From sequence record PX063913.1: a DNA stretch of 44,574 bases; one strand, written 5' to 3'. The notes beneath the pieces were generated by a model. The model did not search any database. It had not been told where the DNA came from and saw only the letters and a program-made list of their open reading frames with translations. Position numbers and translations under genes: made by a program. This document shows positions 1 through 44,574 of this stretch, piece by piece (the stretch's first letter is position 1; each line of letters opens with the position of its first letter). The DNA comes from a phage.

Positions 1-1707
1 ATGGCAGCGGGTACACTATCCGTAACGAATAACAGCAAGGCGGTTGTCGGGGTAGGCACGACGTTTACCGCGTTTAAAGCAGGCGACTTCTTATCGCTGG
101 TAGTGGGGCAAGTTCCTTACACTGTTGCGATCTCGTCCGTAGAAAGCGACACCGCGCTTACGCTTGTGCTGCCGTTCGACGGACCAACGGCAACTGGCCT
201 CGCGTGGGATGGCGTTAAGCGCGATACCATGTCGCTGGCAACGATGGGCGTAACCGTCCAGGCCCAGAAAGCGTTGCGCTTGATGCTCGCGGACGAAAAT
301 AACTGGCGCGCAATCTTCGGAGACGAGGAAGAAATCGCGGTAACGCTGCCGAACGGGCAAGTTATGCAGGGTATGTCATGGGGCTATCTGTCGCAATTGC
401 TGAAGGAAGTTGACCCTGTTGAGATGCGCAACCTGCAACAACAAGCCGCCGCATCTGAAGCCGCCGCGCTGGTATCGCGTAATGAAGCAGAAGGCTTCAA
501 GAACGACGCCAATACCATCAAGACGCAGACCGACCAAATCAAGGCCGATACGCAGGCGATCCACGACGCCACCAACACCATCAAGACGCAGACGGATCAG
601 ATTAAGGCGGATACGCAGGCCATCAAGGACCAGACGAACCAGATTAAGACTGAAACCGGCGTTATTCGCGACGAAGCTAATACGGCGAAGACTGACGCGC
701 AGGCCGCCAGCGCTGCCGCGCAGGGATTTCGCGATCAGGCCGAAGAATGGGCACAAAGCGTAAACGCCGATAATCTGCTAACCAAATCCAGCAACCTGGC
801 GGGGCTAACTGATAAATCGGAGGCGCGCTCTAATCTTGATTTGGGGTCTGTTGCCACTGAAAACACCGTCCCTATCGAAAAAGGCGGCACTGCGGCAACA
901 ACGGCAGCGGAGGCGCGCTCTAATTTCGGGTTGGGGTCTGTTGCCACGGAAAACACCGTTCCGATCGAGAAAGGGGGAACCGCCGCGACGACGGTAGCCG
1001 CTGCGCGCACTAATTTCGGGTTGGGCGATAACAATAACGTAAAACTTGGCACGTTGCGCCTAAACGGTGGTGAATCGCTAGTCTTCAATGATGTCGAGCG
1101 TAACGGTTTGATTATATCCAACGCGTCTTTCGGGATTGATAGCTGGGTTGGGCAGACGATGCATAAGTGGTACACGGATTGGACGCGCGCGGGCCTAGTA
1201 AGGGCCGGGGATACCCACTTATCAGACTACCGCGTCCATGTGTGGAAGGACGGCTTTACTGAGTCGCTATTCCGATTCCTACCGGACGGCAGGCTTATTA
1301 GTGGTAACAGCGTCAACCCGTCGGTTAACGAGTTCCAGAAAGCGCCGCTATCAGACCGCGACCTTAAAAAAGAAATCAAATACACGGACGGCGAGGAAAG
1401 TTACAACCGAGTTCGACAATGGCTTCCGGCGATGTTCAAGTATAAGGAGTCGGACGTACAGCGATACGGCCTTATCGCGCAGGACCTGGCACGGATTGAC
1501 CCGGAATACGTGCATTTGCTGCCGGGTTACGCCATTTATGAGGACGTCAAGGGGGTGGACGAGGAAGGGAACGAGGTTGTAGTAGATCGGAAGGAGATCG
1601 GGTATACCGACGATGTGCTGTCTTTGGATAGTAACGTGCTGTTGATGGATCTGTGTGCCGCCTTCGTCCACCTGTTGCATAAAGTGGAGAAGCTGGAAGG
1701 TAAATAA
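1..1707 (+). CDS. Tail fibre protein with C-terminal intramolecular chaperone (peptidase S74-like) domain
   Basis: ATG at nt 1, 568 aa. Two in-frame tandem repeat blocks: nt 511-690 (20-aa units NTIKTQTDQIKADTQAI) and nt 820-1027 (28-aa units RSNxxLGSVATENTVPIEKGGTAATT). C-terminal SDRDLKKEIKYTDG...YGLIAQDL resembles the autoproteolytic chaperone motif of phage fibres and endosialidases. Terminator follows. Confidence 0.7.
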   Translation: MAAGTLSVTNNSKAVVGVGTTFTAFKAGDFLSLVVGQVPYTVAISSVESDTALTLVLPFDGPTATGLAWDGVKRDTMSLATMGVTVQAQKALRLMLADENNWRAIFGDEEEIAVTLPNGQVMQGMSWGYLSQLLKEVDPVEMRNLQQQAAASEAAALVSRNEAEGFKNDANTIKTQTDQIKADTQAIHDATNTIKTQTDQIKADTQAIKDQTNQIKTETGVIRDEANTAKTDAQAASAAAQGFRDQAEEWAQSVNADNLLTKSSNLAGLTDKSEARSNLDLGSVATENTVPIEKGGTAATTAAEARSNFGLGSVATENTVPIEKGGTAATTVAAARTNFGLGDNNNVKLGTLRLNGGESLVFNDVERNGLIISNASFGIDSWVGQTMHKWYTDWTRAGLVRAGDTHLSDYRVHVWKDGFTESLFRFLPDGRLISGNSVNPSVNEFQKAPLSDRDLKKEIKYTDGEESYNRVRQWLPAMFKYKESDVQRYGLIAQDLARIDPEYVHLLPGYAIYEDVKGVDEEGNEVVVDRKEIGYTDDVLSLDSNVLLMDLCAAFVHLLHKVEKLEGK

Positions 1708-1713
1708 GGAGAA

Positions 1714-1735
1714 GGGGCCGCACGGCCCCTTTTTT
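1714..1735. terminator. Rho-independent terminator between convergent genes
   Basis: GGGGCC-gcac-GGCCCC hairpin followed by T6; lies between the fibre stop (1707) and the stop of the minus-strand gene (1734). Confidence 0.7.
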
Positions 1736-2309
1736 AGTTTGAGTTCTCCCAGTCCATTTTGCGCCGCACCAGCGGGCTTTCGTAGTATTCCTTACCATCC
1801 ACTTCCACCAGGGGCCAGTCGTTCACTATCACGTATGGCTCCGCAATATCTTCAATAACGCCGTGCGCGCTATGTTGTCCGAACGATACGCCCACCAGGA
1901 TAACACCGGCAACGCGACGGGTAAGGTATTCGCGAGCGCAACGTGCCTCAACCAGTCCGCGACGGATGCCGCTGGTAGCTTTGACCTCGTATGTCCATAC
2001 GGCATCGATCGTATGTTCGCGGAAGTCGGGGCCGGACTTAACCTTGCGCTTGCCGACCATGATAATATCGCCGCGGTCGATAGTGTTAGCGCTAAACAGG
2101 CCGGTGCGCATTAGCAAACCTTGCGGGATACAGCTACGCCCACCCGCCTGCCCTTCGAGGTACATTCCTGCAAACATTTCGCCCAGCACACCGACGAGTC
2201 TGCTTTGCTTGCACGCGTCAGACTTGTATCGCCACTGTTCAAACTCGATGCTTGCAATCATTGCCGCCAGGTGGAATTGTTTACCGGTTATTTCGTATTC
2301 GCCGTACAT
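1734..2309 (-). CDS. Hypothetical protein
   Basis: 191-aa ORF, ATG at 2309 preceded by GGAGG at 8 nt spacing. A weak D...EVK pattern could be a PD-(D/E)xK nuclease core but is not convincing. Confidence 0.5.
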   Translation of the reverse strand: MYGEYEITGKQFHLAAMIASIEFEQWRYKSDACKQSRLVGVLGEMFAGMYLEGQAGGRSCIPQGLLMRTGLFSANTIDRGDIIMVGKRKVKSGPDFREHTIDAVWTYEVKATSGIRRGLVEARCAREYLTRRVAGVILVGVSFGQHSAHGVIEDIAEPYVIVNDWPLVEVDGKEYYESPLVRRKMDWENSN

Positions 2310-2351
2310 CGTGTGGCCCTCCTTGATGCGGGCCGAAGCCCGCGATTAGAA

Positions 2352-2906
2352 TTATTTAAGTGCACCAGTCACTAGTGTTTTTTCCATGTTGCGGAAATCT
2401 TCCGGCGTCATGAGGATTTTAGATCCGTCTTCACCAGTGAGCACGACCATAGGCTGGACGTCCTGGGCTTCAACTCCAAAATCGCGGGCCTTAACCGTCT
2501 TGCCGAACGAGGCTACCGTGTCCTCTGCAACGCGAATTGCGCTGTTATACGCATTAATCTCGCCGTCCAGGAGCACGGACAGACCTTTGAGGCTGTCGAA
2601 TTGTGCTGCCGTTGTATCGATCTGAATCTCGTCATGCACGGTCATGTAAGACTCGCCCAGCAGGGCGGCATACGCCACCAGGTCCACGATGTTATCTTCC
2701 TGGTGCTTACGGTGCTGGCGCACCAGCTTCAGGCAGATCAGGAAGGTCCAGGCTTCTTGCTCGGTAAGGTCGCGACCGGTAAGCGCGTTAAACACGGCAG
2801 CAATTTGTTTAGCGCTGCGTTCTTCTTTCGCGTTGTCATAGCCGTTTTCTTTCCCGCGCTGTTCCATAGTGGTGGCGGCGTTTTTGCAGTATTCGAATGC
2901 TTTCAC
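2352..2906 (-). CDS. Conserved phage protein, possible all-alpha NTP pyrophosphohydrolase-like
   Basis: 184-aa ORF with GTG start at 2906 after AAGGG. Motif IAAVFNALTGRDLTEQEAWTFLICLKLVRQ...DNIVDLVAYAAL resembles conserved phage MazG-like or DUF-type proteins; assignment from memory of family motifs only. Confidence 0.4.
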   Translation of the reverse strand: MKAFEYCKNAATTMEQRGKENGYDNAKEERSAKQIAAVFNALTGRDLTEQEAWTFLICLKLVRQHRKHQEDNIVDLVAYAALLGESYMTVHDEIQIDTTAAQFDSLKGLSVLLDGEINAYNSAIRVAEDTVASFGKTVKARDFGVEAQDVQPMVVLTGEDGSKILMTPEDFRNMEKTLVTGALK

Positions 2907-2969
2907 AGTATTACCCTTTTAGTGAGGGGGCGGTATTGCCCCCGACACGTGTACTATAGTGCAACCAAC

Positions 2970-3440
2970 CTATTGGTTGCAAGTGAATTTTGCGACGTTT
3001 ATTGCGTAAATTTTCGGGACCAAATCACCACACGCCCGACGAATTGCCGCGATGTTCTTCTCGCAATCTTCAATGATGACCAGTTCAGACACGTCCGCGT
3101 AGCAGACCATTTTGAACACGGCGCACGCCTTAAACTCTGGCGGCGGGGTGTCGTCCAGCATGTGGCGCATAAACAACCTGCCTACCGGGAAGACCTCCAA
3201 TTGCTCGGCGGTGGTTTCCCAGCATTCTCGCTGCCGGTTTGTCAGATACGCGATCTCGAAGCCTTGCTCTTTATACATGCGCAGTAGCGGCAGCATATCC
3301 ATGTTAATGTCTTCGCGGACGTGCGCCTTGTGCCACTTCGCCCAGAAGGTGGATTTAGTTTTTATTCCCGGCACCAGGTCGGCACGCGCATCACTTGAAC
3401 CGTTAATAACGCCATCCAGATCACAAATCAGTAGTTTCAT
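2970..3440 (-). CDS. HAD-superfamily phosphatase
   Basis: N-terminal LICDLDGV is the canonical HAD motif I (DxDG[TV]); 156 aa, ATG at 3440. Confidence 0.65.
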   Translation of the reverse strand: MKLLICDLDGVINGSSDARADLVPGIKTKSTFWAKWHKAHVREDINMDMLPLLRMYKEQGFEIAYLTNRQRECWETTAEQLEVFPVGRLFMRHMLDDTPPPEFKACAVFKMVCYADVSELVIIEDCEKNIAAIRRACGDLVPKIYAINVAKFTCNQ

Positions 3441-3661
3441 TTTAAGCTCTCAATAAGGGTGTAACGGGCGCTTCGCGCGGTAAAGGAGTTGCACACGAAA
3501 TGGCAACGCTGAGTCATGACAAGCCAACCGGTGAGGTCAAGGCCCAAGATGTATTCGGGACGAGACGCGCGCACCACACGATTGCGTCGCGGGTCTATGC
3601 AGTAGTCTTTTTGCATTTGGTCTACGACCGCAGGGTCGCGATCAACGATTAAGATATTCAC
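3437..3661 (-). CDS. Hypothetical small protein
   Basis: 74-aa ORF, GTG start at 3661 preceded by AGGAG; overlaps the Dam gene 3' end by 20 nt. Confidence 0.4.
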   Translation of the reverse strand: MNILIVDRDPAVVDQMQKDYCIDPRRNRVVRASRPEYILGLDLTGWLVMTQRCHFVCNSFTARSARYTLIESLK

Positions 3662-4127
3662 GTAGTTCTCCTTCGCTCATTATTTCAATTTGTGCGCTGC
3701 CGCTGGGCGGCGCTTCGTCAAAGATTATCAACTGCTGGCACTTGTTATTGCTCGGCCCGACTTCACCGGTTACAGCGTGTATAAATCGGATACGCCAGTC
3801 CAGAAGAATTATCAGGTTTGCAGTCTTCCGGGCCAACCGCGCCCACTTCGTCGACGTGTCCTGATTCAGTAGCATGACGGTCCGACGTCCATGCGCCGCA
3901 CACTCGACCCACGGCAGCGGATCGGAATACGGCGGGTTGCACCACTTCCACCCTTTCAACTCTGACCAGTCCACATCGAGCGCGCTGTGCTCCGCCGTGA
4001 AGTAACGCGGTAGCAGATGGTTGGCGTCGCTTGCCGCCATGTCATAACGGAATCGGTACTTCCGGCGCAGCGGTTTAAATAAAGCTGGCGGCGTGCGCCA
4101 GCTATCTTTTTGCTCACTCTTCTGCAT
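3642..4127 (-). CDS. DNA N6-adenine methyltransferase (phage Dam-like)
   Basis: WRTPPALF...FRYDMAASDANH...WCNPPYSD matches the phage N6-MTase family including the catalytic NPPY motif. Confidence 0.8.
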   Translation of the reverse strand: MQKSEQKDSWRTPPALFKPLRRKYRFRYDMAASDANHLLPRYFTAEHSALDVDWSELKGWKWCNPPYSDPLPWVECAAHGRRTVMLLNQDTSTKWARLARKTANLIILLDWRIRFIHAVTGEVGPSNNKCQQLIIFDEAPPSGSAQIEIMSEGELREYLNR

Positions 4128-4572
4128 GATCTGGATCTATCGCGTACAGGGCAATTTTCTTATTACTGTTTAGAACGCGTTGCACGCGCTTTGATTCCTC
4201 GGTGCCGAGCGGTCGGCAGTCGGAGTAGTAAGACCCGTTCCCTCGCCACGCAACCAGCACCAGGTCTTTCCGGCCAATCTTAGACGTGCGGCCCTTCGGA
4301 CGCACGTACTCCTCGGCCCGTTTGCAATGCTCACGCAGCCCGTCGGCAGTGATGCGGTTTAGTGCAACGCTGGTGGTGTATCCGGTGCGCTGCATAATCC
4401 CCATCAATTCGAATAGCAGTTCGAAGCGCTCCTCTAACTCCATGCGACGCTTTTCTTCCGTTTCATAGCTTGACAGGTAGGTATCTGCCAGCGCGCTGAC
4501 GCGTTCTGCCTGCTCGCGGGCTTCGAGGCATTGCGCGGCCCAGTAGTTTTTCTCTTCTTGTAAAATTTTCAT
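4114..4572 (-). CDS. Hypothetical protein
   Basis: 152-aa ORF, ATG at 4572 with GGAGA upstream; no recognisable motifs. Confidence 0.5.
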   Translation of the reverse strand: MKILQEEKNYWAAQCLEAREQAERVSALADTYLSSYETEEKRRMELEERFELLFELMGIMQRTGYTTSVALNRITADGLREHCKRAEEYVRPKGRTSKIGRKDLVLVAWRGNGSYYSDCRPLGTEESKRVQRVLNSNKKIALYAIDPDHAEE

Positions 4573-4815
4573 TTATTTAATCTCCGTTGTGCGAATCTCA
4601 TTGCGTGGGATAAATTTGCCGTCCATCTCCACCCAGCAGACTCCGTATCGCCATTGGGTGTTACGGCCTGTTTGCTCGGCATACACGGTCTTGCATTCGT
4701 AGCGTTCCGTGTAGTAAATAGCCGTCGAAGGTATGCCAATACAACCGGCAATCATGAGGGTGAGTAGCACCCAAAATCGAAGGTCGCCGTCGTAGTCGAA
4801 AAATAATGATTTCAT
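4573..4815 (-). CDS. Small membrane protein
   Basis: Start moved to the internal ATG at 4815 (MKSLFF...), preceded by GGAGACAGTGAG; one hydrophobic helix WVLLTLMIAGCIGI. Confidence 0.5.
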   Translation of the reverse strand: MKSLFFDYDGDLRFWVLLTLMIAGCIGIPSTAIYYTERYECKTVYAEQTGRNTQWRYGVCWVEMDGKFIPRNEIRTTEIK

Positions 4816-4834
4816 CTCACTGTCTCCAGGTATT

Positions 4835-4859
4835 AAAAAGGGCGTCCAACCGGACACCC
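4835..4859 (-). terminator. Rho-independent terminator-like hairpin (minus strand)
   Basis: On the minus strand GGGTGTCC-ggtt-GGACGCCC followed by T5, between the HNH gene and the small membrane gene. Confidence 0.5.
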
Positions 4860-4895
4860 TCAATATAATGCAACCAATATGCTTATGCAACCAAT

Positions 4896-5219
4896 TTACG
4901 CATAAAAATTTGGGTCGCGCGCTACGTCTACCAGATACAGGTTACTAATGCGGTTGCCGTAATGGCCTGGCGTGCGCTGGCGGCACACAACGGCATAGCC
5001 TGGAGGGATTGTATTGCCAGTCTCAATAATCCACGCCACGCGTGCGCCAGACAGCGTCTTGCCGTTGCATTCGATACGAGTACCGCCATCGGCAGTATTG
5101 AGGTTGCCAATCTTGCAGCCGGTGGACTTTAGGCGGATAACGCCTGTTTTGCTGTCGTAGGAAAAAAGCTGATTGGTCATTGCCACTGAAAAATCGATGG
5201 CTTCGAATGTAGTGTTCAT
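4896..5219 (-). CDS. HNH homing-endonuclease-like protein
   Basis: LFSYDSKTGVIRLK...CNGKTLSGARVAWIIETG...NRISNLYLV resembles HNH_3 family endonucleases; active-site residues may be degenerate. Confidence 0.55.
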   Translation of the reverse strand: MNTTFEAIDFSVAMTNQLFSYDSKTGVIRLKSTGCKIGNLNTADGGTRIECNGKTLSGARVAWIIETGNTIPPGYAVVCRQRTPGHYGNRISNLYLVDVARDPNFYA

Positions 5220-5911
5220 TCTAAATTTTCCTCATTGACTGCGATTGCGAAGCCGCGCGGGGTGAGCGACCTGATTAATTTGGTGCGGGCGGATTTGCCT
5301 CCGAGGCGACTATACTGCTTCGAGTACCCTTTTTCAACGAAAACAGGTTTCTTCTCTGGCATACGGAAGCCGTTGCCCGTCCATAAGCAGGTCAGCTTCG
5401 GATATGAATCGCGGGCGTTGATGTATTCCGGGAATAACGGGTGCACGTCATCCTCCGGCAAATAGCCGCCATACTCCCACGGGTCAAACGAGTGGTCCGG
5501 CTTACGCCATTGAGTGGAGAGCACGCTGCGCGGATTCTCAATCATATACGGCACTTCAAAGAAATCACCCAGATAAGCGGCGATCTTCGCGGTGCGTACC
5601 GCCTTAAGCTGGAAGGCAGGGTCGCGGGCGCGTTTGCGCGGGAAAGCTGGCGCACCGCTAACCGCCAGATCCGTACACGGCGGGAATGCATAAATGATAT
5701 CCGGCGTGCCGAAATCACCATTCATCGCGCGGTCCACGAAGTCCAGATCGATAAACTCATTACGATATCGGATACCGCGCCCATAAATCCGGTAGTCCAG
5801 GTACGACCCGTGATCTGCTTCGGAGTAGTTGAAGCAGTAACACTTATGCCCCATCTCGGCAGCACGTTCAATCATCAAGCCGCTGCCGTCAAATAATGAC
5901 CAGATAATCAT
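5216..5911 (-). CDS. Short DNA cytosine-5 methyltransferase-like protein
   Basis: SLFDGSG (motif I-like), FPPCTDLAVSG (PC motif IV-like) and MIENP (ENV motif VI-like); only 231 aa with no obvious target-recognition domain. ATGA overlap with the HNH gene. Confidence 0.5.
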   Translation of the reverse strand: MIIWSLFDGSGLMIERAAEMGHKCYCFNYSEADHGSYLDYRIYGRGIRYRNEFIDLDFVDRAMNGDFGTPDIIYAFPPCTDLAVSGAPAFPRKRARDPAFQLKAVRTAKIAAYLGDFFEVPYMIENPRSVLSTQWRKPDHSFDPWEYGGYLPEDDVHPLFPEYINARDSYPKLTCLWTGNGFRMPEKKPVFVEKGYSKQYSRLGGKSARTKLIRSLTPRGFAIAVNEENLE

Positions 5912-7332
5912 TTGCGCGCCTTTTTAGCTTTCATGTATTCCATTAAATCGTCCTGAATGTCTCGCTTACTGTCGCGACGCTCCGCGACCAGTTCGTCCAG
6001 TGTGCCGCGCGCCTGGATAATGTAGACGAATACGGGACGAGGGTGTCCGGCTTGCATCTGGCGAACTGGCCCTATACGCTCCACGATCTGCGCAAAGTGC
6101 TCATAGTTCCAGGTGTCTGAGAAGATAGCAAGGTGGTGTCCGCCATCCTGCAAGTTAAGGCCGTGACCCGCCGATGCCGGGTGTGCGAACATGATGGGGA
6201 TCTCGCCCCTGTTCCATGCTTCCATATCCTTATTTCCTTGCTTACCCTTACCCATCGCGACGCCGTGCGGGAATTTCTTCTTAAGACGTGCCAGATCATG
6301 CTTATATTGGTACGCGACGAGCAACGGTGCGCCGTTCAACTCCTCCACTATACTTTCCAGCGCGTCCAGTTTAGCGTCGTGAATTTTCACCCATTCATCG
6401 GTGCGCTCGCCGTCTTCGTCGACCTTATATACGGCCCCCGAAGCAAGCTGAAGGCACTTAATGGTCTTCGACGCGGCGTTTGCCGCCTCTACAGTTCCGC
6501 TTTCCAGTTCCGCAAATAGCTCCGCTTCGAACTGGTCATAAATCTTGCGGGCTTTCTTCGGCAGGTCCACAACAACCGGCGTATAGATCGGCTTGTCACA
6601 CCCGAAGTATTCAGCCGCGTCAACTGTTAGTGACACGTCGGACAGGCGTTGTTGGATTTCTTTCTCGGAGTTCTTAAGCGGGGCGTGCTGCATAGTGAAG
6701 CTGCTAGGCTTAACAGGCTTGCTAATAAACCAGCGATCAGTGAATGCCTTATAACTACTGCCGAGGCGTTCGCCACCGTCGACAAACCACGTCTGACCCC
6801 ATAGGTCTTTCAGCCCGTTTGGTGCGGGTGTGCCTGTCAGGTTAATCCAGCGCTTGACGTGCTTATGTGCGATCGCTGCCAGCGCACGGGCGCGCTTACT
6901 TCCCTGCTTGCTTCGATAGCCTTTCAGCTTAGTCGATTCATCGGCAACCACGACCGTAAAGGGCCACTCGTCGCCGCAATACTCGACGAGCCACTCAACT
7001 ACATCATAGTTAATACAAACCACGTTGGCGTCGCTCTCAAGCGCAGCGATGCGGTCCTTCTCCGAGCCAGTACCATCTACTACCAGCAAGGCGGGGAAGC
7101 GCCATTTTTCCTGTTCCGGGGGCCATGTGCCGGATGCAACGCGCAGAGGGGCCAGCACCAGTACGCGGTCCTCCTGGTTGGACAGGATGCCGGTCTGGAA
7201 CATTTTATTCAGCGCCCACATGGTCGCGCCAGTTTTACCCGACCCCATTGTCGCCCATATATTGCATCGCTTATGCTTGAGGATGAACGCGGTTATCAAC
7301 TTCTGATATTCGCGGCGTCGGAATCGTGCCAT
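5908..7332 (-). CDS. SNF2-family DNA helicase/ATPase
   Basis: Walker A ATMGSGKTG, motif II VVVADESTK, SNF2-type LTGTPAPNG, C-terminal helicase motifs. Start placed at ATG 7332 (MARFRR...), which abuts the upstream gene; the longest ORF would start at 7422. Confidence 0.8.
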   Translation of the reverse strand: MARFRRREYQKLITAFILKHKRCNIWATMGSGKTGATMWALNKMFQTGILSNQEDRVLVLAPLRVASGTWPPEQEKWRFPALLVVDGTGSEKDRIAALESDANVVCINYDVVEWLVEYCGDEWPFTVVVADESTKLKGYRSKQGSKRARALAAIAHKHVKRWINLTGTPAPNGLKDLWGQTWFVDGGERLGSSYKAFTDRWFISKPVKPSSFTMQHAPLKNSEKEIQQRLSDVSLTVDAAEYFGCDKPIYTPVVVDLPKKARKIYDQFEAELFAELESGTVEAANAASKTIKCLQLASGAVYKVDEDGERTDEWVKIHDAKLDALESIVEELNGAPLLVAYQYKHDLARLKKKFPHGVAMGKGKQGNKDMEAWNRGEIPIMFAHPASAGHGLNLQDGGHHLAIFSDTWNYEHFAQIVERIGPVRQMQAGHPRPVFVYIIQARGTLDELVAERRDSKRDIQDDLMEYMKAKKARK

Positions 7333-7336
7333 ATCT

Positions 7337-7555
7337 TTATTCCGCCTTTTTCCAGACTTCTGTCTCACTGTTCCAGTTCCTTTTTGTGGCGTCATAGTTG
7401 GTGCTGTGCCCGATGTGTACACCCGTCGCCCGAAAGCTCTTAAATTTTTGCCAGCACACCGTCAACGGCAGCGGGTAATTCATGCCCGCGATAAACCATA
7501 CGCGATCGCCTGGTTTGCATTCGCCCAGTGTTGTGAGTCGGTAGCGTTCTTTCAT
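7337..7555 (-). CDS. Hypothetical protein
   Basis: ORF with GGGAGAC upstream of ATG at 7555; track start at 7570 is a TTG. Confidence 0.45.
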   Translation of the reverse strand: MKERYRLTTLGECKPGDRVWFIAGMNYPLPLTVCWQKFKSFRATGVHIGHSTNYDATKRNWNSETEVWKKAE

Positions 7556-7598
7556 CGTCATGTCTCCCAAAAATGGCGGGACAAGCCCGCCGTATTAA

Positions 7599-7772
7599 TT
7601 ATGCTTGCGCGGCACGGTAGCGGCGCTGCCGTTCACGCTCTTTTTTATTTCGGCACGATTTGCACTCGGCCCGATACCCGTCTGGGCTGCGCGCCGTCTT
7701 TCCGGTGTATTTGTGGAACTGGGATAGCGGCTTAACGCAACCGCAATTACTACAACGTTTTTCTTCAATCAT
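7599..7772 (-). CDS. Small zinc-ribbon-like protein
   Basis: MIEEKRCSNCGC...AECKSCRNKK has two CxxC pairs; ATG at 7772 preceded by GAGGA. Confidence 0.45.
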   Translation of the reverse strand: MIEEKRCSNCGCVKPLSQFHKYTGKTARSPDGYRAECKSCRNKKERERQRRYRAAQA

Positions 7773-7812
7773 TTCTAAAATCCTCGATAGGGCTAACCTG
7801 CTCACTATACTG

Positions 7813-8094
7813 TTAAGCGACCAATTCAGCAACCAATAAATCACAGTCGGCTATGTTGTCGATGATGCGAACGTCCGCACCGCGGCGGGCCATTCGCTCA
7901 TGTTCTCGTACCTGGTGCGGCTTCGGTTTGCCTCCGGGGCGCTTCACTTCGACGAAAACTATCTTGCCGTTGATGATTATTATCAGGTCGGGCGCTCCTG
8001 CGCGCCCCTCCCATGCCAGTTTTCGGCAGAATCCGCCGACGGCTTTCGCCAGCTTCATAAGGTGACTTTGAATCTTGCCTTCTGGTGTCATCAT
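7813..8094 (-). CDS. VRR-NUC domain nuclease
   Basis: GAPDLIIIINGKIVFVEVKRPGG carries a PD...(E)VK core typical of VRR-NUC; ATG at 8094 overlaps the polymerase stop (ATGA). Confidence 0.7.
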   Translation of the reverse strand: MMTPEGKIQSHLMKLAKAVGGFCRKLAWEGRAGAPDLIIIINGKIVFVEVKRPGGKPKPHQVREHERMARRGADVRIIDNIADCDLLVAELVA

Positions 8095-10382
8095 TTTCTG
8101 TACCTGTACATAATGTCGCCTTCCGCGGCAAGCGGGAAGCCTTTCGCCCAAACAGGCAGGTCGCACATCAGCGCGCACAACTCCTCGGTTGTGTAGTCGT
8201 CGGTATCCGGCACTTCGGTGATCAGTTCATCGTGTACGGACAGTACGATCTCATACCCCGCAGCTTCAACGCCCGGCATGGACCATGCGAGGATATCGCG
8301 GCACAGCGCCTGCACGATGTTTTCCGTCAGTTTGCCGCCGTAGGTGTACTGGAATCCCCACTGGCGCGTCGTCTGATTCTCACCCTGATATTTAATGCGG
8401 GTGCTGGTGCGCTTCTTGCCGGTGTCTTCGTCGATCTCGGTCGTCACTGACAGCGCAATGCCTGGGTAACTCATAATACGCCCCGACGGCAACTCAATTT
8501 TCAACCACCACCCCGCGGCGTTCGGGTCGTCGCGCTCCTCGTCGAAGGTTGGGTCATGCTTCGCCTTCGTGCGGACTATCTTGAGCGCTTTCTTACCATC
8601 CGGGCGAACGTTCGCGCCAGCCCAGTACGCTTTGCCCGGATTGCGGATTGCACACAACACCGCGTCCTCAAGCTCGGCCCAAAAAGCTACCGTCTTCGGG
8701 TGAGCCTCGCGCCACATGCGTTTAATCGCATCACACGTAAGCCATACGTTTTTCGGCAGTATGTAAGTCGGACGCTCGTCCTTCTTGCCCGGCTTCGGCG
8801 GTCGCTTCGCTTCGTTAATGCGGGCGTATTCATAACCACGTTTCGCCGCCGCCCAAATGTGATCGGGGAATGTGCCCTTCATCACTTCCGCCATCGCGTA
8901 AAGGTCGAGGCCCAGATTTTTAGCGAACTGCAAGAACGCCGCCACGCCACCACCATAGCCCAGGCCCAATTCGCACGCCTTACCGATCTGGCGTAAGTCT
9001 TTGCGGTTGGCTTTAATGTATTCTGGGTCAAGGCCGAACATCTTGCCGGCAGTCTCACAATAGATATCGCGACCGGCCCTAAACACCATTAGCGCGGTTT
9101 TCTCGCCAGCGATCCAGGCAAGTCCACGCCCTTCCACGTTGGAGTAGTCCGCTACGACAAACTTCTTACCCTTCGCCGGAATAATGCACCCGCGGACAGT
9201 CGAGGCCGTTAGCTTCGATATGTCATACGCCCAGTGCGCTGTCCCACGTAACAGGGAGTTGATGCCGTTGGTGAGCATGTGCGACCGCACCCAAAAAGCG
9301 ACGTCGCTCTCGCCTTCACGGCGTTTAATCTTCCCTTCGTGGTCGTCGCTATATTCGCCGCGTGCCAGGTTTTGCGGCTGGAAGCCTTTACCGGCCCAGC
9401 GTAGCGTGCGCTTTGCGCCGCCATACTGAAGACACCCACGGCGGCGACCATCGGCGGATAGGCCATTAACGAGCGGATTGTACTTAGTCGACGCCGTGGA
9501 TGACGCACCGAGGCGCATCTCGATAAGCGCTTTGCCTTCGTCCGGGAAGTCTGGATCTTCCAGCAGGTCGTTAAGCGTGGATTTCTGCGCGTTGTGGATT
9601 GTGAACGCAGGCGCGAGGTCGCGCAGCGCGGGCAGGAAGTCATTGCCGGTTAGCTTACCGCCGAAGCGCTCCCAGGCTTCTTCCTTTAATTCTTCCTTAT
9701 GCGCCTGTACCGCTTTGATCGCAGCGCGTGCCAGGTCAACGTCCACATAGAAGCCGCGGTCGTTAATCAACTGGTCAATAAGCAGGATTTCGTCTTCCTT
9801 CGGCGTATTACCCCAGTCCGGTATGCGCCAATAGACTTCCCTCATCGCGATGATATCCAGCGCGGCATAGCGCAGGAATTTAGCCCATTCTTCAGGGTGA
9901 GTCTCGCGGGTGTAGCGGCGGATTTTGTAGGTCTTAGGGGTTGGCTTACAGAAGCGTTTGATCAGCGCCTTGCCAGCCTTATCCTTCGCGTGTTCTGCGT
10001 CAACGCCCAGCACCTGGCATTGCATGTCGAGACTACCCGGCAGCGCGTGTCGGAAGGCCATAATCATGGTGTCTTCGATCTGGCCTACCGGCAGGTCAAT
10101 GCCCCACTTCTCGCGAATAACCAGGCGGTCAAACAGGAGGCCGTTAGCCATCACGATTTTTGCTTTCTTGCGAGATACCCGGCGGAGCGCCTTGCGCAGT
10201 TCACGCGGCATTGTGGGGGACTCGGTGCAATCCCATGTCTGCACGCGGCCCTCGTCGATGGCGTAGGTGCAAATCATAATCTCGGTGGTTGGGTGCTCTG
10301 CGTAGGCGTATGCGCCAACTTTCTTCAGGTCTACCCCGCTAAATGTCTCGGTATCGAGAAACAGGCGTTCGAAGTCTTTCAT
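8091..10382 (-). CDS. DNA polymerase, family A, with 3'-5' exonuclease domain
   Basis: Exo I LFLDTETFSG, Exo III YAALDIIAM, Pol motif A VVADYSNVEGRGLA, motif B RQIGKACELGLGYGGG, motif C VLSVHDELI. Confidence 0.95.
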   Translation of the reverse strand: MKDFERLFLDTETFSGVDLKKVGAYAYAEHPTTEIMICTYAIDEGRVQTWDCTESPTMPRELRKALRRVSRKKAKIVMANGLLFDRLVIREKWGIDLPVGQIEDTMIMAFRHALPGSLDMQCQVLGVDAEHAKDKAGKALIKRFCKPTPKTYKIRRYTRETHPEEWAKFLRYAALDIIAMREVYWRIPDWGNTPKEDEILLIDQLINDRGFYVDVDLARAAIKAVQAHKEELKEEAWERFGGKLTGNDFLPALRDLAPAFTIHNAQKSTLNDLLEDPDFPDEGKALIEMRLGASSTASTKYNPLVNGLSADGRRRGCLQYGGAKRTLRWAGKGFQPQNLARGEYSDDHEGKIKRREGESDVAFWVRSHMLTNGINSLLRGTAHWAYDISKLTASTVRGCIIPAKGKKFVVADYSNVEGRGLAWIAGEKTALMVFRAGRDIYCETAGKMFGLDPEYIKANRKDLRQIGKACELGLGYGGGVAAFLQFAKNLGLDLYAMAEVMKGTFPDHIWAAAKRGYEYARINEAKRPPKPGKKDERPTYILPKNVWLTCDAIKRMWREAHPKTVAFWAELEDAVLCAIRNPGKAYWAGANVRPDGKKALKIVRTKAKHDPTFDEERDDPNAAGWWLKIELPSGRIMSYPGIALSVTTEIDEDTGKKRTSTRIKYQGENQTTRQWGFQYTYGGKLTENIVQALCRDILAWSMPGVEAAGYEIVLSVHDELITEVPDTDDYTTEELCALMCDLPVWAKGFPLAAEGDIMYRYRK

Positions 10383-10549
10383 TGCTTAATCCTCACCACG
10401 GCGTCAGCACTGCCGATCACGGAGAAGATGCCGTCGGAAAGGGTAATCTCCTCGCCGTTGTTGCGAATCTCGGCAACTGTGAAATATTCGCCCAGCATTT
10501 TGGACCATACTTGCATTCCGACTTTTACTTCGCTGGCTTTAATACGCAT
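10379..10549 (-). CDS. Small hypothetical protein (not in ORF track)
   Basis: 56-aa ORF MRIKASEVKVGMQVWSKMLGEYFTVAEIRNNGEEITLSDGIFSVIGSADAVVRIKQ; AGGA 9 nt upstream; stop overlaps the polymerase ATG (ATGA). Confidence 0.45.
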   Translation of the reverse strand: MRIKASEVKVGMQVWSKMLGEYFTVAEIRNNGEEITLSDGIFSVIGSADAVVRIKQ

Positions 10550-10565
10550 TTTTCATTGTCCTATT

Positions 10566-10589
10566 AAAAAGCCCGCATTAAGCGGGCTT
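10566..10589 (-). terminator. Rho-independent terminator (minus strand)
   Basis: On the minus strand AAGCCCGC-ttaat-GCGGGCTT followed by T5, just downstream of the SSB gene stop. Confidence 0.6.
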
Positions 10590-10607
10590 GAATAGTGGGC
10601 TTTGCCC

Positions 10608-11330
10608 TTAACGGCGGCGACGTTTACGTGGCGCTTCGTCTTCGTCATCATCGTCGTCATCGCGGCGCTTGGACTTTTTGGACTTGCGCGGCTTGTCCTC
10701 TTCGTCATCGTCATCACGACGTTTTGACTTTTTGGACTTGCGCGGGCTTTCATCTTCGTCATCGTTGTCCAGGTCTTCGTCGGAGCAAGAAGAACCGCCA
10801 CCGCCGAAGGATTCACCATCATCGCGGAAGCGCAGACCCAAAAGACCAGCACCGAGTCCCTTGCCGTTGGTATTGTTCCACGCCCAGATATCGAGTGACA
10901 CGTTGCAATAACAACCGGAGTAGATCTCCTGGCCTTCGATCTCGTCGCCTTCTACGGTCAGACCTTGTTCCGTCTGCTTCTCGCCGAGTGACGTTTGAAT
11001 GATCGGCTGTTTGAACGATTTGGCGTTGATGTACAACATGCCTTCGAATTCTTCGGTTACTTCGTCGCGCTCGTCACCGTCGCGAACTGCGCATTCCTTA
11101 GAATCCTGGGCGTAGTGGCGGTCCATCCACTTATCAGCATTCTTCTCGGATTTCAGCTTGTCGGTGAGCACTGCGCGCGCTGCCGCTTCCACTTTGTCCA
11201 CCTGCGGATCTTCTTTATCCAGAAGAATCACTGCACGGTATGCCGGTTTTTGACCATCCTGTTTAGGGGTATCGCGTTCCCAAATTTTAAGGAAACATAC
11301 GCGCACATTTTTCAGGTTGACTTTAGCCAT
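10608..11330 (-). CDS. Single-stranded DNA-binding protein (DUF2815 / T7 gp2.5-like)
   Basis: Start at MAKVNLKNVRVCFLKIWE (ATG 11330); YSGCYCNVSLDIWAWNNTNGKGLGAGLLGLRFRDDGESFGGG matches the DUF2815 SSB family. C-terminus is a tandem-duplicated acidic/basic tail ending RKRRRR. Confidence 0.6.
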   Translation of the reverse strand: MAKVNLKNVRVCFLKIWERDTPKQDGQKPAYRAVILLDKEDPQVDKVEAAARAVLTDKLKSEKNADKWMDRHYAQDSKECAVRDGDERDEVTEEFEGMLYINAKSFKQPIIQTSLGEKQTEQGLTVEGDEIEGQEIYSGCYCNVSLDIWAWNNTNGKGLGAGLLGLRFRDDGESFGGGGSSCSDEDLDNDDEDESPRKSKKSKRRDDDDEEDKPRKSKKSKRRDDDDDDEDEAPRKRRRR

Positions 11331-11420
11331 TTTCCAATTCCTCATTTTCACATGTATCGGGGTTATTGTGAGCCACCCCGTTCGGCTTGGTTGTTAATCT
11401 ACTTGGTTGCACCTAAGCGG

Positions 11421-11663
11421 TCAAGCATTTTCGTTAAAAAGATTTCGGGTCACGTAGTTAGTGGCGTTCTCGATCCAGCTTAACGGCGGTCGGTCGATGT
11501 TCTTCTCCACCCAGTCGACGGCAGCGTCACTATACCCGTCATCCAGCCAGCGGGTCGGATGACGAATCATCCACGCCACCATTAACACGCCTTGCACGCA
11601 ATGCAGGATAAAGCCCAGCGCACCGAGCAAAAACATCAATAAGATTGCAAATACTTTATTCAT
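11421..11663 (-). CDS. Small membrane protein
   Basis: N-terminal hydrophobic helix VFAILLMFLLGALGFIL; GAGGA upstream of ATG 11663. Confidence 0.5.
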   Translation of the reverse strand: MNKVFAILLMFLLGALGFILHCVQGVLMVAWMIRHPTRWLDDGYSDAAVDWVEKNIDRPPLSWIENATNYVTRNLFNENA

Positions 11664-13086
11664 TGCTTAAGTCCTCGTCAGTAGCTTCTGACCACGCAGG
11701 ACGCGGGTCGTCGATCGGTGCTAACACCGGTTTAGCTGGCGCGCGTGTGATTTTATCACACAGCTTAGCCCACACTTTCGGTTTTTCGTCCTTCAGTACC
11801 TTCTCGGCATCCGTAGGGCTGAGCAATGTTTCTTTGTACATCACATCGCGCTTGATCCGGGCCTTCGTGAAGATTTCAATCGCTTCGCTCTCGTCCGCCC
11901 ACTTGCGGATCCCTTCCTTACCGGCGACCATCTTGAGGCCCAGCGATTCGCCGTCGCCCGCCATTACCGCCTTGAATACCGCGGACTCGATAGCCTTGAT
12001 GTGCTGGCGCATTGCGCCCAGGCCTTCATAAGCCTTGCGCAGTTCCGCCGCGCTCATAGCGCCTGGTGTGGATTCATTCTTGCCTCGTTTAGCACGTCGG
12101 GCAGCCTTCCGGGCTTCACGGGCCATGTTGCGATCGTGGTTGGCGCATTCTTCCTCGGTAGCCACGCTCACGTCGTCGCCCAGGTCTTCGTCGGTTGCCG
12201 TTGGTGGTGTCATAGTGTCGATTGCGGCCTTCGCCCGGACGCTGCACTGGTCCGCAAATCTGCACCACTGGCACGCATCAACGCTGGGCCGGAAGTCGGC
12301 GCGGGTGAGTCCTTTTTTACCACGGGCGTACGCTTCCAGTGCGGCGATAGCACGCTTGGACGCAAACTTCGCGAATATCTCCAGCGCTTCCACTGAGATA
12401 TCCCACTCTGACGCCCCGCCGCAATACGGCTGGAAGATAACCAGGCGCACGGTCGTAATGTCGTACATGGTTTGCAGCTTGCGCAGCAGGCCGAGCGCGT
12501 ACAACATAAGCTGTTTGTTTTCTTTTGCCTCGACCTTATGTCGCCCGGTCTTCAGGTCGCCAACAATCAGCATGTACGTGCCGTCGGTCTTTTTCATGAC
12601 CATGACCATATCGGCAGTTCCGAACGTCTTAACCTTGTTGCCGTCGATCTCGAAGCCTGAGTGAAGGACGCGGGTAAGATCGGCGCGCATCTCAAGCTGG
12701 ACAAACTCCGCCACTTCAAGGAGCGGACGCCAGTGGTCGATGTATGCATCGCACTGCTTCACCATGTCGTCGTTGACCAGTACGCCGCCTTTCGGTGCTT
12801 TCGGGTGGGCCTTTACTGGCCCCTTGCCTTCGTTCTCGACGTAGCACCCTTTATACGTCTTTGCTGTTATCAGCTTTTCACCGGCGATAATGCGGTTTAG
12901 CACCACTTCAGATACGGTGTGCATACTCGTACCGTTAATCGCGGCTTGCCCGGATTCGTTCGGGATATCTTTTTCCACCACCAGGGCGGCGGGACACCCC
13001 ATCCATTTTTTAGCACCGGATGGGCCAAGTAATGAGTGTTCCGTATTACTACCGGATTGCGTTTTACGTTTTGGTTTAATCGCCAT
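11656..13086 (-). CDS. PD-(D/E)xK nuclease, DUF2800-like (RecB/Cas4-type)
   Basis: N-terminal HSLLGPSGAKKWMGCP and C-terminal Cys cluster CQWCRFADQC are typical of the DUF2800 family that accompanies DUF2815 SSB in phage replication modules. Confidence 0.65.
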   Translation of the reverse strand: MAIKPKRKTQSGSNTEHSLLGPSGAKKWMGCPAALVVEKDIPNESGQAAINGTSMHTVSEVVLNRIIAGEKLITAKTYKGCYVENEGKGPVKAHPKAPKGGVLVNDDMVKQCDAYIDHWRPLLEVAEFVQLEMRADLTRVLHSGFEIDGNKVKTFGTADMVMVMKKTDGTYMLIVGDLKTGRHKVEAKENKQLMLYALGLLRKLQTMYDITTVRLVIFQPYCGGASEWDISVEALEIFAKFASKRAIAALEAYARGKKGLTRADFRPSVDACQWCRFADQCSVRAKAAIDTMTPPTATDEDLGDDVSVATEEECANHDRNMAREARKAARRAKRGKNESTPGAMSAAELRKAYEGLGAMRQHIKAIESAVFKAVMAGDGESLGLKMVAGKEGIRKWADESEAIEIFTKARIKRDVMYKETLLSPTDAEKVLKDEKPKVWAKLCDKITRAPAKPVLAPIDDPRPAWSEATDEDLSNE

Positions 13087-13274
13087 TATTCCACCCTTGA
13101 AAACTGAGCAATGTAATATTCATGTTTAACACCGGCTCGCTTCGCGGCTTCGTTCATGGTAGCCGCCAAACCTCGGGCTTGAGTCCAGCAGCAATTCCAG
13201 TTCTGATTCATAACAATTTCTGGTTGCTCATCGCCGGTAATACGGCAACGAAATAAAACAAAGAATATAGCCAT
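13086..13274 (-). CDS. Hypothetical small protein
   Basis: 62-aa ORF, GGGAGA at 9 nt spacing upstream of ATG 13274. Confidence 0.45.
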   Translation of the reverse strand: MAIFFVLFRCRITGDEQPEIVMNQNWNCCWTQARGLAATMNEAAKRAGVKHEYYIAQFSRVE

Positions 13275-13526
13275 TTATTTTGTCTCCCAGCGGTCAATTG
13301 TTTTTGCTTCGGATGCAACTGCGAAGCGAACATATTCCAGATTGGAATCCGCCCAAATATAAAAGTCGGGGTTAATAAAAGTGGTGCGCTTAATTTGCGC
13401 GGGGGTGTTGCGGCGTTTATCAATTACAGCAACGCGCGATTGAAAGCTGCCGATGCGTTCGAATAACCAATAGTACGGGCGCTGGTCGCGGGAATCCACC
13501 GCCTCGATTAGCGTGAAGCGTGCCAT
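13275..13526 (-). CDS. Hypothetical protein
   Basis: 83-aa ORF, AGGA upstream of ATG 13526. Confidence 0.5.
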   Translation of the reverse strand: MARFTLIEAVDSRDQRPYYWLFERIGSFQSRVAVIDKRRNTPAQIKRTTFINPDFYIWADSNLEYVRFAVASEAKTIDRWETK

Positions 13527-13539
13527 TGTCTCGTCCTCT

Positions 13540-13566
13540 AAAAAGAGGCCCGCAGATTAGCGGGCC
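13540..13566 (-). terminator. Rho-independent terminator (minus strand)
   Basis: On the minus strand GGCCCGC-taatct-GCGGGCC followed by TCTTTTT, after the stop of the acidic protein gene. Confidence 0.55.
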
Positions 13567-13574
13567 GGATAATA

Positions 13575-14117
13575 TTAGTCTTCCAGTTCGAAATAAGTTT
13601 CGACGATTTCTTTTAGCTCGGTGTGGAAGTCTTCGACGTCGTCGTCTTCCAGTTTAGCGATTGATTTGATCTCGAACGATTCCAGCAGGTCGTCGAATTC
13701 GTCGTTCGCATCATCATCATCGCCGCCTGCAATAATAGCGGCATACTGTTTGATTTCGTCGCGCATCTCTGCCAGCGGGTCGGCTTCTTTCTTACCTTTC
13801 CCTTTCGCTGGTGCTTTTTTACCCTTCGCCGGTTTTTCGTCTTCGGCTTCATCATCATCGTCGTCATCCTCTACGACTTCTTTTTTGGCCTTTCCTTTAG
13901 ACTTGGTTTCTTTTGCCGCGCCTTTTTTCGCCTTGGGCGTATCTTCGACTTCGTCCTGATCGTCGTCTTCGACTTCAGTCTCCGGCTTGGCCTTGCCTTT
14001 CTTAGCGGTGCCGTTTGCTTTTGGGTCTACGGCAGCGCCCACAGTTTCATAATGTTTAGCGATGGTTTCCAGTGCTACTACGCCGCGAGTGATCAGGTTT
14101 ACGATTTGCTCAAACAT
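13575..14117 (-). CDS. Highly charged acidic/lysine-rich early protein
   Basis: Start at MFEQIV (ATG 14117, GGAG 8 nt upstream). The upstream part of the long track ORF runs through the promoter. Alternating poly-D/E runs and K-rich runs (KKGKAKP, KGKKAPAKGKGKK). First gene downstream of the leftward promoter. Confidence 0.6.
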   Translation of the reverse strand: MFEQIVNLITRGVVALETIAKHYETVGAAVDPKANGTAKKGKAKPETEVEDDDQDEVEDTPKAKKGAAKETKSKGKAKKEVVEDDDDDDEAEDEKPAKGKKAPAKGKGKKEADPLAEMRDEIKQYAAIIAGGDDDDANDEFDDLLESFEIKSIAKLEDDDVEDFHTELKEIVETYFELED

Positions 14118-14313
14118 GGTATATCTCCGATTGGTTAAGTTTAGGTGTCGACCATTAACTTCGTCGGTGGCCTTAACATAGAGCCAGGTTACGCGTTCTC
14201 CCTTTCGGGTAGTGGACCTGGTTATATAATCACGGTTGGGAATCCTGACACTTCGATCCGGCCCCTGCGTTGCCCCTCTCCAGTTTGCGTCCTGCATCCT
14301 GTCGACGAGGTGA

Positions 14314-14342
14314 ATATTAGATTGGTTGCAGAAGGGAGTCAA
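14314..14342 (-). promoter_or_regulatory. Leftward sigma70-like promoter
   Basis: Minus strand reads TTGACT, 17-nt spacer, TAATAT; the spacer contains the ATTGGTTGCA motif. Confidence 0.5.
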
Positions 14343-14457
14343 CAACTAATTTAAAAAAAAAGCGCCGAAGCAAAATGCGACGGCGCTAACCAATAAGAGA
14401 CAATGAGACGGGAGTATTATTACACGCGTGCGCGCCCGTTTCAATATTCCAAAGGAG

Positions 14458-14486
14458 TTGACACCCTGCGGTTTTATGTGTAGTTT
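14458..14486 (+). promoter_or_regulatory. Rightward sigma70-like promoter
   Basis: TTGACA, 17-nt spacer, TAGTTT, 30 nt upstream of the HTH gene RBS; the -10 is weak. Confidence 0.4.
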
Positions 14487-14517
14487 CGTTGGTCATTAAC
14501 CAACCGGAGACAGATTA

Positions 14518-14847
14518 ATGAATATCAACGACGCAATCGAAATGTTAACTAAGACTGTTTGCAGTGAGACTAGCCGGTCATGGGCGTATACCGATGCCGT
14601 GGGGCGGGTGCTATTTGAAATCGAACGTCTGCGCAGTGTCGAAAAAGAATTGCGCGCCAGGCTGGAATTACTCAACGGTACGGCGGCGAGCAAGCTGCAA
14701 AAGCACAATGAAGAAATGGAAGAATATAAAAAACAGGTTATCCGTTTGCGCGATGAGGGAAAGTCATGGGCGATGATCGCGGAGTTGACAGGAATTAATC
14801 AGAGCACCGTGCGCTCCTGGGTACGCAATAACAAAACTTCGAAGTAA
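14518..14847 (+). CDS. Helix-turn-helix DNA-binding regulator
   Basis: C-terminal GKSWAMIAELTGINQSTVRSWVRN is a classic HTH; first gene of the rightward arm; GGAGA RBS. Confidence 0.65.
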   Translation: MNINDAIEMLTKTVCSETSRSWAYTDAVGRVLFEIERLRSVEKELRARLELLNGTAASKLQKHNEEMEEYKKQVIRLRDEGKSWAMIAELTGINQSTVRSWVRNNKTSK

Positions 14848-14857
14848 GGCAACGGCA

Positions 14858-17122
14858 ATGAGCTTAATTAAATTCGCTGTAACACGACCCGCTAAAAAAG
14901 GCGAAAAAGCCAGGGCGGAAAACTTCCAGATGACCACCGATGAATTTTTCGAATTTATCAATGACGCGAAAGAAATCTCATCGGTGCACATCAACAAGAC
15001 CGAGGATAAAGCCGAGTATGCGCGCCGCAAGCGTAAGGCCGACGGCATCGTGGCATATACCAGTGACGGCCTCCGCCGTAAGACCAGTGCGGTTGACCGC
15101 TCGATCCTGTTCTTTGATATTGACCGCACCGACACTCGCACCTTACGCCGCTGCCGCAAAGCGTTCATTGACGCGGGTCTGGAACACGTATTCCACACCA
15201 CTACCGGCGACCGTCACCCGCTTAAAGGCGGCACGCGTTGCGCCCGTTTCCTGGTGCTCACAGACAAACCCGTACCGGCGGAAGACCTGGGCCGCGTGCA
15301 GTACGCGCTGTTAGACCAACTGGGCCTGTCTGATGTGGACTTCGACGACTGCACGAAAGATACAAACCGCCTGATGTACCTACCACACCAGCAGTCTGTC
15401 ATTAAGTGCCACTACGGAAAGCGCGCCAGTGTGCGTCGTCTGCTTCGCCGGGCTGACAAGCTGGGAGTGGAGAAAGAGGAAGTACGCCGCGAGCTTACCC
15501 AGGGCGACGACGCAGTGGCGGACGGGATTCTGGACTGGTGCTTCCAGGCAGGATTCGAGGAGTTATCTTCTGGTCGCGGTTATGAAGTGCCGTGCCCGAA
15601 CGAACATCTGCACAGCGGCGAAGGGTCGACGGCTATCATGGTCAAGGATGGCGAGATCCGTTTCAAGTGTATGCACACCGGCAACGAGTGTTGCTCTGAG
15701 CTAAATAGACACCAGCACCTGGCGCTACGTCTTATCGGGATACCGGACCACCTGAACGTCGAGCCGCACAACATGTCACGCAAGCAAATCGCCGCCATCC
15801 TCCCCGGACTGGACGACGAGGAAGTCGAATCCTTATATGATCACATTGTTGATGCGGTTGGCGACGGCGAAGAATATGGCGTGTGCACCGATGCGGATCT
15901 GGATAACGAGCCGGTCGCACTGTTCAGCAAGCACGACCCGATCATCGAGGGGTTGATTAACTTTAAATCGACCTGGTATATGGCGGGTGAGTCGAATATC
16001 GGTAAGTCTTTCTATGTGCTGGGGCAGATGGGTGCGGTTGCCGCGGGTATTCCGTTTGGCGGTGCGAAGGTCGTCCAGTCTCATTGCTTCTATTTCGACG
16101 CGGAAGGCGGCGAAGCCTCCAACCAGCGCAAAGAAGCATTGCAGATTAAATATGAGCACGACCTCGACAAGCTGCACATTATCGATCTGCAGTCACGCGG
16201 CTGGGATATCACCAGCAAATCAGGCTTGCGCGAAGTTATCAGCTTTATCAACCGCACCGCTAACGGCGAACCGGTTGGCCTGGTGGCGTTCGACTCACTC
16301 AACCAAACTGTTGCGCTGCGGTCCGCCGATGCCAAACCGTTTGACGAGAACAACGCCAGCGATATGGGTGAAGTGGTCAAAGCGCTGAAGACCATTGCGG
16401 AAAATACAGGTGGCAGTGCGGGCGTCATACACCACCCGGCGAAGGGTGCAAACGGCAGCAGATCCCCGCGTGGGTCCGGTGCGCTTCATGGCGCTGTCGA
16501 TTCCGCTTTCTTCCTGGAACAGCCGGACGACAACCAGCCGGGACAACTTAACCTGTACCACGAAAAATCACGTAACGGCATCAAGCAAGCGCCGCGTGGC
16601 TTCGTCCTGCTCAAGTGCAAGGTGGCGGTAGATCTCCGCAAGTCAGAAGCGTTCGCGTCGCACCAGTCCACCAGCACCGGGCCAGACTTCGGCGACGTAG
16701 TTGCCGGTTGGGACGTCAAACCAATTGCATCCACGCCTCGCGACGAGACTCTGTACCTCGTACCGGTCGCCCTGGCACCGTTCGCTATAGAACAGGCGAA
16801 GGCCGCGGGCAAAGCCGCAGTTAAGGAAGAAAACGCCGCTGGTCCGCGCAACGAAAAAGAGAAAGTGCTTTATGCGGCCCTGGAAAAACTGATGGAAGAT
16901 AACCCGAACCATACTGGTTTCAGTAAATCGGCAATCGTCCGCCAGGCGGGACTCGCTAAGGGTGGCACTTCGACGAAGGCAATCGACGATATGGTCGAGC
17001 GCGGCGTGATTGGTTTCTATACAGATCCGCACACCGGGGCCATCTATGGGTCGTCGAATTTAGTCATCAAATCGGATATCCCCATCACGCTTTCGGCGAC
17101 CGATGATGACCTGAAAGATTAA
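14858..17122 (+). CDS. Primase-helicase (AEP-type primase domain fused to P-loop ATPase)
   Basis: N-terminal ILFFDIDRTD and HVFHTTTGDRHP resemble archaeo-eukaryotic primase motifs; central Cys/His cluster; Walker A GESNIGKSF and Walker B LVAFDSLN in the C-terminal half. Confidence 0.75.
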   Translation: MSLIKFAVTRPAKKGEKARAENFQMTTDEFFEFINDAKEISSVHINKTEDKAEYARRKRKADGIVAYTSDGLRRKTSAVDRSILFFDIDRTDTRTLRRCRKAFIDAGLEHVFHTTTGDRHPLKGGTRCARFLVLTDKPVPAEDLGRVQYALLDQLGLSDVDFDDCTKDTNRLMYLPHQQSVIKCHYGKRASVRRLLRRADKLGVEKEEVRRELTQGDDAVADGILDWCFQAGFEELSSGRGYEVPCPNEHLHSGEGSTAIMVKDGEIRFKCMHTGNECCSELNRHQHLALRLIGIPDHLNVEPHNMSRKQIAAILPGLDDEEVESLYDHIVDAVGDGEEYGVCTDADLDNEPVALFSKHDPIIEGLINFKSTWYMAGESNIGKSFYVLGQMGAVAAGIPFGGAKVVQSHCFYFDAEGGEASNQRKEALQIKYEHDLDKLHIIDLQSRGWDITSKSGLREVISFINRTANGEPVGLVAFDSLNQTVALRSADAKPFDENNASDMGEVVKALKTIAENTGGSAGVIHHPAKGANGSRSPRGSGALHGAVDSAFFLEQPDDNQPGQLNLYHEKSRNGIKQAPRGFVLLKCKVAVDLRKSEAFASHQSTSTGPDFGDVVAGWDVKPIASTPRDETLYLVPVALAPFAIEQAKAAGKAAVKEENAAGPRNEKEKVLYAALEKLMEDNPNHTGFSKSAIVRQAGLAKGGTSTKAIDDMVERGVIGFYTDPHTGAIYGSSNLVIKSDIPITLSATDDDLKD

Positions 17123-17216
17123 TTTTTGCGCGCATTGGTTGCCATCTTGAGTGTTTTTAGCTGGTCGCATTGGTTGCCGCGTAGTGTCAATATAATGCAT
17201 AGTTATGCAATAAAAC

Positions 17217-17395
17217 TGCATAAAGTAAGCGGGACAAAAAGCGGGACAAACCGGGGGCGGGACAAAGCGGGACAGCACCCCTGTCCCGCCCCGGATGACG
17301 CGGCCTGGCGAGGAGCGGGACAGGCGGGACAACTCCCAGTCTTTCAGACTAGACGGGGGTCAGCGGCCCCCCTCGTCTGAGACTGCATAAAATCC
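17217..17395. repeat. Iteron-rich non-coding element, copy A
   Basis: TGCATAAA followed by at least six GCGGGACA units (both orientations) and a long imperfect hairpin CAGTCTTTCAGACTAGACGGGGG...CCCCCCTCGTCTGAGACTG; homologous to 34186-34355. Confidence 0.8.
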
Positions 17396-17537
17396 GGGAT
17401 TGCAAAATACACGGCAGCATGTTGCGGATTGCGGTCGTCGCTGAACTAGGCAACCAATGCGAGATGCAGAAAGTGGTGTGGAAAATGCAGTTTGCAGTTA
17501 CAGCAGATAGCGATCAACTTTTTCATGCGCGTGATTA

Positions 17538-17580
17538 ATATTGGTTGCATCCAGCCTGGCACCCTGCTATATTGGTTGCA
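17538..17580 (+). promoter_or_regulatory. Promoter-like region with two direct ATTGGTTGCA motifs
   Basis: ATATTGGTTGCAT ... TATATTGGTTGCA; TTGCAT, 17-nt spacer, TATATT fits a sigma70 promoter 20-50 nt upstream of the gene at 17601. Confidence 0.45.
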
Positions 17581-17600
17581 CACCAACAGGAGGGCGGAAC

Positions 17601-17780
17601 ATGAAAACCGAAATGGTTAATAAGCGCGAAATCAAGATCGGCGATACGGTAGTCCACAACGGGGAGCTTCGCACTGTGTGCAAGCGAGCGTTTAGCATAG
17701 ATGAATTTATGGGCCTGCTACTTTGGGGCGACAGCTATCGTTTAGGGCATAAACTGGTTGAGAGGGTTACGGAACTATGA
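17601..17780 (+). CDS. Hypothetical small protein
   Basis: ATG at 17601 preceded by AGGAGG; 59 aa; the track ORF extends upstream into the promoter. Confidence 0.55.
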   Translation: MKTEMVNKREIKIGDTVVHNGELRTVCKRAFSIDEFMGLLLWGDSYRLGHKLVERVTEL

Positions 17781-18103
17781 AAGCGATTATCTGGAATTAC
17801 GCAATGGCTATGGCGGCGGCACAAGAAGCGGCGGAGTTCGCCGGTGAAGGAGCGGAAGCGGTCGAAAGACTAGCGGCAGCGTGGTCCGTTGTTCGCGTCA
17901 CGCAGCAGGCCATCGCCTGTATGCTTGAGCGCCGCTTCGACACGATGGCGGAGATCCAGCCGTTGGCGAACGCTATCCAGGACTACGCGCTTGCATTTGC
18001 CCGTGAACGCCTGGCGTATCGCTTCGGGATCGGCGAGACGGCAGTGACAAACGTTGCCAGGATTAAAGCCCAGCGGGAGCTATTCGCCAAGCTTGCGAAA
18101 TAA
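17777..18103 (+). CDS. Hypothetical protein
   Basis: 108-aa ORF coupled by ATGA overlap to the upstream gene. Confidence 0.5.
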   Translation: MKAIIWNYAMAMAAAQEAAEFAGEGAEAVERLAAAWSVVRVTQQAIACMLERRFDTMAEIQPLANAIQDYALAFARERLAYRFGIGETAVTNVARIKAQRELFAKLAK

Positions 18104-18112
18104 GAGGCCAAA

Positions 18113-18382
18113 ATGACCCGTAGACGCGCAAAACAGCTTTCGTGGCATATCCCCCTGCATTGCATACGAATATGGGCTAAGAATGCGAATGCGGGGGACT
18201 CTGTGTACTGGTGCTATCGCGACGACGTTAAGCCGTTGACGCAGACTCGCTACTTGCACCAGTTCGCCGCGCAACACGATTTCAGGGTGCGGACTTCCTT
18301 GCAACCAATGGGGATTCGTATTACATTACGCCGGAAGCCCGCCGTTGAGCGGGCAGGCAAACACTGGAGACTGAGAAAATGA
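18113..18382 (+). CDS. Hypothetical protein
   Basis: 89-aa ORF, AAGAGG upstream; C-terminus HWRLRK. Confidence 0.5.
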   Translation: MTRRRAKQLSWHIPLHCIRIWAKNANAGDSVYWCYRDDVKPLTQTRYLHQFAAQHDFRVRTSLQPMGIRITLRRKPAVERAGKHWRLRK

Positions 18383-18723
18383 TTCGAGTAACCGCACGCC
18401 ACGAGCAGTCGGGGTCCACTTATGACCTTATCGACGTTCGCGGTGCGTTCATCATATTCGGACGGGGCGACGACCGCATGGCGCTGCCGATCGGCATGCT
18501 GAGCGCATACGACTATTTCAAGCATAACGTTCGGTGTGGCGACGTGCTGCGCGACAAGCACACTGGCGAACTATGGACCGTGGCGAGTATTTGGGTGAAA
18601 GACAAACGGCAGCACACGCTACTGCTTGCCCGCCCGGATGGCAAACAGCAAACTATTAACACGATTGGCCTGGTGGACTACACCCGCGTAGGCCGTAACG
18701 CAACCTGGAGACTGAGCAAATGA
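18379..18723 (+). CDS. Hypothetical protein (paralog family)
   Basis: 114 aa; shares GDVLRD...W.V...GLV.Y.RVGR with the gene at 18860; ATGA coupling. Confidence 0.5.
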   Translation: MIRVTARHEQSGSTYDLIDVRGAFIIFGRGDDRMALPIGMLSAYDYFKHNVRCGDVLRDKHTGELWTVASIWVKDKRQHTLLLARPDGKQQTINTIGLVDYTRVGRNATWRLSK

Positions 18724-18863
18724 CACCAGCACTAATGGAGGGATTCTCGCAGAAGTTTATTTCTGTTGATGCCTGCCTAGCAGATTATGAGATGGACGGC
18801 ATCGCTACTGTGTGCGATGGCGACACGAAAACTGCCGATGAGATTGAGGAGACAGAACAATGA
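18720..18863 (+). CDS. Small hypothetical protein (not in ORF track)
   Basis: 47-aa ORF with ATGA overlaps at both ends; GGAGA upstream. Confidence 0.4.
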   Translation: MTPALMEGFSQKFISVDACLADYEMDGIATVCDGDTKTADEIEETEQ

Positions 18864-19390
18864 AATTACTATTCCGCCGCAAATCAGACGGCAAAATCCT
18901 TAGACCAATACAGACCCTTGCGGCACACGTCCGCTTACACCACGCCGCGAGTGATCGGGTTTGGTGGGCGAGTAAGGCAAAGCTGTCGGAGAATTACGAT
19001 ATAGTCACGCATGATATCGAGCGCGGCGATGTGCTGCGTGATATTCGCGACGGCAGTATGTGGATCGTCGAGTATGTCGGGCTTCATGGCCTGCGTATGC
19101 AATCCCGCAAGGATGGCGTCGCCGGTATGACTTACTTCGGCCTTGTCAACTACGAACGAGTGGGCCGCAAATACAGCCTTCGTGACCGCCAGCCGCATGA
19201 GCGCGGTGCAGCCTACGACGCAAGCCAGGTGCAAGCGAAGATGGGCAACGCAGTACGCCAAATCGTCAATCGCTTTGATGCCGTGACGAAAGCACAGCGC
19301 CAGGCTGAGGAGTATGGCGTTGGATTCATCCGCGTCGAACCAGACGGCAGCATGAACGCCATCGACCCGCGCTCGGTGATTCTGAAATGA
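18860..19390 (+). CDS. Hypothetical protein (paralog family)
   Basis: 176 aa; GGAGACAGAACA upstream of the ATG; shares a domain with 18379-18723. Confidence 0.5.
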   Translation: MKLLFRRKSDGKILRPIQTLAAHVRLHHAASDRVWWASKAKLSENYDIVTHDIERGDVLRDIRDGSMWIVEYVGLHGLRMQSRKDGVAGMTYFGLVNYERVGRKYSLRDRQPHERGAAYDASQVQAKMGNAVRQIVNRFDAVTKAQRQAEEYGVGFIRVEPDGSMNAIDPRSVILK

Positions 19391-19533
19391 GTGCGGCGAT
19401 CCGTGATATGCTTCAGCACAACCGCTTCGAGATAGGCGGTCGGGTATTTCGCAATTACTTCGTGGCGCGTGCATGGGCGCGCCATATTGGCAAACCGGAA
19501 GGGGCAATTCGATGCTATACGTCTTCGCGGTAG
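19387..19533 (+). CDS. Small hypothetical protein (not in ORF track)
   Basis: 48-aa ORF starting in an ATGA overlap with the upstream stop. Confidence 0.3.
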   Translation: MSAAIRDMLQHNRFEIGGRVFRNYFVARAWARHIGKPEGAIRCYTSSR

Positions 19534-19613
19534 TATGTGGTGGCAGTCTGGCGGCCCTGGTGCTGTTGGCGTCGGTTATTAGTCTGGTTAAATACCTATG
19601 GGGCAGATTATGA
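19512..19613 (+). CDS. Small hydrophobic peptide (not in ORF track)
   Basis: 33-aa ORF MLYVFAVVCGGSLAALVLLASVISLVKYLWGRL with GGAAGGGG upstream; stop overlaps the next start. Confidence 0.3.
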   Translation: MLYVFAVVCGGSLAALVLLASVISLVKYLWGRL

Positions 19614-19897
19614 TTCATGATGTGATTTATTGGTTTGGTATGGCCAGCATGTTATGCCTGGTTACGGGAGTGCTGGGCGCAATATGGGTATTCCTGGTAT
19701 GGCCCGCCGTGGAAGCCGCCAGCATTACCCGCATGACGTTCGAAATATACAAGCGCCGTGGAATCACGGAGCACCCGACCAGGTTGCGCATGTGGTGGCT
19801 GTGGTATCGGGATATGATAGGCGGTCGAACATTCGAAGCCGTCCGATCATCCAGGTGGGAGTGGAAAGGCGTCGGCAAGTGGTCCATTTTCGATTAA
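19610..19897 (+). CDS. Membrane protein
   Basis: Hydrophobic segments; start taken at ATG 19610 (track ORF begins 19598). Confidence 0.45.
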   Translation: MIHDVIYWFGMASMLCLVTGVLGAIWVFLVWPAVEAASITRMTFEIYKRRGITEHPTRLRMWWLWYRDMIGGRTFEAVRSSRWEWKGVGKWSIFD

Positions 19898-19914
19898 TTA
19901 TGCAAGCGTGATAT

Positions 19915-19949
19915 AGTCCCAGTGAGCTAAAACTTACTGGGACTTTTTT
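19915..19949 (+). terminator. Rho-independent terminator
   Basis: Perfect 9-bp stem AGTCCCAGT/ACTGGGACT with 11-nt loop, followed by T6 directly abutting the holin ATG. Confidence 0.6.
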
Positions 19950-20240
19950 ATGGATAAGCTAAACGAGTGGCTATTCGCCCTAGCATGTCTGGCGGGTGGC
20001 TTCGTAGGCGCACGCATTCATGGTGAGGCTACGAAGGGGCCGCTAAACTTCGTTTTGTATGTGGTAGTCGGCTTCCTGTGTGCCATATTTGGCGCACCGG
20101 CTATTGCCGAGTGGGCTGGTTTGTCGGGTGAGCGCACTGTCGCCGGTTTGGGCTTCGTAACCGCAATCTTCTGGATGCCAATCGCCGACCGGATCAGGGA
20201 GACTATTGCGTCGTTCCGACTTCCGGGGGGTGCAAAATGA
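19950..20240 (+). CDS. Holin-like membrane protein
   Basis: 96 aa with three predicted hydrophobic helices, immediately upstream of the endolysin. Confidence 0.55.
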   Translation: MDKLNEWLFALACLAGGFVGARIHGEATKGPLNFVLYVVVGFLCAIFGAPAIAEWAGLSGERTVAGLGFVTAIFWMPIADRIRETIASFRLPGGAK

Positions 20241-20482
20241 TTATCTCCGTCCTGTTGTTTGTTATCATCGGGGCTTCGTCCCTGTTTAACGTGTATGCGC
20301 CGTCCGTCCAGGATGGCATTTTCGGTCGGGTGCTGTATCTGCTAACGGCAATGATCTGTATTATTGGACTGTTGCAAACCGGAGACGTATCTGATACCAC
20401 CTGGACCGCGTTAATCTGGCTGTTTGCATTGCGCACCCTGCGTAATGCTGTTTTGAATGGGGTAAAACATGCGATTCAGTGA
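20237..20482 (+). CDS. Second small membrane protein (holin or antiholin candidate)
   Basis: 81 aa with multiple hydrophobic helices; GGGGGG RBS; overlaps the endolysin start. Confidence 0.45.
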   Translation: MIISVLLFVIIGASSLFNVYAPSVQDGIFGRVLYLLTAMICIIGLLQTGDVSDTTWTALIWLFALRTLRNAVLNGVKHAIQ

Positions 20483-20960
20483 CAACGGTCTAAGATTCAC
20501 GGCAGCATGGGAGGCTTTCAGCCCGGTGCCGTATTTCGCGACCAAGAAAGAGCAGGCCCGCGGCCTGTACACCTGGGGTTATGGTCATACCGGCACTAAT
20601 CCGCCTCGAAGCATTACCCGCGAGGAAGCGCTGGCACTGCTCAAGCGCGATGTGGCGTATGCCGAGGATTGGGTGAACAAATACGCTCATAAGAGCATTA
20701 ACCAGGCGCAATTTGACGCGCTGGTGGACCTGGTAATCAACGCCGGTCCTGGTCCGATCGTACCGGATGACGTCGCGAATGATTTCGATGATGCGGTACG
20801 GTTGGGCGACTGGGCGAAGGTCCGTGCTACGCTGCCGCTGTTCCGCAAGCAAGGCGGGGAAGTGCTCAAGGGTCTGGTGCGCCGTGCGATCGGCAGACAG
20901 GCGTTGTTTGATGGCAAGCAGTGGGACGTTGCCGAGCGAATCGGTCGTAACGCTGCATAA
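20469..20960 (+). CDS. Endolysin, GH24 lysozyme-like
   Basis: FTAAWEAFSPVPYF...GLYTWGYGHTGT matches the phage lysozyme (T4-type muramidase) catalytic region. Confidence 0.75.
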   Translation: MRFSDNGLRFTAAWEAFSPVPYFATKKEQARGLYTWGYGHTGTNPPRSITREEALALLKRDVAYAEDWVNKYAHKSINQAQFDALVDLVINAGPGPIVPDDVANDFDDAVRLGDWAKVRATLPLFRKQGGEVLKGLVRRAIGRQALFDGKQWDVAERIGRNAA

Positions 20961-20976
20961 TACGAGGTGACACAAT

Positions 20977-21144
20977 ATGTTGAAAAGTATTCTTGATCAT
21001 AATGCGGACGCGCTTGCCGCACTGGCTAAAACCGAAGATCCGGGCGCACGCGCTATCATCGCGGACACTATCAGCCACGCTGGGGTCTTTGACGCGAAGC
21101 TGCCAAGCCCGCCACCGCCGGAAGAACCAGGCCCAGCGGCCTAA
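20977..21144 (+). CDS. Small hypothetical protein (not in ORF track)
   Basis: 55-aa ORF with GAGGTGA RBS, proline-rich C-terminus, followed by a terminator. Confidence 0.4.
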   Translation: MLKSILDHNADALAALAKTEDPGARAIIADTISHAGVFDAKLPSPPPPEEPGPAA

Positions 21145-21150
21145 ACACGA

Positions 21151-21176
21151 AGCCCGGTTAATTCCGGGCTTTTTAT
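21151..21176 (+). terminator. Rho-independent terminator
   Basis: AGCCCGG-ttaatt-CCGGGCT followed by TTTT. Confidence 0.65.
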
Positions 21177-21177
21177 T

Positions 21178-21218
21178 GCTTGACTCGCAACCAACATAGG
21201 GGCCATACTGCAACCAAT
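21178..21218 (+). promoter_or_regulatory. Promoter-like region with two TGCAACCAA motifs
   Basis: TTGACT then CGCAACCAAC and TGCAACCAAT upstream of the small ORF at 21239. Confidence 0.4.
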
Positions 21219-21238
21219 CAACGAGAGGAGTAATCAAG

Positions 21239-21319
21239 ATGGCACGTAAAGATATTTGGGTATTAGCGATCTGGACCACCGCGGCTTTTATCGGCATGGT
21301 TATTTGCGAATTGATATAG
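21239..21319 (+). CDS. Small hydrophobic peptide (not in ORF track)
   Basis: 26-aa ORF MARKDIWVLAIWTTAAFIGMVICELI with strong GAGAGGAG RBS. Confidence 0.4.
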   Translation: MARKDIWVLAIWTTAAFIGMVICELI

Positions 21320-21380
21320 CCCGCCGCCATATGGACCGTGGTATATTGTCCACGGTCCACTAATCAGGGATTAATTAAAT

Positions 21381-22523
21381 ATGCACCCGCAAACTAAAAT
21401 TACCGATGAGCAATTGATCGCAGAAATTCAGGCAGGGACTACGGTTAAAGAGATTGCGAAGAAATACGGCATTGCACTTCGAAATGTCTACATGCGAAAA
21501 GCCCGCCTGTCGAAGAAAGGGATTGGTCACGGTAACGATGCCGTAATCCGTAAGCGCGTTGCCGATGGCTTTGGCGTTAAGCGCGTATCCGCCCTGGTGC
21601 GCGGCAATGGCGAAGAGGTCATGTCGTGGGTTATCACTGAGCAGGACAAGGAGCGACAGCTTGAAGCAATGCGCGCCGTTGTCGATGGCATGAACAGCGA
21701 AATCACACCGGCAGCACCAGTAAGCGCCACGCCTATCCCGATCCAGGCACTTGACCTACTCAACCTGTACACCGTGTCCGACTTCCACCTGGGCATGTTG
21801 GCATGGGGTGAGGAGACTGGCGAGGACTGGGATATGGCAATCGCTGAAGACTTGTTTTACCGCTGGTTTGTCGAAGCCTTCGCCCGCGCACCCGACGCGG
21901 GAACTGCCGTTATCAATATCCTCGGAGATATGGCCCACTTTGATAGCCTCGACGCCGTCACACCAGCAAGCGGTCACGTACTGGACGCCGACACCAGATA
22001 CCAGAAGTTGGTCCGCTATATGATCCGCATGGTGCGCAACGTGGTAGACCTGGCGCTGCAAAAACACCACAAAGTCAAACTGCTAATCGTCCAGGGTAAT
22101 CATGACGAATCGGGTATGATTTGGCTTGCTGAGATGTTCAACACGCTGTACGAGAACGAGCCGCGCGTCGATGTGGACACGTCCCCGGACGTCTACAAAA
22201 TGGTGCAGCACGGTAAGACCACGCTATTTTTCCACCACGGGCACAAAGCGCGATTCGATGCTATCGAGCAGGTTATGATCGCTAAATTCAGACAGGCTTT
22301 CGGATCCAGTGAGTACAGCTACGCGCACGTAGGCCATTTGCACCACCAGAAGATTGTCGAGTCCCGCAACATGATTGTTGAGCAGCACAGGACGCTCGCA
22401 GCGAAAGACGCCTACGCCAGCCGTGGTGGTTGGATGAGCGGTCGCAGCGCAAACGTCATCACCTACAGCGCCAACTACGGCGAAGTAGCGCGCTTAACCA
22501 TTAGCCCGGAAATGTTGAAGTAA
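21381..22523 (+). CDS. HTH domain fused to calcineurin-like metallophosphoesterase
   Basis: N-terminal TVKEIAKKYGIALRNVYMRKARL (HTH-like); phosphoesterase motifs LGDMAHFD, VQGNHDES, FHHGH. Confidence 0.6.
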   Translation: MHPQTKITDEQLIAEIQAGTTVKEIAKKYGIALRNVYMRKARLSKKGIGHGNDAVIRKRVADGFGVKRVSALVRGNGEEVMSWVITEQDKERQLEAMRAVVDGMNSEITPAAPVSATPIPIQALDLLNLYTVSDFHLGMLAWGEETGEDWDMAIAEDLFYRWFVEAFARAPDAGTAVINILGDMAHFDSLDAVTPASGHVLDADTRYQKLVRYMIRMVRNVVDLALQKHHKVKLLIVQGNHDESGMIWLAEMFNTLYENEPRVDVDTSPDVYKMVQHGKTTLFFHHGHKARFDAIEQVMIAKFRQAFGSSEYSYAHVGHLHHQKIVESRNMIVEQHRTLAAKDAYASRGGWMSGRSANVITYSANYGEVARLTISPEMLK

Positions 22524-22544
22524 CGGCAACCCATAAGCCTCCAA

Positions 22545-22569
22545 GCCCGCCGATTTGGTGGGCTTTTTT
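22545..22569 (+). terminator. Rho-independent terminator
   Basis: GCCCGCC-gattt-GGTGGGC (one G-U pair) followed by T6. Confidence 0.55.
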
Positions 22570-22653
22570 GTGCCTGTTATAATCCACCTTAGATGGCAGG
22601 GCCGTCTCCTATGTTGCCGATGGTCGGCGCATATGAACAAAAGGGCTTATATC

Positions 22654-23205
22654 ATGGCAGAAATCAAAGTTAAGGGCCGACGCGCCAAACTGGACGGACG
22701 AGTAGCAGTAACCCCGCGCCGTAAACCAGGCGAGCAAACCGAGCATACCAATCTCGGACCTGAAATCGAGTACGGAAAGCGCCGTAAAGGCGGCAAATGT
22801 GGACGCCCTACTGACTACCGATCCGTTTACTGCGACCAGCTTCGCCGCTATTTTGCCGACGCCGACGCCTGGCAGGTCAACTACTCCGATAAAGGCGCTG
22901 CGCAAGTAATCCCACGCAACAAAATGCCAACCTTCGGGCGATTTGCCGCGGAAATCGGCGTGGGCGTCGCTTGCCTGTATCGCTGGGCGCGTGCGCATGA
23001 GGAGTTTGCCGAGGCGATGGCGGACGCAATGGAACTGCAGAAAACCTTCCTGATGGAAGCTGGCGGGGTGACCATCGCGGCGGGCTTCGCTACATTCCTG
23101 CTTAAAGCAAACCACGGCGTCCGCGACGATGTCCCGCTGGATGACGACGAAGATGATAACGGCGACGTCGTTGTCGAACCTACCGGCAAAGGCCAGGGCG
23201 AATAA
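22654..23205 (+). CDS. terS: Terminase small subunit
   Basis: Start taken at MAEIKV (ATG 22654), downstream of the terminator; FGRFAAEIGVGVACLYRWARAHEEFAEAMADAMELQK resembles TerS; directly precedes TerL. Confidence 0.7.
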   Translation: MAEIKVKGRRAKLDGRVAVTPRRKPGEQTEHTNLGPEIEYGKRRKGGKCGRPTDYRSVYCDQLRRYFADADAWQVNYSDKGAAQVIPRNKMPTFGRFAAEIGVGVACLYRWARAHEEFAEAMADAMELQKTFLMEAGGVTIAAGFATFLLKANHGVRDDVPLDDDEDDNGDVVVEPTGKGQGE

Positions 23206-24590
23206 TGCGTAACTATGCGGCAGAACACCGCGCACTGGAACGCGCGATCGCAAAGCGCAACAGACCACCACGCCCGACACGCGTTGCGCAGGCGGTGCGT
23301 CTTTACCAGCCTGATTGCTTGCCGCACCAGGTTGAACTATTGCGCGACACAAAGACTAAAATCCTCGGCCTGTGCTCTGGCTTCGGCGGCGGCAAGTCAT
23401 GGGTCGCAGCCCGTAAGGTAATCCAGCTTTTAACCCTGAACCCTGGTCATGATGGCATCGTTACAGAGCCGACTATTCCACTCCTGGTTAAGATCATGTA
23501 CCCGGAATTGGAAAAGGCTTTCGACGAGGCTGGCTTCCGGTGGAAGTTCAACAAGCAGGACAAGATCTATAGCGTTCTGGTGAAAGGCAAATGGACTCGC
23601 GTTATCTGTGAGTCGATGGAGAACTATACCCGCCTGATCGGGGTTAACGCCGCGTGGATTGTTGCCGATGAGTTCGACACCACGAAGCAAGACGTCGCAA
23701 TGGCGGCGTATCACAAATTGCTCGGTCGTCTGCGTGCGGGCGTGGTCCGTCAGTTTGTCATCGTGTCCACGCCGGAAGGCTTCCGGGCGATGTATCAAAT
23801 TTTCGAGGTGGAGAAGGATAGCCAGAAACGTTTGATCCGGGCGAAGACCACGGACAACCACCATTTACCGGCAGACTTTATCGACACGCTGCGCAGTCAG
23901 TACCCGGCTAACCTGATCGACGCGTACCTGAACGGCCTATTTGTTAACCTTACGTCGGGCGCGGTGTACAAGATGTTTAATCGCGAGGAGAACGCCAGCA
24001 CCGAAGAAGTACAACCGGAAGACACGCTGATTATCGGTATGGACTTTAACGTCACGAAAATGGCGGCGGTCGTGTACGTCAGACGGCAGCGTACCACCGA
24101 GAACAAGGAGTTCCGCGACGAGATTCACGCCGTGGATGAATTCGTGGACCTGTTTGATACCCCGGCTATGATTGAAGCGATCGAGGAGCGCTACCCCGAT
24201 CATTGCGCTGCCGGTCGTGTTGTCGTGTATCCGGATAGCAGCGGCAAATCCCGCAAAACGGTTAACGCTTCGTCGTCCGATATCGCGCAACTGGAAGATG
24301 CGGGCTTCGAGGTGGAATACGACAGCGTTAACCCGCCTGTGAAAGACCGATTGATCGCGATGAATACGATGATGTGCAACTCGAAGGGCGTGCGCCAGTA
24401 TTTTGTCAACCTGGATAAATGCCCTACACTAGCGAAATGTCTGGAACAGCAGGTGTACGACCTGAAGAAAGGCGAGCCGGATAAAACCGCCGGGGTGGAC
24501 CACATGAACGATGCCGCGGGCTACCCTATTGCGCACTTGTTCCCTGTGATTCGTCCGATCGCCGTTGTTCCAACTGTAGACTTCTACTAA
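23205..24590 (+). CDS. terL: Terminase large subunit
   Basis: Walker A-like LCSGFGGGKSW, Walker B WIVADEFD, C-terminal nuclease-like region; 461 aa. Confidence 0.9.
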   Translation: MRNYAAEHRALERAIAKRNRPPRPTRVAQAVRLYQPDCLPHQVELLRDTKTKILGLCSGFGGGKSWVAARKVIQLLTLNPGHDGIVTEPTIPLLVKIMYPELEKAFDEAGFRWKFNKQDKIYSVLVKGKWTRVICESMENYTRLIGVNAAWIVADEFDTTKQDVAMAAYHKLLGRLRAGVVRQFVIVSTPEGFRAMYQIFEVEKDSQKRLIRAKTTDNHHLPADFIDTLRSQYPANLIDAYLNGLFVNLTSGAVYKMFNREENASTEEVQPEDTLIIGMDFNVTKMAAVVYVRRQRTTENKEFRDEIHAVDEFVDLFDTPAMIEAIEERYPDHCAAGRVVVYPDSSGKSRKTVNASSSDIAQLEDAGFEVEYDSVNPPVKDRLIAMNTMMCNSKGVRQYFVNLDKCPTLAKCLEQQVYDLKKGEPDKTAGVDHMNDAAGYPIAHLFPVIRPIAVVPTVDFY

Positions 24591-24601
24591 GGAAACCGAC
24601 C

Positions 24602-26122
24602 ATGACCGTTAACGTTGACAACCAGCACCCGCTCTATGCTCGCATCGCGCCAGAGTGGAAAATGATCCGTGACTGCGTAGCAGGGGAGCGCGCCGTGAAG
24701 GCGTGCGGGCCATTGTACCTGCCACACCCAGCCAGCGGCGACACTACCGACCCGAAATCGCGTGCGCGCTATAAGGCGTATAAGCAACGTGCAGTCTTCC
24801 TTAACGCCACTGCCCGCACACTGAATGCACTGTTAGGCGTCGCCTTCGCCAAACCGGTGAGTATGGACCTTTCCGGGGCAATGGCTGACCTGATCGAAGA
24901 CGTAGACGGCAGCGGGATGCCCCTGGCGCAACTCCTGCGCGGCGCTATGTCGGAAGTGCTGCAATCAGGCCGTGCCGGGTTTATGGTCGACTACGACCGC
25001 CAGGCGCATTTTGACGAACTGGGTAACGTAGTACCGCAGACCGCCGCTGAAATGGCAGCACACCGCCCGCTTATCCGCCTGTATACGGCTGAACAGATCA
25101 TCAACTGGCGGCAGACCCACGGCGTCGATACGCTAATAGTGCTGAAGGAGACGGACGAAATCAGCACCGAAGACCCGGACGACTTCGCAAACCACGAAGT
25201 AACGATCTGGACCGAGCTTCGCATGATTGCAGGTAAGGCCCACGCCCGCCGCTGGTTTTACAATGCGGACACGTCAGAAGTGCAAATGGACTTGCCGCGA
25301 GGATTCACCCGCACCGATCTCGTACCGCTGGTGGATGCTGCCGGTAATGCGCTTACTCAACTGCCATTTTGCTGGTGTGGTGCTGTGGACAACAACGCGA
25401 CGCCGGACGCCGCACCGCTGGCGGATATTGCGTCCATCAACATTAAGCACTACAACGCCGAAGCAGACGTCGCCGAGATTGCGCACATTGTGGGCCAACC
25501 TACACTCATTGCGACCGGTCTGACCCAATCATGGGCGGATAAAAACCTGAAGGGTGGCATCGCGCTCGGGGCAACTAAGGGCGTTATCCTGGGCCAGAAC
25601 ATGGACGCTAAACTGCTTCAGGCGGAGGAGAGAAACCTGTCAGTTGCGCTGTGTGAGCGACGCGAGTTGCAAATGGCTAAACTGGGCGCGGCCCTGGTCG
25701 AGAAGGGGACCGCACCTAAGACGGCAACTGAAGCGGCCTACGATGCGCAGACTGATAACAGTATCCTGTCACTGATTGCCGGTAACGTTGAGAAGGCTTT
25801 CAACCGTGCGCTGCAGATCGTCAAGCTGTTCACGGGAGACACCGCAGATCAACGTGTAACGCTGAATAAGTTCTACACCGAAATCACGGTTGACGCGCAG
25901 CTTATGACCGCAATGATGGCTGGTGTGCAGACCGGTACGGTCCGTCTGGCGGACTTTATCAAGTGGATGATGGCCCAGGGCGTTATTGACGACTCGCAAA
26001 CCGTCGAGCAGGTGGAAGACGAACTGCGAAATCAGAATCCATTGCCTCAAATGTCCCCGGATGCGGTAGAATCGACCGAAGAAGCCCCGGACAAGGTAGC
26101 GGACAATGGCGAAGACAATTAA
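24602..26122 (+). CDS. Portal protein
   Basis: 506 aa immediately after TerL; N-terminal YARIAPEWKMIRDCVAGERAVKACGPLYLPHP resembles DUF4055-type portals. Confidence 0.75.
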   Translation: MTVNVDNQHPLYARIAPEWKMIRDCVAGERAVKACGPLYLPHPASGDTTDPKSRARYKAYKQRAVFLNATARTLNALLGVAFAKPVSMDLSGAMADLIEDVDGSGMPLAQLLRGAMSEVLQSGRAGFMVDYDRQAHFDELGNVVPQTAAEMAAHRPLIRLYTAEQIINWRQTHGVDTLIVLKETDEISTEDPDDFANHEVTIWTELRMIAGKAHARRWFYNADTSEVQMDLPRGFTRTDLVPLVDAAGNALTQLPFCWCGAVDNNATPDAAPLADIASINIKHYNAEADVAEIAHIVGQPTLIATGLTQSWADKNLKGGIALGATKGVILGQNMDAKLLQAEERNLSVALCERRELQMAKLGAALVEKGTAPKTATEAAYDAQTDNSILSLIAGNVEKAFNRALQIVKLFTGDTADQRVTLNKFYTEITVDAQLMTAMMAGVQTGTVRLADFIKWMMAQGVIDDSQTVEQVEDELRNQNPLPQMSPDAVESTEEAPDKVADNGEDN

Positions 26123-27209
26123 TCAATATATGGCGGATCGCATGATTCGCCGTCACATCTTCACCCAGCGCCTGAGCAATGACCAGGCGCGGAGGGTGTT
26201 GGCTATGTGGGAGAAGTTCCGGCCCACGTTACTGGGTAAGCTGACCGAGTTACTTGATGGTAAAAAGTCCATGAGCAACAAGGCGCTTACCACCCTGTTA
26301 ACGCAACTCGACAAGACCGTAAAAACGGAACTGCGCACCGAGTTTAAGGTGCTGGCTGAAAGCCTCCAGGAGTTTGCCGATACCGAGGCTGATTATCTTG
26401 CCGACACGCTAACGGCAGCGATCCAGCCGGTGGTCGCCGTACCGGCTGTCGAGGTGGTTGGCGTAGTTACCGGTGCGCAGATCGCAGCGACTGCGATGAA
26501 AAACCCGTTCCAGGGTAATACGATGATGCAATGGCCCGATTCATTGTCTGAGTGGACCAGGACGCAGATCGGCAATCAGGTGCGCGCCGGATTCATCCAG
26601 GGCAAGCCGACTATGGAAATTATCGCTGACGTGAGGCGCGCGCTAGGCGGTCGTAGTGCGCAAGCTATCTCGAGCGTTGTTAAATCCGCAGTAAACCACT
26701 ATGCGGCGACCGCCCGCGAACTAATGGTAAAAGCAAATGACGATATTCTCGAAGGTCGCCAATGGTTATCTACATTGGACACGCATACTTCTCCCATGTG
26801 CCAGCTACGCGATCGCCTGTTTTATCCGGTTGATGTTACTCCCGACACCAAAGGAAAGCGCGGCGGGAAAGTGGTGGCTGGATCACAATATGGCGCTGGT
26901 CCAGGCAAGCTACATTATTGCTGCCGCTCGACGGAGACGTGGAAAGTCAAAGGTATGGAAGATTGGCCCAGTGGTAAGCGTCCGGCACTGAAGGCCGACG
27001 CAGGCAGATTGCTGAGTGAGCAGGTCGACGCGCAGACGGATTTCTTCTCATGGGTACAGCGCCAGCCGCGCCATATCCTGGAAGAATTATACGGAGTGCA
27101 ACGCGCCGACCAGATTATGCGCGGCGTGAAAGTGCCGAAGATGTTCACCGATTCCGGCGAACTAATGACTATCGCACAGCTTAAAAACCGGGGGTTATGG
27201 CGTGATTAA
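26106..27209 (+). CDS. Head morphogenesis protein (Mu F / SPP1 gp7-like)
   Basis: Position after the portal; region around TSPMCQLRDR...CCRSTE resembles the Phage_Mu_F family. Confidence 0.6.
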   Translation: MAKTINQYMADRMIRRHIFTQRLSNDQARRVLAMWEKFRPTLLGKLTELLDGKKSMSNKALTTLLTQLDKTVKTELRTEFKVLAESLQEFADTEADYLADTLTAAIQPVVAVPAVEVVGVVTGAQIAATAMKNPFQGNTMMQWPDSLSEWTRTQIGNQVRAGFIQGKPTMEIIADVRRALGGRSAQAISSVVKSAVNHYAATARELMVKANDDILEGRQWLSTLDTHTSPMCQLRDRLFYPVDVTPDTKGKRGGKVVAGSQYGAGPGKLHYCCRSTETWKVKGMEDWPSGKRPALKADAGRLLSEQVDAQTDFFSWVQRQPRHILEELYGVQRADQIMRGVKVPKMFTDSGELMTIAQLKNRGLWRD

Positions 27210-27531
27210 ATATGCAGCGATTGGACTGGTTATCGGTCTGGCGATAGGATTCTGGCTAGGCGACTCCTATCGCGCTGGCGTAGTGGCGGAGGCGGCGCAA
27301 GAAGCGCAAGCCCAAGCCCAACGGCAGCAAACTAAAGTAATCGAGCGCTCCGTGCAGGCAGAACAAGCCCGCGACGTGGAATACCGGACTATCACAAAAG
27401 AGGTTGTTAAATATGTTACGCGTCCTAACCGCCCTGATTGTAGTTTTGACGCTGAGCGCGTGCGGATCAAGCAGCGTGCCGTTGACGCCGCTAACGGAGT
27501 CGGCACTGCGACCGCCGTGCAAGTTCGATAA
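27202..27531 (+). CDS. i-spanin (Rz-like)
   Basis: GTG start; N-terminal transmembrane helix AAIGLVIGLAIGFWLG followed by a Q/A-rich coiled-coil-like region; the o-spanin is embedded in the +1 frame. Confidence 0.6.
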   Translation: MIKYAAIGLVIGLAIGFWLGDSYRAGVVAEAAQEAQAQAQRQQTKVIERSVQAEQARDVEYRTITKEVVKYVTRPNRPDCSFDAERVRIKQRAVDAANGVGTATAVQVR

Positions 27532-27643
27532 CCCGTCTGCGGACCCCGACGAAGATTTGATGATTGACGTGAAAAATATGGAATGCGGGGCGAAGCTGAG
27601 GGCGCAGGTGTTGGAGTTGCAGCAGATAATTAAGGGGCCGTAA
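27413..27643 (+). CDS. o-spanin (Rz1-like outer-membrane lipoprotein)
   Basis: ATG 27413 with AAGAGG at 9 nt; lipoprotein signal MLRVLTALIVVLTLSAC with lipobox LSAC; proline-rich mature part; overlaps and extends past the i-spanin. Confidence 0.6.
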   Translation: MLRVLTALIVVLTLSACGSSSVPLTPLTESALRPPCKFDNPSADPDEDLMIDVKNMECGAKLRAQVLELQQIIKGP

Positions 27644-27654
27644 TGGCCCCTTTT
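27634..27654. terminator. Bidirectional rho-independent terminator
   Basis: GGGGCC-gtaat-GGCCCC then TTTT; sits between the convergent o-spanin and the minus-strand gene. Confidence 0.65.
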
Positions 27655-27657
27655 CCG

Positions 27658-28422
27658 TTAGCGAGGAATGCCGCAAATCTCGTTGAGTGTTTTCACATCC
27701 AGCGCCACCGCCGTGGATTTTGGCTTGTCCGGGTAAGGGATGAATTGCTCAACTTCAGGCCATGCCTTGATCAGCTTCTTATCGGTATTGTGCATATCCA
27801 GCACGCCGGTAACAGTTAGTTTGAACGCGTCATACTTAGCCCGCAACTCGCGGCGGGCCTTGTCGTTACGGTCCAGGCGCTTGCAGAAATCATGGTCCGC
27901 CGGGTAGTCTATACGGCCGCGTGGCTTATATATCGGCAGCGCTTTCCCATCCTCGTCCAACTCGCACACTGACGCTAACATAATTTCCTCATACCCAGGT
28001 ACGATATCGCCGAGATCAGGAGACAGCTTATTCATGTATTTATACTCCCAGTATCCGCGATGTACGCGGTATTGGCGACCGTCACCGCTCAAGGACAAGG
28101 TGCGAACATTTCCGCCTGCGTTGATTTCGAAAGTGGCGTCGTAAACGCTGCCGATACCTTTCGGGCGGTCGGTGTTATAACTATACGTCGCCTTGTTGGT
28201 GTATACACAGACGCCGTACATCTGCGACGGGTCATCGCCGATTGCTTCAATGCGCGCGAGTAGCTCGGCGAACGTGCGAATGCCTTCTGGCATACAGTCC
28301 AGCGTAATGGCGTACGCCAGGTCGCGCGAGTCCATCATTATTGATTTGGCTTCTGTCGCGATTTCGTGGTCGCGCAGGATGTTAGCCAGGATCTGATTTT
28401 TAATGTCTTTCGTCAGTCTCAT
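27658..28422 (-). CDS. Hypothetical protein, reverse-oriented gene inside the structural module
   Basis: 254 aa from ATG 28422 (MRLTKDIKN..., GAGGA upstream); own promoter region with ATTGGTTGCA motifs and a bidirectional terminator; no recognisable motifs. Confidence 0.55.
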   Translation of the reverse strand: MRLTKDIKNQILANILRDHEIATEAKSIMMDSRDLAYAITLDCMPEGIRTFAELLARIEAIGDDPSQMYGVCVYTNKATYSYNTDRPKGIGSVYDATFEINAGGNVRTLSLSGDGRQYRVHRGYWEYKYMNKLSPDLGDIVPGYEEIMLASVCELDEDGKALPIYKPRGRIDYPADHDFCKRLDRNDKARRELRAKYDAFKLTVTGVLDMHNTDKKLIKAWPEVEQFIPYPDKPKSTAVALDVKTLNEICGIPR

Positions 28423-28444
28423 TTTTGTGTCCTCGTTGTTGGTG

Positions 28445-28469
28445 TGCAACCAATATATTGCAACCAAGA
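28445..28469. promoter_or_regulatory. Divergent promoter region with two TGCAACCAA motifs
   Basis: TGCAACCAAT-atat-TGCAACCAAG between the minus-strand gene (start 28422) and the scaffold gene (start 28572). Confidence 0.4.
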
Positions 28470-28571
28470 CAAGGATGGCAAGCTAATTTTGCGATTATTT
28501 TTATCGCTGATAATATTAGAAGCGTGAAGTCGAGCGGGTGGCCTGCTCTGCCACAATCCCAGGGGGATAGC

Positions 28572-29273
28572 ATGAAACTTACTAAAGCAGAATATGACGC
28601 GTTGCCGGAAGGTATGAAGGCGCTTTTTGTTGCCGATGGTGACGGGTATAAATCAACGTTCATGACCGCCGAAGAAGTACAGGCGGAGATCAAGGGTCTG
28701 AAAGACAACAACGCGAAGCTGGTTAGCGAGAAGAAAGCAGAAGCCGAACGCCGCGCCGAAGCCGAGCGCCTTGCGAAAGAGAAAGAGGAAGCCGCCGCGC
28801 GCAAAAATGGCGACCTCGAAGCGATCGACAAGTCCTGGAAAGATAAGTTTGCAAAACACGAAGCAGACACATCGGGAAAAATCGAAGCCTACCGCAAGCA
28901 GATCCACGATCTAACCATCGGCAGCGCTGCCAAAGACCTGGCGTCGAAGCTGTTCGGTAAGAATGCGGGCATCATGCAACGCCACGTAATGGACCGCCTG
29001 ACGCTGGAAGACGGCGAAGACGGCAGCTTGAAAGTGCGTGTCTTGCAGGATGGCAAACCGTCCGCGCTGACTATGGAAGAGCTTGAAAAAGAGTTCCGTA
29101 ATAACGCCGATTTTGCATCCGTCCTGGCTGGCACGCCAGCCGGTGGTGCGCCGAGCAAACCGACGCATGTTGTCGAAGATGTGAAGTCGAAAATCTCTAT
29201 GGGCCACAGCTTCGGCATCACCGATCTGACGAAACAGGCTGGTGAAATCATCGCTAAAATGGGCGACGAGTAA
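28572..29273 (+). CDS. Scaffolding protein (putative)
   Basis: Start at MKLTKAEYD (ATG 28572, GGGGGA upstream); charged, E/K/A-rich; sits between the morphogenesis gene and the capsid gene. Confidence 0.55.
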   Translation: MKLTKAEYDALPEGMKALFVADGDGYKSTFMTAEEVQAEIKGLKDNNAKLVSEKKAEAERRAEAERLAKEKEEAAARKNGDLEAIDKSWKDKFAKHEADTSGKIEAYRKQIHDLTIGSAAKDLASKLFGKNAGIMQRHVMDRLTLEDGEDGSLKVRVLQDGKPSALTMEELEKEFRNNADFASVLAGTPAGGAPSKPTHVVEDVKSKISMGHSFGITDLTKQAGEIIAKMGDE

Positions 29274-29278
29274 GCAAA

Positions 29279-29302
29279 TTGCCCGCGAAAGCGGGCAATT
29301 TT
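29279..29302 (+). terminator. Rho-independent terminator (weak U-tract)
   Basis: TTGCCCGC-gaaa-GCGGGCAA followed by TTTT. Confidence 0.5.
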
Positions 29303-29370
29303 GCGAGCGCGTAAATCTAAGGTAACATTAACGGTACTGGGCGAATGCTCACAACTCAAAGGATTTCGAT

Positions 29371-30471
29371 ATGTCTTTAACAGTGTTCCAGCGTAAACTC
29401 GTCACCGCGGTTACGCAAATGATCCCCGACAACCTGAACGTGTTCAACGCTGCCGCTAACGGTGCTGTTGTTCTCGGTACGGGTGAAGTGCTGAAGGACG
29501 TTGTAGAAAAAATGTCCGTAGGCTTGATCGCCAACCTTGTTACCGACCGTAACGCCTACGCCCCTGTAGGTACTCCGGCGACCGCAAAAGTGCTGGCGCG
29601 TATGCTGACCAACTCAGTTAACCTTTCCGCGAAAGTGGGTCCGGTAGCAATCACTAAGGCTATGATGGCTAAGATCGAAACCAACGTTAACAGCGTTGCG
29701 GCTGAGATCGCGGCCCAGGCTACTCAAGCGATTATGCTGCACTACCTGAAAGCGGGTATCGGTGCGGGCAAAGCGGCTATCGAAAGCAACGCAGAGGCAA
29801 ACTACACCCAACCGGCGCGCGTTGACGGCGTTGGCGGTCGTACCTTCCCGACCCTGGCAGACTTCCCGCTGGCAGCTTCCAAGTTCGGCGATCAGGCGTC
29901 TTTGATTAAATCCTGGTTTATGGACGGCGTTACCTGGGCAAACTTCATCGCATACCAGGCGCTCCCATCTGCCGAGCAGGTATTCGCGATCGGCGATCTG
30001 CAGGTAATGGGCGACGGCCTGGGTCGCCGTTTCATTATCTCCGATGCCGCGGCTGACGCGATGGGCGCGGGTAAAATGCTGGGCCTGGTCCCTGGCGCGG
30101 TTGCAGTTACCACCAACGGCCTTGATATGCTGGCGCAGGAAAAAGGCGGTAACGAGAACATTGAGCGCTGGTGGCAGGGCGAGTTCGACTTCAACGTGGC
30201 TGTTAAAGGCTATCGACTGAAGGCGTCCGCTCGCACCCCGATCGAAGGTGTACGCTCGTTCAAACTGGACGATATCACCACTAAGGATAACTGGGAACTG
30301 GACCAGGGCCAGGTAGACAACGCACCGGCAACCGTTCAAGATGTTGGCGCGGTTGGTGACGGCGATACTAAAGGCCGTCGTAAAACCCAGGCTGCGCAGG
30401 CAGTGCCTACCCGTCACATCAAGGAAACGGCGGGCGTACTGGTTACGCTGACTGCGACTACCGCGTCTTAA
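29371..30471 (+). CDS. Major capsid protein
   Basis: 366 aa with AAAGGA RBS, follows the scaffold and is followed by a strong terminator; assignment by position and size. Confidence 0.7.
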   Translation: MSLTVFQRKLVTAVTQMIPDNLNVFNAAANGAVVLGTGEVLKDVVEKMSVGLIANLVTDRNAYAPVGTPATAKVLARMLTNSVNLSAKVGPVAITKAMMAKIETNVNSVAAEIAAQATQAIMLHYLKAGIGAGKAAIESNAEANYTQPARVDGVGGRTFPTLADFPLAASKFGDQASLIKSWFMDGVTWANFIAYQALPSAEQVFAIGDLQVMGDGLGRRFIISDAAADAMGAGKMLGLVPGAVAVTTNGLDMLAQEKGGNENIERWWQGEFDFNVAVKGYRLKASARTPIEGVRSFKLDDITTKDNWELDQGQVDNAPATVQDVGAVGDGDTKGRRKTQAAQAVPTRHIKETAGVLVTLTATTAS

Positions 30472-30489
30472 CGGGCGCACATCCCAAAT

Positions 30490-30514
30490 GGGCGGGCTTA
30501 TGCCCGCCTTTTTT
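30490..30514 (+). terminator. Rho-independent terminator
   Basis: GGGCGGGC-ttat-GCCCGCC followed by T6. Confidence 0.75.
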
Positions 30515-30529
30515 ATAGGAGTGAATGAA

Positions 30530-31030
30530 ATGTATGGCGACCCGCAAACATTTGTCGATTATGCCGCGGCGCGAGGCGTTGAAGTCACGCTGAGCGATGC
30601 AACGCGACACCTTACCGTAGTTAATGACTTCCTTAACGGCATCAACTGGATCGGAGAACCCGCAGACCAGACCGGAATCGACGCATGGCCCCGCATAAAT
30701 TACCCATCGGACGGTAAGCCGGTGCGCGACACGCTCACTGAAGTTGTGGCAGTAGTGCCTGCAGGGCAGATCGTAGATTTTGCATCAATCCCCATTGCCG
30801 TCGAGCAAGCCGTTTACAGGTTGGCGATGTTGGTGGCGGACGAGGTCGATATTTCTCCTGTTGGCAGTGGTAAGGAGACTATCCGCGAAACTGTTGGCCC
30901 GATCACGATGGAATATGACCCTGCGACGATTGGTAGCGGTGTCTCGTTCCCGTGGTGGGATGGCTTGCTGGGCCACTGGATTGACTCCAACGGCAACGCA
31001 GCGGGTAATTTTGACGTATTCCGGGGGTGA
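30530..31030 (+). CDS. Head-tail connector / head completion protein (putative)
   Basis: ATG 30530 preceded by AGGAG; first gene after the capsid terminator; assignment by position only. Confidence 0.4.
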   Translation: MYGDPQTFVDYAAARGVEVTLSDATRHLTVVNDFLNGINWIGEPADQTGIDAWPRINYPSDGKPVRDTLTEVVAVVPAGQIVDFASIPIAVEQAVYRLAMLVADEVDISPVGSGKETIRETVGPITMEYDPATIGSGVSFPWWDGLLGHWIDSNGNAAGNFDVFRG

Positions 31031-31031
31031 T

Positions 31032-31148
31032 ATGAATCCTGCATTACTGGCGGCTATTATCGCCGCAAATACTAAACGCCAACCAGAACCGGAGCCAGCA
31101 CCAGAACCAGAACCACCGGTACCGGAGGATGATAATGGCGGGATTTAA
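31032..31148 (+). CDS. Small proline/glutamate-repeat protein (not in ORF track as a separate gene)
   Basis: 38-aa ORF MNPALLAAIIAANTKRQPEPEPAPEPEPPVPEDDNGGI with GGGGGTGA RBS; overlaps the next gene by 14 nt. Confidence 0.3.
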   Translation: MNPALLAAIIAANTKRQPEPEPAPEPEPPVPEDDNGGI

Positions 31149-31488
31149 TTACGCAGGATTAAAGCGGAAAGTGAATCCGCTGATTAAAAAATTCGGCATG
31201 ACCGTTACGGTTACGCGTCCGGGGTCGGTTGACCGCGTAGACGGCGACGAAGTGGTAATCCCGCCAACGTCGTTCGACGTCATAGGTCTTCGCGAGGAGT
31301 ACAAGCCTAGCGAGATCGACGGAACGCGTATCGTTGCTGGTGATGTGAAGTTTTTATGTCGGGCGGTTGAGCAATTGCGGGTGGGCGACATTGTTAGCCT
31401 GAACGGCACTGACTACCGGGTCGTCAACCCTAACCCACTGCAACCGGCTGGGACGACCATGCTGTTTCAACTACAGCTAAGGGGCTAA
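31135..31488 (+). CDS. Head-tail joining protein (putative)
   Basis: ATG 31135 preceded by GGAGG; 117 aa; by position. Confidence 0.4.
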   Translation: MAGFNYAGLKRKVNPLIKKFGMTVTVTRPGSVDRVDGDEVVIPPTSFDVIGLREEYKPSEIDGTRIVAGDVKFLCRAVEQLRVGDIVSLNGTDYRVVNPNPLQPAGTTMLFQLQLRG

Positions 31489-31489
31489 C

Positions 31490-32083
31490 GTGGCTGAAGT
31501 CTACTCATTCGCCGCCACTATTGCTACGTGGGTGGATAAGACGAAGGAGAACAACGATAAGGCGGTGCGGGCGTACGGAATGCAAATACTCGGACGCCTT
31601 ATTGAGATCTCCCCGGTGGGCGACCCTCGCCGGTGGAAAATTAACAGGGCTTACGCGCTGGCCCGCCAGCACGCGAACAAGGTGAACGCCGCGCAGCGTC
31701 GCAAGAATGGCGGCAAACTGAAGCGCGGGCAGAAAAAGCACGCCAGCGTGCTGGTATCATTCAAGACTAAAAACGGCAACGTCACGTTCCGCCAGCGTGG
31801 CTGGGCTGCGAAGAATTACACCGGCGGACGCTTCCGGGGAAACTGGCAGGTTACGTTCGACCGACCGGCGGTTGGCGCTATCGACCGCGTGGACAAGGCC
31901 GGAACGGCAACATTAGCCGCTGGGCGTGAAGTGCTGGCGCATTACGATTCCGGTGAATACGGGTCGATCTGGTTTACTAACAACGTGCCATACGCGCAGC
32001 GACTTGAGTATGGCTGGAGTAAACAAGCGCCCGCGGGGATTGTTCGCGTCGTAGCGGCAGAAATTAATTCGAAGGTGAAATAA
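31490..32083 (+). CDS. Tail component, HK97 gp10-like (putative)
   Basis: GTG start after AGGGG; TGGRFRGNWQV and YAQRLEYGW resemble the HK97 gp10 family. Confidence 0.45.
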   Translation: MAEVYSFAATIATWVDKTKENNDKAVRAYGMQILGRLIEISPVGDPRRWKINRAYALARQHANKVNAAQRRKNGGKLKRGQKKHASVLVSFKTKNGNVTFRQRGWAAKNYTGGRFRGNWQVTFDRPAVGAIDRVDKAGTATLAAGREVLAHYDSGEYGSIWFTNNVPYAQRLEYGWSKQAPAGIVRVVAAEINSKVK

Positions 32084-32505
32084 TGAGCAATACCGCAATC
32101 CGCAAAGCGCTTAACAGCGTGGTTGAAGAGTTATCGGCAAGCCTGAGCACAAGCCAGCGTCCGATTAGGGTTAACTGGGAGAACGTGAGCGGCGACCACG
32201 CAAACGGCAGCGGTGTCTACCTGGAGCCGTACCTGCTACCGGCCCCGACCCAGTTTGTGGGCTTACAGCAGAAGGGTCGGATCTATGCTGGCGTATATCA
32301 GGTTGCCGTGGTGTTTCCAGCAGGAACTGGAACACAGTACGCGAGCGAACTGGCGGACGCCATCACTACGTCTGATAAGTGGCTGGCGGTGAAGATTTCC
32401 GGTGCGTCATTTCAGCTTCAGGACGCGCCATACACCAGTTCAGTGATTGAAGACGTTGATCGCGCCCGCATCGTGGTTACAGTACCCTACACCTGTTGCG
32501 CCTGA
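32083..32505 (+). CDS. Tail completion / terminator protein (putative)
   Basis: 140-aa ORF in a TAATG overlap with the upstream gene, directly before the major tail gene. Confidence 0.4.
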   Translation: MSNTAIRKALNSVVEELSASLSTSQRPIRVNWENVSGDHANGSGVYLEPYLLPAPTQFVGLQQKGRIYAGVYQVAVVFPAGTGTQYASELADAITTSDKWLAVKISGASFQLQDAPYTSSVIEDVDRARIVVTVPYTCCA

Positions 32506-32566
32506 TTTGGCGCTATTCTGCGCGTGCTGTATCATTAAACCGTATATCTAAACAGGAGTGTTCATT

Positions 32567-33292
32567 ATGGGTTATCAACTTCCTAACGGGTCTAGCGTCC
32601 AGATTGGGTCCGTACTGGGCAGCGGCATCGCTGTTACGGCAGCTACCAACGCCGCCGCGTCGATCTCTGATCTTACGAAAGGTTGCGTTATCACCTGCGC
32701 GGCTTCTCATGGCCTGCAAGTTGGTGACGTGGTTATGTTCACTAAAACCCCGTGGGTACGTGCGCTGAACCGCGCGTTTATCGTGGGTAAAGTGGCGACT
32801 AACGACGTTACACTGGCGCGCTTCGACACCTCGGACGTTACCAAATATCCTACCGGTGCTTTCGGCGTAGGCACACCAGGCGAGGTGGTGAAGGTGTCGA
32901 GCTTTATCGACTTCCCGTTTATCACTAACGTCGCCGTGTCTGGTGGCGACCAGCAGACTACTACCTTCCAGCCGTTGCAGGTGAATACCGCGATTAGTCT
33001 GAACACCACGAAAAACCCGTTGGTCCAGACTTACACCTTCACCCATGACGAAGAAGACCCGATCCGCCCGATTCTGGAAGACCTGGACGACACACAGAAA
33101 ACCACTGTGATTAAGTTCACTAACCCGGCAGCGGCAAGCGGAAAAGGTGAGATCCGCATTTACCCGGCTAAGGTGTCTTTCCAGAAGATTCCATCGGCTG
33201 AAGTAAACAACGTGGAGACGGTGGAGTCCACTCTGACCATGCAATCCGATATGGTTATTTACCGTAAGGACCTGGTTGAAGCGCTGTCGTAA
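32567..33292 (+). CDS. Major tail protein
   Basis: ATG 32567 (MGYQLPNG) with AGGAG at 8 nt; 241 aa; directly upstream of the G/GT chaperone pair and followed by a terminator. Confidence 0.6.
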   Translation: MGYQLPNGSSVQIGSVLGSGIAVTAATNAAASISDLTKGCVITCAASHGLQVGDVVMFTKTPWVRALNRAFIVGKVATNDVTLARFDTSDVTKYPTGAFGVGTPGEVVKVSSFIDFPFITNVAVSGGDQQTTTFQPLQVNTAISLNTTKNPLVQTYTFTHDEEDPIRPILEDLDDTQKTTVIKFTNPAAASGKGEIRIYPAKVSFQKIPSAEVNNVETVESTLTMQSDMVIYRKDLVEALS

Positions 33293-33322
33293 TTTGGTCG
33301 CTTAAATAGCGGGTGTTAATAT

Positions 33323-33345
33323 GGGGCCAGTACGGCCCCTTTTTT
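33323..33345 (+). terminator. Rho-independent terminator
   Basis: GGGGCC-agtac-GGCCCC followed by T6. Confidence 0.7.
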
Positions 33346-33361
33346 ATTGGAGAATACTACA

Positions 33362-33724
33362 ATGGCAAAAGCACCACTCTTCACACTTGACCCTAAGCCG
33401 ACCTTTAAGCTGCCGATTGAAATCCCGCGCCCCGGCGAAAACGAACCAGGCAAAATGACGTTTACCGTGCGCCACCGCCCTATAGATGAATTTTCGCAGA
33501 CCATGCAGGATACTGAGCGCAAGTTGTCAGAATATGACGACAATGATCCTGACGGCTTTAACGTTATGGTCGAGGCCATAATGCACGTCGCAGAAGGCTG
33601 GAATCTGCCGGACGAATTTAACGCAGAGAACGTCCGCCGCCTGGTGGTCAACTATCCGCGTGCGTTCGGCGTGTTCCACACTTCGTACTATCTCGAACTG
33701 ATGGGATTGCGTGAAAAAAACTAA
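33362..33724 (+). CDS. Tail assembly chaperone (gpG-like)
   Basis: ATG 33362 (MAKAPLF) with GGAGA at 9 nt; acidic C-terminus; ends at a slippery A_AAA_AAC before the stop. Confidence 0.65.
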   Translation: MAKAPLFTLDPKPTFKLPIEIPRPGENEPGKMTFTVRHRPIDEFSQTMQDTERKLSEYDDNDPDGFNVMVEAIMHVAEGWNLPDEFNAENVRRLVVNYPRAFGVFHTSYYLELMGLREKN

Positions 33725-34038
33725 TTGAGGCGGCGCGACGCTTTTATGGCCCGCCGCCACCATCCGAAGATTTAGCCGCGAGTTTATGGGGCGCGACCCC
33801 TGAAGACGTTTGCCCTCCGGTTGCACTGTGGCCTGACAATGCGAAGGTAGTCGCAGTCTTCACGGATTGCGCCACGCAATGGCGCACCGGATTCGGTGGC
33901 GCATACGGCATCGACTATGGTGTGCTGGAGTGGCTATTTAAGATGCACGGCATCGAAAACGCGAAACGTGCGTTTAAAGATATCAAGCTAATGGAACGCG
34001 TTGCGCTGGATGAAATGGCGCGACAGAACACCGCATAA
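33362..34038 (+). CDS. Tail assembly chaperone GT fusion via programmed -1 frameshift
   Basis: Slippery heptamer A_AAA_AAC at 33715-33721; the -1 frame stays open to TAA at 34036-34038 and encodes ...GIDYGVLEWLFKMHGIENAKRAFKDIK. Confidence 0.55.
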
Positions 34039-34041
34039 CGG

Positions 34042-34152
34042 AGCGGGACAGGCGGGACGTCCCGTTTTGTCCCGCTCCGCTAAAACTGCATATTTACGCA
34101 CCACAATTGCATAAACTAAAAGCGGGACAGGCGGGACGTCCCGTTTTGTCCC
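34042..34152. repeat. Tandem palindromic GCGGGACA elements
   Basis: Two copies of AGCGGGACAGGCGGGACGTCCCGTTTTGTCCC (34042-34073 and 34121-34152), each with the perfect palindrome GGGACGTCCC, separated by an AT-rich spacer with TGCATA motifs. Confidence 0.8.
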
Positions 34153-34185
34153 ACCCCCAAAATGTGAATGTCTATTCAGTTTTAG

Positions 34186-34355
34186 TGCATAAACTAAGCG
34201 GGACAAAAAGCGGGACAGAATGAGGCGGGACAAAGCGGGACAGCACCCCGTCCCCGCCAGTGCTGCCGCGGGTTTTAGCCGATCGGGACAGGCGGGACAA
34301 AGCCCAGTCTTTCAGACTAGACGGGGGTCAATGGCCCCCCTCGTCTGAGACTGAA
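34186..34355. repeat. Iteron-rich non-coding element, copy B
   Basis: About 85 percent identical to 17217-17395: TGCATAAAC, GCGGGACA units, then the same imperfect hairpin with a different loop. Confidence 0.8.
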
Positions 34356-34421
34356 TAAGGTTTGTTTTAAATTCGCTGATACAATGACCGACGGCAACTG
34401 CATAAAAAGGGGGACTGCATA

Positions 34422-37064
34422 ATGGCAGATCAGGCAGCGGGCATCACGCTCAAGGCGGACGTCGCGCAAATTAAAACGGCGAATACTGTGCTGGACACAT
34501 TTGCGCAGAAATCCGAGAACACAGAACAGAAAGTCAAAAAATTAAACGACACCCTCGGCAAGTCGAAAAAGGTCACGGGTGACGCCGCTGGCGGAATGGA
34601 AAAGTTAGCGACTGAATCTCAGCGTGCCGCCGACGGCATGACGAAACAGGAGCGACTCGCCAGCCGATTAGGCATGTCGACCAAAAACCTGGGATTCGCA
34701 TCGCGGAACGCCGCATTCCAGTTACAGGATATCGCGGTTACGCTTGAGATGGGTATGCCGGTGCACCGCGTCATGCTTCAGCAGCTACCACAGCTAACCG
34801 GCGCATTTGGCGGACTAGGTAACACGCTGCGTTATGTTGCCGGCTTCCTCGGCCCCGTAGGGATCGGCCTTGCCGCCGTAACGGCGACGTTAGGCGTGGG
34901 TGTTGCAATTACGTCCCGAGCAGAGAACCAGGTAGCGGCGCTTAATAAGACGCTGGCACTTTCCGGTAACATTTCCGGCCTGACGGCAAACCAGATCCTG
35001 GTGCTATCCGAGAATGCCGAGCGCATGGGTGGGTCGTTCCGCAAGACGCGTGACACAATCCAGGCGCTGGCGGCGGCGGGTGTGAAAGCGGGTGGTGACT
35101 TCGGCGCACTGGCGAAGGTAGTGAATGACTTCGCGAAGGTGTCCAGCCAGCCGATCGAGGATGTGGTAGCGGCGGTGGCGAAGCTGTCAACCGACCCCGT
35201 TGGCGGACTGCGTGCGCTGGCGGATAAGTATCACGTCGTAAACGAAGCGCAGATCCAGCAGGTACAGTCGCTCGTTGATGCGGGTCGTGAGACAGACGCA
35301 GTTGCGTTGGCTAACAAAACAGCCGCTGCGTCGTTCACCAGCATGACCAATGAGATCAAGGCGAACATGGGTACGCTTGAGCGATCTATGAACGTCGTCA
35401 CATCGGCAGCCAAATCGATGTGGGACGCTATCCTGGATGTGGGCCGCGCGCAGTCCTCCAATGAGTCCGAGATGAAAGCGCGCGAATCACTCCAGCGCAT
35501 GACAACGGCTTACTATGCCGAGATGAAAGCGGTAAACGCTGCCGGTGGAGTGATGACCGAAGCGCAGAAAGCGCGTATTAACATGCTTTATAGCGAACTG
35601 GTCGCCCAGGAGAAAGTAGTGGCGTCGCTCACCCTGCGTAACCGTGCGGAGCGTGACAACGCCCGTGCCGCGGACGAATCCGCAAAGGCGAACGAGGAGG
35701 CCAACCGCACCGCCCGCGACCGCGCTGCGTTCGAGAAGGAGTACGCGACCAACGCGAAGAAGCGCGCCGACGAGATCGCCCGCCTCAATTTGCTGAATAA
35801 ACGCGGCGTAATTGATGAGAAAGAACTAGCCGAGGCGGTGAAGCAGGTAAACGAGCGCTACAAAGACCCGGCCCCGAAAAAGGCCGCGGCTGTTCGCGTG
35901 GATGCCGGTATGAAAATGTTGGAGGTTGCACGGAGCGAACTGGCCCAGCTTCGAGAATCCGGCAAGCAGATCGAAGCCAACGCGTCTACGCAGACCCGCA
36001 CGCAACGCGCTCAAGCGGCCCTAAACAAGCTGATCGCCGACAATGAGCAGTTAATCGCCGCGAGCAAAGAAAGGGCGCTAACGGCAGCAGAGAAGCAGCA
36101 GATGGTCGAATTCGGACGCGTGAAGGAAGTGCGCGAGCAGATCGTCGAAGAAGCCAAACTACTGGACGCGAAAGAGAAGCAGGTTAAGGCGCACGCGCAG
36201 ATCGACGCCTTCGTTAAGAACCAGAATGCCGAGCTAAAAGCCACCGCGGCTGGCTATGCGCTTTCCACTCGAGAAGCGGCAAACCTGCGTGAAGAATTGC
36301 AGCTAATCGACCGCCTGAAGCGTGTAGGCGCTAACGATACCGATATTGACAAGGCGGTGTCTAAGCTGCGGGAAGTGCAGGAGGCGCAGACCGGCGCTAA
36401 CGCCTCGCTATGGGATGGATTCAGTCGCGGGCTTAAGGATAGCGTGGATGAAATGGGTAACGGATATACGCAGATGGCGTCGCTCACTAAATTCACGTTC
36501 AGCGCTATGCAAGACACGATGAACGAGTTTTTCGAGACGGGCAAGATTAACGCGAAGGATATGGTCAAATCCATCCTGAGCGAATTAATCAAGCTGGCTA
36601 CATCGCAGGCATTCAAGTCCATCGTTAGCGCATTCGGTGGTGACGGCGGCAAAAACGGATTGTTCGGCGCTATCTTCTCTGGCCTGACTAAGAATGCGGA
36701 CGGCGGAGCGTACGCAGGAGGCAATCTAGCAGCCTATTCGGGGAAAGTGGTAAGCCAGCCTACCTTTTTCAGTTATGGCGTCCAGGCGTTCGCTAAGGGC
36801 GCAGGGTTGATGGGTGAGGCTGGACCCGAGGCCATCATGCCACTGAAGCGCGGGCCGGACGGTAAACTGGGCGTTGCCGCGTCTGGCGCAGGCGGTGGTA
36901 TGGTCGTGACGACTAACGTTTACACTGGGACCGGTAAAACGGATACCAGTGTCAGCGGGCCGGACCCCCGTACCGCGCAGGCGTTCGGCAAGCAAATCAC
37001 CGAGGCGGTGAAGGCTGAGATCGTGAAAGCGACGAAACCGGGTGGTGTACTTTACAAACGATGA
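34422..37064 (+). CDS. Tail tape measure protein
   Basis: 880 aa, long helical/coiled-coil regions and glycine-rich C-terminal part, downstream of G/GT; AAGGGGGA RBS. Confidence 0.9.
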   Translation: MADQAAGITLKADVAQIKTANTVLDTFAQKSENTEQKVKKLNDTLGKSKKVTGDAAGGMEKLATESQRAADGMTKQERLASRLGMSTKNLGFASRNAAFQLQDIAVTLEMGMPVHRVMLQQLPQLTGAFGGLGNTLRYVAGFLGPVGIGLAAVTATLGVGVAITSRAENQVAALNKTLALSGNISGLTANQILVLSENAERMGGSFRKTRDTIQALAAAGVKAGGDFGALAKVVNDFAKVSSQPIEDVVAAVAKLSTDPVGGLRALADKYHVVNEAQIQQVQSLVDAGRETDAVALANKTAAASFTSMTNEIKANMGTLERSMNVVTSAAKSMWDAILDVGRAQSSNESEMKARESLQRMTTAYYAEMKAVNAAGGVMTEAQKARINMLYSELVAQEKVVASLTLRNRAERDNARAADESAKANEEANRTARDRAAFEKEYATNAKKRADEIARLNLLNKRGVIDEKELAEAVKQVNERYKDPAPKKAAAVRVDAGMKMLEVARSELAQLRESGKQIEANASTQTRTQRAQAALNKLIADNEQLIAASKERALTAAEKQQMVEFGRVKEVREQIVEEAKLLDAKEKQVKAHAQIDAFVKNQNAELKATAAGYALSTREAANLREELQLIDRLKRVGANDTDIDKAVSKLREVQEAQTGANASLWDGFSRGLKDSVDEMGNGYTQMASLTKFTFSAMQDTMNEFFETGKINAKDMVKSILSELIKLATSQAFKSIVSAFGGDGGKNGLFGAIFSGLTKNADGGAYAGGNLAAYSGKVVSQPTFFSYGVQAFAKGAGLMGEAGPEAIMPLKRGPDGKLGVAASGAGGGMVVTTNVYTGTGKTDTSVSGPDPRTAQAFGKQITEAVKAEIVKATKPGGVLYKR

Positions 37065-37071
37065 TAAAATG

Positions 37072-37099
37072 GCCCTCACATCCATCGTGGGGGCTTTTT
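37072..37099 (+). terminator. Rho-independent terminator/attenuator
   Basis: GCCCTCAC-atccatc-GTGGGGGC followed by T5 directly abutting the next ATG. Confidence 0.5.
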
Positions 37100-37699
37100 A
37101 TGTCACAAGGTACGATCACATTAACTAAGGGTAGTAAGACCGTTACAGGCGCGGGGACGGCGTTCCTTAGCGAGATCGGGAAGGTACTCGTATTCGCCCG
37201 CATCGACGGCAACGACTACACCGGCAAAATTGCGGCGTTCAACTCGAACACGGTCATTACACTGAAAGATAACTGGGCCGGTCCAACGAAATCCGGTGCG
37301 GTATATGAGCTAATCGAAGCACACGACCCCCGATCAAACGAATGGCCCTATTACTGGCACATGCAATTGCAGGGCGGCGGCGACGTGCAGTTAGCTTTCC
37401 GGTCGGAGGAATTGCAATTCGGTAACGGTTACGGTCAGAACATCGCGGACGGCCCGAACGCCGAAACGAAACAATTTCCCGTGCAATTCGTCGGACTGAC
37501 TACCGACAAGTGGTGTAACCCTAAGCTGGTTTACAACTTCCTTCGCGGGCACTTTGTAAAACCGTTCATCGTCACCGCGCCGGATGGCGAGACAGGTTTA
37601 TTCGTGGTCGAGCGTTCGAGCTTGTCATACACTGACAACGGGCACTACACGGCAACGGTATCCGCCACCCTTAAAACAGCTATTGGATTCGTAAGATGA
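37100..37699 (+). CDS. Minor tail protein (gpM-position)
   Basis: ATG 37100; N-terminus GTITLTKGSKTVTGAGTAF resembles the N-terminus of the tail fibre at nt 1; first gene after the tape measure. Confidence 0.5.
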   Translation: MSQGTITLTKGSKTVTGAGTAFLSEIGKVLVFARIDGNDYTGKIAAFNSNTVITLKDNWAGPTKSGAVYELIEAHDPRSNEWPYYWHMQLQGGGDVQLAFRSEELQFGNGYGQNIADGPNAETKQFPVQFVGLTTDKWCNPKLVYNFLRGHFVKPFIVTAPDGETGLFVVERSSLSYTDNGHYTATVSATLKTAIGFVR

Positions 37700-38484
37700 A
37701 TAAACTCTATCGTGAAGCGACGCGCTTTGACCCATCGGGCCGCGTTCGCCTGATTCACATTGACGCGCAGGACGTGGAACCCGGCGACGGCGCGATCGGC
37801 GCGGGGCACCACTATTTTCACTACTGCTTTATTCCGCACACTGCCGAGGATATTGCTGCCGCTGGGGGTGACGAGGATAAGCTAAAACCTAAATCAATCT
37901 TCTTCGGCGGGCAGGAGTTCGAATTTTGGCCCTTTGATTTGTCCGGCCTCAACTTCTCCACGACAACGGCAGCGGAACCGCAGCTGACCATTGTCGATAT
38001 CGGCGGCATAATCACCCGGCTGTCGCTGAATCACGACCAGCTACTGGGCGCGAAGGTTGAGATCATTGATACGTTCGCGAAGTTCCTGGACAACGGGACA
38101 GATCCAGACCCGACGCAGAAACGAGTTCAGGAGTATTACATCGACTCGCAGGTCGGGCGCAATCCTGGCAAGCAAATCACCTTCGCACTATCCTCACCCG
38201 CGGATATGGAGGGGCAAGTAGTCCCCCGTCGCCAAATCATGAATATGTGCGAATGGGCGCTCAACGGGAAGTACGCCAGCGGTGACGGGTGCACATGGAA
38301 CCTTGCGAAGCCCGGGATCAAGTATTACGACGAGCGAGGTAATGAAGTCATTGCAATGAATATGGACCGATGCGGCGGCTGTTTGTCCGACTGCTATCTT
38401 CGTTTTGGGCAAGGGCTTGCGGATCCTAAAGCTGCGGTGCTGGACTTCGGTGGTTTTCCTGGGTCCAAATTAATCAAGGGGTAG
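37696..38484 (+). CDS. Minor tail protein, lambda gpL-like
   Basis: 262 aa; C-terminal cysteine cluster CEWALNGKYASGDGCTWN...CGGCLSDC, as in Fe-S-binding lambda gpL. Confidence 0.65.
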   Translation: MNKLYREATRFDPSGRVRLIHIDAQDVEPGDGAIGAGHHYFHYCFIPHTAEDIAAAGGDEDKLKPKSIFFGGQEFEFWPFDLSGLNFSTTTAAEPQLTIVDIGGIITRLSLNHDQLLGAKVEIIDTFAKFLDNGTDPDPTQKRVQEYYIDSQVGRNPGKQITFALSSPADMEGQVVPRRQIMNMCEWALNGKYASGDGCTWNLAKPGIKYYDERGNEVIAMNMDRCGGCLSDCYLRFGQGLADPKAAVLDFGGFPGSKLIKG

Positions 38485-38486
38485 CC

Positions 38487-39227
38487 ATGTTAACGAAAAA
38501 GGTTAAAAGCGATATCGCCGCGCACGTTGCGGCATGTCTGCCTGAAGAAGCCTGTGGCCTGGTCGTCATGGTGGGCCGCAAACAAGTATTTGTCCCGTGC
38601 ATGAACGTATTCGAAGACCCGACCGGCGTGCGTTCACGTAAAGACGCATTCACGATTAGTGATATGGCCTGGATGGATGCCGAGGATATGGGCGACGTCG
38701 TGCGCGTAGTCCACTCGCATCCGGGCCAGCGAGAGCTTACCCCATCACTGGGCGACGTTAACGGATGCAACGGCAGCGGCGTAGTCTGGACCATCACTAA
38801 CGAATATGGCGACTTTATCGAGATCGACCCGGAAGACCCTCCGCTGGTGGGGCGTCGATTTGTTCTCGGAATTACGGATTGTTACGGCCTCGTCATGGAC
38901 TGGCACAAAAAGCAGGGTGTAAACCTGCCAGACTTCCGCGTGCCGTATAACTGGTGGGAGACAGGCGAAAATCTGTATATGGATAATTGGTACGGTGCTG
39001 GCTTCAGGGAATGCGAGGAGAATACGCCGGGGGCAATGGTCATCATGCAGATTAGCGCGCCTGTGCCTAACCACGCTGGGATATTCCTTCCGGGCAACCA
39101 ACTACTACACCATATCTACGGCAGCCTGTCGAGCGTGATTCCCTTCCGGGCAGGATTTTTCCGCGACAATGTGGTTAAATGGGTACGTCATAAAGACCTA
39201 CCGGGGAATATCACAGAATGGCAATGA
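38487..39227 (+). CDS. Tail assembly protein, lambda gpK-like (MPN/JAMM plus NlpC/P60)
   Basis: HSHPGQRELTPSLGD fits the JAMM metalloprotease motif; C-terminal Cys/His region (GITDCYG...HHIYG) resembles NlpC/P60. Confidence 0.75.
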   Translation: MLTKKVKSDIAAHVAACLPEEACGLVVMVGRKQVFVPCMNVFEDPTGVRSRKDAFTISDMAWMDAEDMGDVVRVVHSHPGQRELTPSLGDVNGCNGSGVVWTITNEYGDFIEIDPEDPPLVGRRFVLGITDCYGLVMDWHKKQGVNLPDFRVPYNWWETGENLYMDNWYGAGFRECEENTPGAMVIMQISAPVPNHAGIFLPGNQLLHHIYGSLSSVIPFRAGFFRDNVVKWVRHKDLPGNITEWQ

Positions 39228-39835
39228 CCACGTTTAAATTGTACGGCGTCTTAGGGCGTCGTTTTGGTAAAGTGCATAAGCTGGACTGCTTCACACCGGG
39301 AGAAGGCATCACCGGCCTGTGTGTGAAGTTACCCGGCTTACAGGACTTTCTAATGTCTGCCCACCTGGACAATATGATGTTCAAGGTGCGCAAAGGCAAC
39401 CACACGATGTCCGGCTATGATGAACTGGGCGAGTTCCACGGCAACCGCGTCGTTACCATCGCGCCGGTTATGACTGGCGCAAAAAGCGGATTGGGCCAAT
39501 TGCTGGCGGGTGTCGCGATCGTAGTGGCGTCGTTCTATACGGGCGGACTTGCTACTGCCGCTTTCGGGGCTTCGGCGGCAACCGCTGCCGCTATCGGTAC
39601 AGCGACGTTTTCGTTTGGCATGTCGCTTGCGCTTGGCGGTGCTATGCAATTGCTCTCGCCACAGCCGAAAGGATTGCAGACACGGCAGGACGTGGATAAC
39701 AAAGCGTCGTATGCGTTCGGCGGACCGGTAAACACGACCGCACAAGGTACGGCACTTGGTGTATTATGGGGCGAGCGTGAGATCGGCGGCGCTATTATTT
39801 CAGCCGGAATCGTAACCGAGGACTTGAACGAATGA
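39218..39835 (+). CDS. Tail assembly protein, lambda gpI-like
   Basis: N-terminus MAMTTFKLYGVLGRRFGK and a glycine/alanine-rich hydrophobic C-terminal region; sits between K-like and J-like genes. Confidence 0.7.
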   Translation: MAMTTFKLYGVLGRRFGKVHKLDCFTPGEGITGLCVKLPGLQDFLMSAHLDNMMFKVRKGNHTMSGYDELGEFHGNRVVTIAPVMTGAKSGLGQLLAGVAIVVASFYTGGLATAAFGASAATAAAIGTATFSFGMSLALGGAMQLLSPQPKGLQTRQDVDNKASYAFGGPVNTTAQGTALGVLWGEREIGGAIISAGIVTEDLNE

Positions 39836-42800
39836 CGATTGTCTATGACGTCACAGGCCATAAAGGCGGCGGTGGAAAACAGCACACCCCACAGGAGACA
39901 CCCGATAGCCTGCATTCTCTGGCTAAAATCCGCATCTTGCTTGCGCTGGGAGAAGGTGAGTTCGAAGGTATTCCAGACCCTAACGAATTACGGCGGCGCG
40001 TATATCTGGACGGAACACCGATCCAGAATGCAGACCTGTCTGAAAACTTCCCCGGCGCGCGTGTGGAGTTCCGCCCCGGAACACAGCACCAGGATGTGAT
40101 CCACGGATTTTCAGCGGTGGAAAGTGAGCAATCTGTCGGCGTAAAGCTGGAAAACGGCACGCCGTGGGTGCGCCAGATTAACGACACCAGTTTGGACGCC
40201 GTGCGCATTCGCATCGGCATTCCTGCCCTGTACACAAACGAAGATAATGGCGACCTGGTGGGCGGGCGCATCGACTATAAGATCGTTGTGTATACGGATA
40301 ACGCGGACCCGCGTGAGTTCAGATTCGCCGCCGTTGGTAAAACAATGTCGCTATATGAGCGCGACCACCGCATCGAATTACCGCCGAACGTTAACACCGG
40401 CTGGCGCGTGGAGATGCACCGCATAACGGCAGACTCCACATCGGCGAAAGTGGTTAATGATATCCAGGTGCAATCCATCACTGAGATTATTGACGCCCGC
40501 CTGCGTTATCCGCTAACCGCGCTGTTGTTCGTGGAGTTCGACGCTAAAGCGTTCCAGAACATCCCGCGCGTGTCCATTAAGTGCAAAGGTCGCAAAGTTC
40601 TAATACCGAACAACTACGACCCGATTAATCATACTTATTCCGGGGACTGGGACGGCACGTTTAAACGCGCATGGACGGATAACCCTGCGTGGCACTGGTA
40701 CGATATTTGTATTACTGAGCGCTTCGGACTCGGTCGGCGTATCAAACCGCAAATGTTAAACCGGTACGCGCTCTACCAGATTGCGCAGCGCTGCGATCAG
40801 TTGGTCAGCGACGGCAACGGTGGTCGAGAAATCCGCTTTAAGAATGATATGTACATTCAGTCACAGACGGATGCCTGGACCGTGCTTAAGGATTTGGCTG
40901 CCATCTTCGCCGGAATGACCTGGTGGGGCAACCAGATGTTGAATATCGTCAGTGACCAACCGGTCGCAGCAGTGTCGCATACTATCACCAACGCATCTGT
41001 TATTGATGGGCGATTCGACTACGCATCTGGCAGCCAGAAAACTCGCTATTCCACATTCGCGGTAGCATACGGCAATCCGAAAAACCACTATGATGACGCT
41101 ATCGCAACGGGCCAGCGCGTCGAACTGGTGCGCCGCCATAAGATTAACCGTCTTGATATTACGGCGATCGGCTGTACGCGCGAGTCAGAAGCGCAACGCC
41201 GCGGGCACTGGGCGCTAATATCCAACCAGCTTGACCAGCAAGTTAGTTTTAAGGTTGGCATGGAGGGGTTATTCTTTATCCCAGGTAGCGTAGTCGCGAT
41301 CGCGGATACAAACATTTCTGGCGGATTCGAGACTCGCGGAGGTCGCCTGTTGTCGGACCCCGGAACGCGTACCGTGCTGAACACGGACAGCGAAATCACA
41401 TTCCGCCCTGGTGATAAGTTCCTGGTGCGCACCGATAGCGGTAATGTGGAGGCCCGCGAGATCGCCAGCGTCAACGGCAACAAGGTCACGCTAAAAACCG
41501 CACTGGATGCCGACCCGATCCCAGATCAGCCGTTTTGTGTTGATGGAGATGATATCCAGTTGCAGAAATTCCGCATCACCGATCTGGAATATGACGACTC
41601 TACCAGCACTTTCTCGGTGCGCGGGATTGAATACAACGATAGCAAGTATGATGCCGTTGATAATGGCGCTCGCCTTGACCCAGGCATCTTTACGCAAGTG
41701 CCGGACGGTGTAATGAAGGGGCCAGAATCCGTGACCATCACCCCGTCGCAGATTTCATCGCAAGGCCAGCTAATCACCAACGTGGATATTGTTTTCCCGC
41801 CGGTGAAAGATGCCGTGGTGTATGAAATACAGTGGAGGCGTACTAGCCTGCAGAATATGGAGATCCAGTGGGGTAACGACTGGGTGAATATCCCGCGCAC
41901 GGCGTCGAATGGGGCGCACATCCCTAACGTGTTCTCCGGTAACTATCAGGCACGCGTCCGCGCAATTGGTATGGGCGAAATCTCGTCCCCGTGGGTGTCT
42001 TCCGCGATCACGCCGGTGGAAGGTCGCCTCGGTGGGCTTAACGCCCCAATCATCACCAACGCGATTTCGGGTCTGCACCAGATTCTATGGAAGTGGAACC
42101 ACAACAACGCTGCGACTGATATCTCATACACCGAGCTTGAAGTGCGCAAGACGGGTGAAACGGAATGGAAATTCTTAACAAACGTCCCCTATCCTGGCGC
42201 GGAGTACGCGCAAACGTCGCTGGAGTTCGGCATATACCAGCAGTTGCGCGCCCGTGTAGCGGATAAAATCGGCAACCTGTCGGACTGGTCCGCCCCGTTC
42301 GAAGGCCAGGTGAGTGACAAAGTTGACGAGTACATGAAGGGGCTTGATGACGAGTTCTTGACTTCTGAGGATGGTAAACACTTCCAGGAAGCTATTAACA
42401 CGATCCCGCAAGGCATTTATGAGTCAATGCTCACCGACGCCCAGCAGCTATTCAACGCCCGCGCCGAGTACAAAGGGATTTACGCAGAAATCAAGGTCGC
42501 ATATAACGTGGCGGCAGACGCCCACAAGGCCGTCGCGCAACTGGAAACGTTGATCGGCACTCGCCTTGACGATGCGGAAGCGGCAATCCACACGTTGCAG
42601 ACAGCGCAAAGCACGCACGAGCAAGCATTCGCCCAGTATCAGCAAACTGTTGCCGCTAAGTTTGGGGAACAGGACGCCGCCATACAGCAGGTACAAACGG
42701 CAACGGCGGACGTGGCTGGCGCACTGGCGGAGTACAAGACCCAGGTGGCGGCACAGTTCGGTCAGCAGTCTGCAGCTATCGAGCAGAAGATGACGTCTTC

Positions 42801-43278
42801 GTTTAACCATGCTGGTGGCAGCGCAACATATAGCCTTAAGGCGGGCGTGACGTATAACGGGGCTTACTACGACGCCGGTATGCAGCTTTCCGTCGTTGCG
42901 GAAGGCGGCGCGGTTAAATCACGCATCGCGTTCAAGGCGGACCAGTTCTACATCATGCACCCGTCGAATGGGTCGCTTTCGTCCGCGTTTATTGTTGACG
43001 GCGGACAGGTGTACATTGACACCGCACGCATCAAGAATGCGTCCATCAACTTCGCACAGATCACGGACACGCTGCAATCAAATAACTTCGTTACAGGGTC
43101 GCGCGGCTGGCGTATCTGGAAGGATGGCGGTGCGGAGTTTAACCAGGTAACGGTACGCGGCAACCTGTACGCCACATCCGGTAACTTCGGATTCTCAGGT
43201 GGGACCGTGACTATCGACGCAACTGGCGTCAACGTGCCATTACCTGGCGGGGGCAGGGTGAAAGTCGGGACGTGGTGA
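39832..43278 (+). CDS. Central tail fibre / host specificity protein, lambda gpJ-like
   Basis: 1148 aa, last gene of the tail operon, ATGA-coupled to the I-like gene. Confidence 0.85.
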   Translation: MTIVYDVTGHKGGGGKQHTPQETPDSLHSLAKIRILLALGEGEFEGIPDPNELRRRVYLDGTPIQNADLSENFPGARVEFRPGTQHQDVIHGFSAVESEQSVGVKLENGTPWVRQINDTSLDAVRIRIGIPALYTNEDNGDLVGGRIDYKIVVYTDNADPREFRFAAVGKTMSLYERDHRIELPPNVNTGWRVEMHRITADSTSAKVVNDIQVQSITEIIDARLRYPLTALLFVEFDAKAFQNIPRVSIKCKGRKVLIPNNYDPINHTYSGDWDGTFKRAWTDNPAWHWYDICITERFGLGRRIKPQMLNRYALYQIAQRCDQLVSDGNGGREIRFKNDMYIQSQTDAWTVLKDLAAIFAGMTWWGNQMLNIVSDQPVAAVSHTITNASVIDGRFDYASGSQKTRYSTFAVAYGNPKNHYDDAIATGQRVELVRRHKINRLDITAIGCTRESEAQRRGHWALISNQLDQQVSFKVGMEGLFFIPGSVVAIADTNISGGFETRGGRLLSDPGTRTVLNTDSEITFRPGDKFLVRTDSGNVEAREIASVNGNKVTLKTALDADPIPDQPFCVDGDDIQLQKFRITDLEYDDSTSTFSVRGIEYNDSKYDAVDNGARLDPGIFTQVPDGVMKGPESVTITPSQISSQGQLITNVDIVFPPVKDAVVYEIQWRRTSLQNMEIQWGNDWVNIPRTASNGAHIPNVFSGNYQARVRAIGMGEISSPWVSSAITPVEGRLGGLNAPIITNAISGLHQILWKWNHNNAATDISYTELEVRKTGETEWKFLTNVPYPGAEYAQTSLEFGIYQQLRARVADKIGNLSDWSAPFEGQVSDKVDEYMKGLDDEFLTSEDGKHFQEAINTIPQGIYESMLTDAQQLFNARAEYKGIYAEIKVAYNVAADAHKAVAQLETLIGTRLDDAEAAIHTLQTAQSTHEQAFAQYQQTVAAKFGEQDAAIQQVQTATADVAGALAEYKTQVAAQFGQQSAAIEQKMTSSFNHAGGSATYSLKAGVTYNGAYYDAGMQLSVVAEGGAVKSRIAFKADQFYIMHPSNGSLSSAFIVDGGQVYIDTARIKNASINFAQITDTLQSNNFVTGSRGWRIWKDGGAEFNQVTVRGNLYATSGNFGFSGGTVTIDATGVNVPLPGGGRVKVGTW

Positions 43279-43285
43279 ATGCGAA

Positions 43286-43306
43286 GGGGCCAGATGGCCC
43301 CTTTCT
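43286..43306. terminator. Bidirectional rho-independent terminator
   Basis: GGGGCC-agat-GGCCCC followed by TTTCT, between the convergent J gene and the minus-strand gene. Confidence 0.6.
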
Positions 43307-44270
43307 AATACATGTTAGGGATGACTAGTAAAGGTGTGGGTACGGTCACATTACGATTAGGCATCTGGAATTGCTGCCGTGAGTAGTTACCGATCACGCG
43401 ATTTCGTGCCGCGCTAACCACGTTGCCAGCCATGCGTATCCCGTTCATTCGCACGTGGTTGTATCCGCTGTTGTTCTCAATGAGCGCGCCGGTATATGAG
43501 AGCTGTACGAGGCTGTTGCCAATATTCTGACCACCAGTGCTGATATTAATTACGGAATTGAGGACAAACGGCTTATTCACCGTGGAGAACGTGACCTGGC
43601 CCTGGTTGTTAGTCATGGTAATGCCGGTCCCCGGTGCTGGCGGCGTATTGTTGAAGATCACCAGGTCCATATCCACCGAAGCCGCCACATCGTCAATACC
43701 ACCATAGGACGCGTTGCGGACGATAATACTACCGCCGTCGAATCCTACCGACACGTTGCCGTCATCCCAGCGCGCGAACGGGATGCCACCCACCGGCAGC
43801 GGCATACTGCCGTTTACACGCACGCGCTGCGCGTATCGGCAGGTCATTAGCCGGGATACGTTCGATATCGCGGTGAAGTCAGTCGAGTTCGCCACCAGTA
43901 AGCCAGCATTGCGCGACCCAACCGGCAGCACTTCCATAATTATCCCAGCCCATTGCGGAAGACCACTGTATGCGTTATACGCGTCCGCACCTCGTAGAAT
44001 AATGCCGTTATCCCCGTTACGTTGTACAGACGTAACGTAGAATGGGTCCGGGAGCACCAGCGTTTGGTCGAAGACCTCAATCACTTCTACCGGACGCGTG
44101 AGCGCAACGACAAGATCCGACCCTGGGGTTAGCGGAGTATTAATGGTCAGCGTCTTATCGGACTGGCAGCGCTGATCAAACGTAGTGCAGTATGACGGAG
44201 CGCGAAGTCCGGCGGTTATCTCCATCACCGGCCTTCCGTCGTTGTAGTCTATAAGTATTCCAGCGCCCAT
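43305..44270 (-). CDS. Candidate receptor-binding protein
   Basis: 321 aa from ATG 44270 with GGGAG at 8 nt spacing; Gly/Asn/Ser/Thr-rich; sits 2 nt downstream of the lipoprotein gene on the opposite strand to gpJ, as in T5-type RBP-Llp loci. Confidence 0.45.
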   Translation of the reverse strand: MGAGILIDYNDGRPVMEITAGLRAPSYCTTFDQRCQSDKTLTINTPLTPGSDLVVALTRPVEVIEVFDQTLVLPDPFYVTSVQRNGDNGIILRGADAYNAYSGLPQWAGIIMEVLPVGSRNAGLLVANSTDFTAISNVSRLMTCRYAQRVRVNGSMPLPVGGIPFARWDDGNVSVGFDGGSIIVRNASYGGIDDVAASVDMDLVIFNNTPPAPGTGITMTNNQGQVTFSTVNKPFVLNSVINISTGGQNIGNSLVQLSYTGALIENNSGYNHVRMNGIRMAGNVVSAARNRVIGNYSRQQFQMPNRNVTVPTPLLVIPNMY

Positions 44271-44272
44271 AA

Positions 44273-44494
44273 TTACCACTCCCGAGATTTAACTGATACC
44301 GTACCAGAGAAGTTGCCGTCACTATCCGCGGACAGGCCGGTGAAGCGCATGTCAACATCCCCGGCAGGGGCTTTTTGCCCGTCAACGTAGCGCAACATGC
44401 AGCTACCGTAAGCGACCGTAATGCAATCGCCGTTGTTACGTTCTACCGCACAGCCGGACAGAAGAACCGCACAAATCACAATTAATGTTTTCAT
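44273..44494 (-). CDS. Small lipoprotein, candidate superinfection-exclusion protein (Llp/Cor-like)
   Basis: ATG 44494 with AGGGGA RBS; signal peptide MKTLIVICAVLLSGC with lipobox LSGC; mature part about 54 aa with two further cysteines. Confidence 0.55.
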   Translation of the reverse strand: MKTLIVICAVLLSGCAVERNNGDCITVAYGSCMLRYVDGQKAPAGDVDMRFTGLSADSDGNFSGTVSVKSREW

Positions 44495-44547
44495 GGTATC
44501 ATCCCCTATATTTGGTTGAGTTTTAGTATTGCACCGCTCGACCAGGA

Positions 44548-44558
44548 TTGCAACCAAT
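44548..44558. promoter_or_regulatory. ATTGGTTGCA motif in the promoter region upstream of the lipoprotein gene
   Basis: TTGCAACCAAT at the window end, upstream of the minus-strand lipoprotein gene; would also lie upstream of the fibre gene at nt 1 if the genome is contiguous. Confidence 0.4.
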
Positions 44559-44574
44559 TTAAGAGGATTCAGCT

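Follow-up and report, generated by a model that had tools for sequence, protein, structure and literature searches.

Receptor-binding protein (RBP) loci were defined downstream of gpJ, and resistance to phages Bas14 and Bas18 (Oekolampad) was mapped to lptD (Maffei 2021, PMC8594841). RBP_Oeko, the receptor-binding protein of Oekolampad, was later solved by cryo-EM in complex with LptDE, the lipopolysaccharide translocon (PDB 9RPT/9RPW/9RQI; Dunbar et al., PNAS 2025, PMC12685063). In the same study, LptD point mutants abolished binding and infection, Gln299 of RBP_Oeko was found to hydrogen-bond LptD Ser350, and the tail-proximal part of the protein was disordered in the maps. The study also placed Rtp45, a lipoprotein of phage Rtp, at the periplasmic side of LptDE (PDB 9RPS, LptDEM-Rtp45). 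LptD has also been predicted as the receptor of Bas83 (BASEL 2025 and a 2026 preprint). Two systems directed at FhuA are available for comparison, namely pb5 and Llp of T5 (van den Berg et al., PNAS 2022, PMC9586334), with pb5 bound to FhuA in PDB 8A8C, and gp19-gp21 of the FhuA-dependent, Cor-type Dhillonvirus JLBYU37 (Lewis et al. 2023, PMC10373560).

The window analysed here, which is the whole 44,574-nt stretch of record PX063913.1, is a Dhillonvirus genome with phage JL1 as its nearest relative. Next to the gpJ gene it carries two minus-strand ORFs, one for a lipoprotein precursor and one for a 321-aa protein (Table 1). Based on the homologies described below, this locus is very probably the LptD-type host-recognition cassette of Dhillonvirus, in which an RBP for LptD is paired with an LptD-blocking lipoprotein. 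Such a reading is already known: the pair was predicted in 2021, cryo-EM structures followed in 2025, and near-identical genes are deposited in GenBank (JL1). The present analysis adds the boundaries of the exchangeable unit and the presence of both protein families in Kuravirus podoviruses.

Table 1. Features of the host-recognition locus and its flanks (positions in the window)
Feature	Position	Strand	Basis or remark
Lateral tail fibre gene, 568 aa, C-terminal intramolecular chaperone domain	1..1707	+	Peptidase_S74 at aa 451-504 (Pfam)
gpJ-like central tail fibre / tail tip protein, 1148 aa	39832..43278	+	Pfam and PHROG 31
Last ~50 codons of J, tip segment in the cassette	43128..43278	+	Co-varies with RBP type
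GC-rich hairpin, 8-9 bp stem, 4-nt loop	43283..43304		Fills the 26-nt stop-to-stop gap between J and RBP
Predicted RBP, DUF6453 / RBP_Oeko family, 321 aa, 34.4 kDa	43305..44270	-	Matches to PF20051 and PDB 9rpt_C
Putative superinfection-exclusion lipoprotein precursor, 73 aa	44273..44494	-	PF24052; SE_Oeko and Rtp45 homology
Signal peptide and lipobox at the lipoprotein N-terminus (MKTLIVICAVLLSGC), conserved arm	44450..44494	-	Common to non-homologous exclusion lipoproteins of other cassettes
Divergent intergenic region, 80 nt	44495..44574		Between the lipoprotein-RBP operon (-) and the lateral tail fibre gene (+)
Ribosome-binding site AGGGGA of the lipoprotein gene	~44507-44502	-	
Candidate promoter, TTGCAA, 17-nt spacer, TGcAATACT	44553-44548 (TTGCAA), 44530-44525 (-10 hexamer)	-	Weak, conserved

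The first-pass annotation had described a lipoprotein with an LSGC lipobox, followed 2 nt later by the 321-aa protein and lying opposite to the tail operon downstream of gpJ. The ORF check returned the same coordinates and lengths. The lipoprotein frame runs from an ATG to a TAA at 44275-44273, and the two nucleotides 'TT' separate this stop codon from the ATG of the RBP gene, which has a GGAG 8 nt upstream. The gene for gpJ on the opposite strand ends 26 nt short of the RBP stop, so that the two genes are convergent. Both minus-strand ORFs can be taken as genuine genes and not chance frames, because they match the Pfam profiles DUF6453 (PF20051; 321-aa ORF, 400.9 bits, E 4e-120, curated cut-off 25 bits) and Phage_lipoprotein (PF24052; 73-aa ORF, 72.3 bits, E 3e-20, curated cut-off 27 bits). 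Two longer versions from the mechanical ORF list were rejected. A GTG start at 44279 would extend the RBP to 324 aa, but the ATG has a ribosome-binding site and agrees with the homologues; MGAGILIDY is also the start used in RefSeq for both JL1 and Oekolampad, as well as in the construct of the solved structure. For the lipoprotein, a TTG start at 44557 (94 aa) was set aside for the ATG on the same two grounds. The order J, RBP, lipoprotein and lateral tail fibre is the same in Oekolampad, JL1, TheodorHerzl and Rtp, and Oekolampad, which belongs to the same genus, also shares the orientation and the lengths of 321 and 73 aa. The J tip of Oekolampad is of the same type as well, while its lateral tail fibre allele differs.

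A homology search of the 321-aa protein against known RBPs, including FhuA, BtuB and LptD binders, had been suggested earlier, and the protein matched was the LptD binder RBP_Oeko. The identity to this protein (Oekolampad gp25, PDB 9rpt_C) was 86.9% over 321 of 321 residues; identities of 88.8% to the Bas83 protein and 32.6% to Rtp44 were found. Residues 4-297 covered positions 1-290 of the 291 in the PF20051 profile, and Gln299 is conserved. Based on this homology, the protein is predicted to cap the J fibre and to bind LptD of the LptDE complex. Its earlier description as Gly/Asn/Ser-rich was only partly correct: Gly reaches 10.0% and Asn 9.3%, whereas Ser, at 6.9%, is ordinary and Val is the most frequent residue (10.6%).

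The 42 differences from RBP_Oeko are partly clustered at aa 237-247, 284-289 and 305-309. Together they could have retargeted a protein of the same family to another outer-membrane protein or to another range of LptD alleles, in which case the LptD assignment would not be transferable. The LptD interface is indeed sensitive, because single point mutations suffice to abolish binding, and O157:H7, not K-12, was the isolation host of JL1, the closest relative. However, members with identities down to 33% (the Rtp44-like proteins of Bas01 and Bas14 compared to that of Oekolampad) are all LptD-dependent, and family and receptor correlate without exception across 12 LptD-specific phages. The partner lipoprotein, moreover, is 95.9% identical to that of Oekolampad, which argues for the same target. 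Retargeting is thus considered very unlikely, and LptD is kept as the predicted receptor.

It is scarcely credible that the 321-aa product is not part of the virion but a 'moron' or membrane protein of the host cell, as the label of PHROG 1265 ('membrane protein; moron, auxiliary metabolic gene and host takeover') and the 'membrane protein' entries in the RefSeq JL1, EK99P-1 and Bas83 records would have it. The membrane label is ruled out by hydropathy, with no segment of transmembrane strength in the protein (maximal 19-aa Kyte-Doolittle mean 1.23, overall GRAVY 0.02), and no signal peptide was found, the N-terminus MGAGILIDYNDGRP not being signal-like. Furthermore, RBP_Oeko was purified as a soluble protein that binds LptDE from the extracellular side, and the gene lies in the tail module, beside J in siphoviruses or beside the tail needle gene in SU10.

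The 73-aa precursor differs from Oekolampad gp26 (SE_Oeko) by 3 substitutions. It also matched PHROG 4281 (E 6e-32) and Rtp45 (PDB 9rps_D, E 6e-8), to which it is 33% identical. The hydrophobic core of its signal peptide reached a 13-aa Kyte-Doolittle score of 2.8. Cleavage at the lipobox L-S-G-C would leave a mature protein of 59 aa and 6.3 kDa, similar to Rtp45, with Cys15 as lipid anchor and an Ala at +2 that implies sorting to the outer membrane. Cys24 and Cys32 align with Cys30 and Cys38, which form the disulfide of Rtp45, in both HMMER and global alignments. A role as an LptD-blocking exclusion factor is supported by these homologues. In 2006, cloned rtp45 was reportedly found to confer resistance. 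The structural evidence for exclusion rests on Rtp45, because SE_Oeko could not be expressed (Dunbar 2025, PMC12685063).

The first-pass annotation had proposed that an RBP and a lipoprotein blocking the same receptor together set specificity and exclusion, and the identities to the LptDE-bound RBP_Oeko and to SE_Oeko, as well as the relationship with Rtp45, bear this out. A Cor-type blocker of FhuA could be considered for the lipoprotein, given a weak match to PHROG 1119 'Cor superinfection exclusion protein' (E 5.7e-4), as could an outer-membrane spanin, O-spanins being small outer-membrane lipoproteins too. Both are most improbable: the match is limited to residues 1-30, gp19 (the Cor-like protein of JLBYU37) has no relationship to the mature part here, the strong matches are to PF24052, PHROG 4281 and Rtp45, the spanin of JLBYU37 is annotated elsewhere in the genome and not at the exclusion locus, and the RBP gene follows the lipoprotein gene after 2 nt. 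Cor homology of the mature protein was ruled out; the weak match arises because the signal peptide is common to several cassette types. The LptD-directed exclusion lipoprotein is thus the reading followed below.

Rtp, a member of the Drexlerviridae and thus of a different phage family, carries the same two Pfam families in a lipoprotein-then-RBP operon that is convergent on the J homologue. The disulfide cysteines and the LptD-type J tip are found in both phages, whereas identity is only about 33% for both proteins, and the Rtp genes abut with a 1-nt stop/start overlap compared to the 2-nt gap seen here. The locus had also been said to mirror T5-type loci. In function this holds, as both phage types combine a dedicated siphovirus tail-tip RBP with a receptor-disabling lipoprotein that is small, located at the outer membrane and facing the periplasm. 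No homology to pb5 or Llp was detected among solved-structure sequences, Pfam or PHROGs, however; they are not detectable relatives, because the solved-structure searches returned only Oekolampad and Rtp chains. The receptors differ as well, FhuA being a TonB-dependent transporter, and exclusion is achieved by long-range allostery in T5, in contrast to LptDE-Rtp45, where EL4 is displaced sterically by way of the barrel lumen.

In the proposed mechanism, the variants of this phage are expected to behave like their characterised homologues. The RBP would dock on the J tip and act as the terminal receptor-binding protein, reaching deep into the LptD barrel from its extracellular opening and contacting loops EL3-5 and EL11, and this deep insertion would make adsorption irreversible. 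Translation of the RBP is probably coupled to that of the lipoprotein gene just upstream, given the 2-nt gap. After export, the lipoprotein would receive its lipid at Cys15 and be delivered to the outer membrane's inner leaflet, where it could bind the periplasmic side of LptDE and push a hairpin up through the lumen. EL4 would thereby be displaced, leaving a superinfecting phage, or one just released, unable to dock its RBP.

The platform for the RBP is presumably gpJ, which matched PHROG 31 ('central tail fiber J') and the Pfam families FNIII-A_GpJ (E 6e-39), Phage-tail_3 and Phage_Tail_Tip (aa 982-1118, E 2e-38). Over the last 60 alignment columns, J is 92% identical to that of Oekolampad and 60% to Rtp43 and to the J of TheodorHerzl, compared to 37-38% to the J proteins of FhuA-type and PTXU06-type Dhillonviruses, which have other cassettes. 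Upstream of the tip the pattern is reversed, with 37% identity to Rtp43 and 89% to the other-cassette Dhillonviruses. On these alignments, the J tip can be said to follow the type of RBP and not the taxonomy of the phage.

The nucleotide homology to JLBYU37 ends at 43127 and resumes at 44448. The exchangeable unit therefore begins roughly 50 codons before the end of J and extends as far as the lipoprotein's lipobox. In JLBYU37 the binding and exclusion genes sit at the same place, with J on one side and the lateral tail fibre gene on the other; the intergenic region is the same, and the lipoprotein signal peptide differs at a single position among the first 16 residues. The mature exclusion protein is nevertheless unrelated, the J tip belongs to another type, and the binding module consists of two small proteins (100 and 224 aa) that are co-directional with J and not opposed to it. 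The same signal peptide is also present in PTXU06 gp37, again in front of an unrelated mature part. The body of J would serve as one arm of the cassette, and the lipoprotein signal peptide with the divergent intergenic region as the other. Because two conserved homology arms flank the cassette, a single double crossover could exchange tip, binder and blocker together. An apparent match in Citrobacter phage HCF1 was rejected as evidence for a separable N-terminal RBP adaptor: it covers only the first 34 RBP residues, whose codons run directly into the end of a J-like gene, and the record is an unverified assembly in which no full RBP gene is annotated.

Both families, DUF6453 and PF24052, also occur in Kuravirus podoviruses. 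In SU10 the trio consists of a tip domain in the gp18 tail needle, the DUF6453 protein gp19, encoded next to the tail needle gene, and the PF24052 protein SU10_0104. It is tentatively proposed, as a possibility somewhat short of probable, that the receptor-switch unit is a co-adapted cassette of three parts (J tip, RBP and mature lipoprotein, ~43128-44447), that the same trio operates in Kuravirus, and that LptD is the receptor there too. If true, LptD would be the terminal receptor of that group.

For annotation, these findings mean that LptD, the essential LPS exporter, is the terminal receptor to be expected for this phage, and that infected cells and progeny should be protected by an LptD-directed lipoprotein. 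In the databases, 'membrane protein / moron' and 'DUF6453' are outdated as labels and due for replacement. Possible uses are receptor prediction, the design of phage cocktails and phage engineering. Cocktails are concerned since point mutations confer LptD resistance and carry little measured cost, and engineering since the boundaries of the cassette are defined to a few codons.

The gap between the J and RBP stops is filled by a hairpin with folding energies of -19.7 kcal/mol (z -3.1) on the plus strand and -16.2 kcal/mol (z -2.8) on the minus strand. No canonical terminator was called by the terminator scan of the window end and the joined context in JL1, because the hairpin has no T-run; it is probably a terminator or RNA-end hairpin for the J and RBP transcripts. 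At the other side of the operon, the first-pass annotation had placed a promoter region at the window end. A divergent intergenic region with a weak conserved candidate was indeed found there, but the sigma-70 consensus scan of 44495-44574 and the joined JL1 context called no promoter on the minus strand. The intergenic region is almost invariant in 6 Dhillonviruses with 4 different cassettes and is present in 154 phage records. The lipoprotein and RBP genes may be co-transcribed from this conserved region, with TTGCAA-17-TGcAATACT as the putative promoter. The one site called, on the plus strand at 44475-44502, would drive the tail fibre gene.

The locus had been called the likeliest hot spot for host-range variation. 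It is swapped as a cassette between Dhillonviruses, with the present allele in 94 of about 158 records, but it does not stand alone. The lateral tail fibre gene, syntenic with the 'lateral tail fiber protein' of Oekolampad and TheodorHerzl, was covered over at least 80% of its length by 14 of 148 matching records. From these matches it can be regarded as a second host-range hot spot, at least as variable as the RBP locus. As a separate observation, a sub-allele of the cassette similar to that of Rtp occurs within Dhillonvirus, in TheodorHerzl and HK578.

The minus-strand gene layout proposed in the first-pass annotation, a 73-aa lipoprotein ORF followed after 2 nt (TT) by a 321-aa ORF and located after gpJ, was confirmed by the coordinates. 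At this locus, the 44.6-kb Dhillonvirus genome is nearest to Escherichia phage JL1 (98.5% nucleotide identity over 43201-44574). The 321-aa ORF, with GGAG 8 nt 5' of its ATG, is convergent with the J-like tail tip gene, and the 26-nt stop-to-stop gap is filled by a GC-rich hairpin (fold energy -19.7 kcal/mol on the plus and -16.2 on the minus strand, z about -3). Since the window's first codon is the ATG of the lateral tail fibre gene, its end represents an 80-nt divergent intergenic region between this gene and the two minus-strand genes.

Coordinates of the receptor-binding protein (RBP)/lipoprotein locus and of related loci in comparison phage records (L004-L010)
Feature	Position	Strand	Basis or remark
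Lipoprotein ORF, 73 aa	ATG 44494 to TAA 44275-44273	-	ORF reading
RBP ORF, 321 aa	ATG 44270, stop ending at 43305	-	ORF reading
J-like tail tip gene, 1148 aa	39832-43278	+	Pfam FNIII-A_GpJ, Phage-tail_3, Phage_Tail_Tip
J tip, last ~50 residues	43128-43278	+	
J/RBP hairpin	43283-43304	both strands folded	fold energy
Lateral tail fibre gene	1-1707	+	
Candidate promoter	TTGCAA 44553-44548; -10 hexamer 44530-44525	-	17-nt spacer, TGcAATACT; conservation; best candidate
Sigma-70-like site	44475-44502	+	ATCACA-16-TATCAT with TG
Shared signal peptide	44450-44494 (window); L004 12425-12643; L008 2275-2544	- (window)	
RBP N-terminus	44228-44270	-	
Kuravirus loci	L010 (SU10, KM044272) 10089-12090; L006 2968-3249; L005 (Bas94) 3677-5666		
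HCF1 (L009) locus	2272-2602		

The lipoprotein starts with MKTLIVICAVLLSGC, comprising a hydrophobic core and the lipobox L-S-G-C with Cys15; the mature form has 59 aa (6.3 kDa) with Ala at +2. It belongs to Pfam PF24052 (Phage_lipoprotein, E 3e-20; PHROG 4281), and the 321-aa protein is a full-length member of PF20051 (DUF6453, E 4e-120; PHROG 1265). Each protein had only one match among all solved-structure sequences. For the 321-aa protein, this was the 327-residue 'tail fiber protein' chain of 9RPT, 9RPW and 9RQI, which is the LptDE-bound RBP of the Dhillonvirus Oekolampad (Bas18), with residues 1-321 paired one to one (E 5e-186); for the lipoprotein, it was the 82-residue 'phage lipoprotein' of 9RPS (E 6e-8). 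The RBP is 86.9% identical to Oekolampad gp25 (RBP_Oeko), 32.6% to Rtp44 and 99.7% to the JL1 protein, and the lipoprotein 95.9% to Oekolampad gp26 (SE_Oeko), 33.3% to Rtp45 and 98.6% to its JL1 counterpart. The three phages share the gene order, orientation and lengths seen here. Gln299 of the RBP, which hydrogen-bonds to LptD Ser350 in the homologue structure, is kept, Cys24 and Cys32 of the lipoprotein align with the Rtp45 disulfide Cys30-Cys38, and its size and outer-membrane sorting signal fit an Rtp45-type exclusion lipoprotein.

The 321-aa protein had been described as Gly/Asn/Ser-rich; the composition count agreed for Gly and Asn but not for Ser, and Val is also abundant. No transmembrane-strength hydrophobic segment or signal peptide was found by hydropathy and N-terminus check, and the label 'membrane protein / moron' is obsolete, as is the database label 'DUF6453'. 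A weak PHROG 'Cor' match of the lipoprotein is limited to residues 1-30 and was rejected, because the signal peptide is common to otherwise unrelated cassette lipoproteins.

For Bas14, Bas18 and five further small siphoviruses, resistance was mapped to lptD (Maffei et al. 2021, PMC8594841). In the structures of the Shigella flexneri LptDE translocon (9RPT, 9RPW, 9RQI; Dunbar et al., PNAS 2025, PMC12685063), RBP_Oeko is deeply inserted into the extracellular side of open-state LptDE with an interface of about 1,700 A^2, mainly contacting EL3-5 and EL11, and LptD D352Y or Y671N abolished both binding in vitro and infection. The exclusion lipoprotein Rtp45 of phage Rtp, solved with LptDE-LptM (9RPS), lies on the periplasmic face, flanked by LptE and LptM; its hairpin runs up the lumen and shifts EL4 by as much as 20 A, a displacement that precludes RBP binding (PMC12685063). 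From these homologue data and the features kept in the window proteins, the pair is very probably an LptD-directed RBP with an LptD-directed superinfection-exclusion lipoprotein, which supports the earlier proposal of an RBP paired with a lipoprotein blocking the same receptor. We infer that the function of the characterised homologues carries over to the window variant, whose RBP differs from RBP_Oeko by 42 substitutions, some of them in clusters at aa 237-247, 284-289 and 305-309. Structural support for exclusion comes from Rtp45, a 33% homologue, because SE_Oeko itself was never expressed (PMC12685063).

All features testable in the sequence place the pair in the published LptD cassette family. 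It is thus already known: nearly identical genes have been deposited and the family is characterised genetically and structurally. The suggested likeness to T5 pb5/Llp holds for the functional logic, which would be the same, but not for homology, as the structure-sequence matches were to other proteins, nor for the exclusion mechanism. Cor-type FhuA cassettes occupy the same slot as the pair but share only its flanks.

For mapping of the cassette ends, the window was joined across its ends and aligned with the FhuA-dependent Dhillonvirus JLBYU37. Homology runs through J to 43127 (91.6% identity), is lost, and returns at 44448, continuing into the tail fibre gene. The right-hand boundary is the lipobox: the signal peptide MKTLI(V/M)ICAVLLSGC and its upstream region are nearly identical in the LptD-, FhuA- and PTXU06-type lipoproteins (the window's, JLBYU37 Cor-like gp19 and PTXU06 gp37), which are otherwise unrelated. 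This segment resembles a homology arm through which cassettes could be exchanged. When the signal peptide plus intergenic region was used as a 145-nt probe, 154 phage records matched. Their matches started at probe position 1 for the same allele, at 15-22 for other alleles, which break at the lipobox, and at 52 for the Rtp-like allele carried by TheodorHerzl and HK578.

The left-hand boundary lies within J. Over the last 60 alignment columns, the window J is 92% identical to that of Oekolampad, 60% to those of TheodorHerzl and Rtp (Rtp43, different phage family), all LptD type, 38% to that of JLBYU37 (FhuA type) and 37% to that of PTXU06 (other type); the corresponding upstream values are 92, 95, 37, 89 and 89%. 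The last ~50 residues thus track the RBP type across phage families and not the rest of J, so the J tip travels with the RBP. Such co-variation is expected if the RBP docks on the J tip, and suggests that these residues form its docking surface; receptor-specific GpJ C-terminal domains described in a 2026 preprint agree with this. The N-terminus of the window RBP (MGAGILIDYNDGRP) has an opening motif similar to those of unrelated cassette-protein families in four comparison records (L003, L004, L007, L008): MAQGIYIDLNDGRKP in Rtp44, MAFGIATWDAQGRP and MANYGALIDLPNGNP in JLBYU37, and VSNYGYAIYDEHGRD in PTXU06. The shared motif may represent a strand used in common for attachment to the tail.

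The spacing of only 2 nt suggests that the two genes are co-transcribed and translationally coupled, which would yield blocker and binder at the same time. The promoter region postulated at the window end was upheld in part: the divergent intergenic region holds a candidate minus-strand promoter that is conserved among six phages carrying four cassette types, but the promoter scan gave no minus-strand call near the locus and no consensus promoter was found for the pair. The sole sigma-70-like call nearby, on the plus strand, overlaps the lipoprotein start codon and would serve as promoter for the lateral tail fibre gene; the 5' ends of the two divergent transcription units may therefore overlap.

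The 5' 2 kb of J matched 158 phage records, 157 with nearly complete coverage, and the RBP-lipoprotein segment matched 94 (59 at full length). About 40% of Dhillonvirus records therefore have no near-identical match, consistent with their carrying another cassette. The locus had been considered the likeliest host-range hot spot; its variability is borne out, but the lateral tail fibre gene is more variable, since only 14 of its 148 matching records reach at least 80% coverage. The same two similarity dips appear in Maffei et al. 2021 (PMC8594841). This gene, the most variable examined in the region, encodes a C-terminal Peptidase_S74 intramolecular chaperone domain (aa 451-504) and, compared with the JL1 allele, has another length and a different central part.

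In Kuravirus podoviruses, both families (DUF6453 and PF24052) are present at separate loci. The SU10 tail needle gp18 has a Phage_Tail_Tip domain, as in the C-terminal part of J; the gene directly after it encodes the DUF6453 protein gp19 (E 2e-23), matching PDB 9rpt_C (E 5e-9), and the early region encodes a PF24052 lipoprotein (SU10_0104, E 3e-36). The SU10 structure paper does not mention gp19, and no Kuravirus-LptD link was found in the literature searched. LptD may be the terminal receptor of these podoviruses, which is a testable lead.

The coliphage-type locus also occurs in phage records whose stated hosts are Acinetobacter, Campylobacter, Aeromonas, Pseudomonas syringae and Vibrio. 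Acinetobacter-labelled NJ01 has 89% and 96.7% nucleotide identity (matches to window 43200-44574 and 39832-41831). These labels probably reflect mislabelled hosts or contaminating coliphages. In Citrobacter phage HCF1, a PF24052-like lipoprotein gene is followed by only the first 34 DUF6453 codons, which continue into the end of a J-like gene. The record carries an unverified-assembly flag, so the truncation reflects either cassette decay or misassembly.
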